Both the position numbers and the translations under genes were made by a program. From NCBI GenBank assembly GCA_010909165.1, contig MU008156.1, forward strand, positions 1 through 64,000: a stretch of DNA of 64,000 bases. The letters are read 5' to 3'. Positions 1 through 64,000 of the stretch are shown piece by piece (the first letter of the stretch is position 1; every line of letters starts with the position of its first letter). The notes below the pieces were generated by a model. The model saw only the letters and a program-made list of their open reading frames with translations, was not told the origin of the DNA and did not search any database. Source of the stretch: Anthoceros angustus. Lineage: Eukaryota > Plantae > Anthocerotophyta.

Positions 1-2370
1 TCTGTTGGGGTACAATGCACATTTTGATCCTAACGACTTCACGGTTTCCAACATTGTGCCGGACGCGAAGTGCTTAAAGATAAAGATAGATACGCAATCG
101 ACTTGGTAGAGCTTCACGCAACCCTAGCAAGATATGAGCCGCTCAGTCGAAACGACGCTACCGACGCACCGGCATTGAGAGGGTTCGGGTTGATAGCGAA
201 GTTCAAGACAAAGAACTTGGCCGTCACTATGTTCCATTCAGTGACACCCACATCTCTCGAGGAAGGACTATTGCACCGTCAGAGTTTTGAACAGATCCCA
301 TCCCACCGGCACACCAAACGAAAAGAACGGTAACTAACCCCAGACTGACGGACGAGCCCGGTCGCAAGAGAAAGCGGTCGAGAAAGGGACTACTTCCATG
401 ACCGAATCATATCAATTGTGACTATAGGGTATGGCTTGGATTCGATCAATTTGATTAGTTGGACAATTGAAACACGCTTGTAAACAAATGAAAGAAATTT
501 TGATGGAAATGAAAGTGATGTTCTCACTTGCATGCACCGGGGTGAGGGAAAAGGAAGGCACCGCCATTCGCTAAACCATCAATGAGCATTTGTTGTCCTT
601 GGGTCATGGTGCGTAATATTATTATAGTTTTTATCGAGACATTCTAGCTTGGCAGCATTGGCCAAAGGCCAAGGACAAGTAGTCCTATAAGTATAACGCA
701 AGAGTTAGTATACAGGTAGTAGCTACTACCACTCCAACGAAAGCGCTTGGTGACAAAGTTCTTCTCTAGTAGGTGCCACGGTTCCCAGACCTCCGCCGTC
801 TTCTTGGGTCCCATACATAGACGACAAAGAGTCTAGCTAGTCATGTTTCTGTGTTGCTCTAAGTATGGATTCTCCCATAATTTCAAGCTATCTTCTATAT
901 TGGTCATAGCATGAATGTAACCGTGCCTTCCTTGTTGGTGGATTTGACACACCTTGCGAGGGTTGTTGGCTGGGATTAGAGTGTGGTTGCATAAATTAAG
1001 CCTCTACAAAACTACCATACAGTAATTCTTCAGTGGCTGGACACTCAGATTGATTGCCGCTGGTGGTGGAGAACTAAAATCCACACGTAATTAAAATGGA
1101 GACAACATTTTGCCGAGATTTCTGTGGAACACTGGGGAGGATGATTGAGAAACAAGGGAAACTGTATGAAAGCCGTAGGCAGGGCAACGGCCTGAACCAC
1201 AATCCGACCCGGAACTCTTAAGGCATCCGCGTGAAACAGGGAGCCTGGAACCGTGCACCAATTTTAGGTTAATCTCAGCTTCGCTATATGTCCCGTAGCG
1301 ATGCCCGGGTCCGGGCACGGGCTCACGCGAAACCAGCCTAAGCTCTCTATCGCGAGGAACGTGGGACCACTCTCTTGGGAAAGTGTGACCATAACGTTCG
1401 CGGAAAGTAGCAGTTCAACCTCACACTAGCAGAGACACGATTTCCAGCAGACTAAAGTGATAGGACATGAAGTTTGAGAAGATTCATTACATGGCAGCTT
1501 GTGAAAACAGAAACTCGAGAGCCTGGAAATTTATTTCGAGCTTAACATAAGCAGTTTGCTGGCATTCCTGTGTATCCTGGTCTGTCTGCCTTTTATAGCG
1601 AAAATGCTTCTGGTGCATATTGTACAATTGCCACTTTTCAAATACATAGGGTGAAGAATGACGACTCAAGACAGAGCGCTACCGACGGATAGAGGCGAAT
1701 CATAGATGCAGCTACATCTCTAAACGTGGGGAGACGAATGGGAGACGGAAGTCTATCATGCAACACAAGATCTTCACTTCCGCTGTAAGGAAAAAATAAC
1801 AAATGAAGCTGTATCTTCATGGACACAACACGGCATGCGGCGGGAGTTTCTCCTACTCTCGAATCACTTGACATCACCAACGTGAGTAGAATTCAAGAAG
1901 CAAAACATTGCACCATGACTCCCTAACTTGGTTGCTTGCAATTACCACAATGCAGTTGGCCATCTGCCCTGCCTACTGCCAAGGCTTTCAGATCTCCAAC
2001 TGTGGTAGGTGGGATTTGCAAAGGCTGCATATCTGCAACTGTCGTGAAATTGAGCAACAGAATGCTACCGCATATATGCAGCAGTGGTTTGTGAAGGTTC
2101 CTGCCACTGTGGAATAGAAAGCCTGAGGAGAAACCCAAGGCTGGAAGTAGTGCGGTGTGCAGATCTGTAGATGCACAGAGCTGCTCCCCAGGAAGCAGGG
2201 AAAAACTCGCAGCCTCACAAACCCAGAAGCATGAAGCATGTCACGTCCTCACGAGTTGGGAAGATCCTTCCCCACAATGTGCATGGAGTGAGAAGCCGTT
2301 CGGGTCCAAGAACAGGGAGGGGTTGGCCAACAGTACCGACTGAAACACCAGATAGGTTTGGGCCTGTGCT

Positions 2371-5300
2371 GTGGATATCTTTGACAGTAGCCCGGAGCGG
2401 CGGATGACTGCGCCCTCTGCCGCCATGCCCAAGACCAGCACCCGCCAGAAGCCTCTGCCCACGCCAGTCGCCAAGCTCACTCCGGATGATGATTTTTCTG
2501 GTGAATCCGCCGAGGATAACGGGGACGGCCAACTGGAGGAGGACGAGGTCTACCCCAGGGTCACAGCTGCGGGCCTGCCGGTGCGTGGTGCGCTCGAGGA
2601 CAGCTTCTCCGACCTGGAGCCCGGTCCCGGGCTGCTTCAGCTGGAGCAGTCGCACAAGGTGCCGCCCGCCTTCGGAGCTTCTGGAGATGACATTTTCACG
2701 ACCCGGGCGGGAGAGGAGCCGACGGTAGCTCTGCTGGTGAAGGACGAGGAGGAATTTTTTGAAGCTGAGGAAGACGGAAAGACCGACCCCGAGGCCACGG
2801 CTGCGGAAGAGGGAGGCGAGGGCGGGTCGGAGGCCGAGGTGGGTAGGGGGCGGGAGTTGGAGGCCCCACGACCGGAGGAGGTTGATGGCACGGCAGCGGA
2901 GGAGTTAGCAGAATCAACAGATCAGATAAGTGTTGTTGCTTTAGACAAACAAGGCGCTGATGACGGGGCTAATAGCGTAGAAATCCAGGCAGGGCGGGAG
3001 ATGGAGCTGATGGCAATCCTTCGCAGGCAGGACGCGGATTGGGAGGGCGGCATTGAAGGGAGAGATGAGGAGGAAGAGGAGGAGGAGGAAGAGGGAGAGG
3101 AAGAGGAGGAAGACCGGAGTGTGACGGAGAGATCTGCGGATTCGGCTGCCATGGTGCACGGTGCAGATGCATCGGCTGGTGGTTCTGGATCATCGGTCCA
3201 GCCTCGAGCGGCAGGGATGGGGCAGGCAGGACCGTCCTTGGAGCCTGCTCCTCCTAGGTCTCGGCGAGGAGGTGGCGGAGCTGGCGCAGCTCCGATGCCA
3301 CCGGCCAGTCAGGCTGCTGAAGCTCATGCCCATACGAATGGCGTGGTCAGTCATTCGCAGGAGGACAGTAGAGAGCAGCAGCTGCAGGCCATAAGGGTGA
3401 AATTCCTGCGCTTGGTTCACAGGCTGGGGAAAACAGCTCAGGATAGGGTGGTGGCTCAGGTTTTGTACAGGCTGGGGTTGGCAGAGCAGCTGAGAGGAGG
3501 CCGTAGCGGTAGCGGGATAGGAGGTTTCAGTTTTGATCGAGCAAAAGCTATTGCCGAGGAGCAGGAGGCAGGTGGCCAGGGAGAAGTGGATTTCTCCTGC
3601 ACCATACTGCTGCTGGGGAGGAGTGGGGTAGGGAAGAGTGCTACCATCAATTCCATTTTCGGTGAGGTGAAGACAGGGACCGATGCATTTGGGCCTGCGA
3701 CTTTGAAGGTGCAAGAGGTAGTTGGGTGTGTTCATGGGATCAAGGTGAGAGTGATCGACACTCCTGGGCTGCTGCCTGCAGCGTCTGACCAGCGGCAGAA
3801 TGAGAAGCTCTTATCGGATGTGAAGCGGTATATCAAGAAGGCCCCGCCGGATGTTGTGCTTTACTTTGATCGCCTGGACATGCCGAGTTACGGGTATGGC
3901 GATCTTCCTTTGTTGCGTACGATTACTGACAAGTTTGGGCCTGCTATCTGGTTCAATGCTATTGTGGTGTTGACTCATGCTGCATCAGCACCTCCGGAAG
4001 GACCTGATGGCGTTCCTGTTATCTATGAGATGCTTGTTAATCAAAGGTCAGCTGTGGTGCAGCAGACACTCAGGCAGGCTGCTAGGGACATGCGGCTGAT
4101 GCATCCAGTGTCTCTTGTGGAGAACCATTCAGCATGTAGGATGAATCGGACAGGTGATAAGGTGTTACCCAATGGGCAGATATGGAAGACACAGCTGCTG
4201 CTTCTGTGCTTTGCCTCCAAGATTCTGGCCGAGGCCAACTCTTTGCTTGTACTGCAGGAGAATGGTTCAGCACATCGCTCAGGTCAAGGGGGCCCTTCTC
4301 TACCCGTCCTCTTATCTTCTTTGTTGCAGCAAGGGCAGCAAGTGAGGTTGCCGGATGAGCATGGGGGTAACGAGGAGGAGTCAGATGACGAGCTTGACGA
4401 TGACTCTGATGAGGAGGACGAGTATGATCAGCTTCCTCCCTTTCGGCGGCTGAAGAAAGAAGAGATTTCGGAGCTCGATGAGCAGCAGAGGAAGGACTAT
4501 TTCCAAGAGTTGGAAGACAGGGGGAGACTGTTTGAGAAGAAGCAATGGAGAGAGGAGCTAAGACGAAGAAAGGGTTTGAAAAAGAGTAGGGCTGCAGCGT
4601 CGGAGCAGCAGTTCCAGGAAGCCATTGACGACGAAGGAGATAGGCCTGGGGCTGTAGCTGGGGCTATAGCTATGCCTCTCCCTGACATGGTGTTACCCCC
4701 ATCTTTTGACTCAGATAACCCAACACACAGGTATAGGAGCTTGGAGACTCCTCCTACTCAGTGGTTAGTCAGGCCTGTTTTAGATACGCATGGCTGGGAT
4801 CATGACACTGGATATGACGGCGTTAGTGTGGAGAAAGGTTTCATTGTCCAGAACAAGTTTCGAGGACAGTTGTCAGGTCAAGTAGCAAAGGATAAGAAAG
4901 AGGCCCATCTCAAAATGGAGTGTATAGCTTCTTTTAGGCTTGGGGAGGGTGCTGTTACCCTTTCGGGGCTGGATGTTAACACCCTTGGCAACCATGTAGC
5001 ATATACGCTACGCAGTGAGACAAGCTTCAGCAATTTCAAGCAGAATAAAACCACTGGAGGTCTGGTGCTGAGTTTCCTGGAGGATGTCATCGCAGCAGGC
5101 TTGAAACTTGAAAACAGACTACTTCTAGGCAAGAGGCTCAGGCTGATGGTCAATGGTGGTGCCTTTACTAAGAGAGGAGATACAGCGTACGGAGGGAGTT
5201 TGGAAGCAACCTTGCGTGGTAAGGACTTCCCTTACAATGAGACTGTGGCCACTCTCGGTCTATCGGTTATGGATTGGCGTGGGCAGCTTGTAATTGGCGG

Positions 5301-5484
5301 CAACGTTCAATCCAACTTTCCTTTGGGAAGAACTATGCTCAGTGTACAAGCCAATCTGAACAATAGAAGCAGTGGACAACTAAGCATCCGTGCAATCAGT
5401 ACAGAGCAGTTACAGATGAGTCTGGTAGGGGTTATCCCGCTTCTACGATCACTGTGGTTCCACTGGCATCCAGACGAAACGTGA
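2371..5484 (+). CDS. TOC132: Chloroplast outer-envelope preprotein receptor GTPase, Toc159 family (Toc132/Toc120-like), intronless. First ATG is at 2404; the ORF track starts at an upstream GTG.
   Basis: Acidic N-terminal A-domain; the 'IRVKFLRLVHRLG..VVAQVLYRLGLAE' motif; AIG1-type G-domain (GRSGVGKSATINSIF, DTPGL); and a C-terminal M-domain (PLPDMVLPPSFDSDNPTHRYR, GWDHDTGYDGV, QLSIRAISTEQLQ). The 1037-codon ORF is uninterrupted. Confidence 0.95.
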   Translation: MDIFDSSPERRMTAPSAAMPKTSTRQKPLPTPVAKLTPDDDFSGESAEDNGDGQLEEDEVYPRVTAAGLPVRGALEDSFSDLEPGPGLLQLEQSHKVPPAFGASGDDIFTTRAGEEPTVALLVKDEEEFFEAEEDGKTDPEATAAEEGGEGGSEAEVGRGRELEAPRPEEVDGTAAEELAESTDQISVVALDKQGADDGANSVEIQAGREMELMAILRRQDADWEGGIEGRDEEEEEEEEEGEEEEEDRSVTERSADSAAMVHGADASAGGSGSSVQPRAAGMGQAGPSLEPAPPRSRRGGGGAGAAPMPPASQAAEAHAHTNGVVSHSQEDSREQQLQAIRVKFLRLVHRLGKTAQDRVVAQVLYRLGLAEQLRGGRSGSGIGGFSFDRAKAIAEEQEAGGQGEVDFSCTILLLGRSGVGKSATINSIFGEVKTGTDAFGPATLKVQEVVGCVHGIKVRVIDTPGLLPAASDQRQNEKLLSDVKRYIKKAPPDVVLYFDRLDMPSYGYGDLPLLRTITDKFGPAIWFNAIVVLTHAASAPPEGPDGVPVIYEMLVNQRSAVVQQTLRQAARDMRLMHPVSLVENHSACRMNRTGDKVLPNGQIWKTQLLLLCFASKILAEANSLLVLQENGSAHRSGQGGPSLPVLLSSLLQQGQQVRLPDEHGGNEEESDDELDDDSDEEDEYDQLPPFRRLKKEEISELDEQQRKDYFQELEDRGRLFEKKQWREELRRRKGLKKSRAAASEQQFQEAIDDEGDRPGAVAGAIAMPLPDMVLPPSFDSDNPTHRYRSLETPPTQWLVRPVLDTHGWDHDTGYDGVSVEKGFIVQNKFRGQLSGQVAKDKKEAHLKMECIASFRLGEGAVTLSGLDVNTLGNHVAYTLRSETSFSNFKQNKTTGGLVLSFLEDVIAAGLKLENRLLLGKRLRLMVNGGAFTKRGDTAYGGSLEATLRGKDFPYNETVATLGLSVMDWRGQLVIGGNVQSNFPLGRTMLSVQANLNNRSSGQLSIRAISTEQLQMSLVGVIPLLRSLWFHWHPDET

Positions 5485-5903
5485 TTCTCTATCCCTGAAA
5501 CTACCTTCTTCCTATCATTTTTTGCCCTCAGATGTCCCTATGCCTTCGTGTTGTGGGCTTTGGGATTGATGTGCTGCTCTGCATAATTCGGCAGCATCAC
5601 CAGGAAAATCTCCAATGGCATAAGGGGCTCGGGCCCAGCACTTTCTTCCTTGTCGAGTCGTCCAATTTGGGGCTTCTATTCGTGGTCTTCGCTTCGAACC
5701 CAGAAAACCTCCCCAAGAACGGAGAAAGCCCGTGAAGGGCGGGTCCCCTTGTGAGTATGGTGTCCTGAGAAGCATGGAATGCATACACTACTCTGTTTGA
5801 TGGGCTTTCCCATCAAAAAAAATTTCCCCATTATTCATCAGATGTTCCGACTTTTAGTTGATCAATTTATAAATAGCATATAAAATGTTGGATAGACCTC
5901 ACA

Positions 5904-6492
5904 AGTAACACCCCCTTTTCAGCGAGGTGGGCGATCACCTTGATTAGCGACAAAAACATCACGGACACCAGCACTAGGCCTCCAAGTAGCCCGCCGTCCT
6001 TCCACGGGACGACTCGCAGTCAGCGCTGCTATTTATTCCAGCAAGAGTCAACAAGAATACATGAGAGATCAGAGAGAGCTCCCCATCTTTGCCTAAGCTA
6101 GGAGCTTAGCTCTCTCCCCTCGATCTCCTCCTCAACAGCTCTCCTCTAGCACGCTCACACTCTAGGCTCCCAAAGCCTCTAGGCACCAAAGTCCTATCCT
6201 CACAAGAGTGTAGCTCCCAAGTGCTAGGATCTTTCTAGACATGCTCACACTCCAGGCTCCCAAGGCCTTTAGGCTCCAAAGTCCTACCCTCAAGAGTGTA
6301 GCTCCCCATGCTAGGATCACAAGATATCTTTCTCTAGGGCTAGCCTCATCTCCTTATATAGGGAGGCTTACATCATTTCCAAAGTAAGCTAAGCGGACTT
6401 TCTTCCTTAAGCCCTAAGCTAAGTCTTACCACCACTACTTACAACTTACTAACTAGATCCAGGCGCATGCTTCTCATGCAAGGCTCGTTACT
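5904..6492 (-). repeat. 3' LTR of the Gypsy element
   Basis: Direct repeat of 10843-11415, running agtaac...gttact and followed on the plus strand by the reverse complement of the polypurine tract (ttctccccac). Confidence 0.9.
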
Positions 6493-6559
6493 TTCTCCCC
6501 ACGAAAAGAATCATCCTCGGTGATAGCCAACGTCGAGAGATCATCCAGATCCTTTACGA

Positions 6560-9500
6560 ATATCCTCTAACGTTACCCAAAGCGGATCGAGATCCGCAAC
6601 TTTACCATATCTTGTGGTACGATTCCACGCTTTGTAGGCACGCTACTCTCGCAAGGAATTCCTCAATTTCCGCATCCTTGATTATCTTTGCGCGAGAACA
6701 CTGTACTTCTTCTTGTCCATGTCTTCTTTCTCTTTGCACAGCACAAATGGTTTCGAGTGATACATGAAACACATTGTGTGCAAAAATCCATTCAGTATTT
6801 GTAACATAAGCCACTTCTCCAATGCGCTTCAAGACTACAAATGGACCACCATATCTTGGCCTTAACTTAAGAGTTAATCCTTGAGGTAATGGGAAATGCT
6901 TCAATTTCACCCATACTTTATCCCCAACGTTGAAGACAGTTTCTCTCCCTGCTATCGATATTTCTTGGCGTGCTTGAGCCTTGGCTAAAATTCCTTTGGC
7001 AATCTCATGCCTAGCCTTCAACTCAATGAATCGGCGTGGATCTCTAGTGGTAGTATCGAAAACTTCAGCATTTAGCATGGATACCGTCCAGTCGAATTCC
7101 TCCCATCTCAAAAGGACTACATCCAAGAGAGTGTGTGCGGTGTTGTTATAACAAAATTGCATCGTCTAGATGATCATCAATCCTCTCGATCAATGCACAT
7201 AATGCCTTAAGTATTCTTCTTGGATTCGGTTGACTCGCTCGGTTGAGCCATATGTCCGGATGGAAAAGTGCTCATACATAATTCCACATTCAAGCATTTC
7301 ATCAAATGCGCCAAAATTCTCCGTGAACCTTGGATCTGTCACTCACACCATAGGTAAGCCATGGTACTTGTATATATACTTCTTAAACAAGTGGCTACCT
7401 CGGCACCGCTTCTTTGTAGGGATGAAATGTGCTTGTTTGGTGAATCTATCCACCACCTTGTCATGATACCATTCTTTGGTGGCAAAGGCATGATAAAATC
7501 CATAGAGATACTCTTCCAAGGTCCACTTGGAATAGGTAGCAGTAAACCTCTTGGTTTAGCTTGCTCCACCTTATCTTCTTGACAAACAGCACATGCCTTG
7601 ACATAATCCACGTATCTTGATACATTCCGGCCCGATAAAAGCCTTCCTTAGCTTCTCATAAGTGGGGTCAATTCCACGTGACACTTGGCACATCATGACA
7701 TTCAAGCAATTTGCTCTTCAACTCAAGAATTTGGGATCACAATCCTCCTCTTTGTATATCAACAAACCATCCCTCAGTTTGAACTTGCTTCCTTTCTGCT
7801 CTATTCCATTAATCCAGTCCTGAACATCTGGATCCTGCAGATATGCTTCCTTGATCTGTTTGTGAGTGTCCATAGGTTCAACCAGCATTGCCATTGCCTT
7901 TACTTCCTGACTCTTTTTGCGACTCAGAGCATCCGCAACCTTATTCTCTTTTCCAGGTTTATACTTGAGAGTCACATCATACATAGCTAGGAAATCTTGC
8001 CATCTAGCTTGTCTTGCATTCAACTTCAATGGTTAGAAGTATGTTGTCTTGATATTATCGATAGAGCACAAAAGATCGCCCAAGAGATAGTGTCTCCATA
8101 CCTTGAGACAATGAATGATGGTCATTTCCTTCTCATAGGTGGGATACTTCAACTCATAAGGATGCAATTTCCTTGACTCAAAAGCTATCGCTTATGGTCT
8201 TGCATCAACACTCCACCTATGGCCACGTCGAGGCATCAGACACTTCCACATCCTTCTTGGGATCATACATTCCTAAAACCGAGTTGTACTCAATTTCATC
8301 TTCAAGTATTCAAATCGCTTGACATTCAAGATCCCACTTCCAAGCTTTCGTCATCTTTAAGAGGTCGGTTATGGGGCTGCTATCTTAGCAAACATATCTG
8401 TACAAATCTCCTGCACGAAGCCAAACCCATAAAAGCTGCGAACCTCATGAATGTTCCTAGGAGGTTGCCAATCTTGAATGGCCCTCACCTTATCGGGATC
8501 CATTCGATGCCATCGGAGACAATAAAGCCTAAGAAAGCTACCTCTGTCTTGGAAGTCACACTTCTTAATTGCCAAGAACAAAGAATTCTCTCTTAGCTTG
8601 TAACACTTCTCTTAAGTGTTCGACATGTTCCTCAAGGTATGGCTAAAGATCAAAATGTCATCCGGATAGATTACAACACACTTGTCCACCGGATCTATGA
8701 ATATAGTATTCATAAGTGTATAAAATGTGGCGGTGCATTAGTAAGTCCAAATGGCATGACCAAATTCAAAAGCCCCATACACGGTCCTACAAATTTTGTA
8801 CTCATGTCCCTCTGCGATTACGATCGATAGTACCCGCCATCGATCTAGCTTGGTGAAATACTTGGCACCCTTCAACTCAAACATATCATCCATTCTTGGC
8901 AAAGGATATGCATTCTTGAATTTGATTCGAGCTCGTAATCTAAACACATCCTTAGTCCTCCATTCTTCTTGCGTAAACAATACGGCGCACAAAAGGAGAC
9001 TTAGAGACTCGATATATCCCTTTGCCCGAGTTGGATAGTTGTCGCTTGAGTTCAGCTCATCCTGCGACAATCTATATGGTGCTCTCGGCGTACTCCACGG
9101 CCTCAATTCAATCTCATGATCTACTACTCTATGAGAGGGTAAAGGTGGCAATTCATCGCATCAAATCCTTAAAGTCATCCAAGACTGTAATTCCTTGGGA
9201 TGTCTTTCTCTTGATTCTTCCTCAAGACCATCCTCTAATCCTGGAGCATAACTAGATAAAGCTCCTTCTTCTCTTATGTCTGCTTGAGCTCTCTTTTGAA
9301 ATCAAACATCGAGCACATCTCAAGCTTCTAAGATTAGCACAAACCACCTTGTGCTTTCCATTCTTCAATATCTCAATGGTGCGGGACTTCACATCTACAC
9401 GCACTTCATTGGATTTCATCCACTCTAGACCCAAGATAACATCATGGTCATCCATGTCTACAAGTGAAACTCATGTATCCTTCCCACGCTTCTATTTGCA

Positions 9501-10790
9501 GCTTTACTCCATGCAATTCACCCAAGAAAAGCGAGTTCCTTTAGCTTGCTTGATTCCATATGGCGAAGTACTAGCCCATTCTAGCCCAAGCTCTTTCGCC
9601 TTGCGAGTTATAAAATTGTGGGTGGCGGCGAGTCCAACAATAACTCTACTTCTAAGCCATTCATCTTTCCACATATGTACATAAGGGCTCCACCTTCCTC
9701 AAAATAGTGTCATCCTTGACACTAGATGACTCACCACATCTGTCACACACAACATGTGGCCCGCGTCATTTGGGCTCTGCGAAGCTCCACAGTCCTAAGT
9801 CCGGAGCTTGAGGATTGGCGGCTATCACATTCGGGTTAGAATTCCCATGCGGACAATCTTTAAAGTGTCCTTGCTCTCCACAAGCACGCCGAGGGCTGTC
9901 GTCCTTTGGCTTCCACCCACGACCTCTATTGGCTCCTCTTCCTCTTCCTCTGCCTCGCCAACATTATCATTTGTTCCAATATGCCCTGTTGGTGGCTCTT
10001 CCTCCTCTGATCTTCCTTGAAAAGATCTTGGATACCTTCCTGAAGACACGGTGCTTCCTCGCGACTTGTGTCGAGTGCAGCCAATAGCCTCTCGCAGTTT
10101 GAGGTTTGTCATTCTATCCAGCCCACCTTTGAGTCCACTATAAAACCGGAGCTTATCCACCTCCACATATCGGGCATTGTAACAATGCTAAATTCACTCA
10201 CATCGCAACATTCCTGTGTGCTTCACATTCTCTAGCATCCTTCTTGCCAAGATAGATGCATTAGTTGGTGGAATTGAAGTTGCGGTGCATCTTTGAATTA
10301 CGCCGGTGGAAATAGTTTCCACTCTATTACCTTGTTCAATACTCGAACATAAGTTCTCCACCAAGTAAGGCGTACCCTTCTAAGAAGTTAACGATGTGAT
10401 CTAGATACTCTTCTGCGGAATCCTTTGCCAGTATCCTTCCAATGAGAAAAACCACGAATTGATTTTCTCCACATCTCGTTCACCCTTATACCTATCTGAG
10501 CGCTTAGCCTCAACTTCTTGGGTCTCCTTGCTCTACTCCTTTCAGGCCGGGCTCAATTCTCCTTCATCATCCTTCTACCTTCGAGCTTCCTTTTCCTTGT
10601 ACTTGTTGCTCTAGAGCTTCCATTCTCCTCAAAAGATTTTGAAGCTCCTCTTGCGGCATGGTGTGTCTTGAGGTATCGCCTCTGCCGTTCCGAGAATTAG
10701 TGGCTCCATCGAGGCTCATCCACTGGTCTCCACCATAGGAGCCTTCTCTTTCTTTCCGTATTCTCTCTCTGCTGGCTCTTGAGGATCGGC
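6560..10790 (-). pseudogene. gag-pol (PR-RT-RH-IN-chromo) of the Gypsy element, broken by many indels
   Basis: ORF fragments 9252-9455 (MDDHDVILGLEWM, protease end), 8738-9151 (RT), 8369-8581, 7718-8029, 7339-7611 and 6602-7162. Confidence 0.85.
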
Positions 10791-10827
10791 CATCTCCTAG
10801 CGTCTAGCTAAAAGATGCTTCAACCTT

Positions 10828-10840
10828 GAGCTCGATACCA
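10828..10840 (-). promoter_or_regulatory. Primer binding site, tRNA-iMet type
   Basis: Minus strand reads TGGTATCGAGCTC two nt after the LTR end; the canonical plant PBS is TGGTATCAGAGC. Confidence 0.8.
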
Positions 10841-10842
10841 CA

Positions 10843-11415
10843 AGTAACACCCCTTTTGGTAGGTGGGGCGGTCAGCGATTAGCGACAAAAACATCACGGA
10901 CACCAGACTAGGCCTCCAAGTAGCCGCCGTCCTTCCACGGACGACTCGCATCGGCCTGTCTGCGCATTTATTCCAAAGAGAGTCAAGAATACATGAGAGA
11001 TCGGAGAGCTCCCCATCTTTGCCTAAGCTAGGAGCTTAGCTCTCTCCCTCGATCTCCTCCTCAGCTCTCCTCTAGCACGCTCACACTCTAGGCTCCCAAG
11101 CCTCTAGGCACCAAAGTCCTATCCTCACAAGAGTGTGTAGCTCCCAAGTGCTAGGATCCTTCTAGACATGCTCACACTCTAGGCTCCCAAGGCCTTTAGG
11201 CTCCAAAGTCCTATCCTCAAGAGTGTAGCTCCCCATGCTAGGATCACAAGATATCTCTAGGGCTAGCCTCATCTCCTTATATAGGAGGCTTACATCATTT
11301 CAAAGTAAGCTAAGCAGACTTTCTTCCTTAAGCCCTAAGCTAAGTCTTACCACCACTACTTACAACTTACTAACTAGATCCAGGGCTGCATGCTTCTCAT
11401 GCAAGGCTCGTTACT
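10843..11415 (-). repeat. 5' LTR of the Gypsy element
   Basis: Direct repeat of 5904-6492 with the same agtaac...gttact ends. Confidence 0.9.
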
Positions 11416-11580
11416 TCACAGCCACTTCCCATGTCCACCAAAATAAATTTGGCAAAAATCGTTTAGGGTACTTGCCATATACCGAAAGCATTGTAGACGT
11501 GGCTTAATTATCTGGATTTTAAAGCTATTCACCATTTGTGAAACTAAAGGTCTTGGTTAAAAACTTCGATACACTACTAA

Positions 11581-11749
11581 ACTGAAGAATGGACTCGGTT
11601 GACAACTTTGTTTCATTGAAGAATGCACTCTGTTGAAAACTTCGTTACATTGAAGAATGCACTCTGTTGAAAACTTCGCTACACTGAAGAAAAGACACGT
11701 TGAAAACTTAGCTACATTGAAAAATTGACTCGGTTGAAAACTTCACTAC
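11581..11749. repeat. 34-bp tandem repeat, about 5 copies
   Basis: Unit approx. attgaagaatgcactctgttgaaaacttcgctac, read directly from the sequence. Confidence 0.85.
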
Positions 11750-12099
11750 ACCGCTCATTGAGGAACTGTCCACACTAGACCTCTCGTGTGAAGAGGCATG
11801 AGCCTCACACAACGTGAGCACGGCTATGCATGTGGATGTCAACAGTATCAAACCATGCACCCTTCTTAGACCCGTCGTTTCCTGATACGGCGTTGTAAGC
11901 CTTGTCCACCTTATAGTCCTCATAAATCAACCATTTTTGCCTACAGGCCCCTATATTCTTATCAAAATCATGGCAAATTATAGCCCCTACTACAGCCACC
12001 CTACTCCAAATGTCAATCCTTGGAGGGATAGAGATAGAAGACTGTGAGATAGGAAATTGAATTATGTGGCTATTGTATGTATGTAGCAAAAAGCTGACA

Positions 12100-12790
12100 T
12101 TGTTTTGAAGTCTCCACAGCGCCCTTCACCCTTAGCACCCAGAAGAAATCTTAGCATGTGCTTTGTTGTTCAGAGATGCCGCAGGTTCGAGCATCTGTCT
12201 TTGGAGCATCCAGCTTTGAGGAGGCGCATGGCACCGGAGCGTCTTTGTCAAGAAGACTCGGCAGCGTGCGGCACCATACAAGTGCCTCCACCACATAAGC
12301 GGCCTCCTCCAGCCCAGGCCCCGTAGGAGATCAATAGGGGTAGACCCCGTGGCGGTTTTGAAGAGGATGTGCACGCGTCCTCCTTACGTGCTCACGCTTC
12401 AGAGGCACGAAATGGTGCCACGGCCACCCATCTTAAGTTCCCACCCAAATGGTGCTCCTCTCGCGTTCCCCTACTGCCTACATTCATCAAGCAAGAGTCT
12501 CTCCCAGAGCGGAGCACTTGGACGTCGCCCACTAGCAGTTCCTTCTTCAGCAAGCCGGAGCCATTGCACAAGAGATATTTTCCTTCCAGTGCCAGACCAT
12601 CTGGGAGCATCTACAACAGCTCTCAAGCTCTCTCTCGTCAGTTGCTGACTTGGTTCGCCAACTCGAATCTACCTTTGCTCCAAGCAATTGCGGATTTGTC
12701 CACTGGACCTCTGAACTCTAAGTGGTGTACTTCTCTCTACATTGATATTCAAGTTTATATTTGAAGTGATCTCGGCTTTGGCTCATAACC
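12100..12790 (-). mobile_element. Degenerate Ty1/Copia 5' fragment (PBS plus gag start)
   Basis: Minus strand ...CTTCA followed by GGTTATGAGCC (12780-12790), the internal tRNA-iMet-type PBS of Copia elements. Downstream gag-like words FELW-R-TK and DSCLMNV occur across frameshifts. Confidence 0.5.
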
Positions 12791-12829
12791 TGAAGTCGGC
12801 ACTTTATTTTATATTAACTTATTAATATC

Positions 12830-13900
12830 ATGATGGCCTCTACACCTATCATTAAATACATGAATGTGACTACTGAGTTCAAAGAAAAGGACAGATTCAA
12901 CGGCACCAAATTTGAGGTGTGGTTTAAGAGGATGAAATCAGCACTCAACACTTGCGACCTGCTCGGCATTGTTGATGGGTCCGTACCTAAGCCAACTGGC
13001 CCCTCTGTTGCCATCGACTCCTGGCTCAATCGAGATGGGCGATGCACGCGGTTAGACCTAGCCAGCGGTCACCCTCCACCATCACCGGCAGCGACCACAC
13101 AATGCCGGCAAGGGCTTGGCGCCAAATTACTAATATATATCAGTCCACAAACGTTATGACGTTGGTTACGGTACGGAATAAGTTATATTCTGTACGAATG
13201 AATACTAACGAAAGTATTACCTCCCACGTCAGCAAATTTTGATATCTTCGAGCACAACTTCGCCTGAGAACTCAGCATCGGGAGTTTGAGGCCTGTTCAG
13301 TCAGGCCTCCTTGCGCCAGCTATATTGTCTCCTCTCAAAGGGCACCGTCAAGTGAGGCACACGGTACATGCCGCCAGCAGGCCGCCTCCTAACATTCCAT
13401 CTCCGAAATTCGCAGGTGCGTCAAGGCTTCTAGGATTCTTTAATGTCGAGACCTCGAAGCATGGCGGCGAACGAGTTATGTTCGTCAACAAAGGTCTGCA
13501 GCGATAGCAGACTTGCCATCGACCTCCACAACTGACTCGACAACCGTCGACAGCCCCTTCCATCTCTCTGCAGTTCCCCGCCTCCAAGTCCTCAGCCCCT
13601 GCTCGCAAACAAGGAACATGCAACTTGTGCCAAATCCAAGGTCAATGGGAGTAGGACTACCACAAGAAGAAGGCTAGCAAGCCCAAGCATCATCCCAAGA
13701 CTGCCAACATTGCTTTATACAAGCCCAAGCAAAGCGACCTCGCTCTCACTATTTGCTTGGTTGCTTTTTGGTATAAAATGTCCTAGCACGACTCTGCAGC
13801 GCCTACGTATCTTACTTGGGAACATATATTCTCCTATCCATCCTGCGACTAAAACTATACAGTGGGTCCAAGCATGCTTTGGTGCTCGGCGATGTCCGGC
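12830..13900 (+). pseudogene. Ty1/Copia gag (-protease) remnant
   Basis: 'KDRFNGTKFEVWFKRMKSALNTCDLLGIVDGSVPKP' and 'RNKLYSVRMNTNESITSHVSKF' are Copia gag motifs. A degenerate CCHC lies near 13620 (TCNLCQIQG) and a DSAA protease-like word near 13790. Confidence 0.8.
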
Positions 13901-14394
13901 TCCCAGTGCGAGAAACCACGATAAACATCCTCCACCCTTATTTTGTCCTCATATAGCGTTAATAATTTTAACTAATTTATTTCTTCTCTAAAACATCTGA
14001 TTTTTTACAAGATGCTCTGAAATATATCACTTCTACATGAGATTAAAATTTAAAATTAAAATACTCTCAAAATATTCAAATGAAAGTCTAAATTTAGAGA
14101 CTACTTGGGAATGATTGTCTCACTCAGCAGCCTTGTCACACTATATTTCACGAAGTGGGCGAAACGAGTGTGGCGGGCACTGGGCCCTTACCCTACATTG
14201 TTTTGTAGCATGTTCTGAGATGAGCAAGCGAGATCGTCGGCGTTTAACTCAACAAATTTTGAGTTGTACAGCGCGCTACTTTGCCCGCGCCGATTTAGGG
14301 TTGCATACAGTATCTCTTCGAGAAGGTCCGCCACCACCTTGTATGAAGCAAATCTCGGCCTGAGGAGGCGAGAGAGGAGGTCATCTTGAGGTCT

Positions 14395-15140
14395 GGTAGT
14401 ATGTAGCATGAGAACTGGACAGTGTGGAGGCCTTGAGGTTAGGCCTAGATATGCGGCATGTTTGATAAATTTTTCTTTGAGGAGGCTTTGGGTGAGCTCC
14501 TGGTGGCATGTGGCGGGGAGTGGTGGGTCGAGGAGGTGGGGGGACACATTGAGTCTGGGTGGCAGAAATTGGCAAGGGGTGGTGGATTAAGGTGGCGTGG
14601 AAGTGGTGCGGTGGCGAAATTGTCCGATTGGGTTTAAGTGATCCTTGGTTCATTGTATTTCGCTAGCTATTGGTTCTTGATGGGCTTTCTTGGAAGCGGA
14701 CTCGTCGATTGGAGATCGTGTGTATCTTCTCGGAGAAGAGGTCACATACACTGCAAGTCTTTGCGAGGAAGGTTGACCTCACAGGCGGAGAGTGAAACTT
14801 ACCCTTGAGAGTCAGGCAGGGGGGGTATGTAGCATGAGAAGCCCAGAGACAGTTGTGGAGCCGCAGGGTTAGGCCTGCCCTAGATCTGCCCGGCATGTTT
14901 GATAAACTTTTCTTTTGGGTGACTCACATGGGTATATGGCAGTGGTGGGTTGAGGTGGTGGACTCGCATACTACGTGCGGGGTGGGCGACACAGGGCAAG
15001 AGTGGTGGATTGAGGTGGCGGCGAAGCAGCGATCCAAGGTGAGTGGCATAGCGTGTAGGTTTAGATCGATGGTCCTTGAAAAGCGGTTCATTGTATTTCG
15101 GGAAGAAGATGGTTCATTGATGGGCTTCATGGAAGTGCGG
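14395..15140 (-). repeat. Diverged tandem duplication of about 430 bp in an unidentified degenerate ORF
   Basis: gtatgtagcatgagaa...ggcatgtttgataaa at ~14399 and ~14825; ggttcattgtatttcg...gatgggctt at ~14648 and ~15085. Confidence 0.65.
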
Positions 15141-15949
15141 TGAGGAGGTATTAGCCTGATGGTGGCAGGCTGTACAGATTCTACCTTGTGGGATCAAGGC
15201 GTCATCGGCCCACTGTCGGTCGAGGAAAAATGCCTACACCATAGCAACGACGATCCGTGCTATGCAGCTTGCTGCAGTCGAAAGATCGATGTGCTTTTAG
15301 GACACGGTTGTGCCCGGATTCTCGTTCTTTTGGCAGCTTCGAGGCAAAATGCTTGAAGAAAGTTGGAGTCTAACACGAAGTAGCCGGTGGGGCCCGGTTT
15401 TGTTTAGGGTGCGGGTGCATGTAGCGTGCATGGCCTCGGTCACCATCATCGCCTCAGAGCCGGTGGTGCAAATGCGCAACGGCAGCGAGCGCGCGGGGCC
15501 AGGCCCAGGCTGGCCTGGCGAAGCATCTTCTAGGTAGTTGGTGTTCAAGAGTTGCAAGAAGGAACTAACCGAGACCGTTCTAAGCGCCCGGCAGCGTCGG
15601 ATTCCTGGCGGCAGGGAGGCGAGCGAGTGCAGAAGCCGTAGACGCGGCTCGCGGGCATCGATGGCCAAAGTGCATGGCATCTTTAGAATTGCTTACCCGC
15701 CCAACGAATGTTGAAATCTTTTCTCTCTCTTTGAGTTTTCACTTTCGCCTTGAGTTTTCACTTTCACGGTACATTTGCTTTTGTCTTGATTTGGATTCAT
15801 CTTTTCTAACTTTCTTCTCTGGCGTTGAAGGGTGTACACAGCGATTTGGATCTGCTCATCTTGAGAATAATACTTCTTTCTTTGTTCATTATACGGTCGG
15901 ATAGAAAGTTAATCATTTGAAAATTTCGTCAAGCGGGAATATTTGCGGG

Positions 15950-17602
15950 CAATGGTAAATGTCGGACATCGTACATATTAAATTTCCACTTGTAAATATG
16001 ATATACTAACCTCAAATAGTGCAAACAACTCCTTTTGATTCTTCGATAACTACAAACAAAACAAAGAGTTAATATTTTACCTCCATCTCAAGTCGAAGTA
16101 GATCCTGTTCGGTATATACCTTTCTCACTAATGTTAAGCAATGACTGTGAAGATTTCCCACGCTGCGGTAATGTGATTGCACGTTCTGCAAAGACACATC
16201 AACCTTAGAATTTGCATATTTACTAAATACCAATATTAGTATTTTGATTGTTTACTTACAGGAATTTTCATTGTGAACCAACCTTTTGAATGTTTTTCGT
16301 AGTTTCCGGATCTTCCATGAAGAGCAACAAGTCTGTGGTTTTTAGCTCCTTATTTTCAATGGCTCGATATTTCTACATTACCAAAACACAAATATTCATT
16401 AGTACTACATAAAGCTGATTCAAATAAACTATAAACAATATAAACCGATAACACTTACTTTTGGATCTCCATGTCTTTGCTCTAGGGTTGGTCGACCCAT
16501 CTTCATTGATTATGCTGGATCTTTGAGGCTATGTTCCCAAATGGGAACATATCTATTTTAAAATCTTGGAAGACTTGTGGATCTTGAAAGTTATCCATCC
16601 ATTTCAAGTCGACAAATTCCTTTTGATGGTCCATACGTTGGTGCATTATCTTGACTCGTCTTTTTCCTCTTTTTGTCCTTTTGAAAAATGTAATTAGTAA
16701 ATAATACTAGTTACAAATATACTAATTATTAATTACAAATATACAATAGCAATTACGATGAGATGGGTGTTGTTGATTTTGTCATCCATTGCTTCTATTT
16801 TTCCTTAATTTCCTTTGCGGCTACTTGTTATTGACACTCTAAACAAATACATTAGTACTATTATAAACAAATACATATAATCTGAGTGTTGTTGTTTACC
16901 TCAAAATCGTGAATTGAGATCGATGTCCATTAAACCTCGGACCCAGTCATTGTTTCCAACTCTAATTGGCATTGTTGGAGATTCTTCTTAATATCCTGTA
17001 ACCATATACAACCATAGTAAGTTGCAGATACCTATATTGTTGTTGTATAGTTCTAGAGAAAGTTGCAGAACCAAGTCTTTACCTTTTTAATTCTTTCCAG
17101 TTGGGCAGGCACCTGGCAAAGGAGCTGCAAGTCCTTTTTGTCCATTGATGTGAACATAGTGTGCTCCGTAAGTACTGTAACAAAGATAACAAGTTAGAAA
17201 TGTTGTCAGGAGATTCAATTCAGATAATTGTAATATACTACCTTTCTCAACTATCTTTCGTATCTCAATGAGAGGGATTTCGAACTTCAGCCTGTCATCA
17301 TATCCTGGATCCCCATGGGTGGGAACATGGTCGTTCGATCGCCAGCTGTTAAGGTTTGTTGGGTCTCTACTATTGTGGTCGCTTTCTGGAAAAACAGTCA
17401 TTTTAGCCATAGATTCATCAACCAGAAAATGGATTTGGCGGCTGTAGGCAGAAATGATCATTACCTTCTTGGATGTCGACCATTTCATCGTTGCTCTCAT
17501 TCTCGGATGCCATTCCGAAATAAAAGCATCGGTCAGGCCAACGTACACAAAACAACGGTCAAACTTGAACTTTTGGAAATATCTACGGAGTTCCTGCAGC
17601 AT
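15950..17602 (-). pseudogene. AT-rich multi-exon ORF remnant of unknown function
   Basis: 171-aa ORF at 17087-17602, then further minus-strand exon-like blocks (KYRAIENKELKTTDLLLFMEDPETTKNIQK) flanked by gtaagt...ag introns, with in-frame stops. Confidence 0.45.
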
Positions 17603-19077
17603 GCTCGATGCTGTTGCTAGAGCATGCTATGGGCCGCTGCTTGCAAAAAGCGCCGCATGTGGGACGTGCGGGAGGGGCGCATGTATACCGCTTGCGGATG
17701 CTATAGCCATGTGGTGATATCACGTAGTGATATCACCAAGATAGCATGCTTTTCACCACGAGAATCGTGGCAACGTTTTGCGATTTGCTTTCTTTTAAAT
17801 GCCTTATTCTTCATTGGCAGCTGTCATCGGTGTCGCATACCGCATACCTGTCAGCTAACGTGTTGGATCATGCGATGGTGCGGTACCTTGAGATCATGCG
17901 CATCGTCACTTCTACGAGGCGTCAAAACAAATTGATGCCTGACCCGCCTTTCCGTTATGGCAGTTCAAATTTCCTACAAAGGCGGGAAGAGAAATGTTAA
18001 GCGTGCCGGCATTGTGTGTCTCTTTTGAGTGCAAGGCGGGCGCCTTTTTCGCTGCGACACCGTCTTCTTTTGGAAGATGCTTCTTCTTTGCCGCCTACAC
18101 ACGGAGTAACTATTAGTTTACATCGAGGCTACGATCACAATGATGATTATGCACATCGAAATTACGCCGCCTTACTGGCTGGAGGGCAGGTTGCACCCGA
18201 TTAGCGTGAGCGTGACGTCGACCACTTATTCTTTTGGCAGAGGTTATTGTCAGGGCAGAACACCGATTGCCGCATACAGGATAAACACACACTTTCTGGA
18301 TATACTTTGCGCATACGGAGATGTCGCATACGCAAAAGATCATGAGAACAATAAACCTCTTGTCGTTAAACCGGGGTATCGGCAACCAAGAAAACTTTTA
18401 CGTGTCTATTCTAGCCTTCACGAGCAGGCAGCTTAATGAGTGGCGCTTTAAACACCTCTTAGCTTTTGCACGCCAGCGGATCGAGTTAATCTTATTGAAA
18501 AAGTAGCGACTATCTGACGGCAACCATTTTTCATATTTTGTGGTTTACGAAACAAATGGCCGTGAGCAGGCAGGATCAAAACATGCACACACACACTAGC
18601 GAGACGCATTGCCGTGATAAGTTCCGCCAAAGATATCTGAATACGCATACGGATACCGTATACACGCGCCAAAGATACGTACTGGGCGTAATACAAAAAC
18701 CTCCCCGGACCTGCAAAGCTAAATCGCGTCACGGCGGGAAGCTTTCCGTAATGCGATCTTACACCTTGTGACCGATAAGGCGGCTTGGTAGCGCACCTCT
18801 TTGCACACACACGGGGTATCGCGGAGATGGATCAAAACATGCAGACAAACTAGTAGATATCACTTTGGAGATGCGAGTTCACTCTGAGCGCATGACGAAC
18901 CCGGCGTTTGTTCCTAAGAAGGTTCGCACAAGATTAGATCGTGTACAGCCATTGCCGTGAGCGTAGCCGCGAACGGTGATATGTTCTGCAAAAACTAACT
19001 GCGAAGCGTCTGAAAAAACTTGATGATGGAGATGTCGTCATAAAATGCATTTTGTACCAGCGGTCTGTAGCGCATAG

Positions 19078-19650
19078 CTAGATGGGTCCATGTCTAAACC
19101 GCACTCTATCCTAACACACATCACTCACGCATACCCTAAGTGATACGAGTAATATCCTCGTCAAGCGGAGAGGTGAAAGCAAAATGGCAAAAACTTCGTT
19201 GGCGTCCTTCTCGGGCGATGCGTCAATTGACGTACAACAGCCCGGCTGGCTTATTTAGCGCCCTTGCAAGCACTCCCATAGACACCTTCTCATTCAGGCC
19301 TCACACTGCCTGCAGGCGGCATGTGCTGTCCTCGTCGCGAACAAACAATGACGTCACTTGTTCTCCGGATTACTGCCCTTTTAACCTCCTTCGGCGCCGT
19401 GATGTCCATGGTGACTTGGTAGGCGCGGTGCGTCCATAATCCGGCGGGGCTCGTGATTTGCCGTGATTACGGCTCGGCCTTCATGCTTGTTGTTGTCGCT
19501 CCGTTCATAGCGGAGATGGGTTTATGTGTTCCCATCATCCATGCCCATGCATATGAGCATATGTCATCAATGCCTATGAACATCTGCTCATGACGGACAC
19601 ACACCCATCGCATCCACAATCATCATCTGTCAACATCCTATGTGCCATGG
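19078..19650 (-). repeat. Composite repeat B'+A': copy of the 3' end (B) joined to a copy of the 5' end (A) of the adjacent DNMT retroelement
   Basis: 19078-19190 matches 19684-19805 (about 70 bp near-exact). 19195-19650 matches 27835-28286, including an identical run of more than 80 bp (cgctccgttcatagcgg...cctatgaacat). Confidence 0.85.
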
Positions 19651-19715
19651 CTTGTTGTCATGTAATAGCATCAGGTCATGGCACTAGATGGTCCATGTCT
19701 AAACCGCACTCTATC

Positions 19716-21070
19716 CTAACACACATCACTCACGCATACCCTAAGTGATACGGAAATGATAATATCCTCGTCCAAACAGCAGAGAGGGTGAAGCAAAAAT
19801 GGCCCCCGATCATTTTGTAGGTGGCACTTGGGCATGTTAAATACCGTAAAATCGCCGATAGAAACGTCGGAACATGCTATCACGCAGTTGAGGCTCTGAC
19901 GGTTTGTCGTGCTCAATCCCCCTGTGCTCAAAAGGGCTGCCACTCGCCGTTCCTCAGGGTCGAAATATTCATCCACTTGAGCTTTGCCTAACCGCTGCCT
20001 CTCCCTGGCACGATGTCGAGCCAGTATTTCTTCTTCTTCATCACTGTCCAGCTCCGTTTTGACCCTGGGAAGCTGGGGCCCGTTCAACCCGTTGACGTAG
20101 AATTGCTTCTCAATGCATTGAGCACGCAAGAAATCCCCCACGTTATTGTTAAGCAAATACCAACATTCAGACGTTGGTTCATCCCACTCCAGGATGCCGG
20201 TTGTAAGCACGCAAACAGCCTGTAAAATGCCCTGGGATAGCCAATGGCATATCGTCCCGCCTTCTCTCGATGGAAATGGCTGAGCCATACCTTCAAGCTG
20301 CGCACATCCGCTGGCTTCTCCTTCTGCCTGTACATTAAGAACCCTTCCTTGGGCCAGTGATCAAAGACCTGATGCATAAACAAGTGATGCTCCAGCTTAC
20401 GAAAAGCACCTTCACAATAACTTGTCCAAACAAAGCTCATACATTCATGCCCGTCTGCAAGTTCAAAGAGATCCTTATGGTCATATGGGAAGTTTTCAAC
20501 CGCACATGTCTCGTGGTGCGACTCCATGTACAGCAAGAAGGCACCTGCAACTCGGGAAGGTCTCGGTCGTTCGACTTGCCAGGGTTGATACTTAGACCGG
20601 CCAAGTGCGCCACTTGTCCTCCACGGTAGATTGTGGCACAACAGTGAGGCATCCTGCGAAAACATGTTTTGAGTGTGGTCGCCTCAAATCCATGTCGGCT
20701 AGTGGCTGCCGACACTAGGGTAGTGTGACCAGGGCCTTTGTCTTGGTCACTGGTAGGGCCAAGTTAGTCCCACAGGTGTTAAACACTCCCACCACCCTTG
20801 CTCAATTCTCAGCACTATGGTGACCAGCGCGGCCACAGTCACGAGAGGTACATGCGCCAAACTAATTATCTGACATGGCGGTGACCACGCGGTGGGTGAT
20901 TTGCCGTTGCGCAACATGGGCAGGAACCCCGCGATTCGCTTCTGCATCAATCTCGGGCTGACCAACCCTCTGGTGACATACATCTTTGGTGAGAGCTTAG
21001 CAATCAACCCGTCAGTCGGGAATTGTAACCGCTCAACCTCGCCGCCTGCGGGCCGGAGCCCTAACCTCAC
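19716..21070 (-). pseudogene. Additional sense-strand ORF at the 3' end of the DNMT retroelement, unknown function
   Basis: Overlapping ORF pieces 20747-21070, 20084-20665 (193 aa) and 19716-20288 (190 aa) read like one frameshifted globular protein. No recognised motif. Confidence 0.5.
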
Positions 21071-21360
21071 GCTTTCTTGCCCTTAGCATCTGCAGCTCTC
21101 AACTCTCACACACTTCGTCATAATCCACGTTTACCTCATGAGGCCGATTCTCCCTGCCTCCTAGGAGACTACATATCTGTTGATTCTGGCGCCCACTCCG
21201 AGTTCCTTAGCCGCTCCACGCCCTTCGGCGTCTGGTGCTGCACGCATGATGCAGGCGGGCTTTATGGCACCGTCTACCCTAAAATTCCCCTTTTAACCTG
21301 CAGCGGCTGCGCGCACGGTAGGCCGCTCATACAGCCCCCCAACCCCTGAGTTGCGAAAGA

Positions 21361-21500
21361 GCACATTGGTGACAGTACCACTCTCCATCCGGTATCACCG
21401 TGAGAGGAGGTCGCAGGCAAAATGTATGATATCCCCGATTGCATTTGTCACACAAAATCATGAGCTCCGGGTCCGTTATGTGACTACACAATTATGAGCA
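21361..21500 (-). other. PHD finger downstream of integrase
   Basis: Manual translation gives C-S-H-I-T-D-P-E-L-M-I-L-C-D-K-C-N-R-G-Y-H-T-F-C-L-R-P-P-L-T-V-I-P-D-G-E-W-Y-C-H-Q-C, the C4HC3 pattern. The first Cys is disrupted by an indel or stop. Confidence 0.92.
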
Positions 21501-21799
21501 AGTCAATTGGTGGCTTCACGCTTTGTGGCGAGTCCTCGTGTCCAAGTTTGGTAGGTGGCAAGGTGCCAAGTGGCGCATATGCTCTTCTGGCGTCGTCCGT
21601 CTGTCCTTCCAATTCGACAACCACCCTTTCACCTACATTTCACCACCGTAAAATTAAGCGCCCTTACACATCCAGTGTTCACGATGGGCCGGTCTTTGTA
21701 AGTACACAAAGTCCCCACGTCAAATTTCCTCGCCTTGGGTTTCCCAGGCCACCTCGCGTGAAGGCATACCGGAGTTGGTCCCGATGTTGAGCAATGGCC

Positions 21800-22870
21800 A
21801 AGTTGTCCATGGCCATTGGGATTACCCGTTGAAATAGTTTGGCACGGTTTTGCAACTCTGCGAAACACTCCTCTGGATTCTGTGCCCAATCCACTGGTTT
21901 GGAATAGGCATCTGCCACGATATTTGGCATGACAGCGTTTCGTCCAAACATGATGTAATGCAATTGAAGTTGAAGTGATCTGACTGCGCCATCCTATACC
22001 CCAATGCCATATGGCAACAACTCATCCAATGGTTTCAACTTTCACCATGCAATACTTCTTAGTCGTCCTTGAAAGTTTGCACTAGCCGTTCCTTGACCGT
22101 CGACGAGGATGGTCCGGGGCGTCTTGACGATGGTCTATCGAGCTCCGATCCAACAACGCTTGGAACTCCCATGAAACTCATTGCCTTGGTCCGTCACCTG
22201 CACAACTTCCATATCTGCTGAGAACACATTGCAAAAATGCGCGGGCTGTGTACTTGGAACTTCTGATCGGGAGAAAAGCCAACTCCACCCACTTTGAAAA
22301 ATGCTCTATCATCAACATGCAATGCTTGTTGCCTTGTCTGGTCAATGGTAGTTCAGGCATCAAGTCAACAGACCATCGGAAGAACAACCCCTTGATGGGC
22401 AGGGAATGTAGTATCACATCACGGTTAAACCTCGCCTTCCTTTGCAGCATCGCGCCACGCCACCACATTCCAGCAATACGACCAAAAGTATGTGTTTTCA
22501 ACATGTGATCGTTCTCTTGGCGCCAAAATGCCCCAACATCTTGTGCACTTTGGTCACTAACGATCTTCATCTCCCACGGGTGGCACCTCCTTGCTCACCC
22601 TCGATCAACCACATACACTTTACCGTCCTTATATGTATAGCGGCGATCGTCGTTGCGACACGGAGCGCCATTGCGTTCACCGACCATACCCATCCCTTGC
22701 CGGCATGGCTCGAGCTTCCATATGTCTCGGCCCCTTCGGCGGTGCTGTTCATTATGCATTTCCATGGCCATCAGCGCTAAATACCGGGCACATCGGCATG
22801 GATCCGAAGTCTTGTCTCGCCCGGATATCTTACGCCCCACATCGGGTTCCTCCCAGCCGGCATTGAGATG
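21800..22870 (-). pseudogene. DDE integrase (frameshifted)
   Basis: H-x-H/C-x-x-C zinc-binding remnants; FFRWSVDLMPELPLTRQGNKHCMLMIEHFSKWVEL; QHRDQLRYAFTRGG; C-terminal GPY/F-like region. Confidence 0.85.
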
Positions 22871-23378
22871 CACCTTTCACGATTTTGTTGCATGTCATAT
22901 TCGGATAGCAGGCCACAGCAAGCTTCCGCTTAGCTTCATGTTAGTCATCAGCCAGTGTAATGGCTGATGATCCGTGACAATTGGAAACTTATTGAAAATA
23001 GGTACACTCAATGCGGGCCGCCTGCAATGACAAGACACTCTCCTTCATAAGATGAATAGTTGGCCTCTGCGGTGTTGTTCGACGCTCCCGCTACCACCGC
23101 TCTTTCCCTTCCTCGTGCCTTGGGCAAGCACGGCCCCAATGCTCTTGCACTCAATCAGTGTCACAGACGAAGGGCACATCAAAGTTGGCCTCTTAAGCAT
23201 TGGCCTTTCCGGCTCTTTCAACTCTGCAGCTTGCTCCTCCTGCTCGGTGCCAATGAGTTTCCTTCTTGAGCAACTCATATAATGGCTTGCAGTCACGCTC
23301 ATGTTTACGATAAGCCGTGGCGTAATTCCAACCCAAGAATGCTCTCGGGCGGCTATATCCTTGATGCGGGCATGAAAC

Positions 23379-24251
23379 TCACCCTTGCACTTTGCGTGGC
23401 AGCACACCCCCTGGTACAATCTTATGCCCCAAGTACTCTATCTCCCTGTATGCGAACTTACATTTCTTGGGATGGGCCTTCAGTCCAGATTTGGCCAAGC
23501 GCTGCAACAACACTTCCAAGTGTTCAATGTGTTCCTCAAGATCATTGCTAAACACCAGAATGTCATCGATGTAGCATTTGACAAATGCTAGCCCTTGCAG
23601 TTCCAAATCAGCCACTCGTTGAAAATATATGGATGCGTTCTTTAGCCCGAACGGCATGGTCTCCCATTCCCATAGCTGCTCTTTGCCCCAAAACGCTGTC
23701 TTGCACTTGTCCTTCTCCTCAATCATGATCTGATTGAATCCAGATCGGAAATCGAGGGTGGTAAAGTACTTGGCCTCACCAATAGCGTCAAAGATCTCAT
23801 CGAGGTGGGCATGGGATCTTAGTTCCATGGGTGTTATTTCATTTAGAGCTCGGTAATCCCCACACATTCTTCTATCCTTCCATTCTCCATTCTCATCTTT
23901 CTTGAGTGGCAGCACGGTAGCTGCAGCATATTGCGAGTTCGACTTCCTGATCAGCCCAGCCGCAGCCAGCTCCTTGCACCGCTTGTCCACGATATCCCAC
24001 TCCACGGGACTCAGTTTATGTCTTCTGCGGAACACAGGCTCATCGGTGGTCGTGGTGATTTTGAACTTGATGCGATCATACCTCCCCAACTCGGCCCAAC
24101 TAAACGCGAAGGTCCCTCGATTTCTGAGTAACATGTCTCGGATCCTCTGCCGTTCCACGTTGTAAATCTTCACATATTTGCCAATCATCAACCGAGTTCT
24201 CATGGTTCCTTTCCTGTGGCGGGATAACGGAGGCTGCCGTGTTGGCGACAA
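23379..24251 (-). CDS. Reverse transcriptase domain (Gypsy type)
   Basis: RRMCGDYRALNEIT, YFTTLDFRSGFNQI, WETMPFGLKNA, FVKCYIDDILVFS, KCKFAYREIEYLGH. Confidence 0.95.
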   Translation of the reverse strand: MSPTRQPPLSRHRKGTMRTRLMIGKYVKIYNVERQRIRDMLLRNRGTFAFSWAELGRYDRIKFKITTTTDEPVFRRRHKLSPVEWDIVDKRCKELAAAGLIRKSNSQYAAATVLPLKKDENGEWKDRRMCGDYRALNEITPMELRSHAHLDEIFDAIGEAKYFTTLDFRSGFNQIMIEEKDKCKTAFWGKEQLWEWETMPFGLKNASIYFQRVADLELQGLAFVKCYIDDILVFSNDLEEHIEHLEVLLQRLAKSGLKAHPKKCKFAYREIEYLGHKIVPGGVLPRKVQG

Positions 24252-24369
24252 GCTCTTGCTTCTTAGGTGCGGATGAGTTCATCATTCCGTGACAAATCAG
24301 CAGATGCTTCTCGCCATTCTTTCGACCCATGGCTATTTGTATGGCCAAACGTAGTGACCTGCATACAAG

Positions 24370-25230
24370 TCATGTCGAGCTTTGCCCGATCCTTTGCACG
24401 AATGATTCGACACACGGTGTGTAAGTACCACGCACCAAATCCCATGGCTCGTTCTCGCTCCGTTATTGTCGGCTCCCCACTTCATTCCCTTTGTGTCGAA
24501 CCATGCCTTCTCCCCTTTCCTGACATATGATTGCGCGGGTCTTGTGAGTGTGGGCCACGCTCTCCTTGGCTTTCCCACCACGTTCTTGGATAGTGGGGTA
24601 GTTTATCTTCCTTACGTCTTTGGTTGTGACCGTCGTTTTGGGTCCAAGATGTCATCCACAGCGTTCTTGGTACCATTAGCCGGTGATGCCTTAGGGTTGT
24701 CACATCGCCACATTGGTCGAAGCTCCGTGCCGATGTGCATATGAGCCGATGCGGCATCCATAAACTCTTCCCTAGCCAACCAAGGTTGCTCATATTGTTC
24801 CCGAACACTCTCACGCTATCGAGGCACCACACACATTTTCGAGTAGATACCAGCAGGATGGGTTGGCCGCCTGCACATCCCGCAAGATCCGGATGACCTC
24901 CACGGCTAGTTCCATGCCTTTGCCTGAGCCACGGCCAGCTCTGGAAAAAGTTTTACACTCCCATCCCGCAATTAACATGTCCACTTTGCAGCCAATGGCT
25001 TCAATTTGACGTCTTCCTACCAACAAGATATCTGCAGGCAACCTGCTTTGGCATCCTTTGATTGCCTCTCTGCTCATCAACGCGGGGTACTCCATTCGCA
25101 GCCGAATGATCCTGGCCGCCGCACGCGCCCTTCGTCCGGCTCGACATGTGTATTCTTTGCGAATGCCACTCCTCAATCGCCTCCAACCCGGCTGCGATCC
25201 GAACAAAGCTCCATCGGATGGATGCCCGTC
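24370..25230 (-). pseudogene. C5 cytosine DNA methyltransferase domain inside pol (frameshifted)
   Basis: Motif I-like MEL(F/C)-G-IAAGLEA (~25215); motif IV VDMLIAGWECKTFSRAG (24955-24969); motif VI WYLLENV (24832-24840); motif VIII GSYAHR...TNV (24730-24747); motif IX PTITERERAMGF (24440-24460); motif X-like IGQS (24379-24390). Confidence 0.88.
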
Positions 25231-28200
25231 CTTCCGCTTTCCTTTGAATCACCTTATTGTTGATCCGCCTTCGGTAGGATTCAAAGGCATCTTGATGAAA
25301 TTTGTTCTCTGAACCTTGTAGCGGGTTAAAGGCGCTCTGAGCGATCCACGGTCGGAGGTGTTCTCGTGTCGGCCTGCACCAATTGCCGAGTGTTCACGAC
25401 ACAAACAAGCAACCTTTTCGTAATCATCCGAAGTCTCTTCCCTCATCAATTCTTCGGATTTCCTCCCATATTTCAGCATGAGCGCTTCCTCCACGCAGTA
25501 GCCGTAATGGGCTGCCGGTTTTCCCAGTTCTCCTCATCTTGGCGGAATTACGGCTGTATGCGAAAAGTCCCGTCCATCGGCTGTAGAATGCCAGAGGTGT
25601 AATGGGTCTACTCCCATTGCGGTCCATGTGTGGCGTCGGTGTGACATCATAATTCCTTGCGTTAGATACCAAACAATGCACTTCAATAGCGCATCCTCGG
25701 TGCAGGGCTTGAGCTCTATCTGAATCGGATCGTGTGATTCCCATCACTTGCTCCTTGGTACCCGCGACGTGGTGATGCGCACCTCACATGGCCTTAGTTT
25801 GTCCGTCTGGGGTGCCTTACGCACAGAGTAACTTTCTTGGATCGCGCTGTATCCACCAACACACATTAGGGAAACCATTCACGGTTACTTCTCGACCCCG
25901 ATTGTCCACCATGGCGACTCCTCCTTTTCCTCGAGCCGCCGGTTTCAAGTGTTCTCCGCATAGGCTAGTGAACCCAGACATTACCTCAGCCTCAGTGGCT
26001 GCAGCTCTCATCCATGTCTGCATTGCCTTCTTGAATGGTTGCATTTTTACTCCAAGGTCGCGCAAGCTGACCATGGGGACATCCATGGCCTTCTCCAGTA
26101 GGAGCTCCACATTAGGCGGCGTCCCTTCGGGGTGTTCGTGGGCTCGGAATCCTCCAACTGCCTGAATGATTTGGGCATTTTGAGTTGATTTCTTGCCCCA
26201 ATTCTCTTTCCCTTGACAGCTTCCCCCATATCAGCATCGCCCTCCGCACCAGGGGCCACCCCCACGGTCATCAATGCATACATTTCTCGGTCCGACTCGT
26301 ATTCTTCCAAGGCAACATCGGCGTCCATTGGTGTGCCTACACTCATTGCCAATTGTTCCTGCAATCGGTGTACCTCACTGAGGAGTGCCTTCCGTGTGTA
26401 ACCTCCGGTTTGTTTTGTTTTGTCACTTCCCCGATCTCCACCTCCTTGGAGTGCGAACTACGGGTGAGCACCTGACATGCGGCCTCAGTGTGCCCTGTCT
26501 TGGCGAGTCACGCACACCTCCTTTTCCTTGGCCCACCAATTCGATACTGCACTCAAAGGCTTTGTGTGAGCCCACCATGGAGCATTTTGATTACTGCCTT
26601 GGCGGTGCTATTGGTGGGCGCTCCTTGGCGGTGAATGCCTTCGGCCATTGTGTGCACGATCGCGAGGCTCCTTCCTTGTATTCTTTGGGGTGCGTGGCAT
26701 GCTGGTGTCCTTGGCCAGATTGTGTTCTTGTCGCCTTGGTCACTGACATCTCCTCTCATGACCCTTTGCCATTTCATAGCTTTGCTCCAACTCATAGTCT
26801 GCGCCATGTAGCATGTGGAGAAAGTTGGCAATTACCCTTCTCTGCCTTCCTGGGAGAGCGGCTATATAGATTTGTGCGGCTTCCCACATGGTCTTTACTC
26901 ATGTGTCCTTCACCAGCTGTCTTAATCTTAGATATGCTGATCTGAGGGGCTCACCGGGCTTAATGGTGAATCTGGACAACTCCTGGATCTTCTCGATGGA
27001 GGACACCGGGAACATTTCCATGAACTTGTTGAACATTTCATCCACGAGAATGTGATGGCGGCTTGCGTCGTCTTTGACGATGTTCCCTCTTCGTCTCCCT
27101 TCAAAGCCCTTTTGGCTCTGCTGCGCCAGGATCGGGCATCTTGCAAAAATCTGCTCCTTGGAGTCGCGGTAACACGTAGAGCCTCTCCGGCCAAACGTGC
27201 TCATTTTCCTCGGGGCCATCTCGGGGTGAACTCAGGTTGTATTTGAGCACCATCTCATCAATCGCCCATCGAATTTCTCTTGAAGTCGACAGCGACATGC
27301 TCTGTCGACCCGTGGCGTCATTCTTACTCGGTGCTGGCTCATACTCCATCGACCTGCGCGCTTTCTTCAAATGCTATAGTGCGGATTGGGCTACGGTTCC
27401 ACTCAAGCGTGGCGCCTGCGCACAAAGGGTGTTGAATGGTGGGGCTGCGAGCTTCGACGGAGTACTCGTTAAGTCCGGCTGGCGTAAGAGCACCATTACC
27501 GTGTCAATCCGCCCCTGCGTGACACTATGCGGCGTGCGTCAAAGTTAGTGTCGTCCCTTCTAGTCGATCAGCTTGCCAACTTGTCAATCACCTCCTCCTG
27601 ACCGCCGCGGGTGGCGGGCTCTATCTCGCCAAGGCGGCTAACTCAGCAATGGAACGACCAGCATAAAACAGCAAGCAAAAATCCACAATGTTCTCTTCAC
27701 AGTCCACCATCTACTTAGCTGGATTGGCATCCGTGGGCCCCCTTTGGCTACGTCTTTCGTTACTGCGGTCGCGGGCCTTTCGTTAGCGGTTGCAATGTCA
27801 AGCTCCAGAGAGAGGGATTGCTGATGTGCAAAAACCTCGTTGATGTCCTTCTCAGGCACATTAAATCAAGCGTGGCGGACAAGCTTATTTGGCGCTCTTG
27901 CAAGCACTCCATGACACCCTTCTCATTCGAGCCTCACACCACGCCTACGGCTGTATGGGCTGTCTATGCGAACATGACAATCAGCTTGTTCTCACGGATT
28001 GCTGCCTTTTGACCTCCTTCCGCTCGCGTGGCCATTAATGGTGACTTGCTTGAGAGGCGCGGTGCCGTCCGTAATCCGGCGGGCTCGTGATTCTTGGTGA
28101 TTACGGCTCGGCGCTTCATGCTTGGGCGTCACGCTCCGTTCATAGCGGAGATGGGTTTATGTGTTCCCATCATCCATGCCCATGCATATGAGCATATGTC

Positions 28201-31200
28201 ATCAATGCCTATGAACATACGCTCATGACCAGACACTGCCAACATCCCATCCATCATCACATCTGTCAACATCCTATGTGCCATGACAGAGACCTGCAGT
28301 GATCAGAAACAAAAGATGAATCAAAAACAAAAGAAACAAGACTGTTTGTGGACAAACGTTCAGAACTTGGTCGTCACCTTCCCAACCTTCTCATAAGAAG
28401 CTTTTCAAATCCTTCTCACCTGTCGCGGCTAGGACTCTTCCGCTAAAAGGACCTTCAGCTAAAAGACTTGGGCAGTGAAGGCGTGGTGGGCAGGTGGATC
28501 TCTGATCGTGAAGACAGCGCCACTCAGGATGCAAGAACCCTCCTAGAGACGCCAAGATGACAATGCATTGTAAGTTCTTTGGCGGGCGTGGCTGAAACTT
28601 CATGACGCGGACCCTACGCGGACGCGAGGCCGTCGCAATCGCGAGCATGGACCTGCTGAGCTGCTGGAGTGATGGCGTGTGTGGCGGCTACTAGGGTGCA
28701 GCTGTTTATGTACTGAGGTGTTAGGGTTCTAGATGGTTCGTCACGGTGTGTGCGTGGCGGTGTGATTCGTGGCGGTTTTGGTTCGCCCGCTTTGGGGTTT
28801 GGAGATTAGGTTTGGTGGAGGCAGTCTAGGTTTGGTGAAGGTCGGCTAGGTTTGGAACAAGAAACCTAGGTTTGGGTGAGGGGGCGGCGGCGGCTAACCA
28901 ATCGCGAACCTAGATATGTTTGGACCACGGCTCGGGATTTTAGGTTCGGGATATTCAAATGTGGTTCGGTAGAGAGAGAATGTAGGCGCCGACAGAGCGA
29001 GAACGGCTAGGGTTTGCTGGCCTACATAAGCAGCTTGTCTTGAAGCAGGTCATTCTTCTTGTTGTGTTTTCGTAGGCTGTAGTTGCGCTCTTGCTCCGGA
29101 GGGAGAGGGTGTGTGTGCATGTTGGCTTTTCGAAGTTTAAGGTGCTACGCTCCTGCTCCGAAGGCCAAGTTTTGATCATTTCGTGACCAAGGTCTGCTGG
29201 GCTTTCTGCTCTATAAGTAGGTCTTCTTACGTTCAGGGCTTTTATGCCGTGTTCGAATGGCATGGCCTCGTCTTTGTTGAGTCAAGGTTCTTTTTGCTTT
29301 AGGTTAAGACCTCCTCTGTACCATTTTTAGTCGTAGGTCTATTTCTACTGTTTGATGGCCACCCTTTGTTATTTTGTTTTCTTCGTTACGAATGCTCCGA
29401 CGATCCGGCCAAGGGTGTGTGGTCAAAGCCATGGTGTTGTTGTTTCAAACGTGGGGTAGTCCGAACGTCGACGTGGTGTTCGGCACCGAAGGCCAAGGTC
29501 GAAATTAGATCGAAGGTTGTTTTTGCTTTGTGCAGGCTCGGGCTTGGTCTTAGCGCGTTCCACTGTCCTACTATAGTTTTACGTCTAGTTCCTTTGTCTC
29601 TAGTTTTCCGTCCTTCTACAGTCTAGTCATTAGTAGCTGATCATTCTGTTTTGCAGCACGTGTGTCTTTTGCATTAGGTCCCATGGTCTGTTTGACCTGC
29701 TTTCCTTACAGATCTCTTTCGTTCTGGTTTTTGGCTAACAACTTGTTAAGTTTTGTACTGCTGTAGCGTTATCTTCTCTGGTACGTAGCCAATATACGTG
29801 GCGTCATTTAACATTGTTGTTGTTTCTCATCGTTGTGTTTACTTGGCGCATTGTTCACGTGTGTTGTTGTTTCGCTGTGGTTGTCTTATCCCGGTGTTGT
29901 CGTTACTTGCTAGATAGATAATTTGCTGTTGTTCATTGCAACTTGTCATGGCGTAGGCGTCTAAGAAAAGTATGTCGAACTCTTTCAATAGCATAACTTA
30001 GTCCGTCATCTGATTGCTTCTAAGCCATGCTTTGTGTACTGTGGTTGTATACCCGTGTTTCTTAACACGTAACTGTTCGTTACTGTTCGTAAAAAACGGT
30101 GTTGTGTCCTTTGTTTTGCTCTATTCGTACCTGGAATAATATGCTGTTTGTTAATGCTCTTAGTTTGATAATTTTGTTTGTTTATGTGTTTGTGCTTCGA
30201 CCTGTTATGTCTGACCGTTGCGGTTGTCTTACTGCTGCGGATACAGCTTTGTTTTAAGACTTAATCTGTTTGTTACGTTCTTAACTCACGATGTTGTTGC
30301 GGTCTCTGAAGGGATATCAGCCGCTGGAAGTGTTGGACAAAACATCTGCGTGTCGGGTGCAACTGTCACGTACATGGATATCGGTTTGGTGCAATCATCA
30401 TTCTGTAAGATGGTTTTGTTATTGTAGTAAGTGTTTATGTCAGCCTTATGTACTGATGTCAGGTTTTTTGTTTTCAGGCCTCAGGGTTATGTCAAGTGCC
30501 TCCTTTTAAAAGGTTTACTTCAGTTCGGTTGTTGTTCAGTTTCAGTTCTAGTAGTTGTTTCAGTATAAGAGTGTAGTGTTTCCATTTCAGTGTTTTCATG
30601 TTTAAGTTTCTAATTAATGTTCATCTGGTTTCTACAGACAGTAGTGTGAGTGGTTTTCGTATTCTTTCGAGACCACATGCTGGTGAACGTGACATGCTTT
30701 TGACCGACATGTCTAGTCCGTTTCAAGTGTAAGTTGTGTTGGACTCTGTCTGACATTTGTTTTTCTTTGTGTTATCGTTTTGTTGTCATCAGGCTATATA
30801 TGTTAGGCATTGTTTCAAACAGCTATCTCACCTTATTCCCCTGGTTCAGATTTGTTAAGGCTGGTGTTAAGGCTGTCTATCAGTTTTCTTAAGGTGTGTT
30901 TTACTGTCAATAAGTAGGAAGTGTATTTCTTGTTGCTTTGCTGATTGTTAAATGTGGAGGCAGGGTATGTCTTTTGTTTATCGTTTAAAGCATGAAGTGT
31001 GTTTTTTATGGTTTGCTGACTTATATCTTTGCAGGCCCACTGTTGTGTTTCTCAAATTTGCAACCCCAAGGTATTCTTATGTCAGTTGTTACCCGCATTG
31101 ACCTAGCTAAAGTGTGCTTTAGTGCAATATCTGCTTGTTTCAGTTTGATAAGTTGTTTCAGATCTCTGATACTATTCCTGTTTTTTGACGTAGGTGCTAA

Positions 31201-31799
31201 AAGGTCAAGTTTAAAAGGCCTAGATCAATTCATTTGGTCTGTCTGGGAAGAGGTTATTTGTCTGTTGAATGCTTGTTCTTTTATTCTTTCCAGTTCTCGT
31301 TCGTTGAAATAGGGGAGTGTACTGGGGTAGTGTACTTTTTCTCAAGCTGTCATTTCTTTCTCACTTGCCGGGGAGGCCTTCCTTTTTTTTTTCGGGAAGC
31401 TTGTGGTTTGTTAAGAATGGAAGTATCTGTTCTTTCTAACAGAAGCGGAGGATGTAAAAATGAAATAATGCATAGGGTCAAGGAGTGTTTTTTGTCACAT
31501 CCCCCATAGCCCTTTGCTTTTCTTCGATTGATTTATAATCAACTGTTAGACCTTCCAGCAGGTTGTCATTTGGAAGTGTCAAACATCATGTGAGTATTAA
31601 GTGTCTGTGGCTCATTGATCTTCCATGTTGATCTTCCATGTTGTTGCTCTTTTCGGATCACTCTGATCTTTTGTGGTTTTGGATGGCTCTAAAAAAAACC
31701 ACGGGAACTGTTTGGGCGGGAAAAAACAAGGATCTACGGTGAAGTTATGGCCTAAGCCATATACAAGGCATGTCAAATCCAGCGGTTCCCCATCGCAAC

Positions 31800-33790
31800 T
31801 CATCCGCTGCGGGATGATGGTAAAGTTGATGGTGTCTTGGTGCCGATGAAGGAACATACTTAGTTCCCAAAAAGACTTCCAAACCGCCAAGGCAATTTTC
31901 ATCAAGAAGGGCCTCGGCGTGCGGTGAGTTTGTTCGGAAGAGGAGAAGGTGGACACTCGACACTGTGGCTTTGGTTGAAGGTCCTCTTGCGGAGATTACT
32001 AACTATGTCGATGTCGAGAGAGGGTCCGGTTTGTGGGGAGAATGATTTCTTGATAGATGATCCCATGGTTGTGAGTCTTGCCAAAGCATGTCTCGGTCTA
32101 GATTTGTGTCGTGTTGAGCAGGATGCTTTCGGTGATTTCCATACTGTGGTTCACGACAGGTCATTCACGATCAAAAGTGCTCGATATGTTTGAGAGGCTA
32201 AAGTGTGATGGTCCGAAGATGACTTTGCCATGGGTATGGAGGAAATTGATGATGAAGCAATTTGAGAGCAGGATTTGACCCAATAGTCCCGAGGGAGCTG
32301 TGAATGATGCTTTGAGTGGTGGGAGGATAGGTCCAAACGCGTAATAACCGTGTCAAGTCGCCTGTGGCCTTTATGAAAGTGAGTGGGGTCGATGGGATAT
32401 CATTGAGGATATCCTCACAAGGATCTAATCTTATTCGATATCCTTTTTCCATCAAGTTCGAATCAAGGACAATAGAGATTTTCTCCGTAAACGTAAGTAG
32501 TGATGTTTTTTACTTGTTGATTTTGATAGTTCGACTTTTTCACATGACCGATTTCGATCTTCTCTGTGCAGTTGATGTCTTTCTTTCGTGGTTTTAACAA
32601 TTTTAACAAGGAAGTGCATCTTGAACCAAAAGCCGCTTGGTTCTCGATGTTCCTGATCAACATGTTTCATGGAATTTTCCATGGGTCCTGTGCAGGTTGC
32701 CCATGAAAATCGAAGGACAACGGATTTTCTCCGAGAAGCGTAAGTAGTGATGTTTTACTTGTTGATTTTGATAGTTCGACTCTTTCACATGGTGATTCTT
32801 GATCTTCACTGCGGTGATGTCTTTCTTTCGTGGGTTTAACAATTTTAACAAGGAAGTGCATCTGAACCAAAAGCTTGGTTACGATGTTCGATGATCAACA
32901 TGTTTCATGGAATTTTCCATGGGTCCCGAGTATTGGTTGCATCCATGAAAATCGCAAGGACCTTGGGATTGTGTCATGTCGAAAAGAGGTGAAGTTGATT
33001 GGATGATGAGCGACGATTCTTTCACACAGATCATCAATGCTCATTTGGGCGGGGCTCAAAAAGGTAATATTGTTGGTTTTGGGGTGCACTTTGATTCATT
33101 TATGGTCTTAAACCGGAGGCCTTATGCCTATATTGTTTGCAGGTGTGCATATTTTTGCATGACCATGTTTGGAGTTCGAGGTGGTGAAGAGTTACATAAC
33201 CTGCTCATTAGGTACTTCTCATTTCAGATTCAAAGTGGACCTTTTGTTCAAGAGTTTTCTTTGTTTTAATCGCTTGTTTGATGTTTTGATGTATCAGATT
33301 GAGCTCCTTCATTTGCGTGTATGAAGAACGATTCAAAAATTACAAAGTGGACATGAAGAATTACCAGAGTGAGTATTTCCACAAAAGGTCAAGATTTACG
33401 AAAGGATGTTATCGAAACTTTTAAAGTCATATTGAACACTCTCCCAAGTGGTCCGCAAACGACAAAATTTGTCAATGTGGGTTTCTCTTCAATTCAACCA
33501 TTGATAACCCAAGATCAAATGTAAGTTTTGTTGTTATTGGGCTTAAGTTTTGTGGTTTGTATTTACTAACTGCTTGTTTTTGGCTAGGCTTGGTATGCAA
33601 AACTTCGTGTTTCAAAAAGGAATGTTGTCAAGGTTCATGAAGACTATGGTCAAGTACCGGGCTGCTGGCTATTACACCAATAAGAGCGTAACGATGATTA
33701 CACGTTTGACGATGGCTCAGGTGCCTTCTGATGCTGGGAGAAGTGTGACTGGCCATAAAACGGATGCTGGATTCTCAAGGTAATATGTGG
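31800..33790 (+). mobile_element. Crypton-like tyrosine recombinase (DUF3504-like), intron-containing, degenerate
   Basis: Box I MFGVRGGEELHNL (33165-33200); YEER-KNYKVD; YTNKS (33670-33686); ITR...VTGHKTDAGFSR (33748-33780) followed by taa-tat where the catalytic Tyr is expected. GT-AG introns near 33250-33298 and 33521-33587. Confidence 0.72.
32460..32945. repeat. About 243-bp tandem duplication within the YR gene
   Basis: gattttctccg...gtaagtagtgatgtttt...catgtttcatggaattttccatgggtcc occurs twice (from ~32461 and ~32705). Confidence 0.85.
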
Positions 33791-35299
33791 TGAAAGCTTG
33801 TGACATTTAAAGCCTTTGTATGTTCTTTGTTTGACGTTTCACTCGACAGCATATGTGAGCGCAAGTCCTGGTCCGGCAAGCAAAACAGGCATGTACTGCG
33901 AAGAAGAGTTCTTGTTCCCTCAGGTGAACTACGCATCCTATCAGCTTTTGAACGATCACGATAAAGTTGCAAGGGGGTGAATATACAGGAAGGGGGTTTT
34001 CTGTACAATATACACCAAAGGGGGTTTCCAATGGGTTTCGGGATCCACTAAATCGCATAATCGAAAGTAGGTGCACCCGAGCCAAGCATCGGTTTCATGG
34101 ACCCGCTGGTGTGTGCATGGTATTAGGAAAGGCGACACTGGAAGTGTCAAATAGAGCCCATTAACTTCCCTCCAGCCGGTCAATCGAACAAAGAGTTGGT
34201 CATTCTAGAATTTGACACCATGGTGGGCCTCAAACCCTATGCATCATGTCCTGCACTGTGAAACTTGAGAGGGTATGAAATGACACGGAAAGGGTGGTAG
34301 AAATCATCCCTATATATGCAACTTTCACATTTTATGGGCCATTCTGTCGTAGCCGTACGACATCCAAAGTGACGTTGTACCCACCCCGGCTTGGATTGAT
34401 AGTCGCAACTGCTGGCATTAAGGCTGGGATTCGGCGCCGCTTTGCCGCTTGTCAAACTTCCAACCGTGGTTTCAATCATGAAACACAATTATCGAAGCCT
34501 TTTGTTTAGTGTTGTTGCGACATGATGATCTACCAGTGTGGTGTACCATATGAAAACGAAAAGACAAGAAAGGAGTACCGCCCATCACCGATGTGTATGT
34601 GTTTTATTATTCCCCTTCTAGAACAACCATAAACAAAGACAATGTCTCAAGTCATGTTCGCCTCTAGGGTTCTTCCAAGATACGCTCCAACATCATCCAT
34701 GTTGTCAATATCCGCCTCCTCCTCATCGCTATTGTCCGACACATCTTCACCGGGCGGTTCAACTGCCAGATATCTCGCTTAGCTTCTCCTTTATAGCCCT
34801 TTTGTCGTTGGCGATAAATGCTTCCGTAGTAAGGTTGAAACCATAGTACAATATCGTATCATTGATGTAAATCTCTTGTATGTTTTGGGGAACACTCTTT
34901 GACCCTTGCCTTGATGACTTCTCCCGATGCTTGGGCCCTTGTCCATGGACGATGTACTCCTCAACATATCGCCTTCGAAAGCGTGTTCCGTCCCTGCAAA
35001 GGGACCATTAGACTGGACGGAAAGCATCATGTTTCACTTCCACCACTCTTCCGATCCAAAAGGTCTCAGCGTATCAGCATGGAATTGCGATGAACATTCC
35101 ATTTCCAATCTCACCACATCGCCACCGCTCCATTTCTCGCCGAGCCACTTGGTAAGCCCCCACATATCATCACGCCGTGAAGCTCCTCAATAATGCTTCG
35201 TAAGGCTTTCATTTGTGTAAAGCGCAGATCTGTATCTTCAACGTCCGACCTAGAAAACCATTTCCGTGGCTTTTGAGCGCCAGCCAATGTTGTTCTCCA

Positions 35300-37300
35300 C
35301 GATAACCGCAATCTCATGCTGGTCCTAAGGCCTCCCACCACAAATGTTCATCTGGGCAATATATGCACGCAAGCCGAGAGCCCTTCTTTAAGATGGGCCA
35401 CACCTCCGTTGCCTTTAAACCTGAAGTGAGCCTTTTGTCCCTAGATCGCAGTACAGGAGAGGTGATGCGTGATGTCATTAGACGGATGACGAACTTCAAG
35501 AACTCCAAGCCTCCTTCGCCTCCCATAGCGGAGATGTCGAATATTGCTTGCTCAATAACCGTGACTAGACCTCGCCTCCGCCTTGTCCTCCCGTGTTATC
35601 TTAAACTGTTGGAACGAAGGTTATTCGCCTGGACCGCACTGTGCATGTACCGACCATCTCCTCTTCGATGGGCCACACATATGACCAAGTCCGGACCTCG
35701 GTGAGAATTTTCACGCCGGAGTTGGTGTGTATGCTTTTCCGAGAATATCGAGCGCGTGCAATGTGTGCGCTTCCTTGTGTTTCGTGCTTTAAAACCGTGA
35801 AAACATCCGTCAACTGTCGTGTGTGCCCCACTAGCGTAAAGCCCACCTTCACCTTCCGAAATGTACCCATGTCTACTAACATATTCGATATGCAAAAGAA
35901 GTTGATTTTTGTTCTCTCGACAAGTATTGTCCAACCGCAAGTACAAGACTTTAGGCAATATCCTTCATAATTGTGCGAACATCTTGGATGATGCATATCG
36001 TAGATTTGCACCTCAAGGTTTTGCATAGTGCAAATATGCCGCTTTATATGTATAGTTATGAACCATGCACCACCACATGTACAGCGGCACTCCTCACTTA
36101 AATTCTTTGGCCACCGTAAAAATGTGGGATCTCCGCTTTCTTGGTCCATCCCATCAATAGCGAGTAACATGTACTTGTGGGGCTCAACGTAGCGTCCGGT
36201 GTTTGGCCATTTTGGCACGCTCACCGATAACCGCCGCGATGTGCCTCAAGCGCATGTTGATATTTCCGCACCAAACAATGTACGCTTTCTTTAGCATCTA
36301 CCGCCCATGGTGGTACAATCAACTCGAAGGGAGGGAGGAGAGGCCTCTCCTCCCTCTCCTCCCTCTCTCTCCAATATGTGCATGGGAGGAGGCGCCGGCC
36401 GGCCGCCTCCTCCCTAAACCATTCCTTGTACGCACAAGACACTGATGTCAAGATAGCCATAGTTGGGGAGAGGCGGCCGCCGCGCCGCTCCCAACTATGG
36501 CTATCTTGACATCACGCCACATAGCCAACGGTAAATAGGGAAGGGAATGGACTGGGAAGGGATGCCATACCTTGATCCACCTTTGAAAAGTGTTCAATGG
36601 TTGCCTTTAACCTCGCATCGCATCCGTAGAAAAACTGGACTTAGGTATCTCAAGTGCACCTTCCAGCCTTAGAAACCGTGCATATGTCATAGCCCTTGTT
36701 TGTGACCGCTCACATTGTCGCTTGTACCGGGCCCATAGCTCCAACCTGCGTACGTGTCCTAAGATTGTATACCGCTGGGGAGCCGCTCCGCCATGGACAT
36801 GAAAACGTCCATCCACGCAAGTGCATCCCGTGATGATCCGATGATGGATTTGGTCTCGGTTATCCCACGGCGAGTTGCGACCGCACCGCCACCTTCATAT
36901 CGCTTATGACCAACAAGGTGAAAAACTCCGCCTCAAATGTCTCTCAGAGGAACCTATACCGATGTTCTTGGAATTTTTCTTTTGTCAATTTCAACACACA
37001 TTTGATTGCATGGCTTCCGAAACTCTCCAGCGATTGCCACATCACTTCTTCGCAAAGGCAGGAAGCCCTCCTCCTCGCATGCATCTTCCACGCGATTTCA
37101 CCGCAATGAATCGCTCAAAGGTTTTGCTTGGAATGTAATAGCGGAGGGAATTCACCATCGTGTCCGCCTCGAAGACATCGCCGCCCTCATCTTCATGGTG
37201 CAATGCTTCGCCTCATGATCTCCGTCGGTAGAGGGAACAATCGCCTTAGTCGCGATTGGGTTCCGCCATATTGTCGTTGGGTCTCATATGGTCGTTTCCC
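35300..37300 (-). mobile_element. Sola-like (DUF7869-type) DDE transposase pseudogene
   Basis: KYMLLAIDGMDQ (~36150), PKVLYLRLDNTCRENKN (~35900-35958), KVKVGFTLVGHT (~35830), upstream AWMDVFMSMAERLP. An inferred intron spans ~36300-36570. Confidence 0.75.
36443..36514. other. Perfect 25-bp-arm inverted repeat (hairpin), with two further palindromes at 36331-36356 and 36384-36414
   Basis: tgatgtcaagatagccatagttggg ... cccaactatggctatcttgacatca, read directly. Confidence 0.9.
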
Positions 37301-39680
37301 ATATCTTCCACGGAAGGACTTCTCCTAATTGCCGACATAAGTTAAGGTTCCGTGGTGCGTACGACGGCGGATAGTTGGCGATACCACCGGCTTCAAAAGT
37401 GGAATTCCACCTCCACTCCTTTTACCTACATGCATGGTTCCACCACCACGTTGATGAGAAAAGTTGGGGAAAAAATATGCCAATGAAACCCAAACGCCTA
37501 ACCTTACCTCCAGGTGGGCGGTGCGATTCCACCAACATTGCCGCCGCTGGATGGGTTGTCCGGATCGCTGCCATGGAAGCCGCGCGCGCCCGATTGTGGT
37601 GGGCGCACGCCATCTCGCTTCTTCTCTCGCCAAACACCCAACCGTTAGCGTATGGATTGAATGGCACATGTGCATTTCAATGACACGGTAGCCTGCACCT
37701 CTTCGTCTCTCGTGTGTGCCGCGTAACATCATCAAGGGCTACAACTCGCTGGGGAATAGGCGCTATGGAGAACGCTCGCAGAATGGAACAATAGCGACCG
37801 CGTTGAAGAAAGCTACCGGAGGTCCCCAATGTCCGCCTTATAGAACAAAGATGTATGAGCACGTAATCGGGATTGTGTGCGGCGCCGCAATGTCGACAAG
37901 CAGCCCTTTCCGGCGGCGCCCACCGACATCGGTGTTTAATATCGCACATGGCAAAGGGAATCCTGATGTGGTTTACGATCCGATGCAAATACACCGGATA
38001 TCAATCGTGACAAATATACCTATGCCTTATATCACATATATCACCCTTATGCCTATAAAACCCGCAAGCCCTAATACGAAAAGAGAGCCAACTTAATCTC
38101 GACGGGCCCTTGAGTCAAATTCTTTCCACTTGTTCACTCGGAAGTTGCGCCCGCCTCCGATGTGTGTGCGCCTGTGATCGAGGTGTGTGTGCGCCTGATC
38201 GCAAGGAGGGCCGCTAATCCGCACTGCTCCCTTAACCCGCTACTCGCTCGCTTGCACACGGTGAGCGATCGCCTGAATCGCCGGAGATGGCATCCGGGAG
38301 GCGAGCAGAAGGAGAAGAATGCCTTTGAGCTCGAACAGGACCTCCCTTGCCCAAGCAAAGAGGGAAGTGCAAGCAAGGCGCCACAAGGCGAGTGCATCCC
38401 GCGGCAAGATGAGCAACCTGGGCACAAATCGGAGCGAATTCCACAGCAGGAGGGGCGAGTGGTGAGGGCTGACCACAACTCGAAAGGCAAGCACCACGCG
38501 AGGCGAGGTGGGGGTGATGAAGCCGAGAAGTGTGCGTAAACGCCCGATGCCGCCCGATTCAATCGCCTTCAACTACGAGGAGACTATGCATTTCGTGAGG
38601 TCGAAGTATGAGAGTATTCGCGTTGTTGAGAAGAATTGGATGATTTGCCGAAGAGGAACCGGAGGACGAGGATGCTTTGGACCTCCTGTTCAAGTTGTGG
38701 GTGGTGGGATACAAAGATGCTTTGCCTAATCGTGAGCCCGAGGGTGGGTGATTTGGGCAACATTGGACATGACCTGGCACCAAGCACAACTCCTTGTGGT
38801 GAGGAAGCCAAGACTTCACGACATTGCATCCAAACCCACAGTGCCTCTGATTGTTCCACGTGACATTTGCGGTTGATCTTTAAGAAATGTGCACCTTCAC
38901 GCTTGATCGAGTTATTCGAGGCGGCAAGAGACATCGGTGAGTGCATTTGGGTGGCATGTTCTTGCTCGCTAATTGTAATGTGCATCCGTGTGGCTTATCT
39001 TGTCCATCCATGTTGGTTTGAGCGGAGCAGATGGGCAAAAGTTTCATTGCTGTCTACTGAGCTCACACAAAGCGTTTTAGCACATAGGCGGGCTATGTCT
39101 ATTCGCAGCTCTCGGATAGCGAGGAAATGGAGGATGATGAGACATCGGTGGAAGCGAGCTTGGTCCATCGATGAAGGCAAGCGACGATCCCTGACATGTT
39201 AGGCCATTCTTGATGATGACGATGTGGATTGGATGGATGGGTGAAGAGGGAGATGCGAACCTGCTTATGGAATATGCCGTGGCCTCGGAAATTCCATGGA
39301 TGTGGCAACAGAGCCCCACGAGGTAGGTAGTCCGTGGCCGGCCGGCGCCTGTGCGGCCAGACTCGCCAGAGTTGCCGACGCCGACCCCAATCGGGTTCAT
39401 AGGGTTTGCAAGGAGGAGGGAGCCGAAGGCGCGCCGACCGCGCCCGGGCGAGGGGCCGGGAAGGCCGCTCGCCGCAAGGCACTGTGGAAGGGCCTGGCCC
39501 GCCGCCTTCAAGGTGTCAGAGGGGTTCCTCCTCCGCCTGTGCGTCGGGCAAATAGGGAGAGGCCATGCACGAGAGGAGGGCGCCGCCGCCGGCGCCATTC
39601 GAGGTGTCAGAGGGGTTCCACCTCGGCCCCTGGTCGGGCAAAATGTGGAGAGGCCACGTGAGGAGGAGAGGAGGGCGCCG

Positions 39681-42600
39681 TGTGGCAAAATCCGGGGCTT
39701 CAGATTCACCCTCTAGTGGCCACACTTATCCCCTTTGTCATTTAAATACGTTGGGTTTCGTCCCATGAGACTTGTGGAGCAGTCGGATCTTGAGAGGAAA
39801 TCGATCGCTACCTACAACTACACTACTCGGCCTTCTAAACAAGCAAGGCGCCCTCTCACGCTCCCTCTGCAGACACCGCCTGCCGCTAAATTCACCACGC
39901 CTCTACCCACCCACACCCCACGCCAGTCCACACCCTACGTGAGGTCGGCTACACACGGGGACCCCCTACGTTGCAGCGACTTCACCACCCGTGATCTTCC
40001 ACTATTCCTTTCCCATCGCCTTCCCACAATTGGCACACCCTCAACCACCAACTCGGCGGCCACGCCACTCCCGTGACCGCCCGCCGAATCACCACTCCTG
40101 GACCTACAACGACATCCCATTCAGAGGTCCCGCCCCACGGTAGGTCCACCGCTCACGCACATAGGGACCCCCACAACGGGCGACTTCTCCACCCGTGATT
40201 TTGAGACCTTAGCCCGGCTTCCGGTCTCGGTTTGGTGCATTTGGGACCCCCTCCCTTAGGCTCGACTTGGGCCTTCTTCTTACTCCTAATCTCTACCTAC
40301 CCTCTACTCAACATTCAGCTCCACATTCTCCTCAACACTCACCTCAACTCAACTCCTCATCCTCCTAATCTAACCTTACTTCAAGCTCACTGGCCCTAGC
40401 TCGCCTCACGGACAACCGCCTGGGTCCGCCTACAAGCCAACAAGTTCTTCCTTGGGCGGTTGCTATGAGTTTGCACGACGAGAACCTCCGAGTCTTTCCT
40501 GTAGTCTACCCTCAAGCCGAGAGTTCCTTGGGCATCGCCACACACCCAAAGCAAAGCAATTTCCGGCAACCATTCACAAGGAGCAACTGCAGAGGCGCCT
40601 GCGAGCGAGCCTCCGCCAAGCACTCCGACACCGCAAACTCCCTCTCTACCAGAGGCTACGTTAGCTTGCAAACTTCCTTCACAAGGAGCAAAGGACTCAT
40701 GAGTTTGGGAGCGCAAGACACGATAATTTTACTTCAAGCTCCCTCCTTTTATAGGGAGGTCCTCACATCCTCGGCGCGCCTCCTGCACCGCCTCACCCTT
40801 ATTTTAGTGTATCCTGGACTTTAAGTTCGACATCCAAGCATCTTGGGTAAAATTCTATTCTAGCAAATTCACCTATGTGAGCCTTAATGGCTCTGTCAAC
40901 ATTCCTATCTAGCTAGTCAACACACCCTCGGGTTGACAAGCATGTCTGTCCTCCCTAAAGAAAAGTCTCCCCAAGCAATGAGCCCACGCTCCAAGCTACC
41001 ACCAACCCTTCAATTACCTCTAGATGCCGTCGCACTGGTGATCCCTACGGATGTAGGGCCACCCTCTACACCTCCTACGGACGTAGGGTCACTTCTTATG
41101 GCCCTACCGCCTCCACGCTCTCCACTGCAAGAAGGTCTCCCGTGAGCGGATCTTGCTCCATGCCTTCCTCTTCCTCCTCCGAGTCATCCTCTACGGCCTT
41201 CCATATACCTGTCGGATGTGTTGGGCATCCGGCGATGGATGCATCCCACATTCTCGATTCCTCAAGTTCCTCTTCTCCACGGCTCCCTAACAAACTTGCC
41301 CTTCTTAGGTGCGCGCTTTCACCATCTTGTACCTTCAAAATAAGCGCACAAACAAGCTTGGGCACATTGCTTGTTTCCACCTAGTTGTCACCTCGGTGTC
41401 TACACACAATTGCGATTTCTTCACTTGCCACACAAAATCCACCAAGAGCAACTTCAGCCCTTTTCCACTTACTTCCTCTTCACTCCACATCCCACCTAGC
41501 TCAAACTTGATGTCCTCACATACAACTCCTTATGCCCAAATCCCTCACTTGCAAGGTCCTAGGCACAAAATTCAGCGCCTTGCCCTCTTCACGATTGTGC
41601 TTCAAATCCCTTCACACACAACTCCTTATTTTAGTGTATCCTCGTCTTTAAGTTCGACATCCAAGCATCTTGGGTAAAATTCTATTCTAGCAAATTCACC
41701 TATGTGAGCCTTAATGGCTCTGTCAACATTCCTATCTAGCTAGTCAACACACCCTCGGGTTGACAAGCATTACCTCCTCTAAAGAAAAGTCTCCCCAAGC
41801 AATGAGCCCCTCCAAGCTACCACCAACCCTCTTCAATTACCTCTAGATGTCGCGCAATCCCTACGGATGTAGGGCCACCCTCTACACCTCCCTACGGACG
41901 TAGGGTCACTTCTTATGGCCCTACCGCCTCCACTCTCCACGAAGGTCTCCCGTGGCGGATCTTGCTCCATGCCTTCCTCTTCCTCCTCAGTCATCCTCGG
42001 CCTTCCATACACACATCGGATGTGTTGGGCTGTCGGCACCACAGATCGGTCCTTGCATCCCTATTCTCGATTCCTCAAGTTCCTCTTCTCCTGGCTCCCT
42101 AGCAACCAACTTGCCCTTCTTAGGCGCAGCGCTTTCACCATCTTGCACCTTCAAAATAAGCGCACCAACAAGCTTGGGCACCCCACCTTGTTTCCACCTA
42201 GTTGTCACCTCGGTGTCTACACACAATTGCGATTTCTTCACTTGCCACAAAATCCACCAAGAGAGCAACTTGCCCTTTTCCACTTACTTCCTCTTCACTC
42301 CACGGTCCCACCTAGCTCAAACTTGATGTCCTCACATACAACTCCTTATGCAAATCCCTCACTTGCAAGGTCCTAGGCACAAAATTCAGCGCCTTGCCCT
42401 CTTCTGATTGTGCTTCAAATCCCTTCACACAACTCCTTATGCACGCACACCTCCTTCTCCTTGCACACACAGGCACCGCGTTCTCACCAAGTCCTTGCTC
42501 TAGCTTTCCTTTGCATTCCTTTGCATGCACAAGCTCTTCCGACCCTCGCAGGCTTCCTAGGTGCCACTCCCTACACACCCGCTTGCATGGCCACACCCTA

Positions 42601-45600
42601 CACTACCTACCCCACATATTTATGTTTTATTATTACTTCCTAGGTTTGTACTGCTTATAAATCTTGCTTCCCATCCATGTATTAGCACCCCATTTAGTGT
42701 TCTCCACTTGTAAGTTCCACCAGACCTCTCCACTCCTACGTGGGAGACCTCACCACTCCTACGGTGGGAGACCTCTCATCCTACCTATCTACCTACCTAA
42801 CTAATGCCCATAGGAGCCTGCACCCTACATCCTACCCATGTCCCCTACTTGTTCCCTACCTTGTTCCCTACCTTGTTCCTACCAGTACTTCATGGACCCG
42901 CCGTCCTACCCTACACCTCCCTACGGATGTAGGGCCACCCTCTACACCTCCCTACGGATGTAGGGCCACCCTCTACACCTCCTACGGTGGGAGACCTCTC
43001 CACTCCTACGGTGGGAGACCTCTCCACTCCCTACACCTCCCTCCCTCCCTCCCATCCTCACACCACCCCTACATCCTCACCCTCCACTACCACCCTCTAC
43101 ACCTCCCTCCCTACGGATGTAGGGCCACCCTCTACACCTCCCTACGGACGTAGGGTCACTTCTTATGGCCCTACCGCCTCCACTCACTGCAAGAAGGTCT
43201 CCCGTGGCGGATCTTGCTCCATGCCTTCCTCTTCCTCCTCCAGTCATCCTCTGCCTTCCATACACACAGCCGGATGTGTTGGGCATCCGGCGATGGATGC
43301 ATCCCACATTCTCGATTCCTCAAGTTCCTCTTCTCCACGGCTCCCTAACAAACTTGCCCTTCTTAGGTGCGCTTTCACCATCTTGTACCTTCAAAATAAG
43401 CGCACCAACAAGCTTGGGCACCCCCACCTTGTTTCCACCTAGTTGTCACCTCGGTGTCTACACACAATTGCGATTTCTTCACTTGCCACACAAAATCCAC
43501 CAAGAGCAACTTCAGCCCTTTTCCACTTACTTCCTCTTCACTCCACGGTCCCACCTAGCTCAAACTTGATGTCCTCACATACAACTCCTTATGCCCAAAT
43601 CCCTCACTTGCAAGGTCCTAGGCACAAAATTCAGCGCCTTGCCCTCTTCACGATTGTGCTTCAAATCCCTTCACACACAACTCCTTATGCACGCACACCT
43701 CCTTCTCCTTGCACACACATGGGCACCGCGTTCTCACCAAGTCCTTGTCCTAGCTTTCCTTTACATGCACAAGCTCTTCCGTGCAATTCCTCGCAGGCTT
43801 CCTAGGTGCCACTCCCTACACACCCCGCTTGCATGGCCACACCCTACACTACCTACCCCATATATTTATGTTTTATTATTACTTCCTAGGTTTGTACTGC
43901 TTGCAAATCTTGCTTCCCATCCATGTATTAGCACCCCATTTAGTGTTCTCCACTTGTAAGTTCCACCAGACCTCTCCACTCCTACGTGGGAGACCTCACC
44001 ACTCCTACGGTGGGAGACCTCTCATCCTACCTATCTACCTACCTAACTAATGCCCATAGGAGCCTGCACCCTACATCCTACCCATGTCCCCTACTTGTTC
44101 CCTACCTTGTTCCCTACCTTGTTCCTACCAGTACTTCATGGACCCGCCGTCCTACCCATATACCTCCTCTTGCAACCCTTGCATGGCCACACCCTACATC
44201 CTACCCATACCTATGGGGTAGGAGTTCTCTCCACTCCCTACACCTACCCTCCTACCAGTGGGACATTCTCCTACCCATGAGGGGAGACCTCTCCACTCCC
44301 TACACACCCTCCCTCCCTCCCATCCTCACACCACCCCTACATCCTCACCCTACACTACCTACCTACCTACCTACCCATACCTATGGGGTCACCCTCTACG
44401 TACCTACTACATACATACACATCTCCCTACACACCCTACACACCCTACACACCCTACACCTCCCTCCCTCCCATGAGGGACCCCTCCTCGTCCACTACAC
44501 CCTACACCTACCCTAGGGTCCATGTGCCCTCCACCTCACCCTACACACCCGCTTGCATGGCCACACCCTACACTACCTACCTAACTAATGCCCATAGGGA
44601 GCCCCTCCATTCTTGTAGGGCCACTATCACCCTACACCTACCCCTCAGGGCTCTCATGTGACCACGCAAATATAATAGTTGAAACACCTCACACACAGGC
44701 ACCCCATCTCCTCTCTGACCCATGACTCCCTGCTTACACCTTCGTACTCTCATGCATAAGTTGAAACACCTCACAGGCACCCCATCTCACTTGATCCACC
44801 CCTAACTTAACTCTGGAGTTCTTACTTCATTGTCCAACACACCAATTGGCTACACAACACTCCCAATAAAAAGTTCCCGGTGAACTCCTCACGCCTCAAC
44901 AACATCTCGTATCAACCCTCCTTGCTACCCATTTCTCCTCGCGGCCACCACAACGGCCTCCCTTCACTTTGACTTGCACCGCAAATTCCGCCGTCATGAT
45001 GCACACCCGTTGTGATCCCTTCACCATGTTCCCACCGCACACGCTTCCTATGGTTTGGCCACACCTCCATCTTGCAGCCCATCTACAAATTCAGCTGCCG
45101 TGAGTGCTCTACCACGGCCTTTCCTAGTTCAACACACGCCATCCTCACATCGTGACTCCATTGAGAGCACTTCCATGTGCCTCGGCACCGCCATGGCCTC
45201 CTCTTGCAACCCTTGTGGCTGCTCACCTCAACATGAGCTCCTCGCTCCCATCCTTGCACCAATTCTGCTCCTCTCTCATCCGAGCTCCCAACCTAGAGCC
45301 CGCAGCATCCTCTGACATTCCACCATTACGGGCACTTGGCCCATCTTCCTGCAGCAACCCTTGCCACACATCTCTACCTAGCAGTCCTCCTTCGCAAAAT
45401 CTCAGCAATGAGCACGCCCATGTCTCACTTCTTCCACACATGTGGCAAATTACTTTGCCTTCCCTCAAACTTGGTGGTGGTCCCCAATAATCAGGCCTTT
45501 GCCTCTGCAAGCCTATCAGCATGCTTGTGCGCAACCTCAAGCTACTTCCTTGGCTTAATTGCCTTCACCCTTTCCTACCGTGGTAGGAGCTACCCCACGT

Positions 45601-45953
45601 GGGTCATCAAACGCTAGCTAGGCCCACCACGGTGGGACATTCTCCTACCCATACCTATGGGGTAGGAGTTCTCTCCACTTAGCCTACCGTGGTAGGAGTT
45701 TCTCCTCGGTGGTAGGATACCTCCTACCAGTGGGACATCTCCTCGTTCACATATGTCTCCTACCCTCCTCACTAGAAGGTCATTTTGATCCGTTTCTTTT
45801 CCCTAAGTATCCTCTCTGCCTTCCCGGCATCCTCTGACTCCGGCTTCAATCGAACAAAACATTTCGCATGTTTCCACCAAACCATTTCTATCAAAAATTG
45901 GACTGTTCAAAAACAACTCACTTAAACCGTTGCCCAAACTTTTGCATTCCACA
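39681..45953 (-). repeat. 3' LTR (~6.3 kb, inflated by internal duplications)
   Basis: Colinear with 53879-58241. An ~810-bp block is repeated at ~40820, ~41630 and partly ~43100. Confidence 0.8.
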
Positions 45954-47715
45954 TACTCCCCTCCTCACTGTTTGCGTCCTCAACAACAGACCTCAGTGAA
46001 GGTACTTCTTAACCTTCCACCCATTCACTCTAGTTGGCAAAAATCCCCATCCGGCTGCGTGTTTGCGGATCCATTCTCATACGCCACCACGATCGGTCCT
46101 AAGCTTCCCGGAAATCCATGTAACGAATCATATAGAAGAACCAAATCCCGCCATGATAGCCTCTTGCTTCCTTAATTCCCATCATGCCTCTCCTTTCTAA
46201 GCTCCCGATTATGGTTTCTTCTAAAGCCTCTTCCCTACGTTCCTCATGCTCTATGAAAGACTCTAGTCTAACTTCGACTCTCCTCTGCGGTTATCGCTCA
46301 TCCTCCATGATTCTATAGGTAGGTACCTCAAATTCAATGGGCATTCGTTAAATAATATGGAGTCTTCTTGGTAGTCACTTTCTCCGCTTTCTTTTCCCAC
46401 AATGCTACCATCTAAGATCTTCTTCACCATGATTTACAATAATGGCCTCCAACCTCTTACGCATGCAAAGCTTCTTTAAGAAGAAGCTTCCTTCCTTCAA
46501 ACAACGTCGGATCTTCTCATCCAAACCAAGCTTGTATAAGACCCCATCTCTTAGACAATAAGGCACTCTAGGGAGAAAGACACGCCCTTCCCTAGACAAA
46601 CTATCAGCATGCTTGTGCGCAACCTCAAGCTACTTCCTTGGCTTAATTGCCTTCACCCTTTTCCACCGTGGTAGGAGCTACTCCGGGTGGGTCATCAAGC
46701 TAGCTGGGCCGCTTACCTACGGTGGTGGGACATTCTCCTACCCATACCTATGGGGTAGGAGTTCTCTCCACTTAGCCTACCGTGGTAGGAGTTTCTCCTC
46801 GGTGGTAGGATACCTCCTACCAGTGGGACATCTCCTCGTTCACATATGTCTCCTACCCTCCTCACTAGAAGGTCATTTTGATCCGTTTCTTTTCCCTAAG
46901 TATCCTCTCTGCCTTCCCGGCGGCATCCTCTGACTCCGGCTTCAACAAAACATTTCGCATGTTTCCACCAAACCATTTCTATCAAAAATTGGACTGTTCA
47001 AAAACAACTCACTTAAACCGTTGCCCAAACTTTTGCATTCCACATACTCCCCTCCTCACTGTTTGCGTCCTGCAACAGAATCTCGGTGAAGGTACTTCTT
47101 AACCTTCCACCCATTCACTCTAGTTGGCAAATCCCCATCCGGCACTCGTGTTTGCGGATCCATTCTCATACACGCCACCACGGTCCCATGTCCTAAGCTT
47201 CCACAGGAAATCCATGTAGCGACCATCATATAGAAGAACCAAATCCCCATGATAGCCTCTTGCTTCCTTAATTCCCATCATGCCTCTCCTTTCTAAGCTC
47301 CTGAATTCGCTGGGTTTCTTCTAAAGCCTCTTCCCTACGTTCCTCATGCTCTATGAAAGACTCTAGTCTAACTTCCTGACTCTCCTCTGCAGTTATACGC
47401 TCATCCCCCATGATTCTATAGGTAGGTACCTCAAATTCAATGGGCATCATTCGTTAAATAATATGGAGTCTTCTTGGTAGTCACTTTCTCCGCTGTTCTG
47501 TAAGCCCACAATGCCTGCATCTAAGATCTTCTTCACCATGATTTACTGAATAATGGCCTCCAACCTCTTACGCATGCAAAGCTTCTTTAAGAAGAAGCTT
47601 CCTTCCCTTCAAACAACGTCGGATCTTCTCATCCAAACCAAGCTTGTATAAGACCCCATCTCTTAGACAATAAGGCGCTCTAGGGAGAAAGACACGCCCT
47701 TCCCTAGACAAACTA
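45520..47715. repeat. About 1.1-kb tandem duplication spanning LTR end, PPT and integrase C-terminus
   Basis: 45520-46600 is repeated at 46600-47715, with junction microhomology ctatc(c)agcatg. Protein words RDGVLYKLGLDEKIRRCL and MPIEFEVPTYRI occur twice. Confidence 0.85.
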
Positions 47716-47949
47716 TCCAGCATGATTCCGTGCTCCAAGAAATTTCATACCTCACCATTCAATAACGTGGACATGGGAGTCCTTCACGTTCTAACCTCCT
47801 CTTCCCATGCACTTTTCGCCACTTCCTGCTACCTCGCCCACCACGGACAGGGCGTGGGCACCATGTACATTATGACCCGTGGGCGCGCTCCTTGCATCGA
47901 CGGCTGCGGTATCACGCTCGGTCGTCAACTTGCTCTTCTTGCAGCGGTG

Positions 47950-50900
47950 GTCCGCCATGATAACCTTAGGCTCTGGCCCGAGCTAGCTCGCTCCTCGACA
48001 ATACTCTCGACATGCGTACCTCCACAAAAGTGGCTTCCTTGGCCGCCATGAATTCGCCAATTCCTTTTCTGCAGTTTTCCTGCAAGCTCCCCTTGGATCG
48101 CAGTTTCTTCACCGCTCCTTTCCATGCACACCATCCTCGAGCCGTCCCTACTCCGAGGCTCCATCATACGCGCTTCCCACACACGCCATGTGTGGGAGTC
48201 CCTCCGCGATTTCTCCGTTTTCTCTTCTCCCTTTGCCAACTTCGTGGCCTCCACTTGCAGCCCTCTTGTCACCCTTTCTCCTCGCTCGGAATCCCCAATT
48301 CATTAGGTTGCATCTCTGCAAAACTCCCTTCACGGATCCTTGGCTTTCCAGCATCAAGACTTGCTCTTGACCTCTAGGCCAGCCACGCCTTGCTTGTTTC
48401 CATCTAGCTTGTTCACGGTGGATGTTGGTGCTGTCCACAACCCGCCTTCAACTCGGCTCACAAAACTAGCTTCTCCACCGCGTCGATCGCTATCCGAGGT
48501 GCGCAGTCGTGGACACATGCATCATCGCTGGTACACCATCTCCCGACCTTCTAGACTCATGTCTAGCCCTAGATCGCCCAGCAATCTCCTTACGTTGCTG
48601 CGGTTTCAGCAATTTCGCAATCGACCGTGAATTGGTCGGCGCTCCTTCTTGCAATTCCACGCAAGCATATCTTGAGGTGTGATTTCTCCACAATCCTCCT
48701 TCATACACATCACCATAGAGCCATCCTCGCTCCTGGGCTCTAGCACGACTCCTCGACAATACTCTCGACATGCGTACCTCCACAAAAGTGGCTTCCTTGG
48801 CCGCCATGAATTCGCCAATTCCTTTTCTGTTTTCAGCTCCCCTTGGATCGCGGTTTCTTCACGCTCCTTTCCATGCACACCATCCTCGAGCCGTCCCTAC
48901 TCAGGCTCCATCATCGCTTCCCACACCGCCATGTGTGTGGGAGTCCCTCCGATTTCTCCGTTTTCTCTTCTCCCTTTGCCAACCGTGGCCTCCACTTGCA
49001 GCCCTCTTGTTGCTCACCCTTTCTCCTCGCTCGGAATCCCCAATTCATTAGGTTGCGGCATCTCACTGCACAAAACTCCCTTCACGGATCCTTGGCTTTC
49101 CATGACTTGCTCTTGACCTCTAGGCCAGCCACGCCTTGCTTGTTTCCATCTAGCTTGTTCACGGTGGATGTTGGTCTTTGTGGCCACAACCCGCCTTCAA
49201 CTCGGCTCACAAAACTAGCTTCTCCACCGCGTCGATCTGCGGGCATCGTACTGCGGTCGTGGACACATGCATCATCGCTGGTACACCATCTCCCGACCTT
49301 CTAGACTCATGTCTAGCCCTAGATCACGCTCTAGCAGCAATCTCCTTACGTTGCTGCGGTTTCTGGCAGCAATTTCCTGTCGAATCGGTGAATTGGTCGG
49401 CGCTCCTTCTTGCAATTCCACAAGCATATCTTGAGGTGTGATTTCTCCACAATCCTCCTTCATACACATCACCATAGAGCCATCCTCGCTCCTGGGCTCT
49501 AGCACGACTCCTCGACAATACTCTCGACATGCGTACCTCCACAAAAGTGGCTTCCTTGGCCGCCCATGAATTCGCCAATTCCTTTTCTGTTTTCAGCTCC
49601 CCTTGGATCGCGGTTTCTTCTCCTTTCCATGCACACCATCCTCGAGCCGTCCCTACTCAGGCTCCATCATCGCTTCCCACACCGCCATGTGTGTGGGAGT
49701 CCCTCCGATTTCTCCGTTTTCTCTTCTCCCTTTGCCAACCGTGGCCTCCACTTGCAGCCCTCTTGTTGCTCACCCTTTCTCCTCGCTCGGAATCCCCAAT
49801 TCATTAGGTTGCGGCATCTCACTGCACAAAACTCCCTTCACGGATCCTTGGCTTTCCATGACTTGCTCTTGACCTCTAGGCCAGCCACGCCTTGCTTGTT
49901 TCCATCTAGCTTGTTCACGGTGGATGTTGGTCTTTGTGGCCACAACCCGCCTTCAACTCGGCTCACAAAACTAGCTTCTCCACCGCGTCGATCTGCGGGC
50001 ATCGTACTGCGGTCGTGGACACATGCATCATCGCTGGTACACCATCTCCCGACCTTCTAGACTCATGTCTAGCCCTAGATCACGCTCTAGCAGCAATCTC
50101 CTTACGTTGCTGCGGTTTCTGGCAGCAATTTCCTGTCGAATCGGTGAATTGGTCGGCGCTCCTTCTTGCAATTCCACAAGCATATCTTGAGGTGTGATTT
50201 CTCCACAATCCTCCTTCATACACATCACCATAGAGCCATCCTCGCTCCTGGGCTCTAGCGCACACTCCTCGGCACACCATTTTGTGTGCCACTTCTCCTT
50301 CCTCCAAATTGTGATTTCTTCGCAATTTCTCCATCATCCTTGCCACGTGGTCTCTTGCTAGCTCGCTTACCAGCAAACCAGCGTTGTTGCCACGACGGCA
50401 TGCTCAACCTCATTCACAAAACCGTTTCCTCCTGCTTTGCCAATCTTGCAAGTTTTCCGCTTGCATCGCGGCAGCTCCCTTCCAACCAAGTTCCGATTTC
50501 CTCCCTTCTTGTTGGCCTAGCCTCATGTCCAGGTCAGATTGCGCTCCCATGGCGACCTCCTCGCCTTGTTGCACCTCCATGGTCGAATTTTGAGTGATTG
50601 CCCAGAGATCTGCCAACTCTCCCTTCTGCGATTTCTGCTCAAACTTTTCTTGAATCGCATCTCCTTCTTCGCCCTCTGGCGTGTCCACCCCCCTAGGGCC
50701 CTCTTCTCCTCGCGGCCCTATGGCGCCTGGCTTCTGACCTCGCCAAGTGGGCGCCTTCAACTCGGCTCACAAAACTAGCTTCTCCACCGCGTCGATCTGC
50801 GGGCATCGTACTGCGGTCGTGGACACATGCATCATCGCTGGTACACCATCTCCCGACCTTCTAGACTCATGTCTAGCCCTAGATCACGCTCTAGCAGCAA

Positions 50901-51550
50901 TCTCCTTACGTTGCTGCGGTTTCTGGCAGCAATTTCCTGTCGAATCGGTGAATTGGTCGGCGCTCCTTCTTGCAATTCCACAAGCATATCTTGAGGTGTG
51001 ATTTCTCCACAATCCTCCTTCATACACATCACCATAGAGCCATCCTCGCTCCTGGGCTCTAGCGCACACTCCTCGGCACACCATTTTTTGTGCCACTTCT
51101 CCTTCCTCCAAATTGTGATTTCTTGCAATTTCTCCATCATCCTTGCCATCGTTGTGGCCTCTTGCTAGCTCGCTTACCAGCAAACCAGCGTTGTTGCCAC
51201 GGCATGCTCAACCTCATTCACAAAACCGTTTCCTCCTGCTTTGCCAATCTTGCAAGTTTTCTGCTTCGGTTGTGACTCCCTTCCAACCAAGTTCCGATTT
51301 CCTCCCTTCTTGTTGGCCTAGCCTCATGTCCAGGTCAGATTGCGCTCCCATGGCGACCTCCTCGCCTTGCTGCACCTCCATGGTCGAATTTTGGTGATTG
51401 CCCACGGATCGCCAACTCTCCTTCCGGTTTACGCTCAAACTTTTCATGAAGCGCATCTCCTCCTTCGCCCTCTGGCGTGTCCACCTCCCTAGGGCCTTCT
51501 CCTCCTCGCGGCCTCATGGCGCCTGGCTTCTGACCTCGCCAAGTGGGGGC
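47950..51550. repeat. Array of about 755-bp tandem duplications in the internal region
   Basis: Identical ORFs at 49178 and 49934 (offset 756) and a near-identical one at 50747. Confidence 0.9.
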
Positions 51551-51999
51551 GCCTTCCCTGTTGCTGAAAAACGGTGCTCTGATGTCCGTTTTTGCTGTTT
51601 CTTTTGCCATCGTGATGGCCTCCACTTGCAGCCCTCCTGACTGCTCACCCTTGAGGAGCATTTCAGCCTCCTCCTCGCGCCCATGCTGGCGCCCTCTTAT
51701 CCTCTCTCGGATTTCCAGATTGTCCTGCTGCAACTTCCTGCACAATTCTCCCTTCCTGCTCATTTGGCCTCTCTGCTGGCAACAAGTCTTGCTGCTCAAT
51801 CCTTAGGCCGTCTACAACATGCTCACGTCCTCCCCTTCGACTGGCAGGCAACCAACTCCTCGTCGAAATCGGTCATCATGGCCTCAAGTCGTTCCGTTTC
51901 AATGAAAAAAACCTTCATTCACATGTTGCTCCCCCGCAACTTCTTCAACTCTACCATCTCCTCTACACCTAGGTACTTAGAAATCCTTGCTACCTTACC

Positions 52000-52420
52000 A
52001 GACTCTAGCTCTACGTCTTCTATAGCATCATACATTCCCTCCGAACTTCCCGAACTTTTATCAGGAAAAGGTCACTCCTTCTGGCGGACGTGGTGGTACT
52101 CTCTTGAAGTAACCATAAATCCCCTCTACATAATCATACAAAGACTCCCCCCTCTTCCTTCGCAGAGTTCTCAACCGGACCAACATGTGATCTCGTTTCT
52201 TCTCCCCAAATCTCACATACTGCTGGCGGCTGTGGGGTGACTGACTCCCACCACCTCTGCTTCCTCCTATCATGGTCAAGGGCGTCCACAAAACTGTGGG
52301 CACACCTCCCAACGAATTCCCTGCAATACTGGCAGTAAACAAATGCTGCCTGCAAGCGGGATGTACTATACACAGACTTGGGCACACAAGCGCCTCAGTC
52401 CTCCTAACAAGCAAGGTTGA
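52000..52420 (-). pseudogene. Retrotransposon gag-like fragment
   Basis: DHMLVRLRTLRRKRGESLYDYVEGI resembles the gag 'L.Q..GESV.DY' core. Confidence 0.5.
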
Positions 52421-53878
52421 AAGGGCAGCAAGCTGGGCAATAATTCGATCAAGACCTTGCGAAATATCAGCCGTTAGATTTCATACCCCAACTTCTCCAC
52501 TGCCAAATCTCACCCTCTTGCCTTCCTCCTCTAACGACGACAAAATCGAGCTAGAAGAGCTCGACAATCCACGCCGAAAAAGTCCTCCTCTTGCGAGCGG
52601 AAGATGTACCTTGAAATTACTAACCTGGCTCGATTCTTGACCCTCACCCTTGATCAGCAACTCCTCGGCAACAACCTCCTTCCTCTTGCTGTCCGTGAGC
52701 ACAACCTCCTCCTGCTCTTAAACAACTGCCTCTTCTTCCTCAACGGAACCCTTGAAAATGTTAGCACATGTAGCTTCCTCTGCAAGAGTTCTCTCCTCCG
52801 CTTCTTCCTTTGCACATCAGCAGCAACTAAGCTTTCTTCATGCACATGATTTCTCCATTCAATTCACAAATCCCTTGCAGAAAAAAGACGGGGGTGATCT
52901 CCTCTCAACTCCTACACGAAAATTACTTCCTCCCCTCCCCGACTAGACTTCTGCAAGCACGCTCACACCCCCTCAACACACAACTATCCAAACAGAAAAT
53001 CCCCCTCCTACTCTGTTCCACTCATGTTGCTTGGTCCAGATGAGCTAGGCGAACTCACACTCCCTTCCTCTCCTGCAGTAAATTCTCCAACCAAAGTTCT
53101 CTGCAGAAGGGTGTCTGCACAAAAGATTGGGGCGGTTGTGGGATGGTGTCTCCCTAGGTGTGCGTCCTGTGAGCTGAGCGGATTCTATCAAGGTGCTCCA
53201 AGATCTTGACCACCGAAATTCCCCACGCTCACCCACCTTCTTCTTCACTTTCTGCTTGGAAGTTGAGCTAGATCCACCACCTGAAGGTCCAGCGTTGAGA
53301 AGGCCCGTGCTGGTAGCTGAATTTGAATCGCACTCAAGAAATGGTGCCTCCTCCTCGCTTTCCTCTTCATACACCAACTCCTCTTCAACCACCTCCTTTA
53401 TTTTCTTTAGTGATTTCCACGTCCCCTCCGGGAGTTTTCCTGGATCACTTGCCTCCCCTTGGCAAGGGCAAAACAACCTCCTCCTCGGCGCCCTTGTCTC
53501 CTCCTCCCCAAGACGCAACCACCGCGCGTTTTCCTCCCTCAATTGATTTCTTCTTGCAGCTCAGATCTCTTGCGATGGCGGTGGGGTGACCTCCTACGGT
53601 TTCTCCTCTCCCCTCCTCGCTAGACATGCAAGCATCCTCATAGCCTCCAACACACGATGGTCAAAGAAAAATCAGCCAACTCCGCCATGCTTTTGCTGCG
53701 GGAACACAAAATCACACCATTCGGGGCGTGGAGCTCCTCCTTCACAACGCACGGGTTCCAGGACGTAGGCTTCTTCCTAGACCCCGCTCCACCTCCTTAC
53801 AAGATCTTCTCAGCTCATCGCAAGCTAGCGAAAATCTCAAAATTTCAACTGCTCAGAACAAGTCCCGCGCGCCAAAAA

Positions 53879-56800
53879 TGTGGAGGAAAACCGGGCTTCC
53901 GAGATTCACCCTCTAGTGGCCACACTTATCCCACTGCGTTCGTGACGCTTGGGTTTCGTCCCATGAGACTTGTGGAGCAGTCGGATCTTGAAATCGCCAC
54001 CAACTACACACTACCTCGGCCTTCTAAACAAGCAAGGCGCCCTCTCACGCTCCTCTGCAGCTACACCGTGCCGCTCAGAATTCACCACGCCCACCTCTAC
54101 GACTAGGGTCCACACCCCACGAGGGTCGGGCTACGAGGGGACCCCCTACGTTGCAGCGACTTCACCACCCGTGATCTTCCACTATTCCTTTCCCATCGCC
54201 TTCCCACAATTGGCATCCTCAACCACCAACTCGACACCACGCCACTCCGACCGCCTCGCCGAATCACCACTCCTGGACCTACAACGACATCCTACCGTAG
54301 GTCCCGCCCTACTGGCGTAGGTCCACCGCTCACGCTAGGGGGACCCCCTCGGGCGACTTCTCCACCCGTGATTTTGAGACCTTAGCTCTTCCGGTGCAGT
54401 GCATTTGGGACCCCTCCCCTTAGGCTCGACTTGGGCCTTCTTCTTACTCCTAATCTCTACCTACTCCTCTACTCAACATTCAGCTCCACATTCTCCTCAA
54501 CACTCACCTCAACTCAACTCCTCATTCCTAATCTAACCTTACTTCAAGCTCCCTAGCTCGCCCTTACGACAAGCCTGGGTCCGCCTACAAGCCAAGTTCT
54601 TCCTTGGGCGGTTGCTATGAGTTTGCACACAACGAGAACCTGTGGAGTCTTTCCCTGTAGTCTACCCTCAAGCCGAGAGTTCCTTGGGCATCGCCACACA
54701 CCCAAAGCAAAGCAATTTCACAAAGAACCATTCACAAGGAGCAACTGCGAGGCGCCTGCAAGGAGCGAGCCTCCGCCAAGCACTCACCGCAAACTCCCTC
54801 TCTGACCTTGCTAGCTTGCACGAGAACTTCCTTCACAAGGAGCAAAGGACTCATGAGGTGGGAGCGCAAGACACGATAATTTTACTTCACAAGCTCCCTC
54901 CTTTTATAGGAGGTCCTCACATACAGCCTCGCGCCCCTCCGGCACCGCCTCACTCCTTATTTTAGTGTATCCTATCGATTTTAAGTTCGACATCCAAGCA
55001 TCTTGGGTAAAATTCTATTCTAGCAAATTCACCTATGTGAGCCTTAATGGCTCACAACATTCCTATCCAGCTAGTCAACACACCCTCGGGTTGACAAGCA
55101 TTCTGTCCTCCCTAAAGAAAAGTCTCCCCAAGCAATGAGCCCACACTCCAAGCTACCACCAACCCTTCAATTACCTCTAGATGCGTCGCCTGGTGATCCT
55201 ACGGATGTAGGGCCACCCTCTACACCTCCTACGGACGTGGGGTCACTTCGGCCCTACCGCCTCCACGCTCTCCACTGCAAGAAGGTCTCCCGTGAGCGGA
55301 TCTTGCTCCATGCCTTCCTCTTCCTCCTCCGAGTCATCCTCTACGGCCTTCCATACACCTGTCGGATGTGTTGGGCTGTCCAGCACCCTGGATCAGTCCT
55401 TGCATCCCTATTCTCCAGTTCCTCAAGTTCCTCTTCTCCTGGCTCCCTAGCAACCAGCTTGCCCTTCTTAGGTGCAAGCGCTTTCACCATCTTGCACCCT
55501 TCAAGATAACTGCACCAACAAGCTTGGGCACACCCCCCTGCTTGTTTCTACCTAGTCGTCACCTCAGTTTCTACACACAATTGCGAGCTTTCTTCACTTG
55601 CCACACAAAATCCACCAAGAGAGCAACTTCAGCCCTTTTCCACTTACTTCCTCTTCACTCCACAGTCCCACCTAGCTCAACCTTGATGCCCTCACAGCAT
55701 ACAACTCCTTATGCGCCCAAATCCCTCACTTGCAAGGTCCTAGGCACGCAAAATTCAGCTCCGCTGCCCTCTTCACAGTTGTGCTTCAAATCCCTTCACA
55801 CACAACTCCTTATGCACGCACACCTCCTTCTCTTTGCACACACATGGGCACCGCGTTCTCACCAAGTCCTTGCTCTAGCTTTCCTTTGCATTCCTTTGCA
55901 TGCAAGCTCTTAGTGCAATTCCTCGCGGGCTTCCTAGGTGCCACTCCTACACACCCGCTTGCATGGCCACACCCTACACTACCTACCCACATATTTATGT
56001 TTTATTATTACTTCCTAGGTTTGTACCCCTTATCAAATCTTGCTTCCCATCCATGTTTCACCCATGTGAATCTCTCCACTCCTACACTTCCGCTTCCAAT
56101 GAGGGAGATCTCCACTCCTACAAGACCTCACCACTCCTGAGGGGAGACACTCTCATCCTACCCATCTACCTACCTAACTAATGCCCGGGAGCCTGCCACC
56201 CTACATCCTACCCGCATCTCTCCCCTACTTGTTCCCTACCTTGTTCCCTACCTTGTTCCCTACCCCAGAGGGACAGTTCTCCTCTTATGGACACGCACCG
56301 TCTACCCATATACATGAATACATGAATACATGAATACATGAATACATACATACATACATACATAGAGTGCACCTCCTTCACCGCCTCCCATGCACCTCCT
56401 CCAGGGTGCACCTCCTCCCACGAGGGAGTGCCACCCTACGTGCACCCTACATCCTACCCATCTCACCCTACATCCTACCCATATACATGAATACATACAT
56501 ACATACATAGAGTGCACCTCCCTCCCTACCCCTCGTGCACTACCCCTCGTGCACCTCCCATGTACACCCTACACCTACCCCTCGTGCACTACCCTACATC
56601 CTACCATCCATGCCATACGCCATCCATGTACACCCTACGTGCACCCTACACCTACCCTCACTTTGACATGCACCCCCCCATGAGGGAGCCCTCCATTCTG
56701 CCAACTATCACCCTACACCTACCCCTCGTGGGGCTCTCATGTACCTATAATAAGTTGAAACACCTCACACAAAAGGCACCCTCTCCACACTCTTCAACGG

Positions 56801-58241
56801 CATGTAGGGAGCCCTCCATTCTTGTAGGGCCAACTATCACCCTACACCTACCCCTCGTGGGGCTCTCATGTGACCCTAATATAATAAGTTGAAACACCTC
56901 ACACAAAAGGCACCCCTCTCATGCTTCTTCCATGTACACCCTACATCCTACCTATCTACCTACCCCTCGTGGGGCTCTCATGTACCAAATATAATAAGTT
57001 GAAACACCTCACACAAAAGGCACCCCATCTCACTATCCACCTAGGATAACTCTGGAGTTCTTATACTTCATTGTCCAACACACCCAATTGGCTTGCATAA
57101 CACTTGACCTCAATAATGAACTTATTCCCCGGTGAACTCCTCACGCCTCAACAACATCTCGTATCAACCCTCCTTGCTACCCATTTCTCCTCGCGGCCAC
57201 CACAACGGCCTCCCTTCACTTTGACTTGCAGCCCCACTGCAAATTCCGCCGTCATGATGCACACCCGTTGTGATCCCTTCACCATGTTGCACCCACCGCA
57301 CCCGCTTCCTATGGTTTGGCCACACCTCCATCTTGCAGCCCATCTACAAATTCAACTGCCGTGAGTGCTCTACCACGGCCTTTCCTAGTTCAACACACGC
57401 CATCCTCACATCGTGACTCCATTGAGAGCACTTCCATGTGCCTCGGCACCGCCATGGCCTCCTCTTGCAACCCTTGTGGCTGCTCACCCTCAACATGAGC
57501 TCCTCGCTCCCATCCTTGCACCAATTCTGCTCCTCTCTCGCATCTTGAGCTCCCAACCTAGAGCCCGCAGCAGATCCTCGTGACACCACCACCATGCACT
57601 TGGCCCATCTTCCTGCAGCAACCCTTGCCACACATCTCTACCTAGCAGTCCTCCTTCTGCAAAATCTCAGCAACGTGAGCACCGCCCATGTCTCACTTCT
57701 TCCACACATGTGGCAAATTACTTTGCCTTCCCTCAAACTTGGTGGTGGCCCCAATAATCGGCCTTTGCCTGCAAGCCTATCAACAGCCAGCAAAGAACCT
57801 CAAGCTACTTCCTTGGCTTAATTGCCTTCACCCTTTCCTACCGTGGTAGGAGCTACTCCCACGCCCAGGGTCATCAAAACGCTAGCTAGGCCGCCACTCC
57901 AGCAGGGACATTCTCCTACCCATACCTATGGGGGTAGGAGTTCTCTCCACTTAGCCTACCGTGGTAGGAGTTTCTCCTGTGGTAGGATACCTCCTACCAC
58001 GGTAGGACATCTCCCACCGCTCACATATGTCTCCTACCCTCCTCACTAGAAGGTCATTTCGATCCGCTTCTTTTCCCCTAAGTATCCTCTCTGCCTTCCC
58101 GACAAAGATCCCATGTACTCCAGCTTCAATCGAACAAAAACATTTCTCGCATGTTTCCACCAAACCATTTCTATCAAAAGAATTCGGACTGTTCAAAAAC
58201 AACTCACTTAAACCGATTGCCCAAACTTTTTGCATTCCCAC
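53879..58241 (-). repeat. 5' LTR (~4.4 kb)
   Basis: Colinear with 39681-45953; contains an (ATACATGA)n/(ATAC)n microsatellite at ~56305-56365. Confidence 0.8.
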
Positions 58242-58559
58242 GGTAGGCGCCTGCGACAAGCATCCTCTCGGGAGGAGCATGAAGCATGGGGAAGTGAGGG
58301 AGAGCAAGGCAGGCGGGATGCCATGGACATGGCGGTAGAATCCAATCACCAGGCTGCATGGCAGAGAAAGGAAAGGACTTCCCCCAGAGATTTCACGAAA
58401 GAGGGCCCATAGTGATGATCGGGGTCCTCGAAGAAAAAGAAAAAACCGGACCGATTGGAAGCTTAGGCGAGGGTGGCACCCATTAGCTCATGTCCCAGCG
58501 AATGAGGAGAGGTTAGAAGCAATGAGAGATGAAGACCCTTTAACCCGATAAGGGAATCG

Positions 58560-59960
58560 GGCGTATCACGAAAGTTGTTCCGGAGATGGGTGGAAGTCGA
58601 GAATCTAAGGCCGTCAGATATCACTCCGGATGGATACAAGGTTGACGAAGCATGGATTTAATTACTTGGCCCGGGTCATATCGAAGGAGAATAGAGGAAG
58701 GCGTATTGCCTCTCATGTATGATAGACCCGGGAATGCGACAACATGGAAGCCTTTGGATTGGCAACGATTCGTGGCAAAAACTTATGTCATGGGAGTACT
58801 TGGCGGAATCACACTTTTGCGATGAAGCATTTGGGCGACATGGCACTGTGGAAAAACGGTTCAGAGTTTTAGAGGCTCACGTGTCTGCGGTCTCACACTT
58901 GAGATGCGGGTTCTAGCCATGCACACAATATTATGGACAAGAGAAGAAAAATGTCTTTCATCGAGCGGTCGGTATCTCGTGATGAGTCGCGCTGCCAAGC
59001 GTGAAGGGTGCATATGACTATGGCATGGAAATTCAATTTGTACAAGGTTAAGGCCTCATTGGCGGCAGCGAGGGAGAGCAAGGCGGAGGCGATGCCATGG
59101 ACATGGCGGTAGAATCCAATCACTATGCATGCGGGAGGAAAGGAAAGGACTTCCCTGATTTCACGAAAGGGCCCATAGTGATGATCGGGGTCCTCGGAAG
59201 AAAAAGAAAAAACCGGACCGATTGGAAGCTTAGGCCGTGGCACCCATTGCGGCAGTTCATGTCCCAGCGAATGAGGAGAGGTTAGAAGCGGTGAGAGATG
59301 AAGACCCTTTAACAGTGTAAGGGAATCGGGCGTATCACGAAAGTTGTTCGGAGGCAGTCTTTGGTGGTGGAGAATCTAAGGCCGGCCCATATCACTCCGG
59401 ATGGAGATCTGGAAGGTTGACGAAGCATGGCAATTACTTGGCCCGGGTCATATCGAAGGAGAATAGAGGCGTATTGCCTCTCATGTGTGACCAGCGGAAT
59501 CGACAACATGGAAGCCTTTGGATTGGCGATTCGGGCAAAAACTTATGTCATGGGGTACTTGGCGGGAATCACACTTTTGCGATGAAGCATTTGGGCGACA
59601 TGGCACGAGGAAAAAGCAGTTTGATGTCGAGGCTCACGTGTACTGCAGTCTCACACTTCAGGAGATGCGGGGTCTAGCTACATACCACAATATTATGTCG
59701 GACAAGAGAAGAAAAATGTCTTTCATCGAGCGGTCGGTATCTCGTGATGAAAGCTTATTGCCAAGCGTGAAGGTGCATATGACTATGGCATGGAAATTCA
59801 ATTTGTACAAGGTTAAGGCCTCATTGGCGGCAGCGAGGGAGAAGGCGGCGTTTACAAGCAAAACAAGGTGGATAACAGACTCATATACTTTGTATTGCAA
59901 AGCAAGAAGGAGAATTTGGGAGAATATTGACAAAATATTTATGAAGTGGGAGGTATGAGG
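58560..59960 (+). pseudogene. ParB/Srx-like domain protein remnant, present as two ~775-bp tandem copies
   Basis: Frame-corrected reading: ITPDGYKVDEAW.NYLARVISKENRGVLPLMCD...VLGGNHTFA (59561-59575; copy at 58802-58814)...VEAHVYCSLTLQEMRGLATYHN..DKRRKMSFIER. Confidence 0.5.
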
Positions 59961-61169
59961 AGTTTAAGACAGAAAAGACACACATGAGGCACAAGCAAGA
60001 AGGGCAAAAGGAAAGCGGAAGGTCGGGAAGATTCCCGAAGGTTGCTTGTATATATGAGAAGGACATGCTATACAAAAGCCATGGAAGGCTTTCGGTATAC
60101 TGCAGTGAGTGTGGACAACGGATTACTTACCGGAAAAAGTATTGGCTGGTGATGAACTGAAAGGCATGGAGGGCGACATCACTTTTGCGGAAGAAGGCTG
60201 CCAAGTTGCTATGGCGAAGCATCTTGGCACATCGTTTGAGGAAGTCGGAGAGAGTACCCGGCATTCAGCGGATGCTATGATCGTGATTTCAAACACGGTT
60301 TGCGGAAGGTAAATCTTCCTTGGCCGTATTTTTCCTTTACCATCTATTGATGGGCGCGGCGCCGGCGTCCTCCAGACCGATGGCGGCGGGCGCCCGGCCG
60401 GCGGCGCCCGCCTATGGATGGATGCGGGCGCGGCGGCGGCCTGCATTTGCTCAATGTGCATGTGGGGCAGCCCCCTCCACCTTGTGTGAGCATAAAGGGT
60501 TTTGTCGGGGCGCCCTCCACATGTGGCAGCAAGCCCTTATGTGTCCTTACGTTTTGGGTTTTATTGTGCAGCAATTAAAGACATCGACAACTGTCCGGCT
60601 TCTAGAAGATTTCCAGCACTTCATTTTGAGGTCAACAAGCTCGGAAAGGGCTGGAAATTGAAGAAGACCTTAAGCGGACAAAGATATGGAAGGCAGGCTG
60701 TTGTTTTCAACGTCCATCGATCGACTCTCAAGTTCGATGCAGTTGAGACCAGCATTGTTGGACATGTGTGGCGCGACTTTTCTTGATGGCGGTAGGCGCG
60801 CACAATCCGTATCGTTGTAGGAAGGAGTCCGTTCCCAAGGGAATGGTCTCGTGCTTATTCCTGACTCTCTGAGCTGCTGAGCGGACTTCATCGAGGTTGG
60901 GTCGGCTCCACAACCTAAGTGTGTGCCCCTCCACAACTCGTCGGACGGTAGCGCGACCGGACCTTCCACAAACCCGCCGGTTCTCCGATTACTAGGAGCG
61001 GGTTTAACGGCGTTCCTTCGGTCTACGTACTCTGGCGCCCGGCTCCTCAACTCTGTCAGCCACAACTCCACCTCAACACACCTGTAGTAACCGACCTTCT
61101 CCCTTATCCATTCCGGCTAGTAGTCACAACACCAACACCATGTATTCACACGGGCCGCCTTTGCCTTCC

Positions 61170-61530
61170 GGGCGCTTCACGTTGCGGAAGCTGCGACCAA
61201 CCTGACCTCCGTTCAATGACCTCCAAGGATGGCTTCCGCCCAGTCACCCCAAGCGCCTCCTAATCCTCCGACTGCATGGAGAAGTGCTTCGCGCCTTTAC
61301 CCCCGACCTCGTTCAGTGACCTCAAGGTTGGCTTCCGCCCAGTCGCCCCAGCGCCTCCTAATCCCCTCCGGCTGCTTCACGTTCGGAGAAGTGGCTTCAC
61401 TGCATCCCCACCTCGTTCAGCGGCCTCAAGGATGGCTTCCAGCAGTCGCCCCAAGCGCCTCCTAATCCCCTCCGGCTGCTTCACGTTGCGGTGGCATGAC
61501 TGCATCCCCAGACCTTCCGTTCAGCTCAAG
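61170..61530. repeat. About 105-bp tandem repeat, 3-4 copies
   Basis: Recurring cctcaagg(a/t)tggcttcc...cagtc(a/g)cccca(a)gcgcctcctaatcc. Confidence 0.8.
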
Positions 61531-61689
61531 GTTAGTCTACAGAAATCACCCATGAGCACCTCTGAGCTCGGTCCGACCCAGTCTGCACCCATCAAGCGTG
61601 TTGGAGCTCGTCACGAGCTCTAAACACATCCCTCTACCACCAATTAATCACGCGGTGGCGCGAGAACTCACTCGCTCCTCGAGCACGGA

Positions 61690-63180
61690 AGGCAAACACC
61701 GAGGCCAAGATGGTACCGGGATAGTCTGCCGTCTTGGGCCTTGAGCCTTCCTATACTCCCATACCCTAACCTAACCCGCCTATGTATGTATCCTAACCAC
61801 TATGTATGTACCTAACCACAGGTCGTGTAGTACGGACGTAGCTCATCACTGCGGACTTCTTGCCTGCGCTTCCACCGCCAAACAAGAGATCCATGCCAGC
61901 GTGCCCACCAAACTAAACCACCGACCACTCGGTCGGACTTGGCAGACGGACCACTCGTCGGACCTCGCCGGGCAGACCACCGTCGGACCTCGCCCGGGCC
62001 GGACCCTCGGACCTCGCCCGGGCGGACCACTCGTCGGACCTCGCCGGGCAGACCACTGCGACCTCGCCCGGACGGACCACTCCGTCGGACCTGCCCGGGC
62101 CAGACCACTCGTCGGACCTCGCCCGGACGGACCACCCGCTCCTCGAGCACGGAAGGCAAGAGCACAGGCGAAGATGGTACGGGATAGTCTGCCGTCTTGG
62201 GCGCTTGAGCCTTCCTATACTCCCATACCCTAACCTAACCCGCCTATGTATGTATCCTAACCACTATGTATGTACCTAACCACAGGTCGTGTAGTACGGA
62301 CGTAGCTCATCACTGCGGACTTCTTGCCTGCGCTTCCACCGCCAAACAAGAGATCCATGCCAGCGTGCCCACCAAACTAAACCACCGACCACTCGGTCGG
62401 ACTTGGCAGACGGACCTCGCGGACCTCAAGGCAGACCACCGTCGGACCTCGCCCGGGCCGGACCCTCGGACCTCGCCCGGGCGGACCACTCGTCGGACCT
62501 CGCCGGGCAGACCACTGCGACCTCGCCCGGACGGACCACTCCGTCGGACCTGCCCGGGCCAGACCACTCGTCGGACCTCGCCCGGACGGACCACCCGCTC
62601 CTCGAGCACGGAAGGCAAGAGCACAGGCGAAGATGGTACGGGATAGTCTGCCGTCTTGGGCGCTTGAGCCTTCCTATACTCCCATACCCTAACCTAACCC
62701 GCCTATGTATGTACCTAACCCCTTCTTATGTACCTAACCACAGGTAGTAATAGCCGGACGTAGCTCATCACTGCGGACTTCTTGCCTGCTTCACTGCAAG
62801 CAGTGCGTCCATGCGGCGTACCCACCGGCTTCAACCACGGCAGACCACTCGGTCCGGACTTAGCGGGCGACCTCGCCGGAACCTCAGGCAGACCACCGTC
62901 GGACCTCGCCCGGGCCAGACCCTCGTCGACCTCGCCCGGGCAGACCCTCCGTCGGACCTCGCCGGGCAGACCCTCGCGTCAGACCTACGGACGGACCACT
63001 CCGTCGGACCTGCCCGGAGCCAGACCACTCCGTCGGACCTCGCCCGGAGACCACTCGTCGGACCTCGCCCGGGCAGACCCTCCGTCGGACCTCGCCCGGA
63101 CGGACCACTCACGGACCTCGCCCGGACGGACCACTCAGACCTGCAGACGGACCACTCCGTCGGACCTGGCCGGACCGAGG
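61690..63180. repeat. 464-bp higher-order tandem repeat (about 3 copies) containing a ~22-bp minisatellite
   Basis: ORFs at 61802 and 62266 start identically (offset 464). Subunit tcggacctcgcccgggc(a/g)gaccac is repeated many times. Confidence 0.9.
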
Positions 63181-63303
63181 GTCTAGGGATTGCACCGTAA
63201 GTGCAATCGAAATGGCCTTATTGGCTAACTCCTCCCTATCCCTCTTAACAGTAACGACCCGAAAAAAAAGCAAAACAAGTCGCCAAGAGTACGGACATCG
63301 GAT

Positions 63304-63943
63304 TTGGCACTCCACAACATGCGTGGCTATTTACGCGCACGCCAGTACTCCCTTTTCGTGATGGATGTGCCGAGGGGCTTCAATATAGGCCCAATGGATG
63401 CAAGAATTAACGGGAGTACGATGTCATCAGTGTTCGAGAGTTTTGCGGAGAAGACAACGTCAGAGGAATTCCGCTTTATTGTGATGCATGGAGTGGAGGA
63501 CTCCCACCGCCGAGAATGTATGAGAAAGTGGTGTCGAAAAGGTGGGATGGTGTCCTTCGTTTGGGACAAGACGAACATGCCTTAGGGGTGGGGCAGAAAC
63601 ATTGGAGTACGCCATCGTGTGGTGTGTGAAGGAAGAATGTTCAAGAGACAAGGCCAACATGCTCCACAGAGTCATGAGGAGATTCAATAATGGAGATCCG
63701 TCATTACTCACGACACGGTTGTGAAGAAGCATGTATACTTATCTCACGACAAACTTGTGGTGTGCTACCCCTACCAACCGCCTTATGCGGACGTTGTGAG
63801 GCATTTTCCAAAGAAGGAGAGTGGGTGGTTGATGCATGTTAAAGTGGCACAACTATCCTGCATTATTGAGTGGTCGAAGCTGCGTTGCCATCGAAGCGGA
63901 CATGAGATCGCGGGTTATATTCCCAGCGCATTCATGGGTTTGA
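63304..63943 (+). pseudogene. Beta-class amino DNA methyltransferase (N4-cytosine/N6-adenine, N6_N4_Mtase-like), frameshifted
   Basis: Motif IV-like YSLFVMDVPRGFN (63364-63378), FVWDKTN, (A)ETLEYAIVW, YPYQ-P (63769-63780), motif I EGEWVVDAC-SGTT (63813-63854), and LSGRSCVAIEAD (63866-63901). The motif IV-then-I order is the beta arrangement. Confidence 0.75.
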
Positions 63944-64000
63944 AATGTTACCAAATGCGAGGAAGAGCTTACATTTGATCCGCATGGGCGAGGACCCTCT

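What the first reader, a model, noticed from the sequence alone, without database searches (positions are those of the whole stretch)
24370..25230. C5 DNA methyltransferase inserted between protease and RT of a Gypsy pol
Seen: all major C5-MTase motifs (I, IV, VI ENV, VIII, IX, X) lie in pol order PR-DNMT-RT on the element's sense strand. Known: retrotransposon-encoded DNMTs have been reported in dinoflagellates and charophyte algae (de Mendoza et al. 2018) and proposed to methylate their own cDNA. Inference: if the host is a land plant, or the DNMT clade differs, this extends or repeats that capture.
Basis: partly seen in the sequence, partly recalled or inferred. Interest (0 to 1): 0.85.

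Follow-up and report, generated by a model that had tools for sequence, protein, structure and literature searches.

The report
Gypsy retrotransposon carrying a DNMT3 methyltransferase
A frameshift-riddled copy of a green-plant-lineage Gypsy retrotransposon carries a DNMT3-type cytosine methyltransferase just ahead of its reverse transcriptase; it is the same kind of element already described from the alga Klebsormidium, and in intact copies the enzyme likely methylates the element's own new DNA copies.

Summary
On the minus strand, 25238-24356 encodes a broken C5 methyltransferase (Pfam E 4e-5; relatives-only profile E 4e-22) in the order gag-PR-DNMT-RT-RNaseH-integrase-PHD. The flanks are split direct repeats A1…B1-A2-B2, not paired LTRs. 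The domain is DNMT3-type and groups with a Klebsormidium nitens gag-PR-DNMT protein, so this is a new member of the KnitGypsy-Dnmt3 kind (de Mendoza 2018), not a new capture. The family is large: 421 clusters at E≤1e-30, with RT relatives in Closterium, Coleochaete and liverworts and DNMT-bearing copies in Marchantia. The domain sits in two Pol positions separated by one move; 82 of 146 relatives, and this copy, have Glu-Cys for Pro-Cys, and 142 of 145 keep four key residues. The host is a streptophyte, probably seed-free, unresolved. Many frameshifts look like read errors. Activity is unproven: the Klebsormidium domain was negative in yeast. This scan already noted moss copies and the split repeats on other DNA.

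The parts
27824..28288 (-). Repeat A1, the 5' end of the element; starts with TG and a 9-mer whose reverse complement lies right behind B1
   Evidence: 395 matches in 491 columns to A2; the 9-mer and its reverse complement each occur once on the minus strand of the window
26426..27250 (-). gag-like region with a degenerate zinc-knuckle position, broken
   Evidence: aligns to gag of K. nitens P0396, score 79 vs at most 56 in 5 shuffles; no Pfam hit
25556..25921 (-). aspartic-protease-like region, broken, weakly supported
   Evidence: 64 vs at most 39 in 8 shuffles with Marchantia P0029; best of 160 windows; not above background with three other relatives
24356..25238 (-). DNMT3-type C5 cytosine methyltransferase domain, about 6-10 frame breaks, motif IV G-W-E-C, motif VI E-N-V
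23250..24155 (-). Gypsy reverse transcriptase, YIDD at 23573-23562
   Evidence: RVT_1 E 1.1e-30; 54% to P0001
22904..23245 (-). RNase H, broken
   Evidence: 59 of 112 identical to P0001; tblastn
21687..22592 (-). DDE integrase (zinc-binding and core), broken
   Evidence: rve E 2.3e-4; 141 of 297 identical to P0002
21363..21491 (-). PHD finger at the integrase tail
   Evidence: PF00628 E 2.1e-12
19800..21250 (-). extra sense-strand ORF-like region of unknown kind, broken; no tyrosine-recombinase signal
   Evidence: two open stretches of 199 and 193 codons, matched by 0 of 1000 base shuffles; no Pfam, NCBIfam or PHROG family at the thresholds that count; fold unusable, pLDDT 34
19684..19803 (-). 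Repeat B1
   Evidence: 108 matches, 1 mismatch, 9 gap openings in 122 columns to B2; score 160 vs at most 30 in 200 shuffles
19650..19683 (-). B1-A2 junction holding the inverted copy of the A1 start
   Evidence: 8-pair stem, folding energy not unusual, z -0.93
19184..19649 (-). Repeat A2
19078..19188 (-). Repeat B2, the 3' end of the element as read here

Best explanation
This is a broken-looking copy of the streptophyte Gypsy-DNMT3 retrotransposon family (gag-PR-DNMT3-RT-RNaseH-integrase-PHD, split direct repeats), whose methyltransferase is likely packaged in the particle and likely methylates cytosines in the element's own newly made cDNA. Shown here: the domain, its DNMT3 type, its place, its kinship to the Klebsormidium element, and conservation of the catalytic residues across the family. 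Inferred: the domain is made with Gag-protease (in many relatives as the end of that ORF, in others fused on to RT), is released or held next to RT in the particle, and marks the cDNA before integration, so that new copies arrive looking like host DNA; the PHD finger likely steers integration by reading histone H3 tails. Family membership about 0.9; the cis-methylation mechanism about 0.5.
For: Profile A2 ranks 29 DNMT3A/B/C chains (73.6-56.3 bits) above HhaI (38.9) and DRM2 (35), with no DNMT1 among 53 hits. A model of the P0001 domain (pLDDT 55) matches DNMT3A best, E 1.1e-12, TM about 0.5. In a 102-row DNMT tree the window falls among the 25 rows with DNMT ahead of RT (SH-aLRT 95), nearest by path to P0396, which is K. 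nitens KFL_013780020; 85 of 239 residues are identical and the gag region aligns too. The window's RT lies in an 18-row clade at 100/100 with Marchantia, Calypogeia-cluster, Coleochaete and Closterium rows. 11 of 38 rows of that RT clade carry the domain; 26 of the other 27 begin within 101 residues of RT and cannot show it. Of the best 150 relatives, 94 carry PR, RT, integrase or PHD beside the DNMT; 142 of 145 keep the motif IV Cys, motif VI Glu and both motif VIII Arg. The repeat layout matches the Fig. 4c legend for KnitGypsy-Dnmt3 and the A1/B1-A2-B2 definition. The paper reports Ka/Ks < 0.2 for the Klebsormidium domain and CG activity for the related SymbioDIRS-Dnmt3 domains.
Against: No activity has been shown for this family: KnitGypsy-Dnmt3 gave no methylation in yeast, as did human DNMT3B in the same test. 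The window and 82 of 146 relatives have Glu before the catalytic Cys; its effect is untested. The element shows no CpG loss (o/e 0.82 against 0.61 in the host gene and in another Gypsy remnant, 0.80-0.88 in flanks), though active SymbioDIRS show none either. The window row fills only 30% of the tree's columns and the tree is a quick one without host DNMT3 outgroups; a smaller tree left the window unresolved. One clade row (P0028) has 393 residues ahead of RT and no DNMT, so the domain can be absent. That P0396 is one of the published KnitGypsy-Dnmt3 copies is inferred; their sequences were not seen.
Confidence: 0.6

Rival explanations
1. The domain is kept by selection as a nucleic-acid- or SAM-binding module with little or no methyl transfer, at least in the Glu-Cys lineages.
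For: Negative yeast test for the Klebsormidium domain; Pro-to-Glu at motif IV in 82 of 146 rows, switching 12 times on the tree; no CpG loss.
Against: 142 of 145 rows keep Cys, Glu, Arg, Arg, which a pure binding module would not need; the one K. nitens protein seen here has Pro-Cys, so Glu need not explain the negative test.
Confidence: 0.2
2. The enzyme is active but works on chromatin after or around integration (flanking host DNA, older copies, or invading viral DNA), with the PHD finger as its targeting reader, and not on free cDNA.
For: The commonest layout puts DNMT directly ahead of integrase-PHD (76 of 94 rows with neighbours), a writer-reader pairing like animal DNMT3 with its ADD domain (recalled); self-limiting and antiviral roles are proposed in print.
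Against: In the window's subgroup the domain is separated from integrase-PHD by RT and RNase H, and 8 of 12 PR-DNMT rows end within 26 residues after the domain (some may be cut by contig ends). K. nitens has an ordinary plant-like methylome.
Confidence: 0.17
3. A one-off insertion of a host or bacterial methyltransferase into this copy, or an assembly chimera.
For: The assembly looks error-prone here; no contig of run X1 bridges DNMT to RT.
Against: Unbroken relatives have the same order (P0015, P0016: PR-DNMT-RT-RH-INT-PHD); the best RT hit also carries the domain; the DNMT groups by Pol position.
Confidence: 0.02

Closest known systems
KnitGypsy-Dnmt3 of Klebsormidium nitens (de Mendoza et al. 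2018, PMC5890265; seen: abstract, passages, text parts 2, 4, 5 of 7, Fig. 4 legend, passages of the review file, two rows of Supplementary Data 1; figures and the main supplement not seen)
   Same: Unrearranged DNMT3 inside a Gypsy element; DIRS-type repeat layout with Gypsy domains; K. nitens protein GAQ93235.1 has gag-PR-DNMT and is the window's nearest DNMT by tree path.
   Different: Different host and only 36% identity in the domain; Glu-Cys against Pro-Cys at motif IV; PHD finger (0 occurrences of 'PHD' in the paper's main text, though the figure may show one); extra 3' ORF; the family reaches liverworts and has a second Pol position.
SymbioDIRS-Dnmt3 of Symbiodinium (same paper)
   Same: DNMT3 in Pol, split-repeat layout, two domain orders; CG activity shown in yeast.
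   Different: DIRS elements with tyrosine recombinase; here a DDE integrase and protease, no recombinase signal.
Ngaro/PAT/VIPER elements with split direct repeats (PMC9210276, passages)
   Same: A1 at the 5' end, B1-A2-B2 at the 3' end.
   Different: They integrate by tyrosine recombinase; this element has Gypsy RT and DDE integrase.
EpiLTRs of Cymbomonas and Euglena (bioRxiv 10.64898/2026.05.21.726589, passages)
   Same: LTR elements joining a methylation writer and a chromatin reader.
   Different: DNMT4-sister clade plus DAM and chromodomain; the authors call it distinct from streptophyte Gypsy-DNMT3.
Gypsy-7a_cRei of Chlamydomonas (PMC9940879, passages)
   Same: Gypsy polyprotein with a PHD finger, proposed to bias insertion.
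   Different: Paired LTRs and no methyltransferase in the listed domains.

Membership tests
Streptophyte Gypsy-DNMT3 (KnitGypsy-Dnmt3 kind) | Gypsy domain set and order with DDE integrase after RT-RNase H | tested here: met
   protease only weakly supported
Streptophyte Gypsy-DNMT3 (KnitGypsy-Dnmt3 kind) | DNMT3-type domain with motifs in unrearranged order | tested here: met
Streptophyte Gypsy-DNMT3 (KnitGypsy-Dnmt3 kind) | DNMT groups with K. nitens retro-DNMT3 | tested here: met
   quick tree, window row 30% filled, one named K. nitens protein
Streptophyte Gypsy-DNMT3 (KnitGypsy-Dnmt3 kind) | DIRS-type split repeats | tested here: met
   against the legend and the definition
Streptophyte Gypsy-DNMT3 (KnitGypsy-Dnmt3 kind) | DNMT in one ORF with RT and RNase H | tested here: inconclusive
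   frame breaks hide it in the window; fused in P0001, P0015, P0016, P0029; ORF ends soon after the DNMT in 8 of 12 PR-DNMT rows
Streptophyte Gypsy-DNMT3 (KnitGypsy-Dnmt3 kind) | Purifying selection on the DNMT among genomic copies | not testable with these tools
   no genome held; residue conservation across the family as a proxy
Active C5 DNA methyltransferase | Catalytic Cys (IV), Glu (VI), Arg-x-Arg (VIII), SAM-binding motifs I and X | tested here: inconclusive
   Cys and ENV lie in one open stretch; I, VIII and X are cut by frame breaks; Glu replaces Pro
Active C5 DNA methyltransferase | Methyl transfer | not testable with these tools
   needs an assay; published test of the K. nitens domain negative and inconclusive
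DRM / DNMT1-CMT / bacterial Dcm | Best match and motif order of those classes | tested here: not met
   DRM2 35 bits, HhaI 39, DNMT1 absent, against DNMT3 73; TIGR00675 20 bits against a cut-off of 100
DIRS/Ngaro (tyrosine-recombinase retrotransposons) | Tyrosine recombinase, no DDE integrase | tested here: not met
   DDE integrase present; no H-x-x-R pattern or recombinase family in the 3' ORF, which is broken, so absence is weak
Canonical LTR retrotransposon | Paired full LTRs with PBS, PPT and target-site duplication | tested here: not met
   split repeats; no PBS behind A1, no clear PPT at B1; no target-site duplication seen by eye

The most novel reading that the evidence does not exclude
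An ancient green-lineage Gypsy superfamily, hundreds of families strong and present in land plants, pairs an active DNMT3 with a non-standard Glu-Cys catalytic loop and a PHD reader, moved the enzyme once within Pol, and integrates with a DDE integrase that cuts an internal inverted-repeat junction of a circular or permuted intermediate, which would explain the split repeats. This copy may be nearly intact, its frameshifts being read errors.
Probability: 0.25. Interest if true: 0.72.

Novelty: new member of a known kind. Interest (0 to 1): 0.42.

Why it matters
The capture is published, so this copy alone is not news. It matters as a handle on an open question: whether the Gypsy-borne DNMT3 is active and on what. 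The calls here give a large set of naturally unbroken domains, two motif IV types and two Pol positions to compare, and copies in Marchantia, a genetic model. Print places the family in charophyte algae and says transposon methylases are absent from land plants such as tracheophytes; searches found no paper on liverwort or moss copies, the Glu-Cys motif or the second position, but subscription journals and unseen supplements may hold one.

Tried and rejected
No genome was held, so copy number, selection and target sites were not measured. The word-based search with the broken DNMT piece found nothing, nor did the PDB search with it. Locus scans gave no full-length relative: metagenomes 3 loci, of which L001 is a 1.2-kb relative and L003 a viral-looking unrelated DNMT; viral contigs 1 weak locus and then none. 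Sequencing runs: one DNA holder, share 0.07, no RNA holder listed; uncovered parts prove nothing. The extra ORF stayed unnamed; the Atlas did not answer for it, and for P0027 gave only leads under 0.9. The host lineage was not resolved. A PBS-like site at 28558-28538 was considered as the element's own; rejected because no matching 3' LTR was found. Reading B+A as the true LTR found no clear PPT or PBS. DNMT-bearing RT rows are not one clade against rows that begin at RT (AU p 2e-56), which fits hidden upstream domains or losses and does not test origin. No tRNA genes; the bacterial promoter scan was uninformative. No notes on this genome or look-alike windows. My notebook count '10 of 38' was a miscount; one search gives 11 of 38.

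Full report
Observation. The element lies on the minus strand from about 28288 to 19078. Six-frame reading and Pfam give RT (E 1.1e-30), integrase core (E 2.3e-4), a PHD finger (E 2.1e-12) and, at 24811-25248, PF00145 (E 4e-5, above the cut-off). A profile from 10 relatives, without the window, hits that piece at E 4.3e-22 among 2513 pieces and picks up three later pieces in order, two of them weak. Frameshift-aware alignment with X at breaks scores 242 against at most 50 in 12 shuffles. Motifs IV and VI lie in one open stretch; I, VIII, IX and X are spread over frames, and motif I alone is not above background. The protease region is supported only through the Marchantia relative and P0303/P0364-type rows, and not by three others. 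The gag region aligns to a Klebsormidium gag.

Kind of methyltransferase. A profile of four relatives plus the window's open piece ranks 29 DNMT3 chains above HhaI and DRM2, with no DNMT1 among 53 hits. A modest model of the P0001 domain (pLDDT 55) matches DNMT3A best. The window piece alone found nothing in the PDB, so the class rests on its relatives.

Family. The window's RT found 108 proteins, 5 with PF00145 on record, among them the best hit and two Marchantia polymorpha gene models. A 26-row RT tree puts the window in an 18-row clade at 100/100 with Marchantia, a Calypogeia cluster, Coleochaete, Closterium and unnamed rows (63-row quick tree). Of 38 clade rows, 11 carry the domain, 9 ahead of RT and 2 behind RNase H; 26 of the other 27 start within 101 residues of RT and are uninformative, and one lacks it. 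The full profile search gave 421 clusters at E≤1e-30. Of the best 150, 94 carry retroelement domains beside the DNMT: 48 with RT ahead, 28 with integrase behind and no RT seen, 18 with protease ahead or RT behind; 56 show the DNMT alone and were left out of the tree. In a 102-row DNMT tree the position label changes once (SH-aLRT 95; shuffled mean 22.5), and the window lies among the 25 'ahead of RT' rows, nearest by path to P0396. It has gag-PR-DNMT, 85 of 239 identities to the window's domain, and Pro-Cys at motif IV. The tree has no host-gene outgroup, so the direction of the move is unknown.

Catalytic residues. Cys is kept in 145 of 146 rows; the residue before it is Glu in 82, Pro in 51, other in 13, with 12 Glu/Pro changes on the tree. 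142 of 145 rows keep Cys, Glu, Arg and Arg together. This argues for a working enzyme by inference; no assay was run here.

Ends. Self-comparison shows A1 (28285-27824), B1 (19803-19684), A2 (19649-19184) and B2 (19188-19078), the split-repeat order defined for Ngaro and PAT (PMC9210276, passages). The KnitGypsy-Dnmt3 figure legend describes DIRS-type repeats with Gypsy domains. The 9-mer that opens A1 occurs once on the minus strand, and its reverse complement once, directly behind B1; this was noticed after the fact, B2 lacks it, and the hairpin energy is ordinary. It fits, but does not show, a circularly permuted LTR cut at the B-A junction; that wording is taken from note e1-7364823. An extra ORF-like region follows the PHD finger and has no family match.

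Dead or misread. Alignment finds 24 frame breaks and 1 in-frame stop in 2837 bases. In simulated decay, groups of about 2.7 kb had at most one stop in 1 of 10 cases at 5 substitutions per indel and 0 of 10 at 10, but in 9-10 of 10 at 0-1; the 5-10 range for natural decay is recalled. B1 and B2 differ by 1 mismatch and 9 gap openings. Three long contigs of run X1 differ from the window by 4, 0 and 5 substitutions and 4, 8 and 3 gaps (3 of 6 laid); X1 may be the source sample and is not independent. So many breaks are probably read errors. Against youth: A1 and A2 differ by 42 mismatches in 491 columns.

Host. An intact Toc159-family ORF at 2356-5484 is 65-66% identical to liverwort proteins at best (120 of 1859 hits listed). 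It falls in no starred group; joining ferns (p 0.0497) or seed plants (0.054) is borderline rejected, while mosses, liverworts, lycophytes and the one algal row are not (16 rows; no hornwort, Chara, Coleochaete or Klebsormidium row). Labelling the SM000009 row as an alga is recalled. A land-plant host is therefore neither shown nor excluded.

Mechanism. Most likely (inferred): the domain is packaged with Gag-protease, sits beside RT and methylates cDNA in cis, as the authors argue from the architecture, while the PHD finger likely biases insertion, as proposed for Gypsy-7a_cRei (PMC9940879, passages). Against: the K. nitens domain was negative in yeast and the element shows no CpG loss. Rivals are a non-catalytic binding role and action on chromatin in trans.

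Literature seen. PMC5890265: abstract, passages, text parts 2, 4, 5 of 7, review-file passages, two supplement rows; its main supplement was too large to read and may show motif IV or a PHD. PMC6338049: parts 1-2 of 4. Passages only: bioRxiv 2026.05.21.726589 (16, 48; supplements closed), PMC12344493 (17, one table row 82), PMC5784723, PMC6453930, PMC10714607, PMC6317226, PMC8557442, PMC10952607, PMC9210276, PMC9940879. Searches found the family named in two papers only and nothing on land-plant copies.

Verdict. Real; a new member of a published kind; earlier notes of this scan record moss copies and the split repeats on other DNA (unchecked). The added value is the family's size and range, the single move within Pol, and the Glu-Cys motif, which make the activity question testable. 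Interest 0.42.

Noticed in passing
window 2356-5484 (+): Intact single ORF of 1042 codons for a Toc159/132-family chloroplast import GTPase, a long branch that fits no sampled moss, liverwort, fern or seed-plant group with support.
   Followed up: partly
window 28558-28538 (-): CA followed by a primer-binding-site-like TGGCG stretch, 270 bp upstream of A1, with no matching 3' LTR in the window; may belong to an outer element into which this one inserted.
   Followed up: partly
window 6600-9300 (-): A second, unrelated and broken Gypsy pol remnant (RT-RNase H-integrase tail), about 24-27% identical to the DNMT family, with repeats at 6150-6299 and 11075-11226.
   Followed up: no
window 35596-36245 (-): Broken DUF7869 remnant, probably a DNA-transposon-like gene (Pfam E 1.3e-6 and 4.3e-4).
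   Followed up: no
window 40800-46900, 48000-51100, 55000-57900, 61700-63200: Long near-identical tandem units (about 460, 750-800, 820 and 1100-1250 bp) with strong strand skew; likely internal arrays of other large retroelements.
   Followed up: no
P0027 and P0029 (Marchantia Mp2g26090, MARPO_0091s0058): Gene models labelled hypothetical or reverse transcriptase that are PR-DNMT3-RT-RNase H retrotransposon remnants, i.e. land-plant members of the family.
   Followed up: yes
P0057, P0024 and 48 of P0268-P0417: A larger sister group with the same DNMT between RNase H and integrase; the hosts looked up were unnamed. P0286 also ends in a Tudor domain.
   Followed up: partly
L003 2534-3790 (+): A C5 methyltransferase among genes that look like those of a large DNA virus; unrelated to the retroelement family, used as an outgroup.
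   Followed up: no
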